A DNA stretch of 64,000 nt, from assembly GCA_963555755.3 (NCBI GenBank), contig OY820905.2, positions 1,472,001 through 1,536,000 on the forward strand, given 5' to 3'. The notes beneath the pieces were generated by a model. The model searched no databases, was not told where the DNA came from, and saw only the letters and a program-made list of their open reading frames with translations. Positions 1-64,000 of the stretch are shown one piece after another. Both the position numbers and the translations under genes were made by a program. The first letter of the stretch is position 1. Every line of letters begins with the position of its first letter. Source of the stretch: Nitrospirales bacterium (GTDB taxonomy: Bacteria > Nitrospirota > Nitrospiria > Nitrospirales > UBA8639).

Positions 1-771
1 CAGAAATGCCAGATCCCGAATACTAATTTCCTCAGTTCCTCCAATATTAAAAATTTCTCCCACGGCCTGCGGATGTGTAGCCAATTTCACCACAGCTTGC
101 ACCACATCTTCCACCCACGTCAGACATCGTGATTGCTGCCCAGTTCCATACACCGTAATGGGTTTCCCGGTTAAGGCTTGAGCAACGAATCGTGGAAGCA
201 CCATTCCATATTGACCGGTCTGCCTGGGTCCTACGGTATTAAAAAAACGAACGACGATGGTCGGACAACCTTTTTCTTTCCAATACGCCAACGCCAAAAA
301 TTCATCGAGTGCTTTGGAACAGGCATAACTCCACCGGCCTTTAGTGGTGGGGCCTAATACTAAGTCATCCTCTTCCCGAAACGGAACTTGGCTGCCCTTC
401 CCATAGACTTCGCTGGAAGATGCGATAACAACTGTTTTTTTCTTCTTGGCGGCATATTCCAACACATGCTCCGTTCCCTTCACATTGGTCTCAATCGTTC
501 GAACGGGACTTTCGACAATTAAACGTACGCCCACCGCTGCAGCGAGGTGAAAGACAATATCAGCCCGATCAATCAGCTCAGCCAACAAAAATCGATTCAT
601 GATCGTATCGAAAAAATAATGAAATCGAGGATGTTGTTGAAGGTGTTCAATATTTTCCACGCTACCAGTGGAAAGGTCATCAAGAATAAAGACCTCTTCC
701 CCCTGAGCAAGGAGTGTATCCGCCAGATGTGAACCGATAAAACCAGCACCGCCTGTAATAAGAGCCTTCAT
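1..771 (-). CDS. NAD-dependent epimerase/dehydratase (nucleotide-sugar SDR), runs off the window start
   Basis: Manual translation from ATG at 771: MKALITGGAGFIGSHL (GxxGxxG), HLAAAVGV, SSSEVYG, YACSK (YxxxK), RFFNTVGPRQ. Missing from the ORF track because the stop is outside the window. Confidence 0.9.
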   Translation of the reverse strand, partial: MKALITGGAGFIGSHLADTLLAQGEEVFILDDLSTGSVENIEHLQQHPRFHYFFDTIMNRFLLAELIDRADIVFHLAAAVGVRLIVESPVRTIETNVKGTEHVLEYAAKKKKTVVIASSSEVYGKGSQVPFREEDDLVLGPTTKGRWSYACSKALDEFLALAYWKEKGCPTIVVRFFNTVGPRQTGQYGMVLPRFVAQALTGKPITVYGTGQQSRCLTWVEDVVQAVVKLATHPQAVGEIFNIGGTEEISIRDLAFL

Positions 772-809
772 AATTTTTTCCCAATAATTAAATCGACGAG
801 GATTTCAAA

Positions 810-2075
810 TTAATCCTTCTTGCTTCCAACCAGAGAAAGGGCCTGAACTTGAAAGCCATTTTTCTGTAACAAATCCCCATAAAGAGACCGAATGTCCTTC
901 AATAACCGCTCTTTAGTAAATTTGGCTTTGGCTAACTCTCGCCCGGCTCTCCCCATGGCAGTTCTTTTTTTTGGATTAGACGCCAAGAATTCCAAGGCAT
1001 CGGCTAATCCATGAACATCTTGGGACGACACCAGAATGCCATTATCATATACGGTGAACTGCCCGTTCATTCTTCCCCACACACGTTGCCCAACCCCAAC
1101 CATTAAATCTCGAACCCCTCCCACCTCGGTAGCGATAAAGGGCTTCCCAGAGGCCATAGCCTCAATTAACACCACAGGAGTTCCTTCATTGAGTGAGGTA
1201 AGAATAACGATGTCTAGCGAAGAATACAATTGGGCCATATCGTGTTGCCAGCCTAAAAACCTTACTCCCCCAGAAAATTGTTCTTTCTGAGCGGCTTGTT
1301 TGAGCGAAACCTCTAAAGGGCCCCCTCCAGCGATCCAGAGTTGAAATGGCGCCGTCGATTGGGAATCAAGGAGTCTCAGGGCGTCTAGGGCCAAAAATGG
1401 ATTTTTAATGTCTACTAAACGACCAATATGCCCGATAACCAGGGGAAAAAGACCATCCTGCCCAGGTTGGGTATTTTGGGTTGCACCCGACAAATCGAAA
1501 AAGGGCTCTAAGTCAAACCCCAAAGGAACGATTTGAAACTTATGACTAGGCGCGATCCGGTAGACGTCAACTAATTCTTGGCGCTGATGCTCACTCAGGA
1601 CAAGGATACGATCTGACAAAAAGGCTAACACACGCTCGATGAGGATATATACTTTGGTCTTACCCCACCCAAAGTATCCTGAAAACACATGCCCATGGAA
1701 GGTATGAACCTTTATCGGAACCCTGGCAACCCATGCGGCCAATCTTCCAAGAGTGCCAGCCTTTGCCGTATGGGTGTGAACAATATGGGGCCGGACCTTT
1801 CTCAAAAATTTGACAAGTTTAAAAAAGACCACCACATCGTTAACACTTGAAATTTCTCTACCCAACTCAGGAAAAATAACTGGGTGAACATTCCGTTCCA
1901 ACGCGTAAGGGAGCATATCCCCTTCCTTCTCACTAATTTGTCCCGAAATAAGGAAGGAAGTGAACTCCTCTGGAGCCAAACATTCCGTCAGCATAACGGC
2001 CTGAATTGCCGGCCCTCCAATATTGAGTCTGGCAATGATCCGAACGACCTTGGCTTTTTCGAACTCCCTATTCAC
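810..2075 (-). CDS. Glycosyltransferase family 4 (GT-B fold)
   Basis: IARLNIGGPA, HTHTAKAG, HTFHG, SLNEGTPVVLIEAMASGKP (EX7E) motifs. Confidence 0.9.
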   Translation of the reverse strand: MNREFEKAKVVRIIARLNIGGPAIQAVMLTECLAPEEFTSFLISGQISEKEGDMLPYALERNVHPVIFPELGREISSVNDVVVFFKLVKFLRKVRPHIVHTHTAKAGTLGRLAAWVARVPIKVHTFHGHVFSGYFGWGKTKVYILIERVLAFLSDRILVLSEHQRQELVDVYRIAPSHKFQIVPLGFDLEPFFDLSGATQNTQPGQDGLFPLVIGHIGRLVDIKNPFLALDALRLLDSQSTAPFQLWIAGGGPLEVSLKQAAQKEQFSGGVRFLGWQHDMAQLYSSLDIVILTSLNEGTPVVLIEAMASGKPFIATEVGGVRDLMVGVGQRVWGRMNGQFTVYDNGILVSSQDVHGLADALEFLASNPKKRTAMGRAGRELAKAKFTKERLLKDIRSLYGDLLQKNGFQVQALSLVGSKKD

Positions 2076-2305
2076 TACTCCTCAATTTTTTAAGGCTTCT
2101 TAGAAATACAATAAAAAAGTTAGCTGTGGCGTCGTGGCAGGTATTTCCAGCGCCAGAGAAATGTATCTTGAATGTACAAGTGACAATTCTTAGCGTAATT
2201 TCCAATACCCTAGGAACAATCACCAAACTAATCTCAAAGAATGGGTACAAGAGGAAGAGCGAATAAAATTCGCCCATAAATCCCAGGAAAACCCGAACAA
2301 GAAGT

Positions 2306-3580
2306 TTAGGCCTCCCTTATTGAATTTTGGGTTTTTACCGCCTGTTCCATAGAAAAGAAAAGGCCTACGAGAAGCCAGAAAAGGTAGGCGAGCGTTCCAA
2401 TAAACATATCATCAAAAATGTTTCTGACAATGACTCCCACCACGATTAAACTTGTGGCTAAGGCCAACTTCCCTGCCATTTCATGTGAAAAACTTTGGAA
2501 TATGGGAGCGGCTCGGGCCACAATCACAATAAAAATCCAGAAAAAAAACAGAAAACCTGGGATGCCAATCTGGACGGCTCTTCCAAGAAACGTATTATGG
2601 AGATTAGCATGAAATCCAGAACCCAAGTCGGGGTGAAGTTTACTGAAGCTATGCTTTCCGAGTCCTATCCCTGTCAAGGGGCGTTCTGCAATATCTTGAA
2701 GCGCCAACGACCAAGTATTGAAACGCACTTGCATGGAACCAGTGTGAGTATACAAACTTAAACTTGAAAGATTCTGATTTACGCTAGGCAAAGCCAGTAA
2801 CACCAGCAACACACACACCAAAAGCCCCGCCCCTCCAAATGCAGCCCACCATTTGCTCCTAAATTTTAAAAGGACATAAATGAAAACTTGAATGCCTATG
2901 GCAACCCACGCCGCCCGAGTATGTGCCAAAAACAAACCAAGGAGAGAAGTTCCAAGCCCAACACCAAAAATAATACGACACCATCTTGGACTATTTCTAG
3001 CGCTATCCCAACCCATCCATAGCAGGGGAAGGCCCATCACCAAATAAGAACTAAACCACTGACCACTTCCCCAAAGGTCTCCCCCCCGATAGTGCATATC
3101 CCACATAGATCGCCCACTAACAAAAAAATAGATGGATTCAGCTACGCTTAGCACAACCATGCCTGCAATCACAGCAAGAAAAACAGAATACATCTGATGC
3201 TTGGTTTTTACCGTTTGAACGACAAAATAAAACAAAAGAAAATGAGCCACGACCTTTCGCCACTCACCAAAACTGTAGTCAGGGTCCACCGCCAACGGCA
3301 CACAAATCAGAACCCAAGCCACATACAGAAGAATGGGAATATCCAGGGGAGTCTTAATCCATTTCAGTGTTCCATTTTTCAATTGCCCCAGAATCCAGGC
3401 AAACAGAAGCACAAAAAACCCATATTCAACGATGTGATTGAGACGGACAAAAAACAGACCAAACGCAATACCCATGAGTCCGTAAATAATCAGATTGTCG
3501 AGCAGACCTGACCATTCACGACTTGCCCTCTCAATTGACAGGTTTTCTTGACTGAACACAAGCCACCTACGAACTAACAA
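2306..3580 (-). CDS. O-antigen ligase/polymerase family (Wzy_C/WaaL-like) membrane protein
   Basis: Many hydrophobic helices; HTRAAW, RxxxWxxAL...PLTGIGLG and HNTFL motifs; polysaccharide context. Start uncertain. Confidence 0.8.
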   Translation of the reverse strand: MLVRRWLVFSQENLSIERASREWSGLLDNLIIYGLMGIAFGLFFVRLNHIVEYGFFVLLFAWILGQLKNGTLKWIKTPLDIPILLYVAWVLICVPLAVDPDYSFGEWRKVVAHFLLFYFVVQTVKTKHQMYSVFLAVIAGMVVLSVAESIYFFVSGRSMWDMHYRGGDLWGSGQWFSSYLVMGLPLLWMGWDSARNSPRWCRIIFGVGLGTSLLGLFLAHTRAAWVAIGIQVFIYVLLKFRSKWWAAFGGAGLLVCVLLVLLALPSVNQNLSSLSLYTHTGSMQVRFNTWSLALQDIAERPLTGIGLGKHSFSKLHPDLGSGFHANLHNTFLGRAVQIGIPGFLFFFWIFIVIVARAAPIFQSFSHEMAGKLALATSLIVVGVIVRNIFDDMFIGTLAYLFWLLVGLFFSMEQAVKTQNSIREA

Positions 3581-3706
3581 GTTTTGATAGGAGAATTAGG
3601 AAGTACACGAAAGCATTTCAATACAGTGACAGGGGATAAAAATCATTAAAAAAAAAGAAGATAGATAATACATCAAGCATGACTCAAAGCGGAGACAGGT
3701 CGTGTC

Positions 3707-4681
3707 TCATAACCCACGGATTATAAGATCATGCAAATGAATCATCCCTGCGACTTTTTTATCTCTCGTCAAAACCGGCAACAGCGAAATGGGCTTGTCA
3801 CGTTTCTCCATTTTCTCTAATGCCGAAAAGGCGTTTTCGTCATCAAACACAAAATCCGGCTTGGGATTCATAATCTCAATGACGGTGGCAGCAAACAGAT
3901 CATCCCCTCGCTCTAACACTTTCCGAATATCATAATCCGTGACCAGCCCGACTAAATGCCAGTCATCATCCCTCACCGACACTGCACCAGCACGCTTGCT
4001 CGTGATTTCCGAGAGCATCGTCCTCGTATCTGCGGAGACATGGATCACCGGATTGTCCTTCCCGGACCGCATGATATCCCCGACTGTCAGCAATAACCGT
4101 TTCCCAAGTTGCCCCCCCGGGTGATTGGCTGCAAAATCGTCAGGTTGAAAATTTCGTAATTTCATCAGCGCCATGGCTAACGCATCTCCCACGACCAAGG
4201 CAGCTGTTGTGCTGCAGGTCGGGGCCATAGTTACGGGACAGGCTTCTTCCTCTATGGGGGTATGAAGGACCAAGTCCGAGTGCCTGGCCATGGTCGATTT
4301 CGGCTGGGCAGTGATAGAAATGATCTTCGCGCCTATCTTTCGGGCCACAGGAAGAATCGTATTGAGTTCCTCACTTTCCCCGGATTTTCCAATGGCCAGC
4401 ATGACATCATCTTTTTGAATAATGCCCACGTCACCGTGCATGCCATCCGAACTATGCAGAAACATCGCCAGCGTCCCGGTCGACACCATGGTCGCGGCAA
4501 TTTTCTGAGCAATAATGCCGGACTTTCCCACACCAGTCACGACCACCTTGCCATGACACGCAAATAGTAATCGTACCGCTTCCTCATAATCCGGCCCTAA
4601 GTGTTTCTGGAGCCCTGCAATAGTCCGGGCCTCCAGTTCAAAAACGCGTCTTATTTCTGATAATACGTTGATTTTGCTCAC
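3707..4681 (-). CDS. kdsD: KpsF/GutQ-family arabinose-5-phosphate isomerase (SIS + CBS pair)
   Basis: VTGVGKSG, GMHGDVG, EEACP..APTCSTT, HPGGQLG motifs, C-terminal CBS domains. GTG at 4681 preferred over 4807 because a promoter-like site lies between them and the duplicate 5' copy starts at the equivalent GTG. Confidence 0.9.
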   Translation of the reverse strand: MSKINVLSEIRRVFELEARTIAGLQKHLGPDYEEAVRLLFACHGKVVVTGVGKSGIIAQKIAATMVSTGTLAMFLHSSDGMHGDVGIIQKDDVMLAIGKSGESEELNTILPVARKIGAKIISITAQPKSTMARHSDLVLHTPIEEEACPVTMAPTCSTTAALVVGDALAMALMKLRNFQPDDFAANHPGGQLGKRLLLTVGDIMRSGKDNPVIHVSADTRTMLSEITSKRAGAVSVRDDDWHLVGLVTDYDIRKVLERGDDLFAATVIEIMNPKPDFVFDDENAFSALEKMEKRDKPISLLPVLTRDKKVAGMIHLHDLIIRGL

Positions 4682-4750
4682 AATTTTTGGCTCATCTTGG
4701 ATTGGGAAAACCCATTCACCTTTAGACCGTCGGTACTGACGAATGGACGA

Positions 4751-4779
4751 ATTGCACCATATTCGCCTGTTGGAGTCAA
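4751..4779 (-). promoter_or_regulatory. Sigma-70-type promoter candidate for kdsD (island-borne copy)
   Basis: Minus strand TTGACT-N17-TGCAAT; the same boxes and spacing occur at 17334-17362 with a diverged spacer. Confidence 0.6.
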
Positions 4780-5249
4780 TCCAATACCCGAACGATTCGT
4801 TCAGCACCCCGTCCCATCACCAGTTGGCTATCCAACCCACTCCCAAAATTCGTATACTCACCAAATCTACATCGAGTAGAGGAGTAGGAAATCCGAGAGA
4901 TATTTTCCGCATAGGAATTGGTTCGATCCTCTCCATGAGAATGTTACATTCGTTATAAATTGGTTGAATTGCCATGTAAAAATCTCCTTTTAATTTTTGT
5001 GATGTGCCCATATTTTAGTTGCATCTCGAAAAGTAACAACTAAACCCATTATCGTAAATATGAATACGATTCATGGAACAGTGAAAAAAAGAGGAAGTGT
5101 TATTAGAAAGTGGAAGCCTCTCACCAATGATGTTGAGGGAATCTGTAAAATCGTGCAAAATGTGTGAGTTAAAAAAACTTCTATCTGCCCTTGATTTAGG
5201 AACGAAATTCAAGCGTACTTAACTCTTCCCATAAGATAAGGAAACCAAG

Positions 5250-5390
5250 GTGGGATCAGCAAATGTAAAAGTTGGAAATTTGAATCAGTTGCCACAATAC
5301 ATTAAAGAGGGGGACCTGGTTTTAGATGTGGGAGGAGGCGCAAGGCCACTAAGTAGGGCAAATTATATTTTAGACTTTATCCCGTGGCCC
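5250..5390 (+). pseudogene. N-terminal fragment of a SAM-dependent methyltransferase-like gene
   Basis: LVLDVGGGARPL motif-I-like sequence; beyond ~5390 the frame is only the antisense of the 5370-6047 gene. Confidence 0.45.
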
Positions 5391-6047
5391 TTTGGCGCCC
5401 ATAATATTGAGGTACTCCGTCTTGTAGGTTTTGACAATCCCTCTTTCAAATGCTTTACGCTGAAAGTCTGCCGCCAATATGACGATTGGATCCCATTTCA
5501 TTTCCGCAAAAATCTGGGCGTCCGAGACCAATTCTGGTACATCATCTGTCTCTCTGTGATCTTCGTACAACGTCTCAATCGATTTTCGGAATTCTATATT
5601 GGCGAGGACTTGTCCAATGATCCCATCGACGATAGTCAGATTAACATCTTGGTCAAGTATTTTGCCTTCCTCAACTGACACGATAAAAAAGGGATAATTC
5701 TCGTTTTGAGCTATTTTGAGTTTCAGGTTCAGCTTTAACTTGCGATGTGGATCAACTGTTTCAATTTGCTGGACATATTCTCCTTGTCTACTGAAGCCTT
5801 TACTCAAACCATCAAACTCTATAGACAGAATTGGTAACCCACGTTTTGTACACCACGTGTAGTCTATGCTTGTTTTCAAGAAGAAGTCGCGTTCCTTTTC
5901 CTTAAGGTCTTGGTCTAATGTTGCAAAATCGATTATCTGAGCGAAGGGTAAAGACGGCCAAAGGTCGAACACTGACCCCCATTGTGTATGAAGGCTTGTG
6001 AACAACTCCTTCTCCCCTCTGCTTCCAAATACGGATTTTCTAATCAT
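5370..6047 (-). CDS. DUF2726-like / PD-(D/E)XK-type protein, C-terminus probably truncated
   Basis: S..EKELF..L, SIDYT, LSIEFDG and late K..K.KIA....YPF pattern resembling DUF2726; preceded by an attC-like end. Confidence 0.5.
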   Translation of the reverse strand: MIRKSVFGSRGEKELFTSLHTQWGSVFDLWPSLPFAQIIDFATLDQDLKEKERDFFLKTSIDYTWCTKRGLPILSIEFDGLSKGFSRQGEYVQQIETVDPHRKLKLNLKLKIAQNENYPFFIVSVEEGKILDQDVNLTIVDGIIGQVLANIEFRKSIETLYEDHRETDDVPELVSDAQIFAEMKWDPIVILAADFQRKAFERGIVKTYKTEYLNIMGAKGPRDKV

Positions 6048-6052
6048 TTGTC

Positions 6053-6135
6053 ACATAACGATTGAGCTAACCCGCCGCAGCGAGAATGCTTTCCTGCAAG
6101 AGCTTCAAGGCCAACGAAGTCCGGCTTCAGCTTCA
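6053..6135 (-). other. Degenerate attC-like site
   Basis: Minus strand ends GCGGCGGGTTAGCTCAATCGTTATGT, resembling the L'/R' end of integron attC sites, 5 nt before the ATG at 6047; the R'' half is not recognisable. Confidence 0.4.
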
Positions 6136-6240
6136 CGCCCTAGTGCACAGACACAGACAGATGATTCACCCAGTCAGGCTTCAAGAGATTGAAAACACTT
6201 GCAAAATTTTTGTCTTCGTGACCGTCCCGAATGAGTCGGT

Positions 6241-6685
6241 GCACTAGCCTACAATCTGGCCAACTTCCTGCGCACATTAGTCTTGCCAACAGCCCTTGCC
6301 GACTGGTCACTGACCAGCCTTCGGGATCGAATGATCAAGATCGGTGCAAAGGCTGTCCGTCACGCCCGGTCGATCATCCTGCAATTGGCCGAGGTTGCCG
6401 TACCCCGTAATCTATGGGCACAGATGCTGACGACAATTTCTGGCCTCAAGGCAATGGCGCAAGTGCCATGATAACCAATATCATCCCGCACAAATTTGGT
6501 TACGGGCGTGTCGCACGCAGACGCCGAGCTATACCCAAAATCCTCGATAATCGGCAAAATCCCGCCCGAATGGCGTCAAATCCGTTGAAAATCGGTCGGA
6601 TGCTGCGCCAACCAAGACAGACTTGAAAAAAACAACGACCCATGCCAGTCTCGCGCTACGAAGAAACCCATCTGGGGAATATCAG
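6241..6685 (+). mobile_element. IS1380-family remnant (transposase C-terminus and right end)
   Basis: ALAYNLANFLRTL...WSLTSLRDRMIKIGAKAVRHAR; ends CATCTGGGGAATATCAG, similar to IS1380-family right ends. Confidence 0.75.
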
Positions 6686-7124
6686 TTTAGTCCGGCGTTG
6701 ACAGATGAGCCAGAATCTCTATTATTAAAGACGCTCATCAGTCTCAAATATTTTGACGATGTACACTATTTGAGTTATACAAGGTTATTCTTTTTTGATC
6801 TGGTGATTTCACGTGTGTGATTTCGTTTTAAAAGCATTGTTGCGCCCTTTCTACAGGTGTCTTCTGCCCATAAAAGACCTTCTATTTCCCCGTCCTTATG
6901 AAGCTGTAGATTTTGATAGTATTGCCGCCGCACGTGAAGTCGAGCAAGAAAAATGGAAGGATGAACTATGTGAGAGGAGAGAATTGGCCAGATCAATTAT
7001 GGACCGAAGTGATCCGTTAATTTCAACTGACATGGGGCTTTCTTTTTTGGACGAGGTAGCGGAAACCGATGTCGCACCTGCTCTCGACGCAATGGGGCAT
7101 ATCGTCAAATCAGGGCTCTATCTA

Positions 7125-8588
7125 TCAAACAAGAAACAGTTCCTCAGGTGTGATGATCTTTGTAGTGAATTGTGCAGGCATAAAGGGGTGGCCGATCATG
7201 GCTTGTGAAATGGCTTGCAGCATGTTGCCGCCCTGCTTTCTCGCGGTAGAAAGGTAGCTTCGTATGCGGGCGAACTGCCTCGCGCCTTGAAGCGTTCGAA
7301 AACACCCGGATATTTTGAGGCGGAGCTTGATCATGCGGATATCCTGTTCTGCCAGATTATTAGTGAAGGGAACCTGTCTGTCATGGAGGAACGCGAGCAC
7401 GGAGGCTTCATGCTCGCCAAGACGGGTGAGGAGATTTTGGGCCTTGGTCTTTTTGGGCCGGCCTCGTGACTTTTTCTGTGGCGGTGCCGGAAGGGGGTTG
7501 GCCTGCCATCCGAGGGTGAGAAGATCCCTGTATTGTTTCAGCCAGGGGGTTTTCTGTTCTTCCGTTAACTGTGCGAGTTGCTTGCTGACAAACACGTTCA
7601 TCGTCAGCAACAGGTCAAACATGTGTTTGGCCCATGGTTGTTCGTGCTGCTCGAACAGGCACGTGAGTTCCCGCAAATGATGGGCGTTACAGAGGCCGTG
7701 GGCACAGTCATAGGAGAGATAGGGTTTCCAGAAATCGTGGATCAGGCGGCCAGCAAAATCCGGGAGGATCTGGAACTGCTCGATCGCCTCTCTTCCCCGT
7801 TTGGCGTGCACACCGTAAAAGGTCAACGTGGCCGTGCTGGCACTGTGGAGCCAGTGGAGCGTCCCGGCCGTGCGGACGCCGCTTTCATCGGCATGGAGGA
7901 TGGGACTCTTGCCGAGCGCTTCTTTGACCGCAGTCTCGAACGGCGCGAGGTGCTCATAACTTCGGCGGGAGGCCTCGTCAATGGTGGCGTCGCTGACCGA
8001 GGCGCCATACAGATCAGCCATCATCTGGCTGACACGGCGTAAGGGGATCAACTGTTGGTTCTGGAGGTAGACCAGGAGGCTGCGAAATCTGGGACCGTAC
8101 TGTGCCGGCGCAGGCAGGTCATCAGGAAATGACGCCGTGACCGAGCGGCCGCATTGGGGGCAGGTTTTGATTGCTCCCCGATATTCGGTGACGTCGAGTT
8201 TTGGCTCCGGCAGTTCAAAGAGCTGCCGGCGTTCATAGCCGGTGACCGTCTCGTTGGTGAGGTCGGCATGGCAGGAACAGGAGTGAACAGGCAGGTGGAC
8301 CAGGTGGTCTGGGGTTTCCACCTGTTTTAACGTCTGGCCGGCATGTCCCTGTTGGCCGCCCGGCTTTTTCCCGGAAGGTATGCGCAGGCTCTTGGTTCGG
8401 GGCTTGGCCGGTCCATCGGACGAGGGCGGTTTGCTGCTGTTGCGACTGTGTTGGTCGAGCCGCTGTGCCAGTTCGGTGACATGCGTGGTCAGCGCCTGCC
8501 CCTGTTCCTGCAGCGCCAGGATCAGTTCGACGAGCGCCTCGGGGTTGCTCTTGGCCAGGATGAGGAGTGCGTCGCGGGTGAAGGTCAT
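7125..8588 (-). CDS. IS66-family transposase (TnpC-like)
   Basis: NSSKPPSSD, KKPGGQQGH, Zn-ribbon CPQC, HADESG, LIHD, CNAHHLRE, PFTNNLAEQDIRMIK. The last ~15 codons probably read into flanking DNA. Confidence 0.93.
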   Translation of the reverse strand: MTFTRDALLILAKSNPEALVELILALQEQGQALTTHVTELAQRLDQHSRNSSKPPSSDGPAKPRTKSLRIPSGKKPGGQQGHAGQTLKQVETPDHLVHLPVHSCSCHADLTNETVTGYERRQLFELPEPKLDVTEYRGAIKTCPQCGRSVTASFPDDLPAPAQYGPRFRSLLVYLQNQQLIPLRRVSQMMADLYGASVSDATIDEASRRSYEHLAPFETAVKEALGKSPILHADESGVRTAGTLHWLHSASTATLTFYGVHAKRGREAIEQFQILPDFAGRLIHDFWKPYLSYDCAHGLCNAHHLRELTCLFEQHEQPWAKHMFDLLLTMNVFVSKQLAQLTEEQKTPWLKQYRDLLTLGWQANPLPAPPQKKSRGRPKKTKAQNLLTRLGEHEASVLAFLHDRQVPFTNNLAEQDIRMIKLRLKISGCFRTLQGARQFARIRSYLSTARKQGGNMLQAISQAMIGHPFMPAQFTTKIITPEELFLV

Positions 8589-9547
8589 GGCTTGCTCCGG
8601 CAGAGGGCCTGTCGGAAGTGGCGGATGAGGGGATAGAGATAAATTGCCTTCACCGGCACGCGCAGAGCCTTGTCACGGTCCTGCCGGGACCGGCCTTTGG
8701 TCTGCCCGACATAGAGCCAGTTCGCGGCCTGATAGCAGATACCTTTGAAGCGGTCTCGCTCCACAAAGGTCTCCACCAAGTGGACGGGATGGCCGTATTT
8801 CTCGATCCAGTCCTGCCGGAGACGTCTCATGACCCGGCCCAGGAGATGGCTGGCCAGATGCGGCACACGCACCCAGGGCAGGATGAGAAAGCGGGTATTG
8901 TTGGTCATGAAGTTGAGGTTGGCGGCTCGGGTGTCCGGCTCCCAGCCGATAAAGGTGTCGCGCGGGGTGGTTTTCCAGGCGGCGGAACCGAAGAGGAGGC
9001 AGGCCAGATCCTGCCCGGAGCGATCCCGCACCAGGTACTTGAGATGTTCACCGACCGTTCGGGTGAACCCGAGGTAGTGATGGTGGCTCAGGTAATATCC
9101 CACACAACTGGCTTCGTAGGAATGTGAGGTTGGAATATGAATGGACAGGGGCGTCAGGGTCTTGAGAGCTGCGTCGATGTGCGGGGCTTCGGGAGGCATA
9201 AACCCCTTTCGGAAAGGGGGGAAGATGTTGCGTCGAGAGGCGACACGAATCGGGGGCAGCTTCAGGAGCCCGCGATGTTCGAGTTTGTCGATCATGCTGC
9301 GGGCGGCAAAGGTTTTCAGTTGTCCGGACGGGGTCTGCCAGCCCCAGTGCCGACAAATATGCTGGGTTATTTTATGGCGGCTCCAGTCAGGGTGCCGGCA
9401 AACCAGATGGCGTAACCAGCACAGATCAGATTGGGGGAGGCGACGACCTTGACATGTAATCGCTTCATTCATGGCCCCGATTATGCCATGGGTGGAGCCG
9501 TTAGTCCAGAAAAAAATCAGGCTATAGAAAATTGACCTGAGTAGTTA
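7170..9547 (-). mobile_element. IS66-family element carrying DUF4338
   Basis: Upstream end GTAACTACTCAGG at 9547 (IS66 ends start GTAA); the downstream end is not recognisable, so that boundary is approximate. Confidence 0.75.
8585..9472 (-). CDS. DUF4338 (DruA-like) protein, coupled to the IS66 transposase
   Basis: HHYLG..VGEHLKYLV, RDTFIGW, NNTRFLILPWV, LASHLL, ETFVE..RFKG.CY.AANW..VG.TKGR; stop overlaps the transposase ATG. Confidence 0.85.
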   Translation of the reverse strand: MNEAITCQGRRLPQSDLCWLRHLVCRHPDWSRHKITQHICRHWGWQTPSGQLKTFAARSMIDKLEHRGLLKLPPIRVASRRNIFPPFRKGFMPPEAPHIDAALKTLTPLSIHIPTSHSYEASCVGYYLSHHHYLGFTRTVGEHLKYLVRDRSGQDLACLLFGSAAWKTTPRDTFIGWEPDTRAANLNFMTNNTRFLILPWVRVPHLASHLLGRVMRRLRQDWIEKYGHPVHLVETFVERDRFKGICYQAANWLYVGQTKGRSRQDRDKALRVPVKAIYLYPLIRHFRQALCRSKP

Positions 9548-9813
9548 CCAACTACAATTAAACTCGTGATGCTGGGCTGTGACGCCGATAAGGAAAGTGG
9601 CCCTCTGACAGTCCTTCAACGTGACGCGTCGCGCGATGCGTACAAAGCTTTGGTAGGAAAGAAAAGGAGTTCTCTTAGTAAGAGTATTCCAAACTGGAAT
9701 GTCATTATTCAGCATAATTGAATAAGAGGATCTTACGAAGGATCGATGATGGAACAATGTACAACCAATGCGATCCCTCCAATGCGCATATGCTAGTTGG
9801 TAAAAAGGGACGA

Positions 9814-10825
9814 TATGCCTTCCCATTTGACTAAGGTTAGTCCCTAGACTAGTCTGCTGGACTATGGACACAGGGTATGCTGCTGATATCTTGGATTTTT
9901 CTGTTAGGTTCCACACCGAAGAAGCGTGCTTCGAGTACTTGCGGGCGATTCGGTGGCCAGACGGGTTTATGTGTCCAGCTTGCGGTCATCGCGGTGGTTG
10001 GTGGCTCAAAAAATATTTCCGGTTTGAGTGTTCGTCGTGTCATAGACAGACATCACCGCTAAGCGGCACAGTGATGCATAGATCGCACTTGCCGCTACGG
10101 CTTTGGTTTTGGGCTGCCTATTTCGTCTCCACGCACACACCTGGCATCAGTGCTGTGCAATTGCAGCGTCAACTCAGTATCAAGAAGGTGGATAGCGCCT
10201 GGTATTTGCTCCACAGATTGCGACGAGGAATGGTACGACAGAACCGTGAACGGCTCGCAGGAACAGTTGAAGCCGATGAAACCCATATCGGTGGACCGGT
10301 AAAAGGCAAAACGGGCCGTGGCGTCGCGAAAGCGAAAACCAAGACGTTAATAGCCGGAGCCGTAGAAATTGTCACGTACACACAAGGGGATCACTTTCGA
10401 GAGAAAGCAGGGCGTTTACGATTAGCGATTCTTCAAGACGCTGGAGAGAACGAGATCAAAGCATTCCTCAATAGCCATGTCGCTGAGGGCAGTAAGATCA
10501 AGTCCGATGGTTGGAAGGGATACTCGGCAAAAGCCTTGGCAGGATACGAACACCTGAGACGGACCCAGGGTGACCCAGCAAGTGCTGGGAAGCACGCTCC
10601 ACACATCCATAGAGCGTTCGGCAATCTGCAGACCTGGCTGAACGGGATTCACCATGGAGTGGATTCAAAATACCTGCAACACTATCTTGATGAGTTTGTC
10701 TTTCGCTATAACCGCCGTGAGACTCCAATGAGTACCTTCCAGAGTTTGTTGAAAATCCTGACCAGCAGCTCAAAACCCTTGGGATTCAATAAACTGAAGC
10801 AACCTTAGTTAAATGGGAAGGCATA
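9814..10825 (+). mobile_element. IS1595-family element, complete
   Basis: TIRs TATGCCTTCCCATTTGACTAAGGTT / AACCTTAGTTAAATGGGAAGGCATA; 8-bp duplication AGGGACGA at 9806-9813 and 10826-10833. Confidence 0.93.
9864..10808 (+). CDS. IS1595-family transposase
   Basis: RWPDGFMCPACG Zn ribbon, VEADET, SDGWKGY, YLDEFVFRYNRR. Confidence 0.93.
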   Translation: MDTGYAADILDFSVRFHTEEACFEYLRAIRWPDGFMCPACGHRGGWWLKKYFRFECSSCHRQTSPLSGTVMHRSHLPLRLWFWAAYFVSTHTPGISAVQLQRQLSIKKVDSAWYLLHRLRRGMVRQNRERLAGTVEADETHIGGPVKGKTGRGVAKAKTKTLIAGAVEIVTYTQGDHFREKAGRLRLAILQDAGENEIKAFLNSHVAEGSKIKSDGWKGYSAKALAGYEHLRRTQGDPASAGKHAPHIHRAFGNLQTWLNGIHHGVDSKYLQHYLDEFVFRYNRRETPMSTFQSLLKILTSSSKPLGFNKLKQP

Positions 10826-11979
10826 AGGGACGAATTATGTTAGCTGATACAAATAGGTGCTACCATTTTGGAAGTAGGCCAGGGAGCAAGGATCGATGGG
10901 TTTTCTTCGTTCAGTTTGTCGGATGACCCAACACTTTTCCATGGAGATTCTAATGAGAAACCTCTGCCAACTTGGCTTACAGATGGTCTCGCACCAACTG
11001 AGAAGAGAATTCGCGAACTTCTTTTCCAGAATTTCCAAAAAGAAAGAAAGTCATCCGAAGCTGCTAAAGTAACTTACCGAAAAGCCGGTACAATATCAAT
11101 TCCTGGTTAATGTGTGTTTTCTTTGAGAAGTATCCGCTGTCCTGCCTCCCTATAACTGGTCCCTTGTGAAGAATCCTGATTTTACGCTGGCGCGAGATTT
11201 TTCAGACCGTCAAGCGGATAGAGGATTTTGAACAAAAGAACCTTCAGCCACTGTGCGATGCGTCTGAAGTTGTAACCGGCGGCGGCGAGGACGGCGTTGA
11301 TGCGGTCGCCTTCACGGGCCTTGAGGTAATTTCTGTCCATTCGGTGTTCCTGTTTGAGATGGCCGACATAGCCTTTGTCCACATAGGCGCGTTCCGGTTC
11401 GACGCCGATCCAGTTGGTGAGTTCCTCGATGACTGTTCTCAATGTGTGGCCGTCATAAGGGTTCCCATGCAGCGCCTTGGCGTGGAGCACGAACATGCCG
11501 CCGGGGACCTTTGCGTTGGTCGTTGTAATCGAGACCTTGCAGCCGAACTCATAAGGTTTGTGGGCCTTGCCTTTGCCGATGCATTCGGTTTCTGGCGCGT
11601 GCAGGGAATAAAGCTTGGGGCCTTCCTGGCGCCTCTTCTGAAGCCTGAGACGCACGGCCATGGCGAGTTCGCCGGTGAAGGCCGCTTCGCGTTCTTCGTT
11701 CCCCTCAATCTTGCGGCGAATGTCGCGAATGATCCGGCCCAGCCGCACGGCTAGGAACTTCACCTGTTTGCGATGACGCTTGAACTGTTTGGCGTGAGCG
11801 TAACGCTGAGCCTTGATCAAGGCCAGCTTGCCAACGCGCACATAGCTTTGCCGGAGTTTGACGCCGTGACGCCTGGCTAAAGCCCCCAAACGGATGATCG
11901 ATGTGTAAAGCAGTTTCGCATCCGTCGGGAAAGCAATGTTTTTGGGCTGGACCGTCGTATCGACGGTGACGCGTTTAAC

Positions 11980-12845
11980 TGTGAGATTTCCTCGTGTTGT
12001 TTACAGTTTAAAGAAAAATGTTCGTAACTTTTCGTACGGCGTGATGTTGTCGATTCCCGCATGCGGTTTGACCGTATTATAGAAATTGACGAATCGGGCA
12101 AGGCCGAGTCTCCGGTCTTGCCTGGAAGGAAAAATCGTGGCGGCATGCCACATCTCCAGAAGCGTTTTGAGCACCCGCTCCGCCTTGCCATTGGTCTGGG
12201 GGCGCCGGACCCGGGTAAATTTCTGCCCCGTGCCGTTGGCCTTGCACCTGGCCACGAACGCATGATCCGGGGTGCCTTTATATTCCGTGCCATTATCCGA
12301 ATAGGCACATTCGATCGTGTAGGGGCATTCCTCGAGCACTTGCTCCAGGAACGCCGCCGCAGACGTTTGCGTTTTGTCGGGTAGGATCGCCGCGTACAGC
12401 TCTCGTGAGAAATCGTCACTGGCCACGAACAGATGCTCCCGCGGGAGGGTCTTCTTCTCGCCTGCGAGCCACGGTAAGCGTTTGGTGTCAAAGTGGAGCA
12501 TCTCCCCGGGATAGCTTTTGTTGTAGCGCCGAGCGGCAAGTTTTAGCTTGCGCTCAAGAGCCTGCTCCACCTTGGCCAGGCGTTTCATCCCGTACTGTGC
12601 CTGCAAAAAGCGCGTGTTGGGGGATGGTCGAGGCGCAAACTCCTGTTTTCGCGCCCGGTCGATCACCTTGTAAATGGTCGGCCGAGAGACGCGGAATTGC
12701 TGCGCGAGCGCTACAACCGTCCACTGCCTCGTGCCATACCGTTGCCAGATCTCTTGTCGATCAAGCGGCGTTAACCGGGTTCTTTTGTGTATTGTCATGT
12801 CTACATCCTCGCAAAAAGATGTAAACAACGCTAGAAAAAATCACA
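11980..12845 (-). mobile_element. IS481-family element
   Basis: TGT...ACA termini with imperfect TIRs; GTTTAAC duplicated at 11973-11979 and 12846-12852. Confidence 0.9.
12001..12798 (-). CDS. IS481-family transposase (HTH + rve)
   Basis: MTIHKRTRLTP, PGEMLHFDTK, SDNGTEY, PQTNGKAER, FYNTVKPH. Confidence 0.9.
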   Translation of the reverse strand: MTIHKRTRLTPLDRQEIWQRYGTRQWTVVALAQQFRVSRPTIYKVIDRARKQEFAPRPSPNTRFLQAQYGMKRLAKVEQALERKLKLAARRYNKSYPGEMLHFDTKRLPWLAGEKKTLPREHLFVASDDFSRELYAAILPDKTQTSAAAFLEQVLEECPYTIECAYSDNGTEYKGTPDHAFVARCKANGTGQKFTRVRRPQTNGKAERVLKTLLEMWHAATIFPSRQDRRLGLARFVNFYNTVKPHAGIDNITPYEKLRTFFFKL

Positions 12846-13509
12846 GTTTAACGTCTTTCACCCGCAATGCGCCGGTGCGATGAGCCGTGCTGAGACTTTC
12901 CTTGATCAGTTCGGCGAGCTTTTCCTCGCCCAGCCTTTGACGCCAGCGCGTCATCGACGAGCGATCAAACGGCGCCTCGTGCTGAAAGAAAATCTCGCCG
13001 CAAAAATGTTGGTAATACGGGTTCTCCACCCAGCGTTCGCTGACTTCCGGATCCGATAATCCGTACATGTATTTGAGGATATTGAGGCCAACCATCAAAC
13101 GGGTCGGCAGGGCGGGCCGGCCCTTCGTATAGACCGCGCCGAAGGCCTCATCGAAGCGCGACCAGTCGATCGCTTCGGCCAGCCGCACCAGCTCATGGCG
13201 CGGGTTTATGATGTTCAAAAGGCGATGACGGAACAGGTCTTCAGCGTCGTCGTCGAACCGTTCTTTCGGCTTCATCGGATCATTCCCTTGAGGCGAAAAT
13301 CAACGCCAGAAGGGAATCACAATTTGCAAGATATTGCACCAAAAACCCCCGAAAACTTGCAAAACCGAAACCTTCGAAAGACCCAAACCCCATGAAAAAT
13401 CAAACGCCTACGCTTTGATCACAAAGGACTAACTGAGCCAGTTGTGGTATGAATATCTCAGTCATCAGGAGATGATGTAATGACCCGGAAGCGGTTTTCA
13501 GAGACGGAG

Positions 13510-14421
13510 CTATATCGGGTAGATCCGTTCATCAAGACAAACCCCAAAATCCCGTACTAATTGCCGGTTGCTTTCGACGTAGAGACCTTCCAAGGCGCGG
13601 CGTGCATCGGCACTGAGCCCCACATCGCTTCCCTTCCTTCGCTCACTGTACCTAGCTATGAATTGCATCCCGTATTGGAGCCGTTGCGGAATCAAGGTGC
13701 GTATTCGATTCACAAAAGGAGAGCCTTTCCTAAAAAGGAGCGTGCTTTCGCTTACGAAGCGCGAACCGAAGGTGACGTTCTCAAACGGGCGTCCCGCCAT
13801 CAGGTCAATGCCAGTCTTCTTGTCCACGCCCAGCAAGCCGCAGATCCCCTCCACGAAACGCCCTTGATCCTCAACGAGGTCCTCATACTGAAAAATTTTC
13901 AAATTTTCCGCTCCGAAGACCGTTGAATATTCCTTTGCGACATTCCAGAAATCCATTTTACCGAATGAGGCATGGCGACCATCGGATACCAAAGCTGCGT
14001 TCTCCAGGACCCATTCGCCGATGGAAGCAAATTCCTGATAGAGTTTTTTCTTGAAGAAATGGCTGGTAGCAAGGGTGTACTGTCTTCTTATGACATAAAT
14101 TACGGTCGCATCGCCGAGCAATTCTCGAACCCGTCTCGCCTGCACGCCAATCGGCCCAAACTCCGGGGACGAAAATGACTCCAAGGAAAATAAAACGGGC
14201 AGCTCGACATCGCCTGGCAGGATTTCTTGAAGCTTTGTTCTAGCCTTTTTTTCGGAATACTCGTCAACATTGGTAAAGGACACATACTTACAAAAATCAT
14301 ACGCGGCCTCGGGCCCCGCCTTTCCGAGATAAAACAGACCCGGATGACGCGCAAACAGCTGCATTTGTAATGACGTGCTCGCGGTTCGAGAAGCGCCAAT
14401 ATGCAAATAAATTCTACTCAT
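13510..14421 (-). CDS. Sulfotransferase-like P-loop protein
   Basis: YLHIGASRTASTSLQ (5'-PSB-like), FSLESF, IYVIRRQ, YEDL, Y.ESN..L; start taken at MSRIY. Confidence 0.75.
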   Translation of the reverse strand: MSRIYLHIGASRTASTSLQMQLFARHPGLFYLGKAGPEAAYDFCKYVSFTNVDEYSEKKARTKLQEILPGDVELPVLFSLESFSSPEFGPIGVQARRVRELLGDATVIYVIRRQYTLATSHFFKKKLYQEFASIGEWVLENAALVSDGRHASFGKMDFWNVAKEYSTVFGAENLKIFQYEDLVEDQGRFVEGICGLLGVDKKTGIDLMAGRPFENVTFGSRFVSESTLLFRKGSPFVNRIRTLIPQRLQYGMQFIARYSERRKGSDVGLSADARRALEGLYVESNRQLVRDFGVCLDERIYPI

Positions 14422-14506
14422 CAAGATAGTTCCTCTTACTCTCAATTTTGGTGGTGGGCTAGGAGTTCCTCCAGGTCAATATCATGGGAAGTTGCTCTAT
14501 GCACGC

Positions 14507-14657
14507 CAATCGGGGAATAGGAATTTTAAAAGGCCTGTTTGACTAGACGGTAAAGTACCAAAGAACGGGGTGAAGGGTCAATCCGAGAATAGGAAAATTA
14601 AAAGGCCTTTTTAACTGGGCAGGAAAGTATCAAAGCAGGCACTGGAGGGTCAATCCG
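14507..14657. repeat. Two diverged 72-bp tandem units, each with a minus-strand promoter-like motif
   Basis: Units begin CAATC at 14507 and 14579, and again at 14651; each has TTGACC-N16-G(A/G)TACT facing the sulfotransferase gene. Confidence 0.6.
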
Positions 14658-14684
14658 CCCAATCAGGGCTTCGATGAGAACCTG

Positions 14685-14850
14685 TCAATTACACCAATCC
14701 TTCGTCTTCGTCCCCCCATCATAAGAAACCGCGAACTGTCGTTCAATCAGTAACTCTGAAATATCCACCCAATCGGCTTTGAGCCTCCCCACAATCCTGA
14801 AATATTTCCCTCGGACTTCTTTGGGATTATCGTCAATATGGTATGGCGTG
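14685..14850 (-). pseudogene. Thermonuclease (SNase)-like C-terminal remnant
   Basis: Manual translation RGKYFRIVGRL...DISELLIERQFAVSYDGGTKTKDWCN*; no N-terminus. Confidence 0.55.
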
Positions 14851-14851
14851 G

Positions 14852-15490
14852 TCATCCTCTAAACTTACGGCCAAAGATTCGGCGGCACACCCAGACGGGC
14901 AACGCTAAGTGCAGGCGTGGAACTGACCCATCAGATTTCCACTGTGCTTCAGCGGCCAAGCTGAAATTCGAGGCGATGCCAACTAGATCCCCCGAATCAT
15001 TGATAATTGGGCCTCCAGACGTGCCACCCTCGATTTGCTCGTCAGTTTCTACCCAGAGTGTTTTATCGTCTTCGCGGCATAGCGTTGCACTCCCAGTCAC
15101 CCATGTCCCTTTATGGGTGTAGATGTGAACTTGGAACTTCTGAAATAGCACATAGTCCTCTCTTCGACACAACGGCACCGGTTTCGTATCTTCGCAGAAC
15201 TTCTCAAAATCATCTGCTTCCTTGGAAAACTCTTGTTTATCCAGTGAACCCAGAACGGCTATATCGCTGACAGGTTCCACAGCCAGCGGGCTAACCTTCA
15301 ACTCTCTCTCGCCAGTCTTGATTTTCTCAATAAAGTAATCACCTAACACCATACCGCCTTCGCATTCATAGTTAATACAATGGGCAGCCGTAAGAATCAG
15401 GTTGCTGCTGACTAAAACCCCCTGTCCGCCCTTTCTTAAAAGAGTCACTGTTGCCTTTGCAACGTCGGTGTACATGCTTTCTCGTAGCAT
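14852..15490 (-). CDS. Trypsin-like serine protease, no signal peptide
   Basis: Triad motifs LTAAHC, SDIAVL, GGTSGGP. Confidence 0.85.
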   Translation of the reverse strand: MLRESMYTDVAKATVTLLRKGGQGVLVSSNLILTAAHCINYECEGGMVLGDYFIEKIKTGERELKVSPLAVEPVSDIAVLGSLDKQEFSKEADDFEKFCEDTKPVPLCRREDYVLFQKFQVHIYTHKGTWVTGSATLCREDDKTLWVETDEQIEGGTSGGPIINDSGDLVGIASNFSLAAEAQWKSDGSVPRLHLALPVWVCRRIFGRKFRG

Positions 15491-15752
15491 CTCTGTTTCG
15501 CCTTTATAAAACAGTTGCAGCGGTCGTTGGGTTTTGTTTGCCGCCGCCTAACTAGAAATAGGCTGCCCAAATGCCATATCCATTGACGGCATGAAGTTCA
15601 TGAAGGTTCAGCAATCATTCACTCACACCAATCTTTCGTTTCAGTGCAGCCACTTCCCACATGTTGGCAATGGTGAGTTCTTCGAGGGTGACAAGGTCTG
15701 AGTTGGGATCGAGGGGGGAGGCCATCCTTGTCTCCTGAATTCCACCCGATGG

Positions 15753-16643
15753 TTAGAACGGTCCAGTTGCCACATCCCCCTCAATACCCCCGAACAGGTG
15801 AGGCATTCCAACGGCGTTTTCCTCGAAGAGCGCAAGCCCCTCAAGCCCCGGATACACCGTGGACCGACTAATGTTCATTTGATGAAGCTCTCTGAAGCAC
15901 TGCTTCAAGCTATCCGTGCTCAAGGTTATTGTATAGACCCTTAGATGTAGATCGAGTGTAGGTTTTGGGGCGATTGCCTCGAAGTTCTTCATCAGAGATT
16001 TCGTTACGTCCAAGGGCAGGACGAACGCGCCTTGCTGCACAGCAAGACGGTCATTCAGGCGGAAAGGACTCATGATCCAGACACCGGGCGTTCTTTTCAT
16101 TTCGAAAAGGGCCTTACTCTCCTCAGGAGAATTTGACCCGTGCTCCTTGATTGCGTTTTTCAGATTGGAGTTCTTCTCTTTAACCTGTTCTACCATCCAC
16201 CGTGCGTCGAGGGCCCAGACTTCGCAGATATCCCTGTCATCTTTGGCTCTCTCAAGTGCGAAATGCAGAGCAAGCCAGAAAGAGTAAGTCCAATCTTGGA
16301 GGCGTGCTGGGCCACCATAATGACGAAGCAGGGCAAGCCATTCCATCTTGTTCTCGTTAGGCGGTACCTGCGCAGTGACAAGGTGGCAACGGCGCATGAA
16401 GTCTCGGAGTAGCCGATACTCAAGCGTACGGGCCTCTTTGAAGGGGAACCCAAACCTCTCCATCGCCCTTTCCAGACTGGTCTTCAGTGAAGGGCCTTCT
16501 TCTTTTTCGTTTTCCTCAGTCTTCTTTCGGCTTAACTGTCCGCGAAAGAGCCAGCCGTCCCAGAGGTCTCCGTTTTCCCCGTACAACTTGCATAGTTTGT
16601 CCCAAGACTGGAGTGGCTCGCCAATAGGAGGGATAGTCATCAA
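15753..16643 (-). CDS. FRG-domain protein
   Basis: WLFRGQ, LKTSLER, WLALLRHYGGPARLQDWT.S...ALHFA, NDRLAVQQG.F, L..MNISRSTVYPGLEG. Confidence 0.88.
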   Translation of the reverse strand: MMTIPPIGEPLQSWDKLCKLYGENGDLWDGWLFRGQLSRKKTEENEKEEGPSLKTSLERAMERFGFPFKEARTLEYRLLRDFMRRCHLVTAQVPPNENKMEWLALLRHYGGPARLQDWTYSFWLALHFALERAKDDRDICEVWALDARWMVEQVKEKNSNLKNAIKEHGSNSPEESKALFEMKRTPGVWIMSPFRLNDRLAVQQGAFVLPLDVTKSLMKNFEAIAPKPTLDLHLRVYTITLSTDSLKQCFRELHQMNISRSTVYPGLEGLALFEENAVGMPHLFGGIEGDVATGPF

Positions 16644-17111
16644 CGACCTCCGTCTGGGTAAGTCTTGACCGGAGCGTAGGCGGTTGCCCGGAGCCTGTCA
16701 ACGGAGAATGGGTCTCTCCACGGACATTGGTCCCTGCCTCAGCGGAAACGATGGCGACACGATGCCTGACCCTGAAAGGGTAGCGACTGATCACCCCATC
16801 AGGCGAGGTCGTCCTCCAACTCAAAACGCCGTCCCGAAAATCGATAGTGGGGATGATACTACGTAAAAATACCTACTATTCCATTTCAAAAAAATAGCAC
16901 GTGTGCGATGAGGGGTCCGGCCATTGGCACCCCAACGGAACAATTGTGGGATCGACTTTTTGCGGGAGTGATTTTCGTGGGTTACGTGATCGAAAAACGG
17001 ACGTGCGATCAGGTGTTACATAGGTGTTAGAAGTACAGACAAACGGGTGGGATTAGAGGCAGAGAGAGGCAAAGTCAGGCAAAGAGGCAATCTGCGACCA
17101 GGCAGGCTGTG

Positions 17112-17155
17112 AGAGGGAATTGCCCGTCTTTACTAGCGTTGAGCAATTCCCCCTC
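17112..17155. other. Hairpin next to the right att-like core
   Basis: GAGGGAATTGCCC...GAGCAATTCCCCCTC imperfect inverted repeat just inside the 23-bp core. Confidence 0.55.
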
Positions 17156-17158
17156 ATC

Positions 17159-17263
17159 TTATTCCTCATAATCCGGCCCTAAGTTTTTCTGGATCCCTGC
17201 AATGGCCCAGGCTTCCAGCTCGAGGACGCCTCTGATTTCTGTAAACACATTGATATCACTCAC
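17159..17263 (-). pseudogene. kdsD: Orphaned 5' fragment (34 codons) of kdsD
   Basis: GTG start with AGGAG upstream; MSDINVFTEIRGVLELEAWAIAGIQKNLGPDYEE* aligns with MSKINVLSEIRRVFELEARTIAGLQKHLGPDYEE of the intact gene. Confidence 0.85.
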
Positions 17264-17333
17264 AGTATTGACTTTCTCCTAAGGGAAAAACTCCGGTTCA
17301 CCGTTAGATCCTCGAAATCTACAAAGTGGTAGG

Positions 17334-17362
17334 ATTGCACTATCTTCACCAGTCGGAGTCAA
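17334..17362 (-). promoter_or_regulatory. Sigma-70-type promoter candidate (presumed original kdsD promoter)
   Basis: TTGACT-N17-TGCAAT; a divergent TATAAT lies at ~17436 on the plus strand. Confidence 0.6.
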
Positions 17363-17502
17363 TCCAACACCAAAACGATTCGACCAGCACCTGGTCGTAT
17401 CACCTGCCGGCTATTCAACCCACGCTCAAAATTCGTATAATCCGCCTCCCGACATTCATCATTCTTAACCCAAATCCTAACAGGACCTGAAGGCCGCACA
17501 TT

Positions 17503-18219
17503 CTGAAACCTATTACAAAAAAAGTTATTATCCACGTCTTTACGCAACTCGACTACCCGGCACTCGGAAAAATATATTGCGACGAGGGTGGGGACGCATT
17601 TTGGAAAGACCGTAAAGGTTCTTGCCAAATATTGGGAATGCGAATAGCCTCACAGCTTAAAAACCGCCTTACAGAAAAAGGACGTAGCCTATACGTGGGA
17701 GCGGGTGTGGCGGAATTGCCGATGCTTGTTGTGGAAACAACCGAACTTGACCGATCAGTCACAGCCCATAATCTGCGAAAAGACGAAGCCGCTATTCTTA
17801 ACAAGGCATGCGCCGACTTACCGTTTGAAATTCAGGCCAGTAACGCTTCGCGGGCTCGAGGTCGCTTTAATCATATATGGCTTGTGAGCGTCCTCAATGA
17901 CCCAGAATGCTACCCCGAAACCTCCGCCCTCTCCTATGGGCATGCCACCCCTGTAAATTTTGATGCCAACACATTTAAAAAAGAGCGGCGCACACTCATT
18001 CGGCTCATCAACTCCTGTCTCAGCAAACTCACCCTTCCCGGGCTCGTCTCCACCACGGTTGAAGAAATTCCCTGGATCACGGCATGGTGCTTAGAAAGGG
18101 ACATTCCCTTTCACATAGAAGATAAGACATATCCCACAGCCATTGTTGGAGACCCTTTATGTTTCATTCACCTTGGGAAAAAATCACCACATAAACACAG
18201 AAAGCCCAAAAGAACATGA
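17503..18219 (+). CDS. Hypothetical protein, possible methyltransferase-like fold; probable non-canonical start
   Basis: Frame is open from CTG 17503, 43 codons upstream of the track's TTG 17632; SLYVGAGVAE glycine motif. Confidence 0.6.
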   Translation: MKPITKKVIIHVFTQLDYPALGKIYCDEGGDAFWKDRKGSCQILGMRIASQLKNRLTEKGRSLYVGAGVAELPMLVVETTELDRSVTAHNLRKDEAAILNKACADLPFEIQASNASRARGRFNHIWLVSVLNDPECYPETSALSYGHATPVNFDANTFKKERRTLIRLINSCLSKLTLPGLVSTTVEEIPWITAWCLERDIPFHIEDKTYPTAIVGDPLCFIHLGKKSPHKHRKPKRT

Positions 18220-18259
18220 ACGTCTCGTTTTCCCTCTGCGACAAAGGGGACTGGAACTA

Positions 18260-19231
18260 GTGGCTTCCTTAGGCCTTGGACTCATCGGACTCGGTCGGCA
18301 CGGCCAGCGCTATGCCCGGCATCTACTGGAAGGCATTCCCCATTGCCAGCTGGTGGCTGTATGCCGACGAGATGCAGCCAAAGGCCAGACATTTTCGACA
18401 CAACATGGACTTCGATTCTACCGAGACTACCACCACCTTATTGCCGATCCACAGATTCAGGCCCTTCTCGTGGTCACCCCACCAACCGAAGCCATCCCCA
18501 TTGCCCTCGAAGCCATTCGCCAAAACAAGCCGCTTCTCATCGAAAAGCCCATGGGGTGTACAGCACTCGACGCGCACCACCTGCTCAAAGAGTCAATGCA
18601 AACCAAGACCCCCCTCATGGTAGCTCATACGCTTCGTTACGAGGACACCATCATACAGCTGAAAAACCACGGAGGGGAAATAGGAAAATGGTAGTACCTC
18701 GTCCTGACCAACCGATTAGAGTCACCCTCCGATCACAAATCACTATACTCATTACATCGCCAAGGCGCCCTTCTAGAAATCGGCATTCACCAGCTGGACA
18801 TGGTGCGTTTTCTCACCGGGCAAGAGGTCAGGCAGGTCAATTGCGAAATGGAGCGACCTCACCCACAGGACCCGGATGTCCGAGCTTGGGTGAGCCTTAA
18901 AACCGAATCCGGCCTACCTTGTCTTTTGGATATCTCTCGACTGAACAACACAAGACTCACTCGGGCAGAAATCATTGGAGAAACAGGACAACTCATTGCC
19001 GACTGGACCTCGCATTCCTTAATACTCCTCAAAGAAAATGGCTCCACGACTTCCATTCCACTCACAACAAAACCAGCGATTCCTCAAATCATCTCAGACT
19101 TTGTTCGCGCGATCCAATCCGGCGCTCCTATGCCCATCACCGGACTCGATGGCCTACGAGCACTCGAGATGGCAGATGCCTGTTACGAATCAGCCAAAAC
19201 CCGGAACGTTGTCATGCTCAAGAAACACTAA
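18260..19231 (+). pseudogene. Gfo/Idh/MocA oxidoreductase with one in-frame TAG (18692-18694)
   Basis: GLIGLGRHG, LIEKP, then in the same frame after the TAG: GALLEIGIHQLD ... ITGLDGLRALE. Confidence 0.8.
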
Positions 19232-19244
19232 ATCTGCCCAAAAA

Positions 19245-19402
19245 AGCCGAAAATCGAATATCGAAATCCGAAAAAATTTCAAATGACCAAATCATAAACA
19301 ACAAAAACGCCGGGAGACAGAATAAGTCGGAATGATTTGGTTGAGACATTCGAGTTTGGGATTTTGGATTTGTTTCGGATTTCGATATTCGAATTTCGGA
19401 TT
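19245..19402. repeat. Inverted heptamer-repeat hairpin (AAATCCG/AATCTCG type)
   Basis: GAATATCGAAATCCGAAA...TTTCGGATTTCGATATTCG; related copies at ~31421-31480 and ~33300-33440. Confidence 0.75.
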
Positions 19403-19439
19403 TATGCCACAGACCAAATCACAACTCCGTTCAATTTAT

Positions 19440-20927
19440 TTATTCTGTTCGGCTAGCCTCGCCCCCTGGCATGCTGCGACGCTGACGAGCAAAGATAGCA
19501 TGCAGGTCTTGATTTTGACTCACAAAGCGTTGGCGGGCTTCGAGAAAGATTTCTTCAATCAAGGCCCAATCCACCTGGCTTAGATGGTACGAATCAAAAG
19601 CCGTCTCAATACGTGGATTCTCCCACATCGATTGCTGCATGGAATACTCCACCATGGCTTCTAAGGATTCAGACGTCCAACCTTTCTCATAAAACGAATC
19701 GCGAACTGTTGCCCCCTGCATCCCCCACCGCGCAACTAGGGCTGAAGAAAAATATTCGTAAACCGCTGGTTCCTGGCTCTTCATAAAAACCGATTGAAAT
19801 TGAATGAGGGATCGAATCAATTGATTGGCACGCGGGTCGGCCTCGGGCGGCAAAACCCCTGCTTCATCAAACGTTCCAAGAATAGCCATCACGGCACCCA
19901 CATACCGCGCAGGTGCCCGAGAAGTTTTCACAGGCTTGGCTGAAACCGGAGGGACATAAATCTCATTGAGATTGCTGAAAGACCCCCCCGGTGTAGGACC
20001 ACCACTGATCACATAGACATATCCGTCGATTACAGCCGCCCCAAGCCCATGACGTGCGGTCGGCATTGGAGCCATGACTTCCCAACGATTCAATCGAGGG
20101 GAGTACCGTTCATTTGCGTCAAAGGTCCCTTCACCGGATTCCCCTCCAAAAACATAAATCCACTCATGAATCACACCTGCCGTTATCCCGCTTCGCGCAG
20201 TGGGCATACCGGGGCGTGACTTCCATTGGTTCACAACCGGATCATACACCTCCACCGTTCCCAAATTATGGTGATAATCCAGTTTGACCCGGCCACCAAT
20301 GGCGTAAATCCGATCTTCAACTGTCACCGCTGTTAAATGATCTCGAGGAGTAGGAAGGGAGGCAACCGAGGCCCAGGCATCCATCTGTGGATCGTACACT
20401 TCCACTGCATCAGGATTGAGTGTTCCATCATAGCCACTCATCGCATACAGTTTTCCCTGGAGCACTGCCACGGCTAACCCACCACGTGCAGTAGACAATG
20501 ATGCTCTCTCTTCCCATTGACTGGTTTTGGGAGAGTATCGGAACACGCGTTTGGATGGATTCCAAATAGACATTCCGGACTTGATAAAACCTCCGACAAT
20601 ATATACATGTCCCTCTAAGGCAGCAGCTCCCGCATGATGCAGCCCAATAGGCAATGAGGCTTTGGGCGTCCATCGGTTTGTCGCAGGGTTATACGCTTCG
20701 ACGGTTTGACTCACAGCAAACCGAAAAAGATTCCACACATTTGGTTTCTCAAACCCACCTGCAACATAGATCAGACCATCCAACGCCGCCACGGTCACTT
20801 CCGTTCGTTCAGTTGGAGCAGGAGTTCCCGTCACCCAGTGGCCCTGTTCGGAGGCCGCCATGAGTTGTCCAACGGGACACGTAAAAAACAGGACAATGCC
20901 AATCACCCAAAAACACACGGTTCTCAT
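19440..20927 (-). CDS. Exported Kelch-repeat beta-propeller protein with an extra C-terminal helical domain
   Basis: Signal-like N-terminus; six GG..Y.P...W Kelch repeats; ~160-aa unrelated C-terminus. Confidence 0.85.
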   Translation of the reverse strand: MRTVCFWVIGIVLFFTCPVGQLMAASEQGHWVTGTPAPTERTEVTVAALDGLIYVAGGFEKPNVWNLFRFAVSQTVEAYNPATNRWTPKASLPIGLHHAGAAALEGHVYIVGGFIKSGMSIWNPSKRVFRYSPKTSQWEERASLSTARGGLAVAVLQGKLYAMSGYDGTLNPDAVEVYDPQMDAWASVASLPTPRDHLTAVTVEDRIYAIGGRVKLDYHHNLGTVEVYDPVVNQWKSRPGMPTARSGITAGVIHEWIYVFGGESGEGTFDANERYSPRLNRWEVMAPMPTARHGLGAAVIDGYVYVISGGPTPGGSFSNLNEIYVPPVSAKPVKTSRAPARYVGAVMAILGTFDEAGVLPPEADPRANQLIRSLIQFQSVFMKSQEPAVYEYFSSALVARWGMQGATVRDSFYEKGWTSESLEAMVEYSMQQSMWENPRIETAFDSYHLSQVDWALIEEIFLEARQRFVSQNQDLHAIFARQRRSMPGGEASRTE

Positions 20928-21193
20928 GAACTTCCCACCAGCGTAAGTATTTCTATTCCGTGTAGCTGTGCCCTCTCACCTGCCTGCACGCTTGCGCGCC
21001 AAGGCCGACTTCAGCGGCGAGCACGAAAGCAGGCGAGATGCTGCAACTACGCAAGAGAAACAAGGGTCCAGAAACCTACCTTCCATTTGAATACTGATAT
21101 CAAGAAAAATTCTCGGCTTCCTTGAAAACCAGAAAAACACCTGCTTATAATCCATTTGCCCCTCATGCAAATGTCCCTACCATTGAGGCAAAT

Positions 21194-22720
21194 GTGCTTG
21201 CAAAAGTTTTGAGTGCTGGTCTGCTCGGTCTTGATGCCCACCTGATTGAAGTCGAAGTCGACATAGGAGGAGGGCTTCCTCAATTCTCCATCGTCGGACT
21301 TCCGGATGCAACTGTTCGAGAAAGCCGTGACCGTGTCCGCGCGGCACTCAAGAACACGGGATTTGTCTTTCCACCAAAAAAGATCACCGTAAATTTGGCC
21401 CCCGCAGGCATCAAAAAAGAAGGGTCCGGTCTGGAGCTCGCCATTGCCATTGGAATTTTAGTGGCCGAAGGAATCCTCTCTCAGGAATCGGCCGAAAACT
21501 TTGTGCTGGTTGGCGAACTATCTTTAGACGGTCGCGTGAAACCCATCATGGGATCGCTTTCCATCGGCATGCTGTGTCAAGGCAAACATCCACTGATTAT
21601 TCCCGCAGAAAATGCCCCGGAAGCCGCGGTTCTTGAGCAGGCCGAAGTCTATGGGGTGCATACGCTCCCCGAAGTCCTTGCCATCTTGAGTGGAGAACAA
21701 TCGGTCTCCCCGGTTACGGTAGATCGTGAAGCCCTCTTTCAAGCACCCGCCACCATCGAAGAGGACTTCTCGGAAGTACGTGGGCAAACTCAAGCCAAAC
21801 GCGCACTCGAAATCGCCGCGGCCGGCGGCCACAATGTATTGCTCATCGGCCCGCCAGGTTCCGGGAAAACCATGCTCGCACAACGACTCCCGAGCATCCT
21901 GCCCACCCTCAATCAGCACGAGGCCATCGAAACCACAAGAGTACATAGCGTGGCCGGCACACTTCCGGACGGACGATCGTTGATCACCACACGACCATTT
22001 CGCGCCCCGCACCATAACATCTCCGAAGCGGGTCTCATTGGTGGAGGCACCATTCCCAAACCAGGAGAAGTATCACTCGCCCATCATGGCGTCCTCTTTC
22101 TCGATGAAGTGCTGGAGTTTAGGCGGCAAGTCCTCGATAGCCTTCGCCAGCCTCTCGAAGAAGGCGCCATCACCATAACACGAGTCAATGCCACACTCCG
22201 CTATCCGGCGCAACTGATGCTGGTCACCGCCATGAATCCATGCCCTTGCGGGTACTACGGCGATCGCACCCGTGAATGCCATTGCTCGTCCCAACAAATC
22301 CAACGATATCGAGGACGTCTCTCCGGCCCACTCCTCGATCGACTGGATATCCACCTCGAAATCCCGGCTGTGGTGGTATCAGAACTGAGCAAGGATACTC
22401 CAGCCGAATCCTCCATCGTTATTCGCGAGCGAGTCTCGGCGGCACGGTCCACACAAGCTCGGCGATTACACGCTGACGGGCTCTTCACCAATGCGCAACT
22501 CAAACCTCGACACCTCAAAAAATACTGTCTCATTGACGAACAAGGGAAAAAACTGCTCGAACAGGCCGTGGATCGGCTTGGCCTTTCAGCAAGAGCCTAC
22601 GGTCGCATTCTTCGCGTTGCACGAACCATTGCCGATTTGGCAGACTCAGAACACTTGGAGCCACCTCACCTCGCTGAGGCTATTCAATACCGGAGCCTGG
22701 ATCGTGCTCTTCCGCTATAG
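21194..22720 (+). CDS. comM: YifB/ComM Mg-chelatase-like AAA ATPase
   Basis: VGLPD.TVRESRDRV, ITVNLAPA, GPPGSGKT, PFRAPHH, GVLFLDE, AMNPCPCG; start taken at GTG (VLAKV). Confidence 0.92.
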   Translation: MLAKVLSAGLLGLDAHLIEVEVDIGGGLPQFSIVGLPDATVRESRDRVRAALKNTGFVFPPKKITVNLAPAGIKKEGSGLELAIAIGILVAEGILSQESAENFVLVGELSLDGRVKPIMGSLSIGMLCQGKHPLIIPAENAPEAAVLEQAEVYGVHTLPEVLAILSGEQSVSPVTVDREALFQAPATIEEDFSEVRGQTQAKRALEIAAAGGHNVLLIGPPGSGKTMLAQRLPSILPTLNQHEAIETTRVHSVAGTLPDGRSLITTRPFRAPHHNISEAGLIGGGTIPKPGEVSLAHHGVLFLDEVLEFRRQVLDSLRQPLEEGAITITRVNATLRYPAQLMLVTAMNPCPCGYYGDRTRECHCSSQQIQRYRGRLSGPLLDRLDIHLEIPAVVVSELSKDTPAESSIVIRERVSAARSTQARRLHADGLFTNAQLKPRHLKKYCLIDEQGKKLLEQAVDRLGLSARAYGRILRVARTIADLADSEHLEPPHLAEAIQYRSLDRALPL

Positions 22721-22844
22721 ACTTGGGGCAAAGCAGAATCGGCGACATCCGCACTGGTTACCCTAGAAACGGCAGTAGGGCGCAAAAAAGACGTGTAAGA
22801 TATTTGGTGTGCATGGTGAAATACAAAAATTCGTGATCACCTTA

Positions 22845-23106
22845 GGGTTCGTCACGAAATAACCGGGACAATTGGGAGGCCCAGATTTGTGATCGGGGCA
22901 AGGCGCGAGAGGGAGCCTAGCGGGGCTATGTGACCGAGAAGCAACGCCGCCCCGGGCCAAAGATGGGCCTCCCCGGAGGGCCGGACGCTTTTGGGCTCCG
23001 CCGGCGTCGCTCTTCGCTTCCATACTCCCGGTATGCGCGCTCTTCGCTCCTTGGCTCGCTCCAAAATCGTCTCGGCCAATTGTCCCGGTTATTTCGTGAC
23101 GGACCC
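22845..23106. mobile_element. MITE family E (262 bp)
   Basis: TIR GGGTTCGTCACGAAATAACCGGGACAATTGG / CCAATTGTCCCGGTTATTTCGTGACGGACCC; TTA on both sides. Confidence 0.8.
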
Positions 23107-23109
23107 TTA

Positions 23110-23289
23110 GGACCTGCGAGAAAATAACTTGATCAATATCGCGCCAAGATTTGGGTCGGATTTGGACGAAACGATTGAGAAACACTCGAGGCATAGCACA
23201 GCTATGGTGAGGGTGTTTCGATTGAGGCCCGTTCAAAGATGGCCCGAAGATTGGATGCGAGATTGATCAAGTTATTTTCTCGCAGGTCC
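23110..23289. mobile_element. MITE family D (~180 bp)
   Basis: TIR GGACCTGCGAGAAAATAACTTG; near-identical copy at 60247-60424; partial tandem copy at 23338-23391. Confidence 0.85.
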
Positions 23290-23290
23290 T

Positions 23291-23336
23291 AAGAGCTTGC
23301 GCGGACTTTTGTGATCCAACTGCTGTTTCTAGGTTC
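23291..23336 (+). repeat. 46-bp direct repeat, copy 1
   Basis: AAGAGCTTGCGCGGACTTTTGTGATCCAACTGCTGTTTCTAGGTTC, identical at 24188-24233; partial copy at 23393-23422. Confidence 0.9.
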
Positions 23337-23456
23337 CAAGATGGCCCGAAGATTGGATGCGAGATTGATCAAGTTATTTTCTCGCAGGTCCTAAGAGCTT
23401 ACGCGGACTTTTGTGATCCAACAAAGACGACTGCTACCGATTAACGGCTCTAAATC

Positions 23457-23675
23457 ATGAATTCACTGAAAATCTTCACCTGGTGGTTTCTGGTCGGGGT
23501 GCTCATGGCCACCGCAATTATTCTGCTCCAAGGCGGCATTCGAGACATCATGCTGGCGGGAGAACCTCTGTGGGAAGTGAAACTCATGGAATTACTTACC
23601 CCCATTTTTGGAGGTGGGCTCTTGGGGGGATGCATAGCCCTTATCTTAGATCGCATTCGCAAACCTGATTCATAA
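23457..23675 (+). CDS. Small two-TM membrane protein
   Basis: 72 aa, two hydrophobic segments. Confidence 0.65.
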   Translation: MNSLKIFTWWFLVGVLMATAIILLQGGIRDIMLAGEPLWEVKLMELLTPIFGGGLLGGCIALILDRIRKPDS

Positions 23676-23693
23676 CAAGGGGTAAAGGGAAAG

Positions 23694-24119
23694 ATGGACA
23701 TTCAAATTGGTCAACATGTGTATCGCAATACAGACGGCACCATTGAAATCGAAGGAGCGCTACAAATTGAAATTACACTGCGCGGAGCCGGGACCCCGCC
23801 ACAATTGAATTTTGCCATTTTCAATGCCCTCGGAAAAATTCCTGGAAAGCTGATGAGCAGCAACTTTACCGTCAACGAAGGGAGCGTCTACTCTCTATCG
23901 AAGAGCCCGACGAGCATTGTCATTACCCACCCGGAGTCGGGCACGGAGGTACTGAATGTAGCAGTTGAATCCGAAAACAAGGTCGTGATCTCAAAGGGAA
24001 ATTTTCACACCCTCAAGGGGCACACCGTCACCATCACACCCGAGGATTGGACGATCGACAAGACAACTGTAACGAAAGGGGAAACAGATATGAAAGGAAA
24101 GGGTGTCAGCTTGGGATAA
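23694..24119 (+). CDS. Hypothetical beta-rich protein
   Basis: 141-aa ORF with purine-rich RBS directly after the previous gene. Confidence 0.7.
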   Translation: MDIQIGQHVYRNTDGTIEIEGALQIEITLRGAGTPPQLNFAIFNALGKIPGKLMSSNFTVNEGSVYSLSKSPTSIVITHPESGTEVLNVAVESENKVVISKGNFHTLKGHTVTITPEDWTIDKTTVTKGETDMKGKGVSLG

Positions 24120-24187
24120 ATTTCCGCCCCTTACGACGGTAGAGTGGTTGAAGGGAACCGACATTTTTCTCTTTTGCGAGGTGCGCC

Positions 24188-24233
24188 AAGAGCTTGCGCG
24201 GACTTTTGTGATCCAACTGCTGTTTCTAGGTTC
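24188..24233 (+). repeat. 46-bp direct repeat, copy 2
   Basis: Identical to 23291-23336. Confidence 0.9.
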
Positions 24234-24299
24234 ACCGTGAAAAACTCATAGCATTCAGTTACACTGGTTTGTCCTAAAAAATCTTCAATCAACAAACCA

Positions 24300-24421
24300 C
24301 AGGGTGTTCAAAAAGGGCCGTCCAGCAAGGCCGCAGGGACTTTGGCGAGCGGAGCGTACAAGCAGTACGTGAGCACGACAAAGGCCCGAGAACGCCGCTG
24401 GCGGACTTTTTGAACACCCTG
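24300..24421. mobile_element. MITE family A (~120 bp)
   Basis: TIR CAGGGTGTTCAAAAAG / CTTTTTGAACACCCTG; core GGAGCGTAC...GTACGTGAGCAC shared with copies at 28075, 32049 and 47143. Confidence 0.85.
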
Positions 24422-24422
24422 C

Positions 24423-24629
24423 CTAGATCTCCGCAACCGGGGCGCTTTGCGTCCCCTCGCAAATCGAACACATCTGACTGGGAATCGCCTCGCTGACTCG
24501 GGCCGGACCCAACGCACTCTTGAGATCTAACGCCACCACATCTGAAGCTTGATACGTCCACAGCCTCCCGCAATCAGGACAACAGAACCACATGGTATAG
24601 CCAGGCCAATTGCGATCTCGTGTTCCCAT
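24423..24629 (-). CDS. Small Cys-rich (CxxC...CxxC) hypothetical protein
   Basis: CPDC and CSIC pairs; AGGTG upstream; follows the co-oriented 24650 gene. Confidence 0.6.
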   Translation of the reverse strand: MGTRDRNWPGYTMWFCCPDCGRLWTYQASDVVALDLKSALGPARVSEAIPSQMCSICEGTQSAPVAEI

Positions 24630-24649
24630 AATCTCAACTTCACCTAGGG

Positions 24650-24883
24650 TTACGCATCGACCTCAAACACATTCCGAATCTTTGCCTCTAACGAACCCAA
24701 CCACTCTTCAAACGGCACGCCAGCATCCACAATAATTTCCAACTTACCGTTTTCCAATTTACGGACCACGCCTGGAGATTCAGCGCCTAAGGAAATTTCC
24801 ACCCATTCACGATTGATTTCCAAATCATCGATCAATTCCAATATTTGATTGATTTGTGGAAACGAAACGGCATCTGACATAGC
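24650..24883 (-). CDS. Small acidic hypothetical protein
   Basis: Protein-like composition from MSDAVSF; AGGA upstream. Confidence 0.65.
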   Translation of the reverse strand, partial: AMSDAVSFPQINQILELIDDLEINREWVEISLGAESPGVVRKLENGKLEIIVDAGVPFEEWLGSLEAKIRNVFEVDA

Positions 24884-25028
24884 GACAATCCTTGTGGTAA
24901 TCCTTGAAAGCAAAAGTGGATTTTAGGGAACCAAACCTGGTTGTGTCAATGACGGTAACAGAAACTCATCGTAGGATTTCGGCGAGCATGAGGGTGCAAT
25001 ATCTAACACACAATCAAGAGATAGCTTT

Positions 25029-26057
25029 TCATGCAGATAGGACCGAACTCAATATGTGCGCAGCTTTTTCCATATCCTGCTCATCGACATCCAAATGCGT
25101 CACCGCACGAAAGACCCGATCACCCATGGCATTCAACAGCACCCCAGCCTCCTTGAACGCCTGCAATAACTCTGGCGTCGATCGTTCACGTTGACCGACT
25201 TCAAAGACCACGATATTGGTTTCAACCCGATCAGGGTCCACCAATACCGTAGAAATTTGCTGCAACTGCAAAGCCAGATTTTTGGCATTGTCGTGATCCT
25301 CTTTGAGGCGGGGGATATGATGCTCCAAGGCATACAGCCCTCCTGCAGCAAGAATACCCGCTTGCCGCATTCCTCCTCCAAATATTTTCCGCAAACGACG
25401 AAGCTGGTTGATATTGTCCTGTGTGGAAATGATCAACGACCCCACAGGCGCACCCAGACCCTTCGATAAACAAAACGACACCGTATCAAAATGCCGGGCA
25501 TACTCGGCCGCAGAAATCCCAGACGCCACGACCGCATTGAACAGCCGGGCACCATCTAAATGACACGCCAACCCCTGTTCTCTGGCCCAAGAGGTGAGAG
25601 TCTCAATCCTCTCGAGAGGATAGACGGACCCACCGCCGGCATTATGGGTTTGCTCAAGGCACAGGAGCGTCGTCGGAGGATTGTGCACATCCTTTGGACG
25701 CAAGGCGGCCTGGACCGGTTTCAGCGCAAGAAGGCCTCGCTCGCCAAGCACGCAACTCAACTGCACCTGAGATAACGCCGACGCCGACCCGCCCTCGTAC
25801 CGAATAATATGAGAGGAACTTTCGACGATGATTTCATCGCCCGCCCGTGTATGAAGCCGAATCGACAGTTGATTGGCCATCACGCCCGTTGGGACAAACA
25901 ATGCAGCTTCCTTGCCAAGCACCTGTGCAGCCATCGCTTCCAATCGATTGACGGTGGGGTCCTCGCCGTACACATCATCCCCAACCTGCGCCTGCGCCAT
26001 GGCTTCACGCATGGCGGGTGATGGCTGAGTCACCGTATCGCTGCGAAGATCAATCAT
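25029..26057 (-). CDS. ltaE: Low-specificity L-threonine aldolase
   Basis: [55 protein letters not shown]. Confidence 0.95.
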
Positions 26058-26100
26058 GTTTCGTTCCTTTAGGTTGGGAGTCGTGAACCATATTTCTTAA

Positions 26101-26241
26101 GGGCACCTCTAAAAACCGTCCTTTTCCGTGATGGCGGCGTCAGCCGCGTGCTCACATCCTCATGTATTCGCCCATACACTCCGGTTTTCCGCGCGCGGCT
26201 TCCTTGCCCTCACAAAAAATGCCTGGTTTGTAGAGGTGCCC
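26101..26241. mobile_element. MITE family C (141 bp)
   Basis: TIR GGGCACCTCTA / TAGAGGTGCCC with TTAA on both sides; second copy at 34985-35126. Confidence 0.85.
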
Positions 26242-26251
26242 TTAAATATTC

Positions 26252-26447
26252 GTAACAACTCAGGTGGATAGACTGAAGGTGGAAGGCTTTAAGCCGAAAC
26301 CGAGAAGGTCTAATATGGCTTGCTCCAAGCGTTACGTGATGAGTGATAGCCTGTAGCCTGTAGTCTTCAGTCTTCACCCTTCAGCCTGTAGCCTGTAGTC
26401 TTCACCCTTCAGCCTTCACCCTTCAGCCTAAACACCTGAGTAGTTAC
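26252..26447. mobile_element. MITE with IS66-type ends filled with heptamer repeats
   Basis: GTAACAACTCAGGT...ACCTGAGTAGTTAC; right end identical to the IS66 end at 9534-9547; interior CTTCAGC/CTGTAGC heptamers. Confidence 0.75.
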
Positions 26448-26523
26448 GAATATTTTACGGCAACCCAAAGTAGCAGGACAACACTCGCGGCACACGTTAC
26501 AATAGCGATTCAACGAAGGAAAA

Positions 26524-27399
26524 ATGACCATGCCACCTCACACCCTACTCATTACTGGCGGCTCCGGCTACTTGGGATCGCAGATTGTTCAAATGGCTCA
26601 ACATTGGGCCACCCACGCGATCTATCTTCATCACACGCCAGCACCTTCACAGCATACCACGTTTCACCAGTGCGACTTGCGGAATAGAAAGCAAGTCGAA
26701 CAATTGCTTATGGACGTTCGCCCATCCGTCATCATCCACACGGCCTGTTCCAATCAAAACCAAGACAACCTAGACTCAATCCTCCCTGCCGCCCGCAACC
26801 TGACCGAGGCAGCCGTCAAGATCGATGCGCGACTCATTCATGTGTCCACCGACCTCGTCTTCGATGGAAAACAGGGCCCATATTCCGAAGCGGCAACACC
26901 TTCCTCCTTGTCGGAGTATGGACAGGCCAAAACACAGTCTGAAAAAATCGTGATGACCCACAACACAAAGGCCCTCGTGGTGCGCCCATCACTCATTTAT
27001 GGCATCAACCCCATCGACCACCAAACATGCTGGCTCATCAAGGGAATTGAGGAAAACCAACCGATCAGATTATTTACTGATGAATATCGCTCCCCCATTT
27101 GGGTGAACACATTAAGCCTCGCACTCCTAGAATTGGCCGAAAGCACGGTGACCGGGATTGTGCATCTCGCCGGCCAGCAGGCATTAAATCGATGGGAGTT
27201 CGGCCAAGCCATCCTGAAAATGCTGAAACGAAACACCCCACCAAATGTCGTACCGTCAACGATCAAAGAATCAGGAATGATTCGGCCACAGAATCTGACT
27301 CTCGATATCACCAAGGCGCAACAGCTCTTGAAGACACCATTGCTTTCGGTGGCTGAAGTCAGCGAACAGCTTTGTTCGCCAAAGTCATTCCTTGCTTAG
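26524..27399 (+). CDS. RmlD-like SDR oxidoreductase (dTDP-4-dehydrorhamnose reductase family)
   Basis: ITGGSGYLG, HVSTDLVFDG, YGQAK, FTDEYRSP. Confidence 0.88.
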   Translation: MTMPPHTLLITGGSGYLGSQIVQMAQHWATHAIYLHHTPAPSQHTTFHQCDLRNRKQVEQLLMDVRPSVIIHTACSNQNQDNLDSILPAARNLTEAAVKIDARLIHVSTDLVFDGKQGPYSEAATPSSLSEYGQAKTQSEKIVMTHNTKALVVRPSLIYGINPIDHQTCWLIKGIEENQPIRLFTDEYRSPIWVNTLSLALLELAESTVTGIVHLAGQQALNRWEFGQAILKMLKRNTPPNVVPSTIKESGMIRPQNLTLDITKAQQLLKTPLLSVAEVSEQLCSPKSFLA

Positions 27400-28018
27400 C
27401 CAACACCAATTGAATCGCCTCGGATGACACCAGTCCTGCCCGCAAAATACGAGGGGGCCCAACGAGGCTGAGAATAGTAGACGGCAATCTTCCTGGTGAG
27501 GATCCACTATCAAGAATCAAGTCAATTTCTTCCCCAAACTCCTCCAAAACCTCTTTCCCAGTACAAAGAGGGGAAGAGTTCGCACGATTGGCGCTCGTCC
27601 CTGTCAGGGGCCCTGTCGCACGCAAAATTGAGAGTAACCGCTGGCCCCCAGGACACCGAACGCCGATTGTTCCGCTTTCATCTGTAAGAGGCGCAGGAAG
27701 ACCGGATCGGGCAGGAACAATACAAGTCAACGGACCAGGCCAAAAATGATCCAAGAGAGGAACGGCCCACGAAGGGATCGACCTCACCAAAGGGTCGAGT
27801 TGACTTCGCTCGCCGATCAACACCAGCAGAGGTTTGTCGGAAGGTCGGCCTTTGAGATCGGCTACCCGGTTAACCGCAGTTGGAGACAAGACCGAAGCGG
27901 CCAGCGCGTAAAAACTTTCCGTGGCAACCGATAAGACTCCGTTCTGCGACACGCATTGACGCACCTCCTCAAAAAACTCAGAAGAGGGATTGATCGGAAC
28001 ATTGAGGATTTTGGCCAC
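27359..28018 (-). CDS. tsaC: L-threonylcarbamoyladenylate synthase (Sua5/YrdC)
   Basis: TESFYAL, KGRPSDKPL, FWPGPLT, TIGVR, TGTSAN, PSTI. Confidence 0.9.
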   Translation of the reverse strand: MAKILNVPINPSSEFFEEVRQCVSQNGVLSVATESFYALAASVLSPTAVNRVADLKGRPSDKPLLVLIGERSQLDPLVRSIPSWAVPLLDHFWPGPLTCIVPARSGLPAPLTDESGTIGVRCPGGQRLLSILRATGPLTGTSANRANSSPLCTGKEVLEEFGEEIDLILDSGSSPGRLPSTILSLVGPPRILRAGLVSSEAIQLVLAKQGMTLANKAVR

Positions 28019-28074
28019 AAGATCCTTGGCCGGATAAAAAAGGGTTAAGGGACCATTGAAGATTTCAAAATTCC

Positions 28075-28361
28075 CAGGGGGTGGTCAAAAAGGTCATCCA
28101 GCAAAGCCGCAGGCCCTTTGGCGCGCGGAGCGTACACTAGGAGCCTGTCCGAGATTAGCGATCGTCACAAGGGGGTGCTGGTTTGAGTCAGATATTTCGA
28201 TCGTTTGAGGCGAATAGTGGTGCTATCCAACGAAAAGGATCGGAAGATCTGACCAAATCCAGCGCCCCCGCAGTAGATCCGTCTAATCTTGGACAGGCTC
28301 CTAGTACGTGAGCACGACAAAGGGCCGAGAACGCCGCTGGTGGCCTTTTTCAACACCTCCT
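28075..28361. mobile_element. MITE family A copy with a nested family B MITE
   Basis: Family A halves flank the 28141-28300 insert; right end abuts the purD stop. Confidence 0.85.
28141..28300. mobile_element. MITE family B (160 bp)
   Basis: TIR GAGCCTGTCC / GGACAGGCTC with CTAG on both sides; second copy at 34840-35144. Confidence 0.85.
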
Positions 28362-29629
28362 TAATGCAGAACGCGGCTGGCAATATCGTTGCGAAAATAC
28401 TGGCCATCAAAATGTATGGTTTGCACGGTGTCATAGGCCTTGCTTCGTGCTTGGGCAAGGTTCGAGCTCACAGCCGTCACCCCGAGAACCCGGCCGCCTG
28501 ACGTCACAATCTGGTCATCTTTCCACGCAGTCCCAGCATGAAAAACAGGAACCGATTCCGAGGAGATAGAAGCAGGAAGCCCTGCAATCGGCACGCCCGT
28601 GGGATATTTTCCAGGATACCCCTCGGAGCTCATCACCACGCATACGGCAGCTTCCTCGGACCATTCAATGTGCAATTGTTCCAGCCGGTGCTCCACCACT
28701 GCTTCCAATACATCGACCAAATCCGTTTTTAACAATGGCAAAACTACCTGCGTTTCGGGATCTCCGAACCGAGCATTGAATTCAAGCACATACGGCACAC
28801 CATCTTTGACCATCACCCCCGCATAGATCACGCCAAAGAACGGACTGCCGACCCGTGCTAACCCTTCAATCGCTGGATACAGCACTTCACGCATAATGGC
28901 GTAACGCAACGCCGGTATGGCCAACGGCGCTGGGGCATAGGCTCCCATGCCGCCAGTATTGGGCCCGGTGTCGCCGTCTCCAACTCGTTTATGGTCTTGC
29001 GCGGCAAGCATCGGTATGACGGTTTTTCCATCGGCAAAAGCCATCAAGGTTATTTCCTCACCCTGAATACACTCCTCGATAATCACCCGTTGCCCAGCCT
29101 CACCAAAGGCATGTCGCTCAAGCATATTCAGGACAGCCTCTTTGGCTTCCTCATGCGTGTGGGCCACAACCACTCCCTTGCCTTGGGCCAATCCATCGGC
29201 TTTGACCACGATCGGGACGGGACGGGAATCAAGATATTGGATCGCCGCACTGACACTCTCAAACGTCCGCGATTCAGCTGTGGGAATCTGTTGGCGAATC
29301 ATCAAGTCTTTCGCAAAGGCTTTGCTCGACTCGATCCGTGCCGCATTCTTGGTTGGACCAAACACTTTGAGTTTGTTTCGGCGAAACAGATCGGCGATGC
29401 CAAGTGCCAGAGGGGCTTCCGGACCCACCACCGTCAAATCGATCCGTTCATCCTCCGCAAACTTTTGCAATCCCGTAAGATCATCAACCGCAATCGGCAC
29501 ACATGTCGCCTGCTGACTGATACCCGCATTCCCAGGCGCGCAGTACAATTTGGTCACACGAGGGCTTTGCGCCAACTTCCACACCAGCGCATGCTCACGC
29601 CCACCACCACCGATAACGAGGATTTTCAT
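28361..29629 (-). CDS. purD: Phosphoribosylamine-glycine ligase
   Basis: GGGGREHAL, APGNAG, VKADGLAQGKGV, DTGPNTGGMGAY, EFNARFGDPE. Confidence 0.97.
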   Translation of the reverse strand: MKILVIGGGGREHALVWKLAQSPRVTKLYCAPGNAGISQQATCVPIAVDDLTGLQKFAEDERIDLTVVGPEAPLALGIADLFRRNKLKVFGPTKNAARIESSKAFAKDLMIRQQIPTAESRTFESVSAAIQYLDSRPVPIVVKADGLAQGKGVVVAHTHEEAKEAVLNMLERHAFGEAGQRVIIEECIQGEEITLMAFADGKTVIPMLAAQDHKRVGDGDTGPNTGGMGAYAPAPLAIPALRYAIMREVLYPAIEGLARVGSPFFGVIYAGVMVKDGVPYVLEFNARFGDPETQVVLPLLKTDLVDVLEAVVEHRLEQLHIEWSEEAAVCVVMSSEGYPGKYPTGVPIAGLPASISSESVPVFHAGTAWKDDQIVTSGGRVLGVTAVSSNLAQARSKAYDTVQTIHFDGQYFRNDIASRVLH

Positions 29630-29642
29630 AATTCTTAACTAC

Positions 29643-29745
29643 CGTGATGCGTAATGCGTGATGCGTAAAAAAAGGAATGAACGAGGGATGAAGAGAAAAT
29701 TTCCACCCCTCTTCACGTATCACGCATTACGGATCACGCATCACG
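29643..29745. repeat. Inverted heptamer hairpin (CGTGATG/CGTAATG type)
   Basis: CGTGATGCGTAATGCGTGATGCG ... CGCATTACGGATCACGCATCACG; similar element at 58652-58733. Confidence 0.75.
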
Positions 29746-29748
29746 ATT

Positions 29749-31308
29749 TTAATGTCTAAAATGCCGCATGCCCGTCATGATCATCGCCAAATTCTGCTCA
29801 TCCGCCGCTTTTACCACTTCCTCATCACGAATCGAGCCACCAGGTTGAATCACCGTGGTAATTCCGGTCTGAGCTGCAGCATCGAGTCCATCGCGAAATG
29901 GAAAAAAGGCGTCAGATGCCATCACACACCCTTTGATTGGCAAGTTCGCCTTCATCTCCGCGAGTTTCACAGAATCAATACGGCTCATCTGTCCTGCCCC
30001 AATTCCCACCGTTTGGCCTGGCTTCGCAAACACAATGGCGTTGGACTTCACATGCTTGCACACCTTCCAAGCAAACGCACAGGCCGCGTACTCTTCTTCA
30101 CTCGGTGAGCGTTTGGTCGGAACCTTTAAAGTCTTTAAATCAGGAAGCGATCCCAGGTCACGATCCTGCAGGATCAGTCCACCGATCAACTTTTTCCAAT
30201 CAAAGCCATCTGAGGCTTGGCCTTGAAGTGAGCCAACCTCGAGCAGGCGCAAATCTTTTTTTCGTTTCAATTCTGCTAATGCATCTTCGGTAAACTCTGG
30301 CGCAATGAGCACTTCAACAAACGTCGAAGTAACTTCCTTTGCCATGGCGACATCCACTGGCCGATTACACGCAATCACACCGCCAAAAGCTGAAAGTGGA
30401 TCCGTTTCTCTCGCTTTCACATACGCTTCAACCGACGTCGCACCCAAGGCCACTCCACACGGATTGTTGTGCTTGATGATCACCACGGCGGTATCATCAA
30501 ATTCCTTGGCCAACTCCAGAGCTGAGTTGGAATCCAAGTAATTGTTGTAGGACATGGCTTTGCCATGCAGTTGCTTCGCGCCGGAAATCGATGGCTCGGT
30601 TGCACCAACTTCTCGATAAAACGCCCCATCCTGATGAGGGTTTTCGCCGTATCGCAACGTTTCCGCCCGCTCATACGTCAGGGATAACCTGGCAGGAAAT
30701 TTATCCGCAGTACCGTCGGCATTTTGTTGACTCAAATAATTCGCAATGAGGCCATCATACCGCGAAGTATGGTGAAACACCTTTTGCGCCAACTCTCGGC
30801 GGAGGGACGAAGACACGGTTCCAGACTTCAAAGCGTCCAACACCCGGCTATAGTCACTCGGATCAACCACCACAAGCACGTCTTCATGATTTTTCGCGGC
30901 GGATCGAAGCATAGACGGGCCACCGATATCGATATTTTCAATCGCATCTTCGAAGCGACAGTCCGGCTGGGCAATCGTGGATTCAAACGGATAAAGATTC
31001 ACGACCACCACATCGATGGGTACAATGCCCTGCTCCTGCATTTGTTGGACATGATCAGGCCGTCCACGACGACCTAATAACCCACCATGAATCTTGGGAT
31101 GCAGGGTCTTCACCCGCCCATCAAGAATCTCCGGAGAGCCGGTATGCGAAGACACCTCAGTCACGTCCAATCCCGCCTCTCTCAAAGCTTTTGCCGTCCC
31201 GCCGGTAGAAAGAATCGACGCGCCCAAGTCCACTAATCCCTTGGCAATTTCCACAACCCCGGTCTTATCAGACACACTAATTAACACATGGTTCAGTCCA
31301 CCCATCAT
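29749..31308 (-). CDS. purH: Bifunctional AICAR transformylase/IMP cyclohydrolase
   Basis: LISVSDKTG, GRVKTLHP, LRYGENPHQ, KHNNPCG, ASDAFFPF, RHFRH. Confidence 0.97.
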   Translation of the reverse strand: MMGGLNHVLISVSDKTGVVEIAKGLVDLGASILSTGGTAKALREAGLDVTEVSSHTGSPEILDGRVKTLHPKIHGGLLGRRGRPDHVQQMQEQGIVPIDVVVVNLYPFESTIAQPDCRFEDAIENIDIGGPSMLRSAAKNHEDVLVVVDPSDYSRVLDALKSGTVSSSLRRELAQKVFHHTSRYDGLIANYLSQQNADGTADKFPARLSLTYERAETLRYGENPHQDGAFYREVGATEPSISGAKQLHGKAMSYNNYLDSNSALELAKEFDDTAVVIIKHNNPCGVALGATSVEAYVKARETDPLSAFGGVIACNRPVDVAMAKEVTSTFVEVLIAPEFTEDALAELKRKKDLRLLEVGSLQGQASDGFDWKKLIGGLILQDRDLGSLPDLKTLKVPTKRSPSEEEYAACAFAWKVCKHVKSNAIVFAKPGQTVGIGAGQMSRIDSVKLAEMKANLPIKGCVMASDAFFPFRDGLDAAAQTGITTVIQPGGSIRDEEVVKAADEQNLAMIMTGMRHFRH

Positions 31309-31720
31309 GGTTCCCTTTTTAATTAATTCGATCGTGATAAAATGAAAAATCGATGATCAAAACGAGGAGTATGAGCTTATCAAATGGGCAGGTGCTCCGC
31401 AACGGAAAGCCAATATCAACAAATCCGAATCTCGAATATCGAAATCCGAAACAAATTCAAATGACCAAATTCCAAACACCAAAACGGGATTCCGCTGGAT
31501 GCGTAGGGGCTGGCCCTTCGACTGTGCTCAGGTGGTTAGGCTGAAGGCTGAAGGCTGAAGGCTTTTAGGGGGCAATTATGCGTGATCATACAAAACGTCA
31601 AGTGTTAGGAGTAATACCCTTCAGTCTTCAGCCCAAATATCAAAGGCAACATCGGCCTTCCCAAAATGTCTGACTATCGTGTATACTATGTATCAACATC
31701 ATTGAAAACTGGAAAGGACT

Positions 31721-32008
31721 GTGAACATGATCATACAAACAAAAATACAAAAATGGGGTAATGGGCTTGCGTTACGGGTTGCAGGAGCCATGCGGGATAT
31801 TCCCGGATTCCAGGACGGAACCCCTGTTGAGGTCACGGTCACAGACAACGGTCTGAACATTACAAGAGCGAAACGCAAACGGCGGCTCAATCTGCCCTTC
31901 AGCGAAGAACAGCTCTTGGCTGATCTCTCACCCAAAAAAGCTCATGCGGATATTCTTGCAACACCCGTAGCTCATGAAATGGGATTGTTGAATAATTCAC
32001 GTCAATAG
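31721..32008 (+). CDS. mazE: AbrB/MazE-family antitoxin
   Basis: KIQKWGNGLALR motif; upstream of a MazF toxin. Confidence 0.88.
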   Translation: MNMIIQTKIQKWGNGLALRVAGAMRDIPGFQDGTPVEVTVTDNGLNITRAKRKRRLNLPFSEEQLLADLSPKKAHADILATPVAHEMGLLNNSRQ

Positions 32009-32048
32009 CCAATACAAGCTTCAGATGATCCACAAATTGTTAGGGGGA

Positions 32049-32278
32049 GGGAATGTTCAAAAAAGCATGCCCTGAGTCTTTCCGAAGGGTCTATCCAGCC
32101 CTGTCCTGAGCAGAGTCGAAGGAAAGGCCGCAGCCCTTTTGACGCGCGGAGCGTACTCTCAGTACGTGAGCACGGCAAAAGGGCGACCTGCCTGCGCGAA
32201 GCCGCTTCGGCAGGCATGGAACCGCTGGCTTGTCAGCCGTAGCCTTGGCGTAGGCTGGCGGCTTTTTTCAACATTCCC
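32049..32278. mobile_element. MITE family A copy expanded by short REP-like palindromes
   Basis: GGGAATGTTCAAAAA...TTTTTCAACATTCCC ends; inserts such as CCTGAGTCTTTCCGAAGG, CCTGAGCAGAGTCGAAGG, GCGAAGCCGCTTCG. Confidence 0.75.
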
Positions 32279-32292
32279 GAAATAGATCCGCC

Positions 32293-32658
32293 ATGACCAA
32301 GCCCTATACACCAGAAAGAAATCACATCGTTTGGCTGGATTTCGAACCAACCAAAGGCAAAGAAATCGGAAAATACCGACCTGCCCTTGTTCTCTCATCA
32401 AGAGAGTACAATAAAAAAACCGGCTTGCTGATCTGCTGCCCCATAAGTACGAGTATTCGACGCGCTCAGACAGAAGTACCGATACGAAATTTAGAGAAGC
32501 CCTCGGTGGTCGCCGCTAATCTCATTCAAACACTTTCTTGGAAGAAACGAAAAGTTCAGTTCATTGATCATGCTGACCCCACCGTCATGGAACAGGTGCT
32601 TGTGCGACTGATTCCTCTGATTGGAGCCGATCGCATCATAGAAAATTTTGTTGAGTGA
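32293..32658 (+). CDS. mazF: PemK/MazF-family endoribonuclease toxin
   Basis: YTPERNHIVWLDFEPTKGKEIGKYRPALVLS...CCPIST. Confidence 0.92.
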   Translation: MTKPYTPERNHIVWLDFEPTKGKEIGKYRPALVLSSREYNKKTGLLICCPISTSIRRAQTEVPIRNLEKPSVVAANLIQTLSWKKRKVQFIDHADPTVMEQVLVRLIPLIGADRIIENFVE

Positions 32659-32814
32659 ATGCCCACTACATGACAGGCGTAGCTTCTACCCTTTGCCTCC
32701 GCTTCGCTACGGTCTGCTCTTCATCCCTGAGAAAAGCACGGGGCTTTCTGGCAGTTGTTGTAATGAAAATTCAGACCCATACATCCCCGCCAAAGCCTCA
32801 TGGACCCCGCACTT

Positions 32815-33325
32815 TCCTGCTTTATGCATGCCGGGGGGTGGGAAAAGAGATTCTTCGCCGCTGGCTCAGAATGACAAAGGGGATGGAAGCCTAGCCGGTC
32901 AACTTCGCTGAAACACTTAGGGCTCGCGCCCCTTGTCCTTTCAACCCTCCCCTTGTCATTTCGACCCTTGGGAGAAATCTCGACCTTCGGAGTCGCGCAA
33001 CAATACGTTCCATCAAACCACAACTCGAATCTCGAAAACCGAAACCTTTCCACATTCCTGCTTCATGCATACCGGGGGGTGGGAAAAGAGATTCTTCGCC
33101 GCTGGCTCAGAATGACAAAGGGGATGGAAGCCTAGCCGATCAACTTCGCTGAAACACCTAGGGCTCGCGCCCCTTATCACTTCGACCCTCCCCTTATCAT
33201 TTCAACCCTTCCCTTGTCCTTTCGACCCGCCCCTTGTCATTTCGACCCTTGGGAGAAATCTCGACCTTCGGAGTCGCGCAACAATACGTTCCATCAAGCC
33301 GAAACTCGAATCTCGAAAGCCGAAA
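32815..33325. repeat. Tandem duplication (241-bp period) of a REP-containing module
   Basis: GAGATTCTTCGCCGCTGGCTCAGAATGAC and GTCATTTCGACCCTTGGGAGAAATCT each occur twice; copy 2 carries extra ~20-bp units. Confidence 0.85.
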
Positions 33326-33493
33326 CAAATTCAAATACTTAAAAACAAAAACGCATGTCTACATAAGTCGACATACTCCATTTGAAACATTCGAATTTTG
33401 GATTTCGGGTTTGTTTCGAATTTCGATATTCGGATTTCGAGTTGGCGGCGAGGGAAAAGCTGCAAATCGGTTCAACGGATATTCACGCGGGTT

Positions 33494-34726
33494 CTAAGGT
33501 TCGGCGTCTGCCTGGTTCGACATCGTCCCCGGATTCGTGAGGATTTCAGTGGCAGGTGAAGTGGTGGGATCAGCGCGATAGATTCCTTCGGTGCCATCTT
33601 CCAAACGGGCATAGAAGGCGATTTGCCCGGCATCATTGAATCCGCGATTGGACAAGACGGGGCCTTCGACAATTCTGGTTCCGAATAATTGATCCCCTTG
33701 TTTGATGACGATATCGGTCTCGGGGTTTGGCCCCACAAACAACCCGGAGATTCCCGAGGCCAACACAGCGCTAAACACCACGTGGCCATGGTTGTTCACG
33801 GCATGAGCACTCACAAGATCTTGAAAAAGACCTTGGGTGGAGGCGAGAAGATGGATGTGCCCATCGACAATGGCCACAAGATGCTTCGCAACCCAGCCGT
33901 CTTGCGACTCGGAGGCTGTTTGCACCACGACCATTCCCTCGTCATTAATCACCGGCCGGTAAAACAAGAAATATTGCTCATCCCCATCTGTCAGAAGCGT
34001 GGTGGTCTGACCATCGCTCACAAACACTTTATCGCCGGTGGAAAAGGCCACCTGGCCGTGATTGTTTAACGACAACATGCCGACTTGGTTACTTTTCGAA
34101 TCAGGGATGGCCACGGACTTGCCACCGTTTCCAAGAAACACCTGCCTGCGTTGCTTTCGGCCTTTGGCCCATTTCCCTTTGAAGGCAAGCATTCCTTGGT
34201 TGTTGATCACCAGATCACCAAGAGTCGCAAACTCCTTGTTGCTGTACAGAAACTCCCCGGTGATATCGGCCCCACGGGAGTACCCAAATTCGCCACCTGG
34301 CCGTGTGCCGAAAAACACGATGTGTCCATTATCACTGACAGCCGGCGAGCCCCGAAACGCTTCAAAGTCTTCGGAGGTTTTGGCAATCTGGGTGGTGATA
34401 GATCCATCGGCCTTGAATATACCCTGTCCCCCGCCTACTAAATTCGCGCGGAACAGCACCATACCCTGCGCATCAATCGACGGAGCCAAATGGAATCCGC
34501 GATACACTCCGCTTCGGGTATCGGCAATCTTGGTGAATTGATAGGGAGCCGGATATTCTTGTGGAAAAGAAAAATGCCAAAAGCCTAGGACCGCGACACA
34601 CAACAACCCGCACACGCCAAGAAGTTTCATATTTCGCCGTTTCCGTGGGCTTGAGGGTTGGGAAGACTCATGTTGCGACCGTCCACGAGAGGCTTGTGAT
34701 CCCTCCTGCTTGTTCTTCACTGACAC
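33494..34726 (-). CDS. Membrane-anchored beta-repeat protein with NxxGxxAF-type repeats
   Basis: N-terminal TM, then INNQGMLAF, LNNHGQVAF, INDEGMVVV, VNNHGHVVF, FNDAGQIAF. Confidence 0.75.
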   Translation of the reverse strand: MSVKNKQEGSQASRGRSQHESSQPSSPRKRRNMKLLGVCGLLCVAVLGFWHFSFPQEYPAPYQFTKIADTRSGVYRGFHLAPSIDAQGMVLFRANLVGGGQGIFKADGSITTQIAKTSEDFEAFRGSPAVSDNGHIVFFGTRPGGEFGYSRGADITGEFLYSNKEFATLGDLVINNQGMLAFKGKWAKGRKQRRQVFLGNGGKSVAIPDSKSNQVGMLSLNNHGQVAFSTGDKVFVSDGQTTTLLTDGDEQYFLFYRPVINDEGMVVVQTASESQDGWVAKHLVAIVDGHIHLLASTQGLFQDLVSAHAVNNHGHVVFSAVLASGISGLFVGPNPETDIVIKQGDQLFGTRIVEGPVLSNRGFNDAGQIAFYARLEDGTEGIYRADPTTSPATEILTNPGTMSNQADAEP

Positions 34727-34839
34727 ACTCCATTCCTACTCTTCCCTCTCTCATGAACAACACAGGCTCACTATGATGAACGGAGGGATTGAGGCAGGGT
34801 CTTCTTCCTCGTGGCGCCATTTTGAAGACGATTGTACCG

Positions 34840-35144
34840 GAGCCTGTCCGAGATTAGCGATCGTCACGAGGGTGAGCTGGTTTGCGTCAGATATTTCGAT
34901 CGTTTGAGGCGAATAGTGGGACTATTCAACGAACAGGATCGGAAGATCTGGCCAAAGCCAGCTTGCCCGCAGTAGATCAGTTTAGGGCACTTCTAAAAAC
35001 CATCCTTTTCCGTGATGGCGGCGTCAGCCGCGTGCTCAAATCCTCATGTATTCACCCATACACTCCGGTTTTCCGCGCGCGGCTTCCTTGCCCTCACAAA
35101 AAATGCCTGGTTTGTAGAGGTGCTCTTTAATCTGGGACAGGCTC
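34840..35144. mobile_element. MITE family B copy with a nested family C MITE (34985-35126)
   Basis: Outer parts match 28141-28300; inner part matches 26101-26241. Confidence 0.85.
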
Positions 35145-35320
35145 CTGGCCGATGTTTAGGATTACTGGAAAATACAAGTCATTTGTATTACTTTATTCCA
35201 TCGGCTCTCGAGAACAGAACCTAAAGATTTTCCTGGCTGCCTTCTACCTGTGTTCATCAGAAAACAGCGAGGATGAGGACAAAACCGTCCTCTGGAAAGA
35301 CAATGATAGGGTACCCGTAT

Positions 35321-35541
35321 TCATGCAGGCTCGATAAAAACGAAACGCGGAGTTGTGGCATCGCCAGTAACTACAGATTCGAGGAACATGGCTTTGGGTC
35401 TTACCCACAGGCCACCTTCTCCATATAACGCCCGATACACCACGAACTCTTCCTCGGTTTCCGTATGTCGGGCGCAACCCAGCACCTGATAGTCTTTCCC
35501 CTTGTAATGCCGATACCGGCCTGGTGTGACAGTCTGTGACA
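35321..35541 (-). CDS. DUF1653-family protein
   Basis: GRYRHYKGKDYQV...HTETEEEFVVYRALYG...WVRPKAMF...RF; start near MSQTV (approximate). Confidence 0.88.
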
Positions 35542-35633
35542 TAGAATACGACCACCTTGAGTTAAAGGGTGACACGTAATAGGTAAGTCGTTATGAGGTG
35601 AATACTATTGAACGCATCAGGCTTCACGTCAAA

Positions 35634-37775
35634 TTACCCTCGTCGTTCCACACTCCCCTTCAGCCGCAACAGTGCGCATGTTCGTTCACCCAAGACATAT
35701 TCCCCTCCCCCCTTAAACGACCGACCCCGTTTGGTGGGTACTGGCATCGAGGTATCGAAAACCAACTCCCATCGAACACCCCGTTTATGGGCGGGAAGAG
35801 TGAAGGGTACGGCTTCATGGTGGGCATTCAGCAGCAACAGGAAGGTTTCGCCGGAAATGGCACAACCCTTGGCATCGACTTCCTCAATGGCATCGCCCGA
35901 CAGTCGAAAGCACAAGGATCGAAACCCCATTTGCCACTCTTCGTCTGTCATTTCTTTGCCATCCGCATGGAACCAGGAGATATCCTTGACTTCGGATCCT
36001 TGAATTTTTCGACCTTGAAAAAACCGACGACGCTGAAAGACCGGGTGGTTCATTTTCAATTTGATAAGCTGTTTAACAAACTCCAACAACAGTTGGTTCG
36101 ATTTCGTCAGATTCCAGTCAAACCAACTGATCTCATTATCCTGACAATACGCATTGTTATTCCCTTGTTGTGTACGGCCTAATTCATCACCACCGCAAAT
36201 CATAGGCACCCCTTGGGACAACAGCAGGGTTGCCAAGAAATTCCGCTTTTGCTTCTCCCGCAGTTCATTGATTTGCGGGTCATCAGTCACCCCTTCCACA
36301 CCACAATTCCAACTGAGGTTGTCGTCACTGCCATCCTGATTCTGTTCTTTATTGGCCTCATTGTGCTTGTGGTTGTAGGAGACTAAATCCGTCAGGGTAA
36401 ACCCATCATGGGCAGTCACAAAATTAATGCTGGCATAGGGTTGTCGGCCACTGGCTCCATACAAATCGCTGCTGCCCGACAGCCGATACGCCATTTCGCC
36501 CAACACACCACCGTCACCTCTCCAATAGCTCCGAATGGTATCACGATACTTTCCATTCCACTCTGCCCAACCCGGCGGGAAGTTACCGACCTGATACCCT
36601 CCCTCACCGAGGTCCCACGGCTCGGCAATCAACTTGACCTGGGATAACACGGGGTCTTGATGGATAATATCGAGAAACGCGCTCAACCGATCCACATCAT
36701 GCAACTCACGAGCCAAGGCCGACGCCAGATCAAACCGGAACCCGTCCACATGCATCTCCAACACCCAATACCGCAAGCTATCCATAATGAGTTGAAGCGT
36801 CCGTGGATGTCGCACGTTCAGCGTATTACCGCATCCCGTGTAATCCATGTAATACCGTTGGTTGTCCGGCATCACCCGGTAATACGTGGCATTATCCACG
36901 CCACGAAAGGAAAGCGTCGGTCCCAGATGACTCCCTTCCCCAGTATGGTTGTACACCACATCCAAAATCACTTCGATGCCCGCACTATGGAGCGTTTTGA
37001 CCATAGTTTTGAATTCATACACTTTACGGCCTTGCTCAGGAAAGGCGGAGTACCGAATATCCGGCGCCAAAAATGCAATCGAGTTGTATCCCCAATAATT
37101 AGTCAACCCTTTGTCGTACAGATGTTTATCATTCACAAAGTGATGGACGGGCAGGAGTTCAACTGCGGTGACGCCCAGAGACCGCAAATATTCAATCATA
37201 GGTGGCGAGGCGAGACCGGCATACGTTCCACGCAAATGCTCGGGCACATCAGGATGACGCATGGTGAAGCCCCTCACGTGCACTTCATAGATCACGGTTT
37301 TTGACCACGGCGTGTTGAGCAATTTATCCTCACCCCAGGTAAAGGCCTGGTCAATCACGACACACTTGGGCATATTGCCCGCATTATTGCGCTCGTCATA
37401 CGAGAGATCTTCACCGGAATCCCCCATACGATACCCAAACATGGCATCCGACCATTTGACCACCCCCGTCAGCGCCTTCGCATAGGGATCAATCAGCAAC
37501 TTAGAAGGATTAAACCGATGCCCGGCATGCGGATCATACGGCCCATGCACACGGTACCCGTAAAGCTGGCCAGGTCGGGTTTCGGGTAAATAACAATGCC
37601 ACACCAAATCGGTACATTCTTCCATTCGAATGCAATGGGTTTCCTGATCCTGTTGTTCATGATTAAACAAACAGAGTTCCACGCCAGTAGCATTTTCTGA
37701 AAAGAGGGCAAAATTGACCCCCTCCCCATCCCATGTCGCTCCCTGTGGGTAAGGCCGTCCTGGCCATACTCTCAT
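35634..37775 (-). CDS. glgX: Glycogen debranching enzyme (GH13)
   Basis: [43 protein letters not shown]. Confidence 0.96.
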
Positions 37776-37996
37776 TTACGATACTCCTTATCCACGCCGT
37801 GAACTTGCCGAAGGCTACGTACCCTACCGTAATAATAATTCTCTTGCAATTTCAACCGAAATGGTACGACACGGAACACACGATTGGAAATTCTTAAATT
37901 GAAGCAATGGTTTTTTGTATGGGTGATCACGCATGCTGTTTTTGTTATGATGCTCCCCCGTCAAGACTCTTTAGCCACTCAAGGAATTCTGAAAAC

Positions 37997-39868
37997 ATGA
38001 CACCCAAACCACCCCATCCATGGACTTTGGACCTAGGCGCCACTCTCATTGATACCAACACAGTCCAGTTCAAAGTCTGGGCGCCATCGGCGGAAGCCAT
38101 GAGTGTTCAGATTCATTCGGCGAACCCATCCCGAATTCCCCTAGCACCTGCCCCAATGGGGTATTGGGCAGGAACAATCCCGAACGTACCTGCTGATTCA
38201 CTCTATAGTTTCGTCATCAATCAACATCTTGAACGTCCGGACCCTGCCTCCCGATTCCAACCCAATGGTGTCCATGGACCTTCTGTTGTGGTTGATCCAT
38301 CGGCCTTTCCCTGGAATGATCAAAATTGGAATGGCCTGCCACTCGAACAATTTCTTATTTATGAACTCCATGTGGGCACCTTTACACCTGAGGGAACATT
38401 TGATGCGATCATCAACACGCTTTCCTATTTTCGCGATACCGTGGGCGTCACGGCGATTGAATTGATGCCCGTCGCTCAATGCCCAGGCATTCGCAATTGG
38501 GGATACGATGGGACGTACCTGTTCGCTCCCCAAGCCAATTATGGCGGACCCGCAGGGCTCAAGCGCTTGGTAAATGCGTGCCATGCACAAGGCCTCGCCG
38601 TCATCATGGATGTGGTCTATAACCACTTAGGGCCAGAGGGAAATTATCTTGGCGACTACGGCCCCTATTTCACGCACCGCTATCCAACACCTTGGGGACA
38701 GGCGATCAATTTCGATGGTCCAGACAGTGACCCTGTTCGACACTTTATCATCAGTAATGCGTTGTACTGGGTCACGGAGTATCACATTGATGCGCTTCGG
38801 CTTGATGCGATTCACGGCATCTTTGATTTCAGCGCCAAACATATTTTGCAAGAGTTAGGGGAAGCCGTTCATGAGCAAGCGAGAACATTAGGAAGAGCGA
38901 TCCACGTCATCGCTGAAAGCGATCTCAATGATTCACGGGTCATCACGCCAATCAATAAAGGAGGATACGGGCTAGATGGCCAATGGAGCGATGATTTTCA
39001 TCATGCCCTCCACTGTTTACTGACAGGGGATAAGAATGGCTACTACGAAGACTTCGGGAAACTCGATCAGTTGGCAACGGCAATCACAGACCGATTTGTG
39101 TACTCAGGCCAATATTCATCCCACCGAAAACGCGGTCACGGCAATTCCGCAAAAAGTGGCTCGCCAACCCAATTCGTTGTTTTCTCCCAAAACCACGATC
39201 AGGTCGGAAACCGTGCCCATGGCGACCGGCTCTCTACTCTGATCCCCTTTGAGGCGCTCAAACTTGCCGCAGCCACGGTTCTTCTTTCCCCAAATATCCC
39301 ACTGTTGTTCATGGGAGAGGAATATGGAGAGACCGCGCCCTTTCTTTACTTCATCGATCACGGAGACGAAGGACTCATCGAGGCAGTTCGACAAGGAAGG
39401 AAATCTGAATTCGCCACCTTTGGTTGGACCGATGTCCCCGATCCCTACGCGCAATCAACCTTTGATCAGTCACGAGTTAACTGGGACAAGAAACTATCAG
39501 ATGAGCAACAATGTCTGCTGAATTGGTATCAGGCCTTAATCAAACTTAGAAAATCCGTCCCATCTCTTGGACCTGGACACAAGAAAGACACATTGAAAGT
39601 GTGGACTGATCGAAAGGCAAAAGTCTTAACGATATATCGAACCAGCCAGTCTAACCCAGAAACTTTAATCATTTTGAGCCTCAACAAAAACGAGACCAGT
39701 ACTTCGCTGGTTAAACCAGAAGGGAAATGGGACCTGCGCCTCGATTCACACTCACCAGAATTTGGCATCCAACAAAATACTCCTGCCCCCAACAACCTAA
39801 CCTTGCCGCAAGACAACCTTTCTCTCCAACTCCCCCCCTACGCCGTGCGGGTCTACACAAACCAGTAA
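37997..39868 (+). CDS. treZ: Malto-oligosyltrehalose trehalohydrolase
   Basis: PDPASRFQPNGVHGPS, YELHVGTFT, RNWGYDG, LRLDAIH, QNHDQVGNR; start taken at MTPKP. Confidence 0.93.
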   Translation: MTPKPPHPWTLDLGATLIDTNTVQFKVWAPSAEAMSVQIHSANPSRIPLAPAPMGYWAGTIPNVPADSLYSFVINQHLERPDPASRFQPNGVHGPSVVVDPSAFPWNDQNWNGLPLEQFLIYELHVGTFTPEGTFDAIINTLSYFRDTVGVTAIELMPVAQCPGIRNWGYDGTYLFAPQANYGGPAGLKRLVNACHAQGLAVIMDVVYNHLGPEGNYLGDYGPYFTHRYPTPWGQAINFDGPDSDPVRHFIISNALYWVTEYHIDALRLDAIHGIFDFSAKHILQELGEAVHEQARTLGRAIHVIAESDLNDSRVITPINKGGYGLDGQWSDDFHHALHCLLTGDKNGYYEDFGKLDQLATAITDRFVYSGQYSSHRKRGHGNSAKSGSPTQFVVFSQNHDQVGNRAHGDRLSTLIPFEALKLAAATVLLSPNIPLLFMGEEYGETAPFLYFIDHGDEGLIEAVRQGRKSEFATFGWTDVPDPYAQSTFDQSRVNWDKKLSDEQQCLLNWYQALIKLRKSVPSLGPGHKKDTLKVWTDRKAKVLTIYRTSQSNPETLIILSLNKNETSTSLVKPEGKWDLRLDSHSPEFGIQQNTPAPNNLTLPQDNLSLQLPPYAVRVYTNQ

Positions 39869-40020
39869 CTGTCAGACTCAGAAATAGTTTGAAAGATAAT
39901 CCTCGCCTCGAGTGCGGCGGAGCGGTGGCCCTGAAGGGACCCCGTCGGCGGGGGCGAAATCCTTCGGAAAGACTCAGGGCAGGTTTTTTGTTCCGGCAAA
40001 AGTGACCAAAACCATTTCCG

Positions 40021-40350
40021 TCATGAGACAGGACTTCGAGAACGGCTCCTGTTGGAGCGTGGAGGTCTGGAAGGTTTTCCTGGTTGAGGGAACTCAGCTT
40101 TTTCCCCTAACCACACTTTGATCAAAGACTGGTAGGGGACATCACGCCGATTGGCCTCGACTTTAATCTTTTCCAGCAACGAAAGTGGGAGGCGTAAAGA
40201 AATGGCTTGAGTGGATGGCTTGACGTTAGGAAATCGTACCTGTTTCGCCTGCGCCCAATTAACATATTCCGTGGAATCGTGGGTTTCCCAGAATATCTGT
40301 TCCGCAGCTTCAGTTTTAAACGTTGGAAGGGTTTTGAGTTTTTTCTTCAT
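40021..40350 (-). CDS. BrnA/CopG-like antitoxin
   Basis: FKTEAAEQIFWETHDSTEY, ISLRLP..LLEKIK.EA...DVPYQSLIK; overlaps the toxin. Confidence 0.85.
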   Translation of the reverse strand: MKKKLKTLPTFKTEAAEQIFWETHDSTEYVNWAQAKQVRFPNVKPSTQAISLRLPLSLLEKIKVEANRRDVPYQSLIKVWLGEKAEFPQPGKPSRPPRSNRSRSRSPVS

Positions 40351-40636
40351 AGATTCGCAGTTCCTTTCGATGCATCCCTCGGGCCGAGATGACACGTATT
40401 TTCCGTCCTCCAAATCTCAAGGTGAACGTGATATGGAGCATCCGGTCTGCATTGGTTTTACCTAAAAGGTGAAAACGTGACTCAAGCTGACTATGCCTCA
40501 GGTCCGGTGCAAGGACGACTGGTGCATTAAAAAAAACTTGTTCGGCTTCAACTTGGGTCACCCCATGCTTATGGTTGCTTTTTCGTGCATTCCCTTCATC
40601 CCAATCAAACCCGTCGATGGCGTGAAAGTCGATCAC
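40316..40636 (-). CDS. brnT: BrnT-family toxin
   Basis: FDWDEGN..KS..KHGV...EAEQVF, IRVISAR. Confidence 0.9.
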   Translation of the reverse strand: MIDFHAIDGFDWDEGNARKSNHKHGVTQVEAEQVFFNAPVVLAPDLRHSQLESRFHLLGKTNADRMLHITFTLRFGGRKIRVISARGMHRKELRIYEEKTQNPSNV

Positions 40637-40773
40637 TTTTGTATATTCTCATAATATACATTTACCAGCAATGGTTAATTCTTTGAGAAAATAGAATATT
40701 GGGACTCATTGTGTTTGGAAGCCTTTTGGTTGATGATTTGTAGCGGGGTTTCGTCCCCCGCATAAAAATAAAC

Positions 40774-41148
40774 CTAACCCCCAAACACTGTCAGCTCCGA
40801 AACGATACGGAAATGTTTTTTATTCCGGGTCACGAGGGGAAGGTGTTTTACCAACGCGGTTGCTGCAATGAAGGCATCAGCTTTTCCCAGAGAGGGGTAT
40901 TGTCGTCGAAGTTCAGAAAATCGGACAGTAATCTTTTCCGACAATGGAATCATACGCCAACGGCTCAATTCGAGGAGAATGGCTTCCCGTTCCCGCTCAC
41001 GCAAGCCGGACTTTGCCAAGAGTTCTTTTTTGGTCATCACCGAATAATAGACAACATGATTCGGTGCATCGAATAATTCGGTAAATTGGCCGGAATTGAG
41101 ATAATCAATAACGACGTCGGTATCTACGAGGAAGGAGACTTTTGCCAT
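40774..41148 (-). CDS. vapC: VapC PIN-domain toxin
   Basis: LVDTDVVIDYL, DAFIAATA, LVTRNKKHF. Confidence 0.9.
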   Translation of the reverse strand: MAKVSFLVDTDVVIDYLNSGQFTELFDAPNHVVYYSVMTKKELLAKSGLREREREAILLELSRWRMIPLSEKITVRFSELRRQYPSLGKADAFIAATALVKHLPLVTRNKKHFRIVSELTVFGG

Positions 41149-41393
41149 ACACGAAGTTCCGCCAGAAACTCCTCATCTGATTGCCCTCGAGCCTGCTTTC
41201 GTAGGGCAGCCACGTAGGCCCGACTGTCCTTCACCTCAGTATGACCATAGGGATTAAAGCGTTCACGGACAAGATCTTCTAACAACGTGACGGGATACAC
41301 GCCTTTCCGCTTTGCCGCCTGAGTGACCAAGCGTTTCAGAGTCGGGTCAAACGATAACGTCCACTTTTCTTTGCGCACACTGGTTTTGGCCAT
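41124..41393 (-). CDS. Putative ribbon-helix-helix antitoxin
   Basis: Small ORF upstream of and overlapping vapC; KWTLSFDP.LK beta-helix pattern. Confidence 0.7.
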   Translation of the reverse strand: MAKTSVRKEKWTLSFDPTLKRLVTQAAKRKGVYPVTLLEDLVRERFNPYGHTEVKDSRAYVAALRKQARGQSDEEFLAELRVWQKSPSS

Positions 41394-41479
41394 GACTACT
41401 GTCCTTTCACGGTGCTTCAATGATACGTATCTTAGACGTATTCATAGCGAGGGTCAATGGAATCTCTTCTCATGCAGGA

Positions 41480-42010
41480 TGTCCCACGCGTTGGGCGCGG
41501 CGGAGCCCCAAGATCGAGACAGAAAATGAAGGAGCAACCTTACATAACCATCGATTGTCATTTCGAGCGAAACAAGAAATCTCCCCCCATTGTCGTACAA
41601 GAGATTTCTCCCAAAGGTCGAAATGACAAATTGTTTTTTTTGACGACAGCTCTCTTTCATTTCCTTTCCCTGAACCCCTGCGTTGGGCGCGGCGGAGCCT
41701 CCGTCCCGAATCGGCCTCTCGGCGAGGGTTGTTTGAGCAGAGCGAGTTCCCTCGCCATCTTATTCGGGGCGGAGGCGGAGGCATCCCGGAGAGCCTGCTT
41801 CTGAGCAGGCTCGGAGGGACCGCGCACAGGCAAAAATGGTTTTGGTTCCTTTTGCCAAAACAAAAGGGACTCGTCGCGCGGGGACGAAACCCCGCAAGCT
41901 CAATTGATTTCTCAACAACAATAAAAATCCCCACAGCAAATGAGCAGAATATTCAGCGATACATAATAATTTTAAAAAATCCCCCTATCCCCCTTTTCCA
42001 AAGGGGGAAC
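41480..42010. repeat. Cluster of REP/MITE-like palindromic elements
   Basis: GTCATTTCGAGCG...AAATCT / AGATTTCTC...GAAATGAC pair, duplicated GCGTTGGGCGCGGCGGAGCC, similarity to 39910-40020, and a solo AATCCCCCTATCCCCCTTTTCCAAAGGGGG. Confidence 0.65.
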
Positions 42011-42085
42011 CTGAGGGAGAAACCCCTGGCAAGTTCAACTTTCCTTCTTCCGTGCCATTCCTGAACCTCTTCACCTCTTCCCTTC

Positions 42086-42103
42086 CATTAGAACATTCTA
42101 ATG
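42086..42103. promoter_or_regulatory. Palindromic operator candidate upstream of the degP-sigma pair
   Basis: CATTAGAA-CA-TTCTAATG, ~90 bp before the ATG. Confidence 0.35.
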
Positions 42104-42192
42104 CAGGCTTAATCTTTCTCTCATGTCTCAATGGTACAACAGTATCAACGCACGGATGATCCCTTTGTAAGATTTTTTAAAGGAGGCAATAC

Positions 42193-43740
42193 ATGAAAGA
42201 CCTTTCGCAATCCACCCCCTCTCATTCACAACCTTCGCGCGGAAACCGTCGATGGCCTTCTGCCCGAACAACCGTGAGCCTGACGCTCGCCGGACTCTTC
42301 ATAGGATCTTTGATCCTCGGCTCAATGGATTCCCCAACACCGTCCGTCGCAGCCGTTCCAACGACATCAATAGAATCATCCACGTCACACCTGACCAATC
42401 AGCACCTTGGCTTTGCGAACATTGTGAAAGCCGTTCGTCCGGCAGTGGTGAATATCACCTCAACAAAAGTCATGACCAAGTGGCAATCTCCTCGATCGCA
42501 CAATGATGGTCCAGAATGGTTTGGCCCTGGCCCAAGAGGCCAAGATTTCTGGGAGATGCCTCCTATGCCTAGGCTTCCACGCCAACCATTCCGTGGAGGA
42601 GGCATGGGATCGGGGGTGATCGTTTCTCCCGACGGATACATCCTGACGAATCATCACGTGGTGGATGGTGCGGACAAGGTCACCGTCACACTCATCGACA
42701 AACGTGAGTTCATTGGTACCCTCGTTGGAAGTGATCCGCAGACCGATTTGGCCGTGATCAAGATTTCCGGCAAAGACTTGCCCTTTGTCCCGTGGGGCGA
42801 TTCCTCAAAACTGGAAGTCGGAGAATATGTACTGGCCATTGGCAACCCCTTTGGCTTGAATTCCACGGTGACTCAGGGAATCGTGAGCGCGCTTGGCCGT
42901 GCCGGGATGGGCATCACCCAGTATGAAGATTTCATCCAAACCGATGCCGCCATTAATCCGGGAAATTCCGGTGGTGCGTTGGTCAACATGCGAGGAGAGT
43001 TGGTGGGAATTAACACAGCTATTCTCTCAAGAACGGGCGGATATCAAGGCGTAGGCTTCGCCATTCCCACCAGCATGGGGAAACACGTGTATGACAGCGT
43101 GGTCAAAACGGGAACCGTGAGTCGAGGGTTTTTGGGTGTCGGCATTCAGGAAGTGTCTAAAGACCTCGCCACATCATTGGATTTGCCGAACGCCTCGGGT
43201 GCACTGGTCACGAATGTTCATGAAGGCAGTCCTGCCGATCATGCCGGCCTCGTGCGCGGCGATACGATTGTGACCTACGAAGGACAGCCTATTGCCGACC
43301 CTCGTGCCTTGCAACGCGCCGTGACCAGAACAACCGTCGGACGCTCTATCGAGATGACGGTCATCCGTAATGGAACATCCATCACGCTCAACACGACTCT
43401 CGTGGAACATCCTGACACCAAAAAGGTTGCCCGAATGAATACTCCATCGGAAACCACACAGCTCGCGGGATTAACCGTTGAGGAAATCACCCCGCAAATG
43501 GCTCGCCGTCTCCAGCTCACGACACAGACCAATGGTGTTGTCGTCACGGCTGTTCAACCCGGCAGCCATGCGGACAGTGCTGGTTTACAACAAGGTGACG
43601 TGATTAGTGAAGTGAACAGAACACCGGTTCGGACCATGAAGGACTATCACTCAGTGGTCGCCCATTTACCTCATGAACGCCTAGCCCTCTTGTTTGTTCA
43701 TCGGCAAGGCGTTCCGATTTTCATGACCGTGAAAGTGTAA
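42193..43740 (+). CDS. DegP/DegQ (Do) serine endoprotease with two PDZ domains
   Basis: [43 protein letters not shown]. Confidence 0.93.
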
Positions 43741-43808
43741 TCGAAAGCGAAGACCACCGTTCCAGAAATGCCTCACTTCGATGGCTCAAAGCGGAAAGGA
43801 CGCCGATC

Positions 43809-45044
43809 ATGACCATGCAAGTCGTAAAACAGACTGACCCGAATGCGACACGAAACGCTGACGCACGATCAACACGCTCCAAGGCAACTCGCTACTTGAA
43901 TGAAATGACGCCCACACTCGACACGATGATCGAAGAACAGGGAGAAGAATCCAAAAAAGAACCCAACACGGTGGCATTGGAAACCGTGTACTTTCGGACA
44001 TTCCGAACCCGCCCACTGTTAGATCGTGAACACGAGTTGCGACTGGCAACAGAGATCGACGACAGCAGTCAATGTATTCGGGCGGCCTTAACCCAGGCGA
44101 TTCAACTCATGAAGCATCTGGCTAATAAACCTCACTTTCAACCATCCATTCATTCGCTGACTGACACTCGCGAATTGAGCGGCTTCTCTGCGCCATCGCT
44201 GGATAACGCACACCACACGCTTGCGGGATTGATGACCGCCTTATCCGGTTCAGGTCCTAAAGCCTTAGCCCTTAAAAACCGTCTCAGGACAATCCAACAA
44301 CAGATTGCCCGTGCCCGGGGTAAACTTGAACGAGCCAAAGACGGATTGGTCCAACGCAACCTTCGTCTGGTGGTGGATTTGGCGAAACGCTTTACCAGTC
44401 GGGGACTTGGGCTGTTAGACCTGATTCAGGAAGGCAACGTCGGACTCATGCGTGCTGCCGAGCGTTTTCAATATCAAAAGGGCTTTAAGTTCAGCACCTA
44501 TGCCACATGGTGGGTTCGACAGGGAATCCTCCGAGCCATCGCGGATCAATCGCGAACGATTCGAGTTCCCGTCCATACGACGGAAGCGTGGCAACGCATG
44601 ACGAAAACGTCTCGTCGGTTGGCGCAACAATTAGGCCGAGATCCTAAACACGAAGAAATCGGCGAAGCCCTCGGCATTCAACCTGACCGGGTACAAGAAA
44701 CGATGCAGGCCTTTCTTGAGCCCGTATCATTTGATAACCCCACAGGAGACGACGAAACATTTTTAGGTGATTTTATACCAGACGAAACCCTGACGCCGCC
44801 AGATGAGAACATTCAGGAAGAGCAGGTAAAAACCCACCTCAATCGGGTCCTGTGCACGCTCACGCCACGAGAAGAGCAGATTATCCGAATGCGATTTGGG
44901 TTAGGCCAAGATCATTCGATGACCTTAGAGGAAGTTGGCAAGACGATGAACGTCACGCGTGAACGAATCAGACAAATCGAGGTCATTGCGCTCAAGAAAT
45001 TACGTGAGCCCGAGATGAAGGCACAATTAACGGGAATTTGTTAG
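43809..45044 (+). CDS. RpoD/SigA-like sigma-70 factor lacking region 1.1
   Basis: [22 protein letters not shown]...[25 protein letters not shown]...[10 protein letters not shown]. Confidence 0.92.
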
Positions 45045-47113
45045 GGTTCCACCAGATCCAACAAAAAGGTATACACGAAAGCCAATTCTTTATAACGACG
45101 AAAACGTCCGGATGCCCCGCCATGGCCCGCATCCATGTTGGTTTTAAGCAAGAGACGATTGCCATTGGTCTTCATTGTTCGAAGCTTGGCCACCCATTTT
45201 GCAGGTTCCCAATACTGCACCTGCGAATCATGAAGGCCTGTCGTGACAAGAAGGTGCGGGTACGCCTTAGCTTGAACATTGTCATACGGTGAGTAAGACA
45301 TGATGTATTCGTACGATTCCTTGTGGTTGGGGTCTCCCCACTCGTCATACTCACCTGTGGTCAAGGGGATATTCGGATCGAGCATCGTTGTGATGACATC
45401 AACGAATGGCACTTGCGCCACCGCGCCATTAAAAAGATCAGGCCGCATATTCACGATAGCCCCCATCAATAATCCACCAGCACTCCCGCCCATCGCAAAC
45501 AACTTCTCAGGCTTGGTATAGCCCTGAGCAATTACATGTTCAGCACAGGCAATGAAGTCCGTAAACGTATTTTTCTTATGAAGGAGTTTCCCCTCTTCAT
45601 ACCAATGCCGACCGAGTTCTTCCCCACCACGAATATGGGCAATCGCAAACACAAACCCACGGTCGAGTAAACTGAGCCGAGGGGAGCTGAAATTCGCATC
45701 CATGCAGGCCCCGTACGATCCATAGCCATACAACAACAACGGGTTATTGCCATCTTTATTGCATCCCTTCTGATACACCAATGAAATCGGGACCTGAACA
45801 CCATCGGTCGCCGTGGCCCATACTCGCTCCGTGCAATACTTTTCCCGATCAAATCCCCCCAGTACCTCTTCCTGTTTGAGCAACACCTTTTCTCGCGTCT
45901 CCATATTGTAGTCAAACACAGAATTGGGAGTGGTCATCGAGGTATACCCAAACCGAAGGAGCGGCGTATTAAAATCAGGGTTTTCCCCGATGCCCGCTAA
46001 ATACGTCGGCTCGCCAAAGTCCAAATAATGTTCGCCGTCGCCAGACCAGGGAATGACCCGAAGATTGGTGAGACCGTGTTTTCGTTCCTCCAGCACCAAG
46101 TAATCGCGAAACAATTCGAAGGATTCCAGCAGCACATCATCACGATGGGGAATCACCTCCTGCCAATGAGCCTGATCAGTCTGTTCGACTGATGTTTTCA
46201 TAAGCCGAAAGTTCTTGGCTTGCCAATTGGTAAGGATATAAAACGAATCCTGATCATGCTCCACATCGTATTCATGATTCCGAGCCCGAGGTACAAACAC
46301 CGTGAACTCCTCAGTTGGGTGATCAGCCCCGATATAACGATATTCACTACTGACCGTTTGCTGCGAGGCAATCATGACATACCGTTTGGACTTGGTCTTA
46401 AACACCGCGGTTGAGAAGGTTTCATCTTTTTCTTCATACACGATCGCATCATTCGAAGGATCGTCACCAAGGGCATGACGGCAAATCTGATGAGACCGAA
46501 GAGTGGCCGGATCTTGTTTGCTATAGAAGAGCGTTTGATTATCATTGGCCCACGCCATGTTGCCGGTGACTCCCGTCATCGAGTCAGCCAACAATTCGCC
46601 TGTATCCAGATTTTTATAATGAATGGTATAAATGCGCCGACCTTGGGTATCACTCGCGTACGCTAACAGGTTTTGATTAAAACTAACCGCCATTCCGCCA
46701 ATGGCAAAATATTCATGCCCTTCTGCGAGAACATTGGCATCCAGCATGATCTGCTCATCCGCATCGAGGGATTCTTTCTTTCGACAAAAAATGGGATATT
46801 CTTTTCCCTCCTCAAACCGCGTGTAGTAGAAGTAATCATCGAGTTTATACGGAACCGATAAATCGGTTTGCTTAATTCGCCCTTTGATTTCCTCAAACAA
46901 ATCATGCTCCAACTGCTTCCGATGCGACATCACGGCTTCCGTATAGTCATTCTCCGCCGTCAGATAGGCAATGACATCAGGATTCTCCCGATCATTCAAC
47001 CAATAATAGGGGTCGATTCGCGTGTGGCCATGTTTTTCCAATGTCACGGGATTCGGTTGGGCAATGGGGGGAATGATCGATGAAGGTACTTCCTGCTTCT
47101 GGGCTATGGACAC
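45041..47113 (-). CDS. ptrB: Oligopeptidase B (S9A)
   Basis: [37 protein letters not shown] 47113 has AAGGAG, while the track start lies inside a MITE. Confidence 0.93.
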
Positions 47114-47142
47114 AGAGCACTCCTTTGTTCGATTTCCTGAGA

Positions 47143-47263
47143 GGGGTTGTTGCAAAAGGCCGCCAGCGGCGTTCTCGGGGCTTTGTCGCCCTCACGTACT
47201 TCATGTACGCTGCGGGCACCAAATCCCCTGCGGCCTTGCTGGACAGCCTTTTTCAACAGCCCC
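47143..47263. mobile_element. MITE family A copy, reverse orientation
   Basis: Reverse complement similar to 24300-24421; ends GGGGTTGTTG / CAACAGCCCC. Confidence 0.8.
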
Positions 47264-47278
47264 AGTGATATGACTTGT

Positions 47279-47704
47279 TTAGTCTTCAAGGCTGCCTGGT
47301 TTTCGCCGTACCCTCTTGAGGCCACCACGTTGTTTTTTTTGATCCAACCGACGTTCGATGACACCATGAGGCACATGCGTTTTCTTTCGAATTTTTGCCG
47401 GCTGTAACGCACTGCTCAAAAGAGTTGAAAAACGTTCTAGAAGCACGACTCGGTTGGCTGCTTGGCTTCTGGTACCCTGGGCATGAAGATACAACACCCC
47501 GTCTTTGGTGATCCGGGTTTTGAGTTGTGTGGCAATTTTCGTCTTCTGGCTATGAGTCAAATATTTCGAGGACCACACGGGAAAATGAAGCGTGACCCGT
47601 GTATTGACCTTGTTCACATTCTGTCCACCAGGGCCACTACTACGAGAAGCCGTAATCTGAACTTCTTGGTTCGGAATCTCGAGCTGTGTGGTTATCACAA
47701 TCAT
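47279..47704 (-). CDS. arfB: Alternative ribosome-rescue factor ArfB
   Basis: RSSGPGGQNVNKV, RSQ..N, basic C-terminal tail. Confidence 0.93.
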   Translation of the reverse strand: MIVITTQLEIPNQEVQITASRSSGPGGQNVNKVNTRVTLHFPVWSSKYLTHSQKTKIATQLKTRITKDGVLYLHAQGTRSQAANRVVLLERFSTLLSSALQPAKIRKKTHVPHGVIERRLDQKKQRGGLKRVRRKPGSLED

Positions 47705-47941
47705 GGGACACCTTCATTCACCTACTCCTATCGGAAGGGCTCAATGGCAGGTTAACTTTCATTGCCGTTTTTGACAAGACGTTGTGACATAAAAGTCTTA
47801 CATCAAAAGGAGATGGGGGAAATAAAGAAACTCGGAGGTAGATGATTTCCACAAGGAATCGGGGGCGGGGGACTGATCCTTGGCAGATCAATCACCCACG
47901 CCCCGCGAAGGATAGTGTTGACACCATTTAACAACAACGTG

Positions 47942-48379
47942 TTACTTCGACTCAATCGGTATCAATTTGGGTTTAGCCTCTTCTTGTTTCGGCACCTTGA
48001 CGATCAAGACGCCTTTGTCGTAGATCGCCTTCGCCTCATTGGGTGTCACATACTTCGGCAAGTTAAAGCTTCTGCCAAAGGTTCCGTAATGGGCTTCCCG
48101 AAAATGATAGCCGTCCTTATTGTCTTCATGCTCAACCTTTCGTTCTCCATGAATTTCCAGGAGACGATCAGTTACCGAGATGTTCACATCCTTCATATCA
48201 ATTCCGGGCAATTGTGTCTCCAAATATAGGCTTTCTGTGTCTTCATAGACATTCACGGCCGGGGCCCAATTCACCGTTCGCTCGGTACGATCATCCCAGA
48301 GCGGCCGACGAAATGGCTGCGTGCCCCACCAGCCCAGGGTTTGTTCAATCTCTCTAAACGGATCCCATTTCACTAACAT
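47942..48379 (-). CDS. Hsp20 / alpha-crystallin small heat-shock protein
   Basis: WAPAVNVYE, LPG, GERK, YG.F.RSF.LP, GVL.V.VPK; AGGAGG RBS. Confidence 0.93.
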   Translation of the reverse strand: MLVKWDPFREIEQTLGWWGTQPFRRPLWDDRTERTVNWAPAVNVYEDTESLYLETQLPGIDMKDVNISVTDRLLEIHGERKVEHEDNKDGYHFREAHYGTFGRSFNLPKYVTPNEAKAIYDKGVLIVKVPKQEEAKPKLIPIESK

Positions 48380-48456
48380 AATACACCTCCTTTAATCACA
48401 GCTTGTGTGTGTGGTGTGGACTCTGATTATTTTTTTTGAGGCGCCTCTGTCAATTG

Positions 48457-48484
48457 AGATAAGTCGTGCATGGAAAAAGTCAAG
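48457..48484 (-). promoter_or_regulatory. RpoH-like heat-shock promoter candidate for hsp20
   Basis: Minus strand CTTG-N17-CTTATCT, similar to the CTTG-N17/18-CYTATNT RpoH consensus. Confidence 0.4.
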
Positions 48485-48602
48485 CCCTTCACTCAGTATC
48501 CCTCCAGAGAGGAGCTGGCTTGCCACTGTGGAAAAAGAATTTTTCCAGACAGGAAAAAAACAGTCTGCGGTTGAGAGTGGGGGGAAACGAGAACCCGAAA
48601 AA

Positions 48603-49031
48603 CTACGTGTTTTGAGACTTTCCTATCGGGTCTTGGTGAATGACATTGAAATCTTTGTGGGTAATGAAAAAGCCATTGGCATACAACCGAAACTCATATC
48701 GGCCAGGGCCTGGAAAAACCAGGGAAGGAATATTGATACCAAAGTCATGAATTTCTAAACGGTCCTTGATGGTAAAGGGCGACAAGGTGGCTTTCCCAAC
48801 GATGACATCCTGATCCAAATACGCCAACCGCAATTCAAACTCATAGACACCTTCTGCGTCGGTCAAACAAAAATAGATGCCCATTTGATGATGCTGGCAC
48901 GGAAACCGTGGCGCCCAGAGATGCGTAAATGTCCCGATGAGGCTTTTCTTCCCTGTCTGGCTATCAATAATCACACTGTCACAGACTAAAAACGCCTGAA
49001 CACTCGGTTTCACAATGTCTTGATCATCCAT
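48603..49031 (-). CDS. Conserved hypothetical beta-sandwich protein
   Basis: AFLVCD.VI.D..TGKKSLIGTF, FPGPGRYEF pattern. Confidence 0.75.
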   Translation of the reverse strand: MDDQDIVKPSVQAFLVCDSVIIDSQTGKKSLIGTFTHLWAPRFPCQHHQMGIYFCLTDAEGVYEFELRLAYLDQDVIVGKATLSPFTIKDRLEIHDFGINIPSLVFPGPGRYEFRLYANGFFITHKDFNVIHQDPIGKSQNT

Positions 49032-49096
49032 ACATTCTTCCTCAGCTTTCCAACATGGAACTATTGATTAAATCTTCCGTCCGCAACGGAGATTCG

Positions 49097-49435
49097 TCAC
49101 CGAAGAATCACACGAATAACGGACACCAGCAGCACATAGAGCGTCATAGCCACAGCAAACGACAGGGCAAACCCAAACCGGGGAACGCCAAACATCATGG
49201 TAAACACATATGCAAACCACGGCGGTGAGAGCCAAATCAGATTTTTCGAAAATGACACGGTTGGGCCCGTACCCGCATTGAGATAAATAAGAATGAAGGT
49301 CATCCCACTAATGACGGGCAAGGTACTTGCCAGGGCTGCGAAAAACCCTTTCCCATGTGAACCAAGATATGTAGAGACCGAAACCAGCGTGCCACCTAGT
49401 ACAAAATAGAGCACGTATTTTGTCAATTCATTCAT
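49097..49435 (-). CDS. Small four-TM membrane protein (GlpM/DUF3147-like)
   Basis: FVLGGTLVS, G..AALA.TLP; hydrophobic throughout. Confidence 0.65.
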   Translation of the reverse strand: MNELTKYVLYFVLGGTLVSVSTYLGSHGKGFFAALASTLPVISGMTFILIYLNAGTGPTVSFSKNLIWLSPPWFAYVFTMMFGVPRFGFALSFAVAMTLYVLLVSVIRVILR

Positions 49436-49474
49436 CGAAAATCTCAAGGACAATACTAACGAGAACCCTGTACC

Positions 49475-50128
49475 TTACATCAACGCAGCTTTGATACACG
49501 AATACAGTATCACGACTTCAACAGCATGCGCCACGATCACCGTATAAAGATTATGCGATCGAACGTAGAGCCAGCCCCAGATAAGACCATCCCACACCGC
49601 AATCCAATGCAGATGCTGAAAGGTCATGACCATGAAGGGATCACAAGCAAATACCAGAGCAGACGTGAAAACAGCAAGAATTGATACAAGGGAAAAGGAT
49701 CGATTTGGTTCAATACGTAACCATTGGCCAAACAGCACCTTTAATCGTCCAAGAAGAAACCCACGAAAATTGAGCTCCACACCAATGGCAATAGCCAAGA
49801 TTCCCCACGGGACCATCACCCAGGTGGGCATGTTGGCATGAGGCGTCTCTTTCAAAAACTCGATGTCTCCACCAACACTCGGCACAAGCCACAGAATGAC
49901 AAAGGTATTGAAACCGCCTAATAGCAGCCCGGTGACCACTCCCCATTTGATCCCGGTAAACATGCCATCGGGTTTCACCCCGAGTCGTTCCAGTGCACCT
50001 GGGTTGCACGTAAACCAAACCCCAAGTGCAAGGTACGCAGCCAATTGAGGGAAGAATTGAATAAGCCTATTTTGCTGTATGTCAATTGGAAGGAGATAAA
50101 AAAGGCCGGTGGCCAAGACAGGAATCAA
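49475..50128 (-). CDS. CPBP/Abi-family intramembrane metalloprotease-like protein
   Basis: VELNFRG (degenerate EExxFRG), ALVFA, late IVAHA; start uncertain. Confidence 0.7.
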   Translation of the reverse strand: MIPVLATGLFYLLPIDIQQNRLIQFFPQLAAYLALGVWFTCNPGALERLGVKPDGMFTGIKWGVVTGLLLGGFNTFVILWLVPSVGGDIEFLKETPHANMPTWVMVPWGILAIAIGVELNFRGFLLGRLKVLFGQWLRIEPNRSFSLVSILAVFTSALVFACDPFMVMTFQHLHWIAVWDGLIWGWLYVRSHNLYTVIVAHAVEVVILYSCIKAALM

Positions 50129-50260
50129 AGCCAGCCATGAGACCTGCTCTTCGTGATTTTTTATTTCCCCCTCCTTTGTAAGGAGGGGATAGGGGAGGTA
50201 GAGACTCGTGTTAGAAGATCATACATACCATTCATGAGTAGAAGCACCATACTTCGAAAA

Positions 50261-50376
50261 TCTACCCCACCTCACCTCCCCTTACAAAGGGGAGGAATCG
50301 GAAATTCATCGCACCTCAGCACATGGTTCGTACCCTGGTCCCCCTCCTTTGTAAGGAGGGGTTAGGGGAGGTAGAG
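50261..50376. repeat. 116-bp REP doublet (REPIN-like), copy 1
   Basis: TCTACCCCACCTCACCTCCCCTTACAAAGGGGAGG ... CCCTCCTTTGTAAGGAGGGGTTAGGGGAGGTAGAG; extra solo REP at ~50166-50203. Confidence 0.85.
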
Positions 50377-50378
50377 TC

Positions 50379-50747
50379 CTACAACAATTGCAAAAGTAAG
50401 TCTTCCAACACCCCGTCCAGATTGTTTAACAAATCATCATTATTGTAACGAATCACACGCAGCCCCAAGGATTGAAAATATCGTTCCCGCTCCTTGTCTT
50501 TTTTCTGAACACTCTTTTCTGCATGCACATCCCCATCAACCTCAATAACCAGACTTTTCTGTGGACAAAAGAAATCGACAATATACGGACCAATGCCATG
50601 TTGGCGACAAAATTTCAGATCCTGAAATTGTTTGGTGCGTAGTTTCGTCCATAGACGTGATTCCGCCGGAGTGAGATTGGCACGAAAATGCCGCTTGAGG
50701 GAGAGGCGGTTTGGTTGTCCTTGTCGGATTCGAGGTGGTTTGTCCAT
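50379..50747 (-). CDS. DUF559 (Vsr-like) endonuclease-domain protein
   Basis: TPAESRLW.KLR, RQHGIGPYIVDFFC, LVIEVDGDVH, G..VIRY.N. Confidence 0.92.
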   Translation of the reverse strand: MDKPPRIRQGQPNRLSLKRHFRANLTPAESRLWTKLRTKQFQDLKFCRQHGIGPYIVDFFCPQKSLVIEVDGDVHAEKSVQKKDKERERYFQSLGLRVIRYNNDDLLNNLDGVLEDLLLQLL

Positions 50748-50758
50748 GTCACCAAGAC

Positions 50759-50874
50759 TCTACCCCACCTAACCTCCCCTTACAAAGGGGAGGGATTAGA
50801 AACTTAGCTCACCTCAGCATCTTGTTCGAATCCTGGTCCCCTTCCTTTGTAAGGAGGGGTGAGGGGAGGTAGAG
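50759..50874. repeat. 116-bp REP doublet (REPIN-like), copy 2
   Basis: Direct repeat of 50261-50376 with a moderately diverged spacer. Confidence 0.85.
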
Positions 50875-50991
50875 ACTCGCGAGGGAAAACTACGCTCCAA
50901 TTCTTGGTAACAACCTCTAGCTCCGAGGCTCTAACTCTCCTTAAAAAGGAGATGAAAACAACCTACTAATTTTCTCAAAACGAAAAAAGAT

Positions 50992-52245
50992 TCACTGATA
51001 CCGCAGCGCTTCAGCAGGATCAAGCTTCGAGGCTTTCACAGCAGGATACAAACCAAAAAACACACCCACGAATACCGCGAAGGAAAACGCAATGAGAATC
51101 GCAGAAGGTTGAATGACCGCGCCCCAATCCCCGCCACCTGGCATCGATTGCGCCACGAATCCCCCAAACCCATACGCCGCGCCTATCCCAGCAAGGATCC
51201 CGAGGAACCCACCGATTACACTGATCGTCACAGACTCGACAAGAAATTGGAGCATGATATCGCGACGCCGCGCACCAATAGCTTTGCGCAATCCAATTTC
51301 TTTCGTTCGTTCGGTAACGGTCACCAACATGATATTCATAATGCCAATCCCGCCAACCAGCAAGGCCACGACCGCCACGCCACCCAGCACAATGCGAAAT
51401 GTCCAAATAGTACGATCCACGGCATTCAAAAATTCGCCCTGATTCCGCACGCGAACATCATCGACTCCATCATGCCTTTGAACTAACAAGGAATGGACTT
51501 GTTGGGTGGCCTGTTGCATCTGGTCCCGATGGGGAACATGAATGATCATCCGTCGAATTCGATCGTCACCTGTAAATCGCCTGATAGTTGTGGTGATCGG
51601 TATAAAGATCATTTCATCGTAGTTCGTTCGACGGATTAAACCCTTGGGTTCCATCACTCCCACGACCGTAAATCGTTGATCGCCGATTTTCACTTCGCGA
51701 TCAAGCGGAGAGCCACTGCCAAACAATTTTTCAGCTACTTCCTTACCCAACACCACGACGCGCTTCCATTCCGTCAGGTCCGATTGAATGAGAAACCGCC
51801 CATGTTCCGCTCGAAAGTTTCTTACCTCCTGATATTCAGGCCACGTCCCGGTGACCTCACCACTAAACTCGCGATCACCGGCTTTCAGTTGCTGATTTAA
51901 CTCAATAATCGGAATCGCAACCACATCAGGAATTTGTTGACGCACTGCAAGCGCATCACCATATCGTAAACCTGTTGACCGTCCAGCAAACTTGCGCTGT
52001 TCTTCATGCGTCAACGACTTTTTCCAGACGAACAACAAATTAGTTCCTAGTCGCTCGATCGACTTCACGAGCCACACCTGCCCACCTTCAACAATGGCAA
52101 TCATCGCAATCACCGCAGCCACGCCAATAATCACCCCAAGCATCGTCAAGCCAGTCCTCAGAATATTCGACTTCAGGTTCTTCAAAGCATCGATTACAAT
52201 GGATTGCACAATCATGGGTGTTGCATTCCTAATATTTCCTGTCAT
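50992..52245 (-). CDS. MacB/FtsX-family ABC permease
   Basis: LTMLGVIIGVAAVI, VGGIGIMNIMLVTVTERTKEIGLRKAIGA, FFGLYPA. Confidence 0.93.
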   Translation of the reverse strand: MTGNIRNATPMIVQSIVIDALKNLKSNILRTGLTMLGVIIGVAAVIAMIAIVEGGQVWLVKSIERLGTNLLFVWKKSLTHEEQRKFAGRSTGLRYGDALAVRQQIPDVVAIPIIELNQQLKAGDREFSGEVTGTWPEYQEVRNFRAEHGRFLIQSDLTEWKRVVVLGKEVAEKLFGSGSPLDREVKIGDQRFTVVGVMEPKGLIRRTNYDEMIFIPITTTIRRFTGDDRIRRMIIHVPHRDQMQQATQQVHSLLVQRHDGVDDVRVRNQGEFLNAVDRTIWTFRIVLGGVAVVALLVGGIGIMNIMLVTVTERTKEIGLRKAIGARRRDIMLQFLVESVTISVIGGFLGILAGIGAAYGFGGFVAQSMPGGGDWGAVIQPSAILIAFSFAVFVGVFFGLYPAVKASKLDPAEALRYQ

Positions 52246-52323
52246 TCCAGCGGTACGGACCTAGACAATTCACCACAGTAGCCCCAACGCTGGAATCTAG
52301 AATTCCAAACGAAAACCAAGTTT

Positions 52324-53091
52324 TCACACCTTAGCAGTTGCCTCATCGCTCACGACCTGCCCATCACTCAGAACGATCCGTCGCTTGGCCGCCTGAGCCA
52401 CGTTCTGATCATGCGTAATCAGAATAATTGTCTGCCCTTCCTGATGCAGTTGATCAAACATCGCCATGACCTCTTGCCCAGTGCGGCTATCCAAATTCCC
52501 AGTTGGCTCATCAGCCAGTAAAATCGCCGGTTCGTTCACCAGCGCACGCGCGATAGCCACGCGCTGTTGCTGTCCACCGGATAATTGCGTGGGGAAGTGC
52601 AGCATTCGATCGTCTAGGCCCACACGCTTCAACATTTCGGTTGCGCCCTTTCGCTGTTCAGCCAACGACAGCCCGGCATACTGCAACGGCAACTGCACAT
52701 TTTCCAAAGCCGTCTTCCGAGAAAGCAGATGGAAGATTTGAAAGACAAAACCGATTTTTTGATTGCGGATCGTCGTCAAGTCCTTATCGCTGAGTAAGCC
52801 GACATGTTGCCCATCCAACCAATACTCTCCTTCCGTTGGTTGACCCAAACACCCCAAAATATCTAACAATGTAGTCTTGCCACTCCCCGACTGCCCAACG
52901 ATCGCCACAAACTCACCTTTCTCGATCGTGAGCTCAATCTTCGTTAACGCATGAACACTCACCTCACCCGCGTGATAGACCTTCGAAATATCATGCAAGT
53001 GAATGAGCAGAGAACGACCGGGATTATCCCCAATACCCGAAAGTGGATAGTGGCCATCCAAAGAGGAATCACTATGGGGAAACTCTGTCAC
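52324..53091 (-). CDS. ABC transporter ATP-binding protein (MacB/LolD type)
   Basis: GQSGSGKT, LSGGQQQR, LLADEPTGNLD, ITHD. Confidence 0.93.
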   Translation of the reverse strand: MTEFPHSDSSLDGHYPLSGIGDNPGRSLLIHLHDISKVYHAGEVSVHALTKIELTIEKGEFVAIVGQSGSGKTTLLDILGCLGQPTEGEYWLDGQHVGLLSDKDLTTIRNQKIGFVFQIFHLLSRKTALENVQLPLQYAGLSLAEQRKGATEMLKRVGLDDRMLHFPTQLSGGQQQRVAIARALVNEPAILLADEPTGNLDSRTGQEVMAMFDQLHQEGQTIILITHDQNVAQAAKRRIVLSDGQVVSDEATAKV

Positions 53092-53109
53092 TAAGGATTT
53101 TCCATTTCA

Positions 53110-54325
53110 GAAATCTCCCATCGCCCCCCCTTTGCCAAAGAGGGGAAAGGCAAACAACAAGTGGAAGAACTTCAACCGCTCCAAGGAAGACTCCTATGGG
53201 CCCTTCCTATTCCCCCTTTGGAAAAGGGGGACACAGGGGGATTTAATCAAATCAATTCCCTAGAATGAGAGCCATCGATTTCAATGACTAGTTTTGCCCT
53301 TGATGCGTAAAAATCTACAATGTACTGACCAAGGCATTTTTGATGGTATAAAAATACTATCTAGAAAATCTCCCCCACCCCTCTTTTCCAAAGAGGGGAA
53401 AGTCGAACCCTAGGTGAGAGAAAGGCAAACAACAAGTGGAAGAACTTCAACCGCTCCAAGGAAGACTCCTATGGGCCCTTCCTATTCCCCCTTTGGAAAA
53501 GGGGGACACAGGGGGATTTATCAAATCAATTCCCTAGAATGAGAGCCATCGATTTCAATGACTAGTTTTGCCCTTGATGCGTAAAAATCTACAATGTACT
53601 GACCAAGGCATTTTTGATGGTATAAAAATACTATCTAGAAAATCTCCCCCACCCCTCTTTTCCAAAGAGGGAAAAGTCGAACCCTAGGTGAGGGAAAGGC
53701 AAACAACAAGTGGAAGAACTTGAACCGCTCCAAGGAAGACTCCTATGGGCCCTTCCTATTCCCCCTTTGGAAAAGGGGGACACAGGGGGATTTAATCAAA
53801 TCAATTCCCTAGAATGAGAGCCATCGATTTCAATGACTAGTTTTGCCCTTGATGCGTAAAAATCTACAATGTACTGACCAAGGCATTTTTGATGGTATAA
53901 AAATACTATCTAGAAAATCTCCCCCACCCCTCTTTTCCAAAGAGGGGAAAGTCGAACCCTAGGTGAGAGAAAGGCAAACAACAAGTGGAAGAACTTGAAC
54001 CGCTCCAAGGAAGACTCCTATGGGCCCTTCCTATTGGCCCTTTGGAAAAGGGGAACACAGGGGGATTTATCAAATCAATTCCCTAAAAGCTGAAGAAACC
54101 CGTACTGACCAAGGCATTTTTGATGGTATAAAAATACTATCTAGAAAATCTCCCCCACCCCTCTTTTCCAAAGAGGGAAAAGTCGAACAGTAGGTGAGAG
54201 AACGACAATTTCCACCTATCCCGAGCCCCCCCCATGATCCATCCTATTCCCCCTTTGGAAAAGGGGGACACAGGGGGATTTTTCAATAAAGAACAATTCC
54301 ATTACCCCTTCTTTCCAAAGAGAAG
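53110..54325. repeat. Tandem array of ~275-bp units, each with two oppositely oriented REP-like hairpins (BIME-like)
   Basis: Unit starts AAAGGCAAAC at 53146, 53421, 53695, 53970; three near-identical units, a shortened fourth, and degenerate ends. Confidence 0.93.
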
Positions 54326-54337
54326 ACTTGGCATATT

Positions 54338-55474
54338 TTAGCGAGACCGTTTCTTTGAAAACGTTGGCACCACCAACCGATCACCCTCCTCTAACCCTTG
54401 CGTGATCACCGCTTGAGTCGGCGTCCGGAATGCCACGCGCACTTTCCGGCGCACTTGGTCAGAGCCTTCCTGCACATAGACCACATCGTCGCCTTGTTCC
54501 GATTGCAATATTTCCAGCGGCACAACAATCACGTCGGTTAAATCTTCCGTCAAAATATCCACATTCGCCGTCATCATCGGCCGCAAACTGAGATCCGTGT
54601 TATCGATTTCGATTGTCACCTCATAGGTCACGATACTCTCTTCCTTTTCTCCTTGAGGAGCAATGGCCGTCACCACCCCTTCAAACTCCGCACCGGGAAT
54701 CGCATCGAGTCGAATCATCACGGGTTGCCCCGTCCGAACCCGATGAATACTCACCTCATTGATTTTTGCTTGAGCCACCATTCGTCGAAGGTCGGCTAAT
54801 TTCATCAACACCGTCCCCCCACCGACCGTGGCCGTGCCTGAGGTAATAATTTCACCAGGCTGCACACCAATATCGATAATCGTTCCATCTGAAGACGACA
54901 ACACACGGAATGCTTCAAGCCCTGTTTCAGTCGGATCTTGAGAAATGTATCGCTGAAATAACTCTTGATTCCCACCCAAAGCCAGCAATAATTCCTTTTC
55001 CGCCAATTCCCGCCGAACCATGGCCTGTTGGGCTTCTTGCTCGGCAGACTCCAATTCTTGGCGAGCGATAAACCCTTTGGCATGCAACCCGTCCATGCGC
55101 ACAAAATTACGCCGCGCCTGAGCCACGTTAAAGCCCTCTTGCTCCAACTTGGCTCGCAGTTGCGCCACCTGCCGCGCCTGACTGGGCTCCTGGCGAATCA
55201 CCATCAATGGTTGATCCCGAACAACCTGTTCCCCTTCACGAACAAAAACCTCCAACACCTCGCCCGAAAACTGCGACTTTATATCCAAGGTCCGAATCGG
55301 CACCAAAGTCCCGGTCTCCGACACTCGCGTGTGAAGCGTACTCCGCTCCACCACAATGACCCTCGGCTCTTCCTTCTCCTGGCTCTCCTGAGCCAAAGGC
55401 ATCGGAAAAAACCAGTACACACCGGCGCCAATGGCACCAACCGCCAAAACAAGAACAATCCATCCACGCTTCAT
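54338..55474 (-). CDS. Efflux periplasmic adaptor (MFP, MacA-like)
   Basis: N-terminal TM, lipoyl half-motifs (SG.V.EVFVREGE.V; DGTI....VQPGE), LRPMMTANV, GLEEGD. Confidence 0.9.
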   Translation of the reverse strand: MKRGWIVLVLAVGAIGAGVYWFFPMPLAQESQEKEEPRVIVVERSTLHTRVSETGTLVPIRTLDIKSQFSGEVLEVFVREGEQVVRDQPLMVIRQEPSQARQVAQLRAKLEQEGFNVAQARRNFVRMDGLHAKGFIARQELESAEQEAQQAMVRRELAEKELLLALGGNQELFQRYISQDPTETGLEAFRVLSSSDGTIIDIGVQPGEIITSGTATVGGGTVLMKLADLRRMVAQAKINEVSIHRVRTGQPVMIRLDAIPGAEFEGVVTAIAPQGEKEESIVTYEVTIEIDNTDLSLRPMMTANVDILTEDLTDVIVVPLEILQSEQGDDVVYVQEGSDQVRRKVRVAFRTPTQAVITQGLEEGDRLVVPTFSKKRSR

Positions 55475-55950
55475 ACTGGGGATTCTATCAGAAAATTATG
55501 AATTTTGGTGTGGTGATGAAAAGAGGTGCGGATCACACTAGATGCAGTCCGTTCGCACTGAGCCTCCTCCGCCCAATCTCCTTCCCCGAGAGTGGCTACG
55601 AAGGCCGGGAGTACTTCTGCCCCCAAACGTTCAGGCGAGTGAGATGCTACGTCTACAGAGCAGATAGTTGAAAAAGATGCGTTTATTCATGGGGTGAGGC
55701 TCCTGGCATCCAGGAGTTTTTCTATCAGATTTCTCCCTGCGGTCGAAATGACAATGGGGGGGCGAATTAACAAAGGAGGGGAGGGATGAATAAGAAGGAA
55801 AATGTAAAAAGGAATGGGGAATGGCAGAGAAGGAAACACTATGATTGGAAAATCCCCCTAACCCCCTTTTCCAAAGGGGGACCCTTCGACCTGACTCAAG
55901 GGCAGACCTTAATGGTTAACCCGTCGCGGAGCACCTGAAAATAACGAGGT

Positions 55951-57531
55951 TTATTCTAGAGAGATATGGTACCGGTCGAGAGTCGAGGCTGTCCTGCGGT
56001 GGAGGTTGGCGAGGGATTGGTTGTAATCGAGGATGGCGCGGAGTTCTTTGACACGTGCGAGGGCTTCATCGCGTTGGAAGTCGAGCACTTGCCGGGTGGT
56101 GCTGAGACCGAAGTTCAGGCGTTCTTGTTCGGCGGCTCGTTGGCGATTGGCGAGTTTGCGGGCGATTCGGGTGGTGGCCATTCGTTTGAAATCTGTTTGC
56201 ACACGACGAACGGCTTCTTTGGTATCCACGATGACTTGACGGCGAACGTTTTGTAATGTGTTTTTTGCCTGCGTGGTTTCAAGCTGTCTGCGGCGGTACT
56301 GACTTTTGGCGGACCGATTGCCTAACGGATAACTCAAAACCATCCCCGCGCCCACGTTGTAAAAATCCGTGCTCGCGGTTCGCTCTAACGTATCGCTGGC
56401 GTCTTTGCCTAGCCCGCTGAGTCCCACGCTTCCTTGAAATTCTAAACGCGGCAGCAATTTGTTTTTGGCTAATTTAGTGTTGAGATGGCTTGATTCAATA
56501 TTTTTTTGAGCTTGAAGCACTTCGGGCCGATGCTGCAACGCGGCATCCACGGCACTGTTCACCGTGGTGGAATCATGCTCTTGCACCGGACGATCCAAGG
56601 GAATCATGACTAGGGTTTTTCGCAATTCCTTTTCTGTTGGACTAGTTAATTGCCGAAGTTGGTCTTCATGATCGCGCGTTGTTTTTTGGGCCACGAGGAT
56701 TTGTTCGACCCGATTGGCCACACCAACTTGTGCCTGCAACACCTCGACTTCAGCCATGACCCCCGCTTCAACTTTGGCCCGATTGCTGGCTAACACTTCT
56801 TTGGCCGCAGTCAACGCTGCTCGAAAGACTTCTTCGTTTTCTCGCGAAAACACCAACTCCCAATAGGATTCTTCGACTTGAACAATGACATCCAGCACTT
56901 GATTCACAAACGTGTAATGTTCGACTTGCACGGCATTTTGCGCGATGTGAATGGCGGCTTGATTCACCGTCACTCCATAGTCGCGAAGCAACGGCTGCGT
57001 GAAATTGACCAGGAAGTTGGCGGTGTAACTGGGATTGAATAAAAACGATGAGGGGCCCGCGACGGAGTTGCGATCCGTATCCAAGGTCATATCATAGGTG
57101 CCGCCAGAGTACAGTTTCTGCGTGATGCCAAGACTCACCTTCGTATCATTTTGATCGAAATTATCCGGTTCCCCACCTTGGGTGACACCCCCGAATCCGA
57201 ACACTGGCCGGTTTAATGGCACAACCGATCGATCATACCGAGCGGACATCTCTACCGTGGGATCAAACTTGGCTTGTTCGAACAGAATATCCGTCACCCG
57301 AACGTCACGGGTCTGTTTGCTCACAATGATATCCAAATTGTGTTTCAGTGCTTGGAGGACAACTTCGTTGAGCGAAATCGTCACCACGGATTCGTCATCC
57401 AGGAGACTTTCGACATTGAAAGAGGGCATGGCATCTGGCCCGGCTGATGCGGCCAAGGTCGGACTGACAGCTATTGTGAACAACAACAGCAGCATCCCAG
57501 TGTGGCGAAACATTGGCTTAGGATTTTTCAT
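55951..57531 (-). CDS. TolC-family outer-membrane efflux protein
   Basis: Signal peptide, ISLNEVV..AL.HN, FTQPLLR, AL.HRPEV, LLPRL; upstream of MFP and ABC genes. Confidence 0.88.
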   Translation of the reverse strand: MKNPKPMFRHTGMLLLLFTIAVSPTLAASAGPDAMPSFNVESLLDDESVVTISLNEVVLQALKHNLDIIVSKQTRDVRVTDILFEQAKFDPTVEMSARYDRSVVPLNRPVFGFGGVTQGGEPDNFDQNDTKVSLGITQKLYSGGTYDMTLDTDRNSVAGPSSFLFNPSYTANFLVNFTQPLLRDYGVTVNQAAIHIAQNAVQVEHYTFVNQVLDVIVQVEESYWELVFSRENEEVFRAALTAAKEVLASNRAKVEAGVMAEVEVLQAQVGVANRVEQILVAQKTTRDHEDQLRQLTSPTEKELRKTLVMIPLDRPVQEHDSTTVNSAVDAALQHRPEVLQAQKNIESSHLNTKLAKNKLLPRLEFQGSVGLSGLGKDASDTLERTASTDFYNVGAGMVLSYPLGNRSAKSQYRRRQLETTQAKNTLQNVRRQVIVDTKEAVRRVQTDFKRMATTRIARKLANRQRAAEQERLNFGLSTTRQVLDFQRDEALARVKELRAILDYNQSLANLHRRTASTLDRYHISLE

Positions 57532-57787
57532 CTTAGGAGTTTCTTGACTCTTCCGATCAGTTTGACGACGGCCTCAGTCGATAATACATTCGGTAACCAG
57601 CGGTTTGAGGTTATCAAAGGTCATGCACTTAGGCAATTAAAATCTGCTGGTTTTTCCTAACGTATTTGCTATCTGGACGCGTCATCTGGCTGTTGGTCAC
57701 GACCTCCAAACACCTCGTGTCCACCTTGCAGGGACTGCTCTTTTCTTCGTATCATCCAAACAAGAATATTTTGATAGGCTTAATTTT

Positions 57788-58639
57788 ATGGAGTCTTTTA
57801 TGCAATGTTTTCTTTTCCCTGCTTCTGATTGTACACGGTTTTCTCATCGATTCTCGGCTTCTCGATTTTTTACGTATTCGAGGTTCAGCACCTTCTTGTT
57901 CATAACAACCCTAATTCCCGCAATCTTTATCGGAATGAACTCAAGTGCCTCTGCAGAGGAAAATGGTGAGCTCAAGGAACTCCCTCGAGCAGTCTTGAAA
58001 CACACTCCTCCGCTATTCAAGGAATGGACGTTTGAAAAACATGAACCTGCTATATTCCCTCCTGGGTTTGTTTCGAAAACTTTGGGAGATGCCCCCCCTG
58101 GGTCCTGGGAAATTGTCACACAGGAGAACGCTCCAAGCCGAACTCATGCCCTACTCCAGTCGGCCCGTTGTTCACATTCTCCGTGTTTTCAACTTTTGAT
58201 CTCTGAAAATATCCGCATGGAATACGGAGATTTCTCGGTAAGAATTTTATCGGAGTTTGGGACCCAGAATTCTGGCGCAGGCTTAGTTTTTGGGGCTCAA
58301 GATGTTCAAAACTTTTATGCGGTCCTGATCTATCCATTCACAAACATGGTGAAAGCCTTTCGAGTTCTCAAGGGACAACCGACCCTTATCGATGAGCACG
58401 TCGTGGTTCCTCAACAAACGTTATGGCACTTTCTCAGAATCCAACGCAACACAATCATGAGCAAAGAGTTGATCGAAATCTTCTTCGATAATCACATAAT
58501 TCTTTCCCTTTCAGATCAAAGCTTAGGAACCGGGTATATTGGCCTTGCCACTACCGGCGATGGCGTGTTCGCTTTTGATAATTTTCGGGTAGTAGAACTA
58601 TTGACCAGCAGACCGCTTTCAAGACCGCCAGCCTATTAG
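57788..58639 (+). CDS. Exported hypothetical protein with a concanavalin-like beta-sandwich
   Basis: AGLVF, NFYAV, WH.LRI, G.IGL, FDNF pattern; start uncertain. Confidence 0.65.
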   Translation: MESFMQCFLFPASDCTRFSHRFSASRFFTYSRFSTFLFITTLIPAIFIGMNSSASAEENGELKELPRAVLKHTPPLFKEWTFEKHEPAIFPPGFVSKTLGDAPPGSWEIVTQENAPSRTHALLQSARCSHSPCFQLLISENIRMEYGDFSVRILSEFGTQNSGAGLVFGAQDVQNFYAVLIYPFTNMVKAFRVLKGQPTLIDEHVVVPQQTLWHFLRIQRNTIMSKELIEIFFDNHIILSLSDQSLGTGYIGLATTGDGVFAFDNFRVVELLTSRPLSRPPAY

Positions 58640-58651
58640 GTGCGGGAGTAG

Positions 58652-58733
58652 GCGTAATGCGTGAAGCGTAATGCGTGATCCGTAACAGCTCTTATTTTTT
58701 TTCGCCTCACGCATTTCGCTTCACGCATCACGC
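58652..58733. repeat. Inverted heptamer hairpin between convergent genes (possible terminator)
   Basis: GCGTAATGCGTGAAGCGTAATGCGTG ... CACGCATTTCGCTTCACGCATCACGC. Confidence 0.7.
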
Positions 58734-58739
58734 TTGATG

Positions 58740-59279
58740 TTAGCCCCCTTCTAGAAGATCTAACAGCTTAGCTGGATTATCGGAGGTAAGGATTAGGTTT
58801 CGATTTTCTGGAGTCACAAATCCTTCTTGCACTTGATGGTCAATAAACGTCAACAGGCCATCGAAAAACCCATCCACTGTTAACAAGCCACTGGGTTTCT
58901 GGTGAATGCGGAGTTGCCGCCAGGTTATCATTTCACAAAACTCTTCCAGAGTGCCATACCCGCCAGGCAACGCCACAAACGCATCCGATAAATCAGCCAT
59001 GAGGGCCTTGCGTTCATGCATCGATCCCACGACGTGTAGCTCGGATAGATCCTGACGGGCAAACCCATGTTCCACCATAAAGTCAGGAATGACTCCTTGC
59101 ACGTCACCGCCCCCCGCTAGCACCGTTTCAGCCACCACGGTCATCAATCCGATGTTTCCCCCACCATAGACCAATCCCATGTTACGGCGGACCAGTTCTT
59201 CTCCCATAGCCTTGGCAGCTTCTTTATACCGGGGCTTGAGACCGTTGCTCGATCCACAAAAGACACAGACGCGTTTCAC
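58740..59279 (-). CDS. LOG-family nucleotide phosphoribohydrolase (TIGR00730-like)
   Basis: CVFCGS, LVYGGGNIGLM, MHERK, LPGGYGTLEE. Confidence 0.93.
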   Translation of the reverse strand: MKRVCVFCGSSNGLKPRYKEAAKAMGEELVRRNMGLVYGGGNIGLMTVVAETVLAGGGDVQGVIPDFMVEHGFARQDLSELHVVGSMHERKALMADLSDAFVALPGGYGTLEEFCEMITWRQLRIHQKPSGLLTVDGFFDGLLTFIDHQVQEGFVTPENRNLILTSDNPAKLLDLLEGG

Positions 59280-59318
59280 AGGATTACTTTCTTTTGGGGG
59301 CAGATGAACAATGAAGAA

Positions 59319-60212
59319 TTAAGACGTACTGTCTAAGGAGACTTTCAGGAGTGAATAGGGATCGATGCGGGAACCGTTTAATCGAACACCCCAATGCAGA
59401 TGCGGGCCGGTGGCTCGGCCAGTCGCGCCGACTTTCCCAATGGGTTGCCCTTTCTCAACCAGTTGTCCTTGAGTCACATCGACGGCAGACAAATGGAAAT
59501 ACATGGAGAAGAGACCAAGACCGTGATCGAGAATGACGCCTTTCCCGGTAAAAAAATGATCCATGGTTAAGCGAACCATACCGGTATTCATGGCCACCAC
59601 TGGCGTACCTTTCGGCGCGGCGATGTCTTCCCCGCTATGTGGCCTTTTGTGTTGCCCGTTAATGACTCGTCGACTGCCAAACCTACCTGAGACCCGTCCT
59701 TGAACCGGTTCGATAAACTGGCTATCCCACAGCGGCTCCGGCAGGACAGTTTCAAACGCTTGGTGAAGAAGCTTTGATTCCTTTCTGACTCGGGCCAAGG
59801 TCTTACTGTCGAGATCAACCATCTTCTTGGGCAGCTTCAAATGCTGGACCCTGAAATCTTCCTTCATGAGCAAGACCGTGACGCGATGTTGTTCCTTGCG
59901 ATCGGGATACTCCACCTGAATCATCAATTTATGGTGGCCGGGCTTGTCTTGCATATCCAGCCCCAATAAACCCGCATACACACCCTCACCAACTGGAAAA
60001 AATACAATTTCCCGATTCAAGAGATGACCGACGACCCGACCAGGATCACCTTGTACTGGAACCGTAACCACAAGGACTTCACCTTGCTTGCCACTCACTT
60101 GATCATACGTTCCAGCCGGAAGATCTTGGGTATGAGGGAAAAGGTTGAGCGGAAATATACTCGCAAGCAGGATGGCAAACACCAAGAACGTTCGGCTTGT
60201 GAGACGCGTCAT
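59319..60212 (-). CDS. M23-family metallopeptidase
   Basis: HSGED (HxxxD), YFHLS, TGPHLH; start moved to MTRL because the track start lies in a MITE. Confidence 0.9.
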   Translation of the reverse strand: MTRLTSRTFLVFAILLASIFPLNLFPHTQDLPAGTYDQVSGKQGEVLVVTVPVQGDPGRVVGHLLNREIVFFPVGEGVYAGLLGLDMQDKPGHHKLMIQVEYPDRKEQHRVTVLLMKEDFRVQHLKLPKKMVDLDSKTLARVRKESKLLHQAFETVLPEPLWDSQFIEPVQGRVSGRFGSRRVINGQHKRPHSGEDIAAPKGTPVVAMNTGMVRLTMDHFFTGKGVILDHGLGLFSMYFHLSAVDVTQGQLVEKGQPIGKVGATGRATGPHLHWGVRLNGSRIDPYSLLKVSLDSTS

Positions 60213-60246
60213 ATGAGGGAGATTGAGAAAGAGAAAATCGCGGTTA

Positions 60247-60424
60247 GGACCTGAGAGAAAATAACTTGGACATATCGCGCCAAGATTTGGGTCGGATTTG
60301 GACGGAACGATTGAGAAACACCCGAGGCATAGCACAGCTATGTTGAGGGTGTTTCGATTGAGGCCCGTTCAAAGACGGCCCGAAGATTGGATGCGAGATG
60401 TCCAAGTTATTTTCTCTCAGGTCC
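60247..60424. mobile_element. MITE family D copy
   Basis: Near-identical to 23110-23289; TTA on both sides, the right one being the pafA stop codon. Confidence 0.88.
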
Positions 60425-61810
60425 TTAGGGATACAGACGAGCCGTCGGCACCTGTGCTAATAATTCATCGACTCGTCGATTAGACGATGTAAATGGATCC
60501 ATGCACAGAATGGTCTCTTCCCAGTATCCATTCAGTTTCAAATAGGTCCAATCCACAGTATACGAACGATTCTTCGCTCGTGCAAATCGAATGAAGTCTC
60601 CACGCACCTTGGCTCTGGTTGATTGCGGAGGAACCGTCATGGCCCGTTCAATGGCTTGTTCATCAATAATTTTAGCCACCTTCCCATGCGATTCCAGGAC
60701 GTAATACAAGCCCCGTTTCCGATTCACGTCATGGTATTGTAAATCCATCATCGCAATGCGCGGATCCTCCCACCCACAATGTTTCCGGTCGATGTACGCT
60801 TCCATCAACCACTTTTTGGTAACCCAATCCACTTCTTTCACCAATTGCATCGGGTCATCGTCCAAGGCGTTCAGCACCCGCTCCCATTCTTTCAACACAT
60901 CCGCCATCACCTTATCAAACGGCTGGGTGGGCAAATACTCCTGAGCCCGTTCTAAATACATGCGCTGAATTTCCAAACCAGTCAGCTCCCGTCCATCATC
61001 TAACTTCACGCGTTTCTTTAACGTGGGATCACGGGAAATTTCACGAATAGCTTTCACGGGGTCTTCTAATTCAATGCTGGGAAGGAAAAACCCGTCTTCA
61101 ATCATGGACAGAACCAACGCGGCGGTCCCAACCTTGAGATAAATAGTAAACTCGGACATATTTGAATCGCCCAGAATGATGTGAAGCCGTCGGAAGCGTT
61201 CGGCATCCGCATGAGGTTCATCTCGTGTATTGATGATACTTCGAGACGAGGTCGTCGATGAGGACGTTTTTTCATGGATGTGTTGTGCCCGCTGAGAAAT
61301 AAAATATTGCGGTTTGCCGGAAATCTTGAGAACTTTTCCTGACCCGGAAAAAATCTGGCGGGTCACAAAAAATGGAATAAGCTGCTCCGCCACTTTCCAA
61401 AAATCCACGTCTCGCCGCATGAGGAAATTCTCATGGCATCCATACGTATTCCCCAAGGAATCCGTGTTGTTTTTGAAAAGAAAAATGTCGCCGGAAAGAC
61501 CCTCTTCGCGGAGACGTTCTTCGGCAGCAGGCAGGCATGATTCTAGGATCCGTTCTCCAGCCTTTTCATGGACGAGGAGCTCAAAAATGTCATCACATTC
61601 TGGAGTGGAGTATTCAGGATGACAACCGGTGTCTTGATAAAACCGCGCACCGTTCGTCAAGAACGCATTGGAAGGCCAGCTATTGGGAATGAGCCCCTCA
61701 AAGATATAGCCAAGAATCTTCTCAATAGGCAGATACACTCGCCCATTGGGAGAAAACGTGAGACCATATTCACATTCAAGACCATAAATTCGTTTCATCA
61801 TGGATGACAC
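60425..61810 (-). CDS. pafA: Pup-protein ligase
   Basis: RIYGLECEYG, NGARFY.D...HPEYSTPEC, YGCHEN, RRLHII.GDSNMSE, TRAKVRGDFI, YTVDWTYLKLN, MDPF. Confidence 0.9.
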   Translation of the reverse strand: MSSMMKRIYGLECEYGLTFSPNGRVYLPIEKILGYIFEGLIPNSWPSNAFLTNGARFYQDTGCHPEYSTPECDDIFELLVHEKAGERILESCLPAAEERLREEGLSGDIFLFKNNTDSLGNTYGCHENFLMRRDVDFWKVAEQLIPFFVTRQIFSGSGKVLKISGKPQYFISQRAQHIHEKTSSSTTSSRSIINTRDEPHADAERFRRLHIILGDSNMSEFTIYLKVGTAALVLSMIEDGFFLPSIELEDPVKAIREISRDPTLKKRVKLDDGRELTGLEIQRMYLERAQEYLPTQPFDKVMADVLKEWERVLNALDDDPMQLVKEVDWVTKKWLMEAYIDRKHCGWEDPRIAMMDLQYHDVNRKRGLYYVLESHGKVAKIIDEQAIERAMTVPPQSTRAKVRGDFIRFARAKNRSYTVDWTYLKLNGYWEETILCMDPFTSSNRRVDELLAQVPTARLYP

Positions 61811-61882
61811 CTATTAAGGAAGCATACACCTCAGCTTCCATGACCTTCAACTGATTGAACCCAAGCATGACGAAGGATTGTG

Positions 61883-62570
61883 TTAGGAAAGAAGCGAAGA
61901 GAATTCGTCTTGGGAAAGACGTCGGAATTTTCGACCAGGACGAAGGCGGTCGAGTAGCGCAACCTCTAAGCCATCTAAAGCCACATCTTGCTCGGAAACC
62001 GTCTTTAACGCACTCACACAATGTTGCAGCGCTGACTTTAAATCCAGGAACTGATGATCGCCAGCCCCTTTTTGCAAGGCCGCAAGCAACGCTTCTGAAC
62101 GCCCTCCGATTGCCACGAATGAGCGCTCGTGGAAAATCGTGCCATCAAAGGCGATCCGGAAGAGTTCATTCTCACCGGGTTGTTCTCCCACCTGAGCCAA
62201 CAGAATTTCCACTTCAAAGGGTTTCATTTCTTGGCTAAAAATTGTTCCGAGTGTTTGGGAATACCCATTCGCGAGCGATCGTGCCGTGACGTCTTCACGG
62301 CTATACATAAACCCTTTTAAGTCCGCATGTTGAATGCCGGCTTTCCGCAAATGTTCAAATTCACTATATTTTCCTGCTCCGGAAAACGCGATGTTGTCAT
62401 AAATTTCCGAGACTTTGAATAACGACGTGCTGGGATTATCGGCCACAAACAGCACCCCATCTTGGTATTCCATGGCAATAACCGAACGGCCTTTGGCAAT
62501 ACCCTTCTTGGCATACTCAGCTTTATCCTGCATGAGTTGTTCGGGAGAAACATAGTAGGGCATTGACATG
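61883..62570 (-). CDS. prcA: 20S proteasome alpha subunit
   Basis: PYYVSPEQLMQDKAEYAKKGIAKGRS, KVSEIYD, YSREDVTARSLAN; start near MSMPY (approximate). Confidence 0.92.
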
Positions 62571-62571
62571 A

Positions 62572-63426
62572 TTAATCCTGCGTAACTCTGGCCCGAGCCA
62601 ATTCGTCGCACATGGAAGCAATCCGAGGTTCTTCGACATCTCGGACACCGTCCAGGTCAATGAGTTTCATGGTTGGAAAAATCCGGCGTAAGATATCGGG
62701 GCCACCGGTCCCCACATCTTCTTCCGCAGCGCTGAACAGGGCTTGCAGCGCAAGCCGAATCGCTTCCTCCTCAGGGAGATTCCGTCGATACCGTTCTTTA
62801 ATTGTGACTTTGGCGTCTTTTCCACCAGACCCAATGGAATGATAATCAGTCTCTTCGTATCGTCCACCCGTGACATCGTATTTAAAAATTCGACCCTGCC
62901 CGAGTTTCGAATCAAAGCCGACAAACAACGGGATAACCACGAGGCCTTGCATGACCATCGGCAAGTTGGCCTTGACCATCTGGCCTAATCGATTGGCTTT
63001 TCCCACACAGGACAACTGCACCCCGTCGATTTTTTCGTAATGTTCTAATTCAACACTGAACAGCTTGGCCATTTCGATGCAGGGTCCGGCTGCGCCAGCA
63101 ATCGCCATCGCGGAATGGCTATCAGTTTTAAACACTTTCTCCATGGTACGGGCGGCAAGTTGATACCCTTCCGTTGCTCGCCGATCACCGGCAATCAATA
63201 CACCGTGATCATATTTGATCCCCAGAACAGTGGTACCATGCGTAACCGAGGCAAAATACGCACCCTGAACGTCTTCCGCAGATACCGGAGCCGGCAACGA
63301 CCCACCCCAGCGAGCTGCTGGAGTTAATTCCGGTCGAGTTTGCAACAGGTAGTCAAAAAAACTCGAACACTGTACATGTGGTGACTGCAATGATTTCATC
63401 CATTCCATAACAAAAACACTCAACAA
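62572..63426 (-). CDS. prcB: 20S proteasome beta subunit with propeptide
   Basis: SSF.D.L propeptide, HG|TT processing site, AGDRRAT, ELEHYEK, GSGG; start uncertain. Confidence 0.92.
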   Translation of the reverse strand: MLSVFVMEWMKSLQSPHVQCSSFFDYLLQTRPELTPAARWGGSLPAPVSAEDVQGAYFASVTHGTTVLGIKYDHGVLIAGDRRATEGYQLAARTMEKVFKTDSHSAMAIAGAAGPCIEMAKLFSVELEHYEKIDGVQLSCVGKANRLGQMVKANLPMVMQGLVVIPLFVGFDSKLGQGRIFKYDVTGGRYEETDYHSIGSGGKDAKVTIKERYRRNLPEEEAIRLALQALFSAAEEDVGTGGPDILRRIFPTMKLIDLDGVRDVEEPRIASMCDELARARVTQD

Positions 63427-63449
63427 GAATATAATTATCGATTGAGAAG

Positions 63450-64000
63450 TTAGTGCTCCAAGGCAGACAACTTCGCGAGCAATTCCTCCGCCGTTTCGAC
63501 CCCATCCATTAACTCATTGGTCAATTCACGTGTGCCACGGGTGGGATCCATCAAGGGAACCCGTTTAATCGTGGTGTTCCCAATATCAAACAACACCGAG
63601 GTCCAACTCATGCCATAAATGTGTTTCGGAAATTTCTGCAGACACAGTCCTCGAAAATAGGCTCGTGACCCATTTGGCGCAACATGCTCAGCCTGAGAAA
63701 TGTCTTCATCGTGAAGCAAACGCTCGATCCGGTTTCCTCGCTCCAAGGTAAAGTACAGACCTTTGTTCGGGCGGATATCGTGATACTGAAGATCCATGAG
63801 CGCGGCTCGAGGATCATCCCAGCCACAACCTTTTCGATCGATGTAGGATTCAATCATCTGTCGCTTGGCTACCCAGTCAAGTTCCCGACCAAGCAGCATG
63901 GGATCTTTCTCCAAGGTATCCAAGACAGACTCCCAGCGAACCATGACATCCTTTGTCGCCAGGCTGAAATCACGACAGGCGTAAAAATCATGCGCAGCTT
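63450..64000 (-). CDS. dop: Pup deamidase/depupylase, 3' part (runs off the window end)
   Basis: LDWVAK, DLQYHD, RAYFRG.CL.KF, SW.SV.FD, RVPLMDP.RGT; matches the Dop rather than the PafA C-terminus. Confidence 0.82.
   Translation of the reverse strand, partial: AAHDFYACRDFSLATKDVMVRWESVLDTLEKDPMLLGRELDWVAKRQMIESYIDRKGCGWDDPRAALMDLQYHDIRPNKGLYFTLERGNRIERLLHDEDISQAEHVAPNGSRAYFRGLCLQKFPKHIYGMSWTSVLFDIGNTTIKRVPLMDPTRGTRELTNELMDGVETAEELLAKLSALEH

Follow-up and report, generated by a model that had tools for sequence, protein, structure and literature searches.

Homology-facilitated illegitimate recombination was reportedly described by de Vries and Wackernagel in 2002. Illegitimate recombination with one anchor is given, in the available part of the source, as rarer than the ordinary kind by orders of magnitude (PMC5361080). 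Islands that carry a replacement gene end in attP are described for icd and for tRNA genes (PMC10111431), and ICEBs1 is the tested case of a tRNA-targeting tyrosine-integrase element found at secondary sites (PMC3715440), as far as the available parts of these two sources go.

The locus considered here lies in a window of 64,000 nucleotides, this being the whole stretch of DNA analysed, from the Nitrospirales genome G000. Like the replacement-end islands in the accessible part of PMC10111431, it has two apparent att sites, each flanked on the same side by about 280 bp of extended homology, and the gene is intact at one end. Unlike them, the intact end is native and the displaced-looking end foreign, such that the rule is reversed, while the block contains no integrase and has its true boundaries elsewhere. 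As in the ICEBs1-type islands covered by the accessible part of PMC3715440, a tRNA-specific element would occupy a non-tRNA site with a mismatched overlap and a retained att arm; the present remnant differs in having attR only, with no integrase, attL or conjugation genes, and in that the host side of attR is here the DNA of another species. With homology-facilitated illegitimate recombination, as treated in the accessible part of PMC5361080, it shares one homologous anchor (comM), the loss of the recipient DNA between that and the other joint, which would be non-homologous, and an orphan gene end left behind, and it differs in being deduced from population sequence and in an anchor that is about 83% identical. 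The features are as follows.

3707..4681 (-): kdsD, native and intact, encoding a KpsF/GutQ-family arabinose-5-phosphate isomerase (SIS and two CBS domains, 324 aa, GTG start at 4681)
4580..4864 (-): left copy, comprising the 5′ end of the native kdsD and the conserved block upstream of it, which has TTGACT-N17-TGCAAT at 4751-4779
4820..5014 (-): chimeric ORF of 64 aa, spanning the joint from foreign into native DNA
4864..4865 (no strand): left edge of the foreign DNA, at a joint without an att arm
4865..16849 (no strand): island cargo, no integrase (from Pfam and PADLOC)
5370-6047: hypothetical gene, island cargo
7143..9548 (-): multicopy IS66-family transposase and DUF4338/DruA-like gene pair, late insertion
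9812..10825 (+): IS1595-family element (Pfam), late insertion
11182..13275 (-): IS5-family transposase, split by an rve-type IS at 11972-12853
13510-14445: sulfotransferase-like gene, island cargo
14852-15490: trypsin-like gene, island cargo
15753-16643: FRG/PDC-S15-like gene, island cargo
16850..17161 (+): att arm of the Nitrospirales tRNA-island family, about 310 bp, with tandem AGGTGTTA at 17011-17029 and a hairpin at 17112-17155
17159..17447 (-): right copy, made up of an orphan 5′ end of the donor kdsD (34 codons to a TAA) and the block upstream of it in the donor
17162..17168 (+): putative 7-bp overlap TTCCTCA, matching the tRNA-Arg(CCT) loop TTCCTAA at 6/7 positions
17503..18219 (+): conserved hypothetical gene divergent from kdsD, donor copy
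18143..19231 (+): Gfo/Idh/MocA oxidoreductase, donor, with an in-frame TGA at 18692
19440..20927 (-): Kelch/mutarotase-like gene, donor, 82% identical to L057 over 19617-19919
21122..22720 (+): comM/YifB ATPase, chimeric and intact, donor type to 21562 and native from 21563, containing the right crossover

Ancestry of the two kdsD 5′ ends

A preliminary description had taken this region for an element integrated inside kdsD between two copies of a 23-bp repeat, with the left copy as an imported replacement for the start and promoter of the gene. The exact repeat was confirmed (4580-4602 and 17162-17184, with no extension on either side), as was the homology of the left and right copies (283 bp, 75.6% identity); no third copy of the repeat was found genome-wide at up to three mismatches. 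In the right copy, AGGAG indeed lies 12 nt upstream of a GTG at 17263, which opens 34 codons that end in TAA at 17159-17161. TTGACT-N17-TGCAAT was likewise located at 4751-4779 and 17334-17362, although a sigma-70 scan of 4600-5300 left it unscored. Because runs of at least 23 identical bases arose by chance in about 10-13% of simulations, given the homology, and because G005 and the right copy share an exact match of 32 bases, the 23 bp were rejected as an att core. What goes beyond chance is the sharp left edge at 17162, which is in register with sister islands.

The kdsD product matches Pfam SIS and CBS, and TIGR00393 above cut-off, while it scores 293 bits against the KdsD equivalog, below the cut-off of 505. 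The body of the gene (4240-4579) is 96.5-99.1% identical to G005 and L054-L057, and the left copy is similarly close to G005 (96.1%), L055 (95.8%), L056 (96.8%) and L057 (95.4%). The left copy groups with these close relatives with a clade support of 100/99, and the right copy, which has 75.6-77.2% identity to the six closest relatives, lies outside the clade that they form. In six island-free loci (G005, G006 and L054-L057, with L054, nearly identical to G006, counted alongside it), a left-like 5′ end is followed by the 17503 gene. The weak RBS of the left type also occurs in close relatives, and the right-type 5′ end was present in none of the 10 relatives compared (62-77% identity).

Judged from these comparisons, the kdsD 5′ end at 4580-4864 and the region upstream are native and not element-derived. 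The proposal that the element had brought the left 5′ end and promoter is contradicted by the identity of the left copy to island-free kin, 95-97% versus 76% for the right copy, and the empty-site comparison that had been suggested found relatives carrying the left type next to the 17503 gene, an arrangement at odds with the proposal by its own account. kdsD has retained its start and the region upstream, so what resembles a promoter swap is not one; no sign was seen of the cell-surface switch that such a swap had been thought to allow, and this case lends the idea no support. The prediction is an immobile block and unaltered regulation of kdsD.

Extent and content of the foreign block

Identity to G005, G006 and L054-L057 ends at 4864. 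On the other side, comM, the product of which scores above the TIGR00368 cut-off, has an intact frame and is 83.4% identical to L057 in its donor part versus 97.3% in its native part, with the last dense mismatch at 21562. These relative-derived breakpoints coincide with contig ends in public runs, in that a contig of X3 covers 3792-4864 and stops there, while in X1-X3 contigs end at 21592 and others begin at 21563. In this manner, the foreign DNA was delimited to 4865-21562 (16.7 kb) and not to 4580-17161 as earlier supposed, with boundaries at 4864/4865 and 21562/21563, away from the att cores. Relative to G005, the genome is 94-96% identical right of the block (long matches), 96-97% identical left of it and 76-81% identical inside. 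In segment trees, the close relatives are joined by the left copy, the kdsD body and the comM 3′ part, but not by the right copy or the 17503 gene, which fall outside. The 17503 gene is 81% identical at the DNA level to G005 and L055-L057, which are 95-99% identical at kdsD, and the best other protein among the matches listed (120 of 1417) reaches 83%. An intact native-type copy of the oxidoreductase lies at C1:26413-27474, being 97.2% identical to that of L056. A larger element reaching left over the polysaccharide locus was also considered, and was rejected because no donor-type kdsD body exists in the genome and positions 1-1498 are 96% identical to G005.

No tandem arm motif was found near 4864. 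The chimeric 64-aa ORF across that joint recurs in records of JGI and ENA, differing there at 0, 2 and 3 amino acids, and has no further homologue among 1.84 billion representatives. No donor turned up in 6 other genomes of the genus, in 4 metagenome loci carrying the exact core or among the matches listed (120 of 1417 proteins), and for this reason the donor attL and any microhomology at 4864 cannot be read.

The search for a tyrosine integrase that had been recommended gave no PF00589 match in the window and 16 elsewhere in the genome. When sister-island integrases were compared with the block by tblastn, the best E value was 0.89; neither an attL arm nor a tRNA fragment was found in the block, no tRNA genes in the window and no Rfam families in 3500-23000. 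The IS66-family pair (7143..9548) has 14-15 genome matches per 400-bp piece, and contigs of X1 and X2 skip it together with 216 other letters; the IS1595-family element has 42-48 genome matches per piece, and a contig of X1 joins 9804 to 10825. The left cargo showed no DNA match in 300 other genomes of the class and a single protein match, of 40%, among 300 other genomes of the order.

In X1-X3, depth is 61-121 on the flanks and 7-25 within the block, depth here not equating to share of cells and one run possibly being the source; these values fit a block present as a minority haplotype. Contigs covering 17135-18290 (X1-X3) and 3792-4864 (X3) are unbroken across the core. The excision product or restored empty right-type site that had been suggested as a check was not seen, the 4602-17185 joint being absent from 4 runs, though contigs drop rare variants. 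Sediment runs X8-X16, which share about 0.4 of the sequence words, are not counted as evidence.

An att arm of a tRNA-island family

The hairpin at 17112-17155 and the tandem AGGTGTTA at 17011-17029 were found as described, and the tandem repeats do resemble an integrase arm. The arm is 81-84% identical to arms elsewhere in G000, at C1:4038234 (tRNA-Thr CGT), 1373369 (tRNA-Gly CCC) and 4093060, and 92% identical over 17013-17166 to G005:C37, where tRNA-Arg CCT follows. Sister arms belong to islands with PF00589 integrase pieces next to the intact tRNA, namely tRNA-Thr CGT, Arg CCT, Gly CCC and Leu CAG. Eighteen of the 21 distinct arms adjoin tRNA pieces and only the present one adjoins kdsD (1/21, from thin sampling). 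The distance from the tandem is 133 nt to the start of kdsD sequence, compared with 133 nt to tRNA-Thr and 132 nt to tRNA-Arg in sister arms, and the arm is in identical register with the tRNA-Arg(CCT) attR, through TTCCT; the 6/7 overlap match is weak by itself, given 11,330 such sites in the genome.

Arm family and register thus uphold the earlier view that 17161/17162 is an att-type junction belonging to a tRNA-targeting tyrosine-integrase island that sits at a site other than a tRNA, and on sequence grounds the arm is assigned to the Nitrospirales tRNA-island att-arm family as a remnant, with the family register and a 7-bp overlap. By contrast, tRNA-Met, which had been put forward as the target, was rejected as the primary one: the match CTCATAATCCG is real (11 nt, with the tRNA-Met at C1:3836017) but 3 nt out of register, the register being that of tRNA-Arg(CCT)/Thr(CGT). 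No published description of an att-arm family striking many tRNAs, in both orientations, across Nitrospirales was found in a literature search. One family arm does target tRNA-Met (L070).

Two kdsD N-termini occur in only 8 of 373 matching genomes, G000 included. Five of the seven others were examined (G320 and G353 being judged from survey rows only), and none has an arm-type junction: G110 contains two kdsD paralogues, in G434 and G439 the second copy is cut by a contig end, in G367 kdsD is frameshifted, and in G008 it is cut at about codon 40 by another repeat.

Origin of the block

On balance, we lean towards 4865-21562 being DNA of an unsampled sister lineage, in which an integrase-less remnant of a tRNA-type island derives from off-target integration into kdsD there, followed by a crossover in comM and a non-homologous joint at 4864. 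Going by the register, a tRNA-Arg(CCT)/Thr(CGT)-type tyrosine integrase in the donor would have used TTCCTCA in kdsD as a secondary site, generating arm, overlap and donor kdsD 5′ end. Donor DNA, comprising the island's right-hand part plus 4.4 kb of chromosome, would then have replaced about 4 kb of the recipient, between the kdsD upstream block and comM. The breakpoints of this second step are observed, and its mechanism would resemble homology-facilitated illegitimate recombination anchored in comM, on which side the homologous crossover proper to that process is found; comEC and dprA are present. The integrase end would have been left behind in the transfer, only joints that spared the recipient's single kdsD and promoter would have survived. 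IS elements later filled the cargo, as contigs without them show. The mechanisms are ordinary and their combination is unusual. The locus is a clean natural record of transfer between species that share about 80% identity; its two breakpoints are placed to the exact base and, going by depth, the block still belongs to a minority haplotype. An orphan gene end plus an att arm can, moreover, mimic a replacement-carrying island with reversed polarity, a point relevant to repeat-based island-mapping tools.

Several observations run against the sister-lineage reading. The donor was not found in the searches above, and the recombination with one anchor that is invoked is of the rare kind noted at the outset. 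Nearly all members of the order have a single kdsD, so that its disruption may have left the donor unfit; the frameshifts seen in kdsD of the MAGs G002 and G367 may be assembly errors. The joint lies only 85 bp past the promoter, close to where the conserved block ends, and 285 bp is a length similar to that of known replacement sequences, up to about 250 bp in the accessible part of PMC10111431. The ancestry of G006/L054 also changes at the same kdsD core (97% left, about 78% right). These features would suit an island that did carry a kdsD 5′ replacement, captured earlier from the present lineage by a faulty excision that lost the integrase; the island would have entered the donor kdsD at the core, and the block would have returned via two homologous crossovers, one in the 285-bp fragment and one in comM. 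The donor would stay viable, and the G006/L054 switch and a 4-nt deletion beside the kdsD core in G367 could mark repeated activity of the site; the architecture of the preliminary description would then hold in the donor, with no allele change here. Yet about four rare events would be required, attL arm and integrase are absent, no second kdsD-targeted arm appears in the 21 distinct arms or the five double-hit genomes examined, and the G006 switch could equally well be a homologous tract ending in a conserved run, making this history unlikely, if still worth weighing. Decidedly unlikely is a rescue, in which a complete island with broken kdsD arrived first and intact sibling DNA, anchored on the left, restored kdsD and promoter while the illegitimate joint at 4864 removed attL and integrase. 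Such a course would account for a joint just past the promoter block, with kdsD serving as a mosaic anchor next to the variable polysaccharide locus, but it adds one event to the sister-lineage reading, the donor-type kdsD body is absent from the genome and no intermediate was seen in the public runs.

That the right copy is ancestral here and the left 5′ end and promoter came in by way of an element, as literally proposed, now seems very improbable: the right copy does have the stronger RBS, and the order on its side (17503 gene, oxidoreductase, Kelch, comM) is the common one of the family, but close relatives have the left type with the same weak RBS, the foreign signal continues 4.4 kb past the right core, contigs run through the core without a break and none of those listed joins 4602 to 17185. 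An assembly chimera of two co-occurring populations is hardly credible, even with block depth at about 1/7 of the flanks and no listed contig spanning the block, given that low-depth contigs ending at 21592 have a 30-bp overlap with native contigs, which continue from there without a break for about 1.3 kb in the runs of two studies, and that the 4864 junction ORF occurs in JGI and ENA records with 2-3 amino acid differences.

A broader and rather speculative idea is that integrases of this family repeatedly target the kdsD core, a non-tRNA site, within the genus. An element lineage would have moved from tRNA-Arg to kdsD as its target by picking up the 5′ end and promoter of the gene, and recombination at the core would help to reshuffle the edge of the polysaccharide locus between species. 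Were this so, the ancestry switch in G006/L054 and the deletion in G367 would be further scars.

Native and foreign kdsD 5' ends

In this two-contig, 4.62-Mb genome (G000), the region considered corresponds to C1:1472001-1536000, and all of the sequence features listed in the preliminary description are present.

4580-4864: native kdsD 5' end and upstream block (left copy)
4580-4602 and 17162-17184: 23-bp core repeat
4751-4770 and 17334-17353, minus strand: promoter block
4865-21562: foreign block
16850-17161: att arm (tandem 17011-17029; hairpin 17112-17155)
17159-17447: orphan kdsD 5' end (right copy)

Indeed, the exact repeat of 23 bp lies within 283 bp of 75.6% homology, and the right copy ends in a stop codon at the core edge, having encoded 34 codons. 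Because an identical run of 23 bp arises by chance within such homology in about 10-13% of simulations, the repeat itself is unsurprising; the related genome G005 and the right copy have 32 exact bases in common. The informative feature of the right copy is its left edge at 17162.

To determine which copy is native, both were compared with kin. Across 4580-4864, identity of the left copy to G005 is 96.1%, and to metagenome loci L055, L056, and L057 it is 95.8%, 96.8%, and 95.4%, respectively; the right copy reaches 75.6-76.0% against the same four. The near-identical G006 and L054 share 82.5% identity with the left copy and 77.2% with the right. In a tree, the left copy clusters with G005 and L055-L057 (support 100/99), with the right copy falling outside. 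G005, which is 96-97% identical to window positions 1-1498 and 3649-4864 and 94-96% identical to G000 in long matches right of the block, shows kdsD with a left-type 5' end leading on to the 17503 gene and lacks an island, as do all four metagenome loci having the exact core. The weak ribosome-binding site of the left copy is likewise the native state. Given these identities, the island-free layout, the tree, and the shared ribosome-binding site, sequence comparison identifies the left kdsD 5' end as ancestral and the right as foreign. The earlier proposal that an element had brought the left 5' end and promoter was accordingly not borne out, such that the overall interpretation stands in part, with the polarity of native and foreign ends reversed.

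Because, among the matches listed for the 17503 protein, the closest from a named organism belongs to Candidatus Nitronereus thalassa (66%), and because the att arm was found again in Nitrospirales MAGs, the host would be assigned to the Nitrospirales.

The promoter block also contains GG-N10-GC in the left and right copies, G005, and G006, a spacing like that of sigma-54 promoters, with palindromes upstream at about 4790-4835. Elsewhere, kdsD is frameshifted in MAG loci L033 (G002:C90, about 2315; 1-bp deletion) and L112 (G367:C15, about 4915; about 4 bp), reflecting either pseudogenes or assembly errors. In L106 (G008:C63:216-353), a repeat similar to window 14507-14650 truncates an orphan kdsD 5' end near codon 40; this is another case in which a kdsD start was captured, unrelated to the one in the window.

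Limits and contents of the foreign block

The foreign signal extends beyond the right copy, with the 17503 gene being 81% identical to G005 and L055-L057. In comM, identity to L057 is 83.4% over 21122-21562 and 97.3% over 21563-22600, the last of the dense mismatches being at 21562. On the left, identity to kin ends at 4864. Contigs from four public sequencing runs in two studies agree with these boundaries. One X3 contig (3792-4864) terminates at 4864, while in X1-X3, native contigs begin at 21563 and low-depth contigs stop at 21592. Depth was 61-121 in the flanks and 7-25 within the block in X1-X3, and 15-19 and 2-6, respectively, in X7, although depth does not equal share of cells and any given run may be the source of the assembly. 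The right core is crossed unbroken by contigs spanning 17135-18290. No 4602-17185 joint is listed among the contigs of the four runs, where rare variants would escape. As the chimeric ORF crossing 4864 also appears in JGI and ENA records (0, 2, and 3 residue differences), this joint is not peculiar to the present assembly.

The block contains no integrase. None of the 16 PF00589 matches in the genome falls in the window, and sister integrases and attL regions used as queries returned nothing in the block except IS pieces. Neither a second arm tandem in the block nor a tRNA in the window was found. The cargo amounts to four genes with no relation to one another, along with several IS elements; contigs from the population skip two of these elements. 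A 2.4-kb element (7143-9548) carrying an IS66-family transposase and a DUF4338/DruA-like gene has about 14 near-identical genome copies. At 14507-14650, two tandem copies of a 72-bp repeat with dozens of genome matches likely form a transposon end. The FRG-domain protein encoded at 15753-16643 matches PADLOC candidate PDC-S15 (E 1e-31), and is a possible defence cargo gene.

The att arm at the right junction

Further copies of 16850-17161 are present in the genome, where they run into the 3' ends of tRNA genes: tRNA-Thr(CGT), tRNA-Gly(CCC), and two tRNA-Leu. Integrase pieces adjoin intact Thr, Arg(CCT), Gly(CCC), and Leu(CAG) tRNA genes, and related GGTGTTA tandems lie on the attL sides of the Thr and Arg islands. 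An arm in G005 is identical to that of the window, from the hairpin through TTCCT, and then continues into tRNA-Arg(CCT). A survey yielded 25 arm loci, 13 from one search (the other four being kdsD-side matches) and 12 of 27 from another, from which 15 non-Nitrospirota matches, by eye without the hairpin, were left out. Removal of one locus without the motif and of three duplicates left 21 distinct arms, of which 18 abut a tRNA piece, two abut what by eye resemble decayed tRNA-Leu ends, and one abuts kdsD. The distance from the tandem is 133 nt at kdsD, 133 at tRNA-Thr, and 132 at tRNA-Arg. The 17162 junction is thus probably an integrase-made attR with the overlap TTCCTCA; tyrosine integrases are described as swapping strands over about 7 bp (PMC10111431), and the tRNA-specific element ICEBs1 is reported to use secondary sites (PMC3715440). 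Across the Nitrospirales (L058-L081 and sister islands in G000), this single arm family is found at tRNA-Leu, Arg, Thr, Gly, Met, Pro, and perhaps Lys, in both orientations.

Possible origins of the arrangement

We lean toward an off-target integration in a donor kdsD, followed by transfer. The sequence establishes where each copy came from, the two breakpoints, which family the arm belongs to and that no integrase is present, whereas integrase action at 17162, the sequence in which events occurred and the kind of joint at 4864 are inferred. Since the DNA on the host side of attR comes from the donor, integration would have taken place in the donor, after which the block would have replaced the recipient 17503 gene, oxidoreductase, Kelch gene, and comM 5' end. 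On the right, a homologous crossover keeps comM in frame, while no homology is readable at the left end (4864), which may be a non-homologous joint. Such a pair of ends fits the account of homology-facilitated illegitimate recombination given in PMC5361080. The genome carries comEC and dprA. These are known mechanisms in a new instance; no literature was found on kdsD as an integrase-associated genomic-island integration site, on kdsD horizontal transfer in Nitrospira, or on tRNA-integrase islands in Nitrospirales.

The gene kdsD occurs in 373 of 401 genomes of the order, nearly always once, and its loss would probably be costly. As such, the broken donor allele is the main weakness of off-target integration, and keeps alive two other explanations, namely that the donor island carried a replacement kdsD end, which seems unlikely, and that DNA from kin rescued kdsD, which appears more doubtful still. 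Further points count against off-target integration. Between the promoter and the 4864 joint are 85 bp, so that the block measures 285 bp and resembles known replacement sequences. G006:C296 and L054 (matching window 4240-4608), an independent mosaic at the kdsD core, are about 97% identical to G000 as far as the core, with identity dropping to about 78% immediately beyond it. G367 has a small deletion (about 4 bp) beside the core position. In none of the three cases does kdsD carry an arm or an integrase.

Elsewhere in the genome, a native-type oxidoreductase persists 1.46 Mb away together with the Kelch gene's 3' portion (C1:25588-27476; 97.2% to L056), between repeat ends. Adjacent are an ORF resembling a transposase and a recombinase-like fragment. 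Unlike this oxidoreductase copy, the donor oxidoreductase in the window contains a premature stop. Finally, contig C2 (14 kb) consists of a stretch matching C1:4141231-4153174 at 99.98% identity together with a multicopy element of 2.2 kb, which makes it a duplicate or a circle and not unique sequence.
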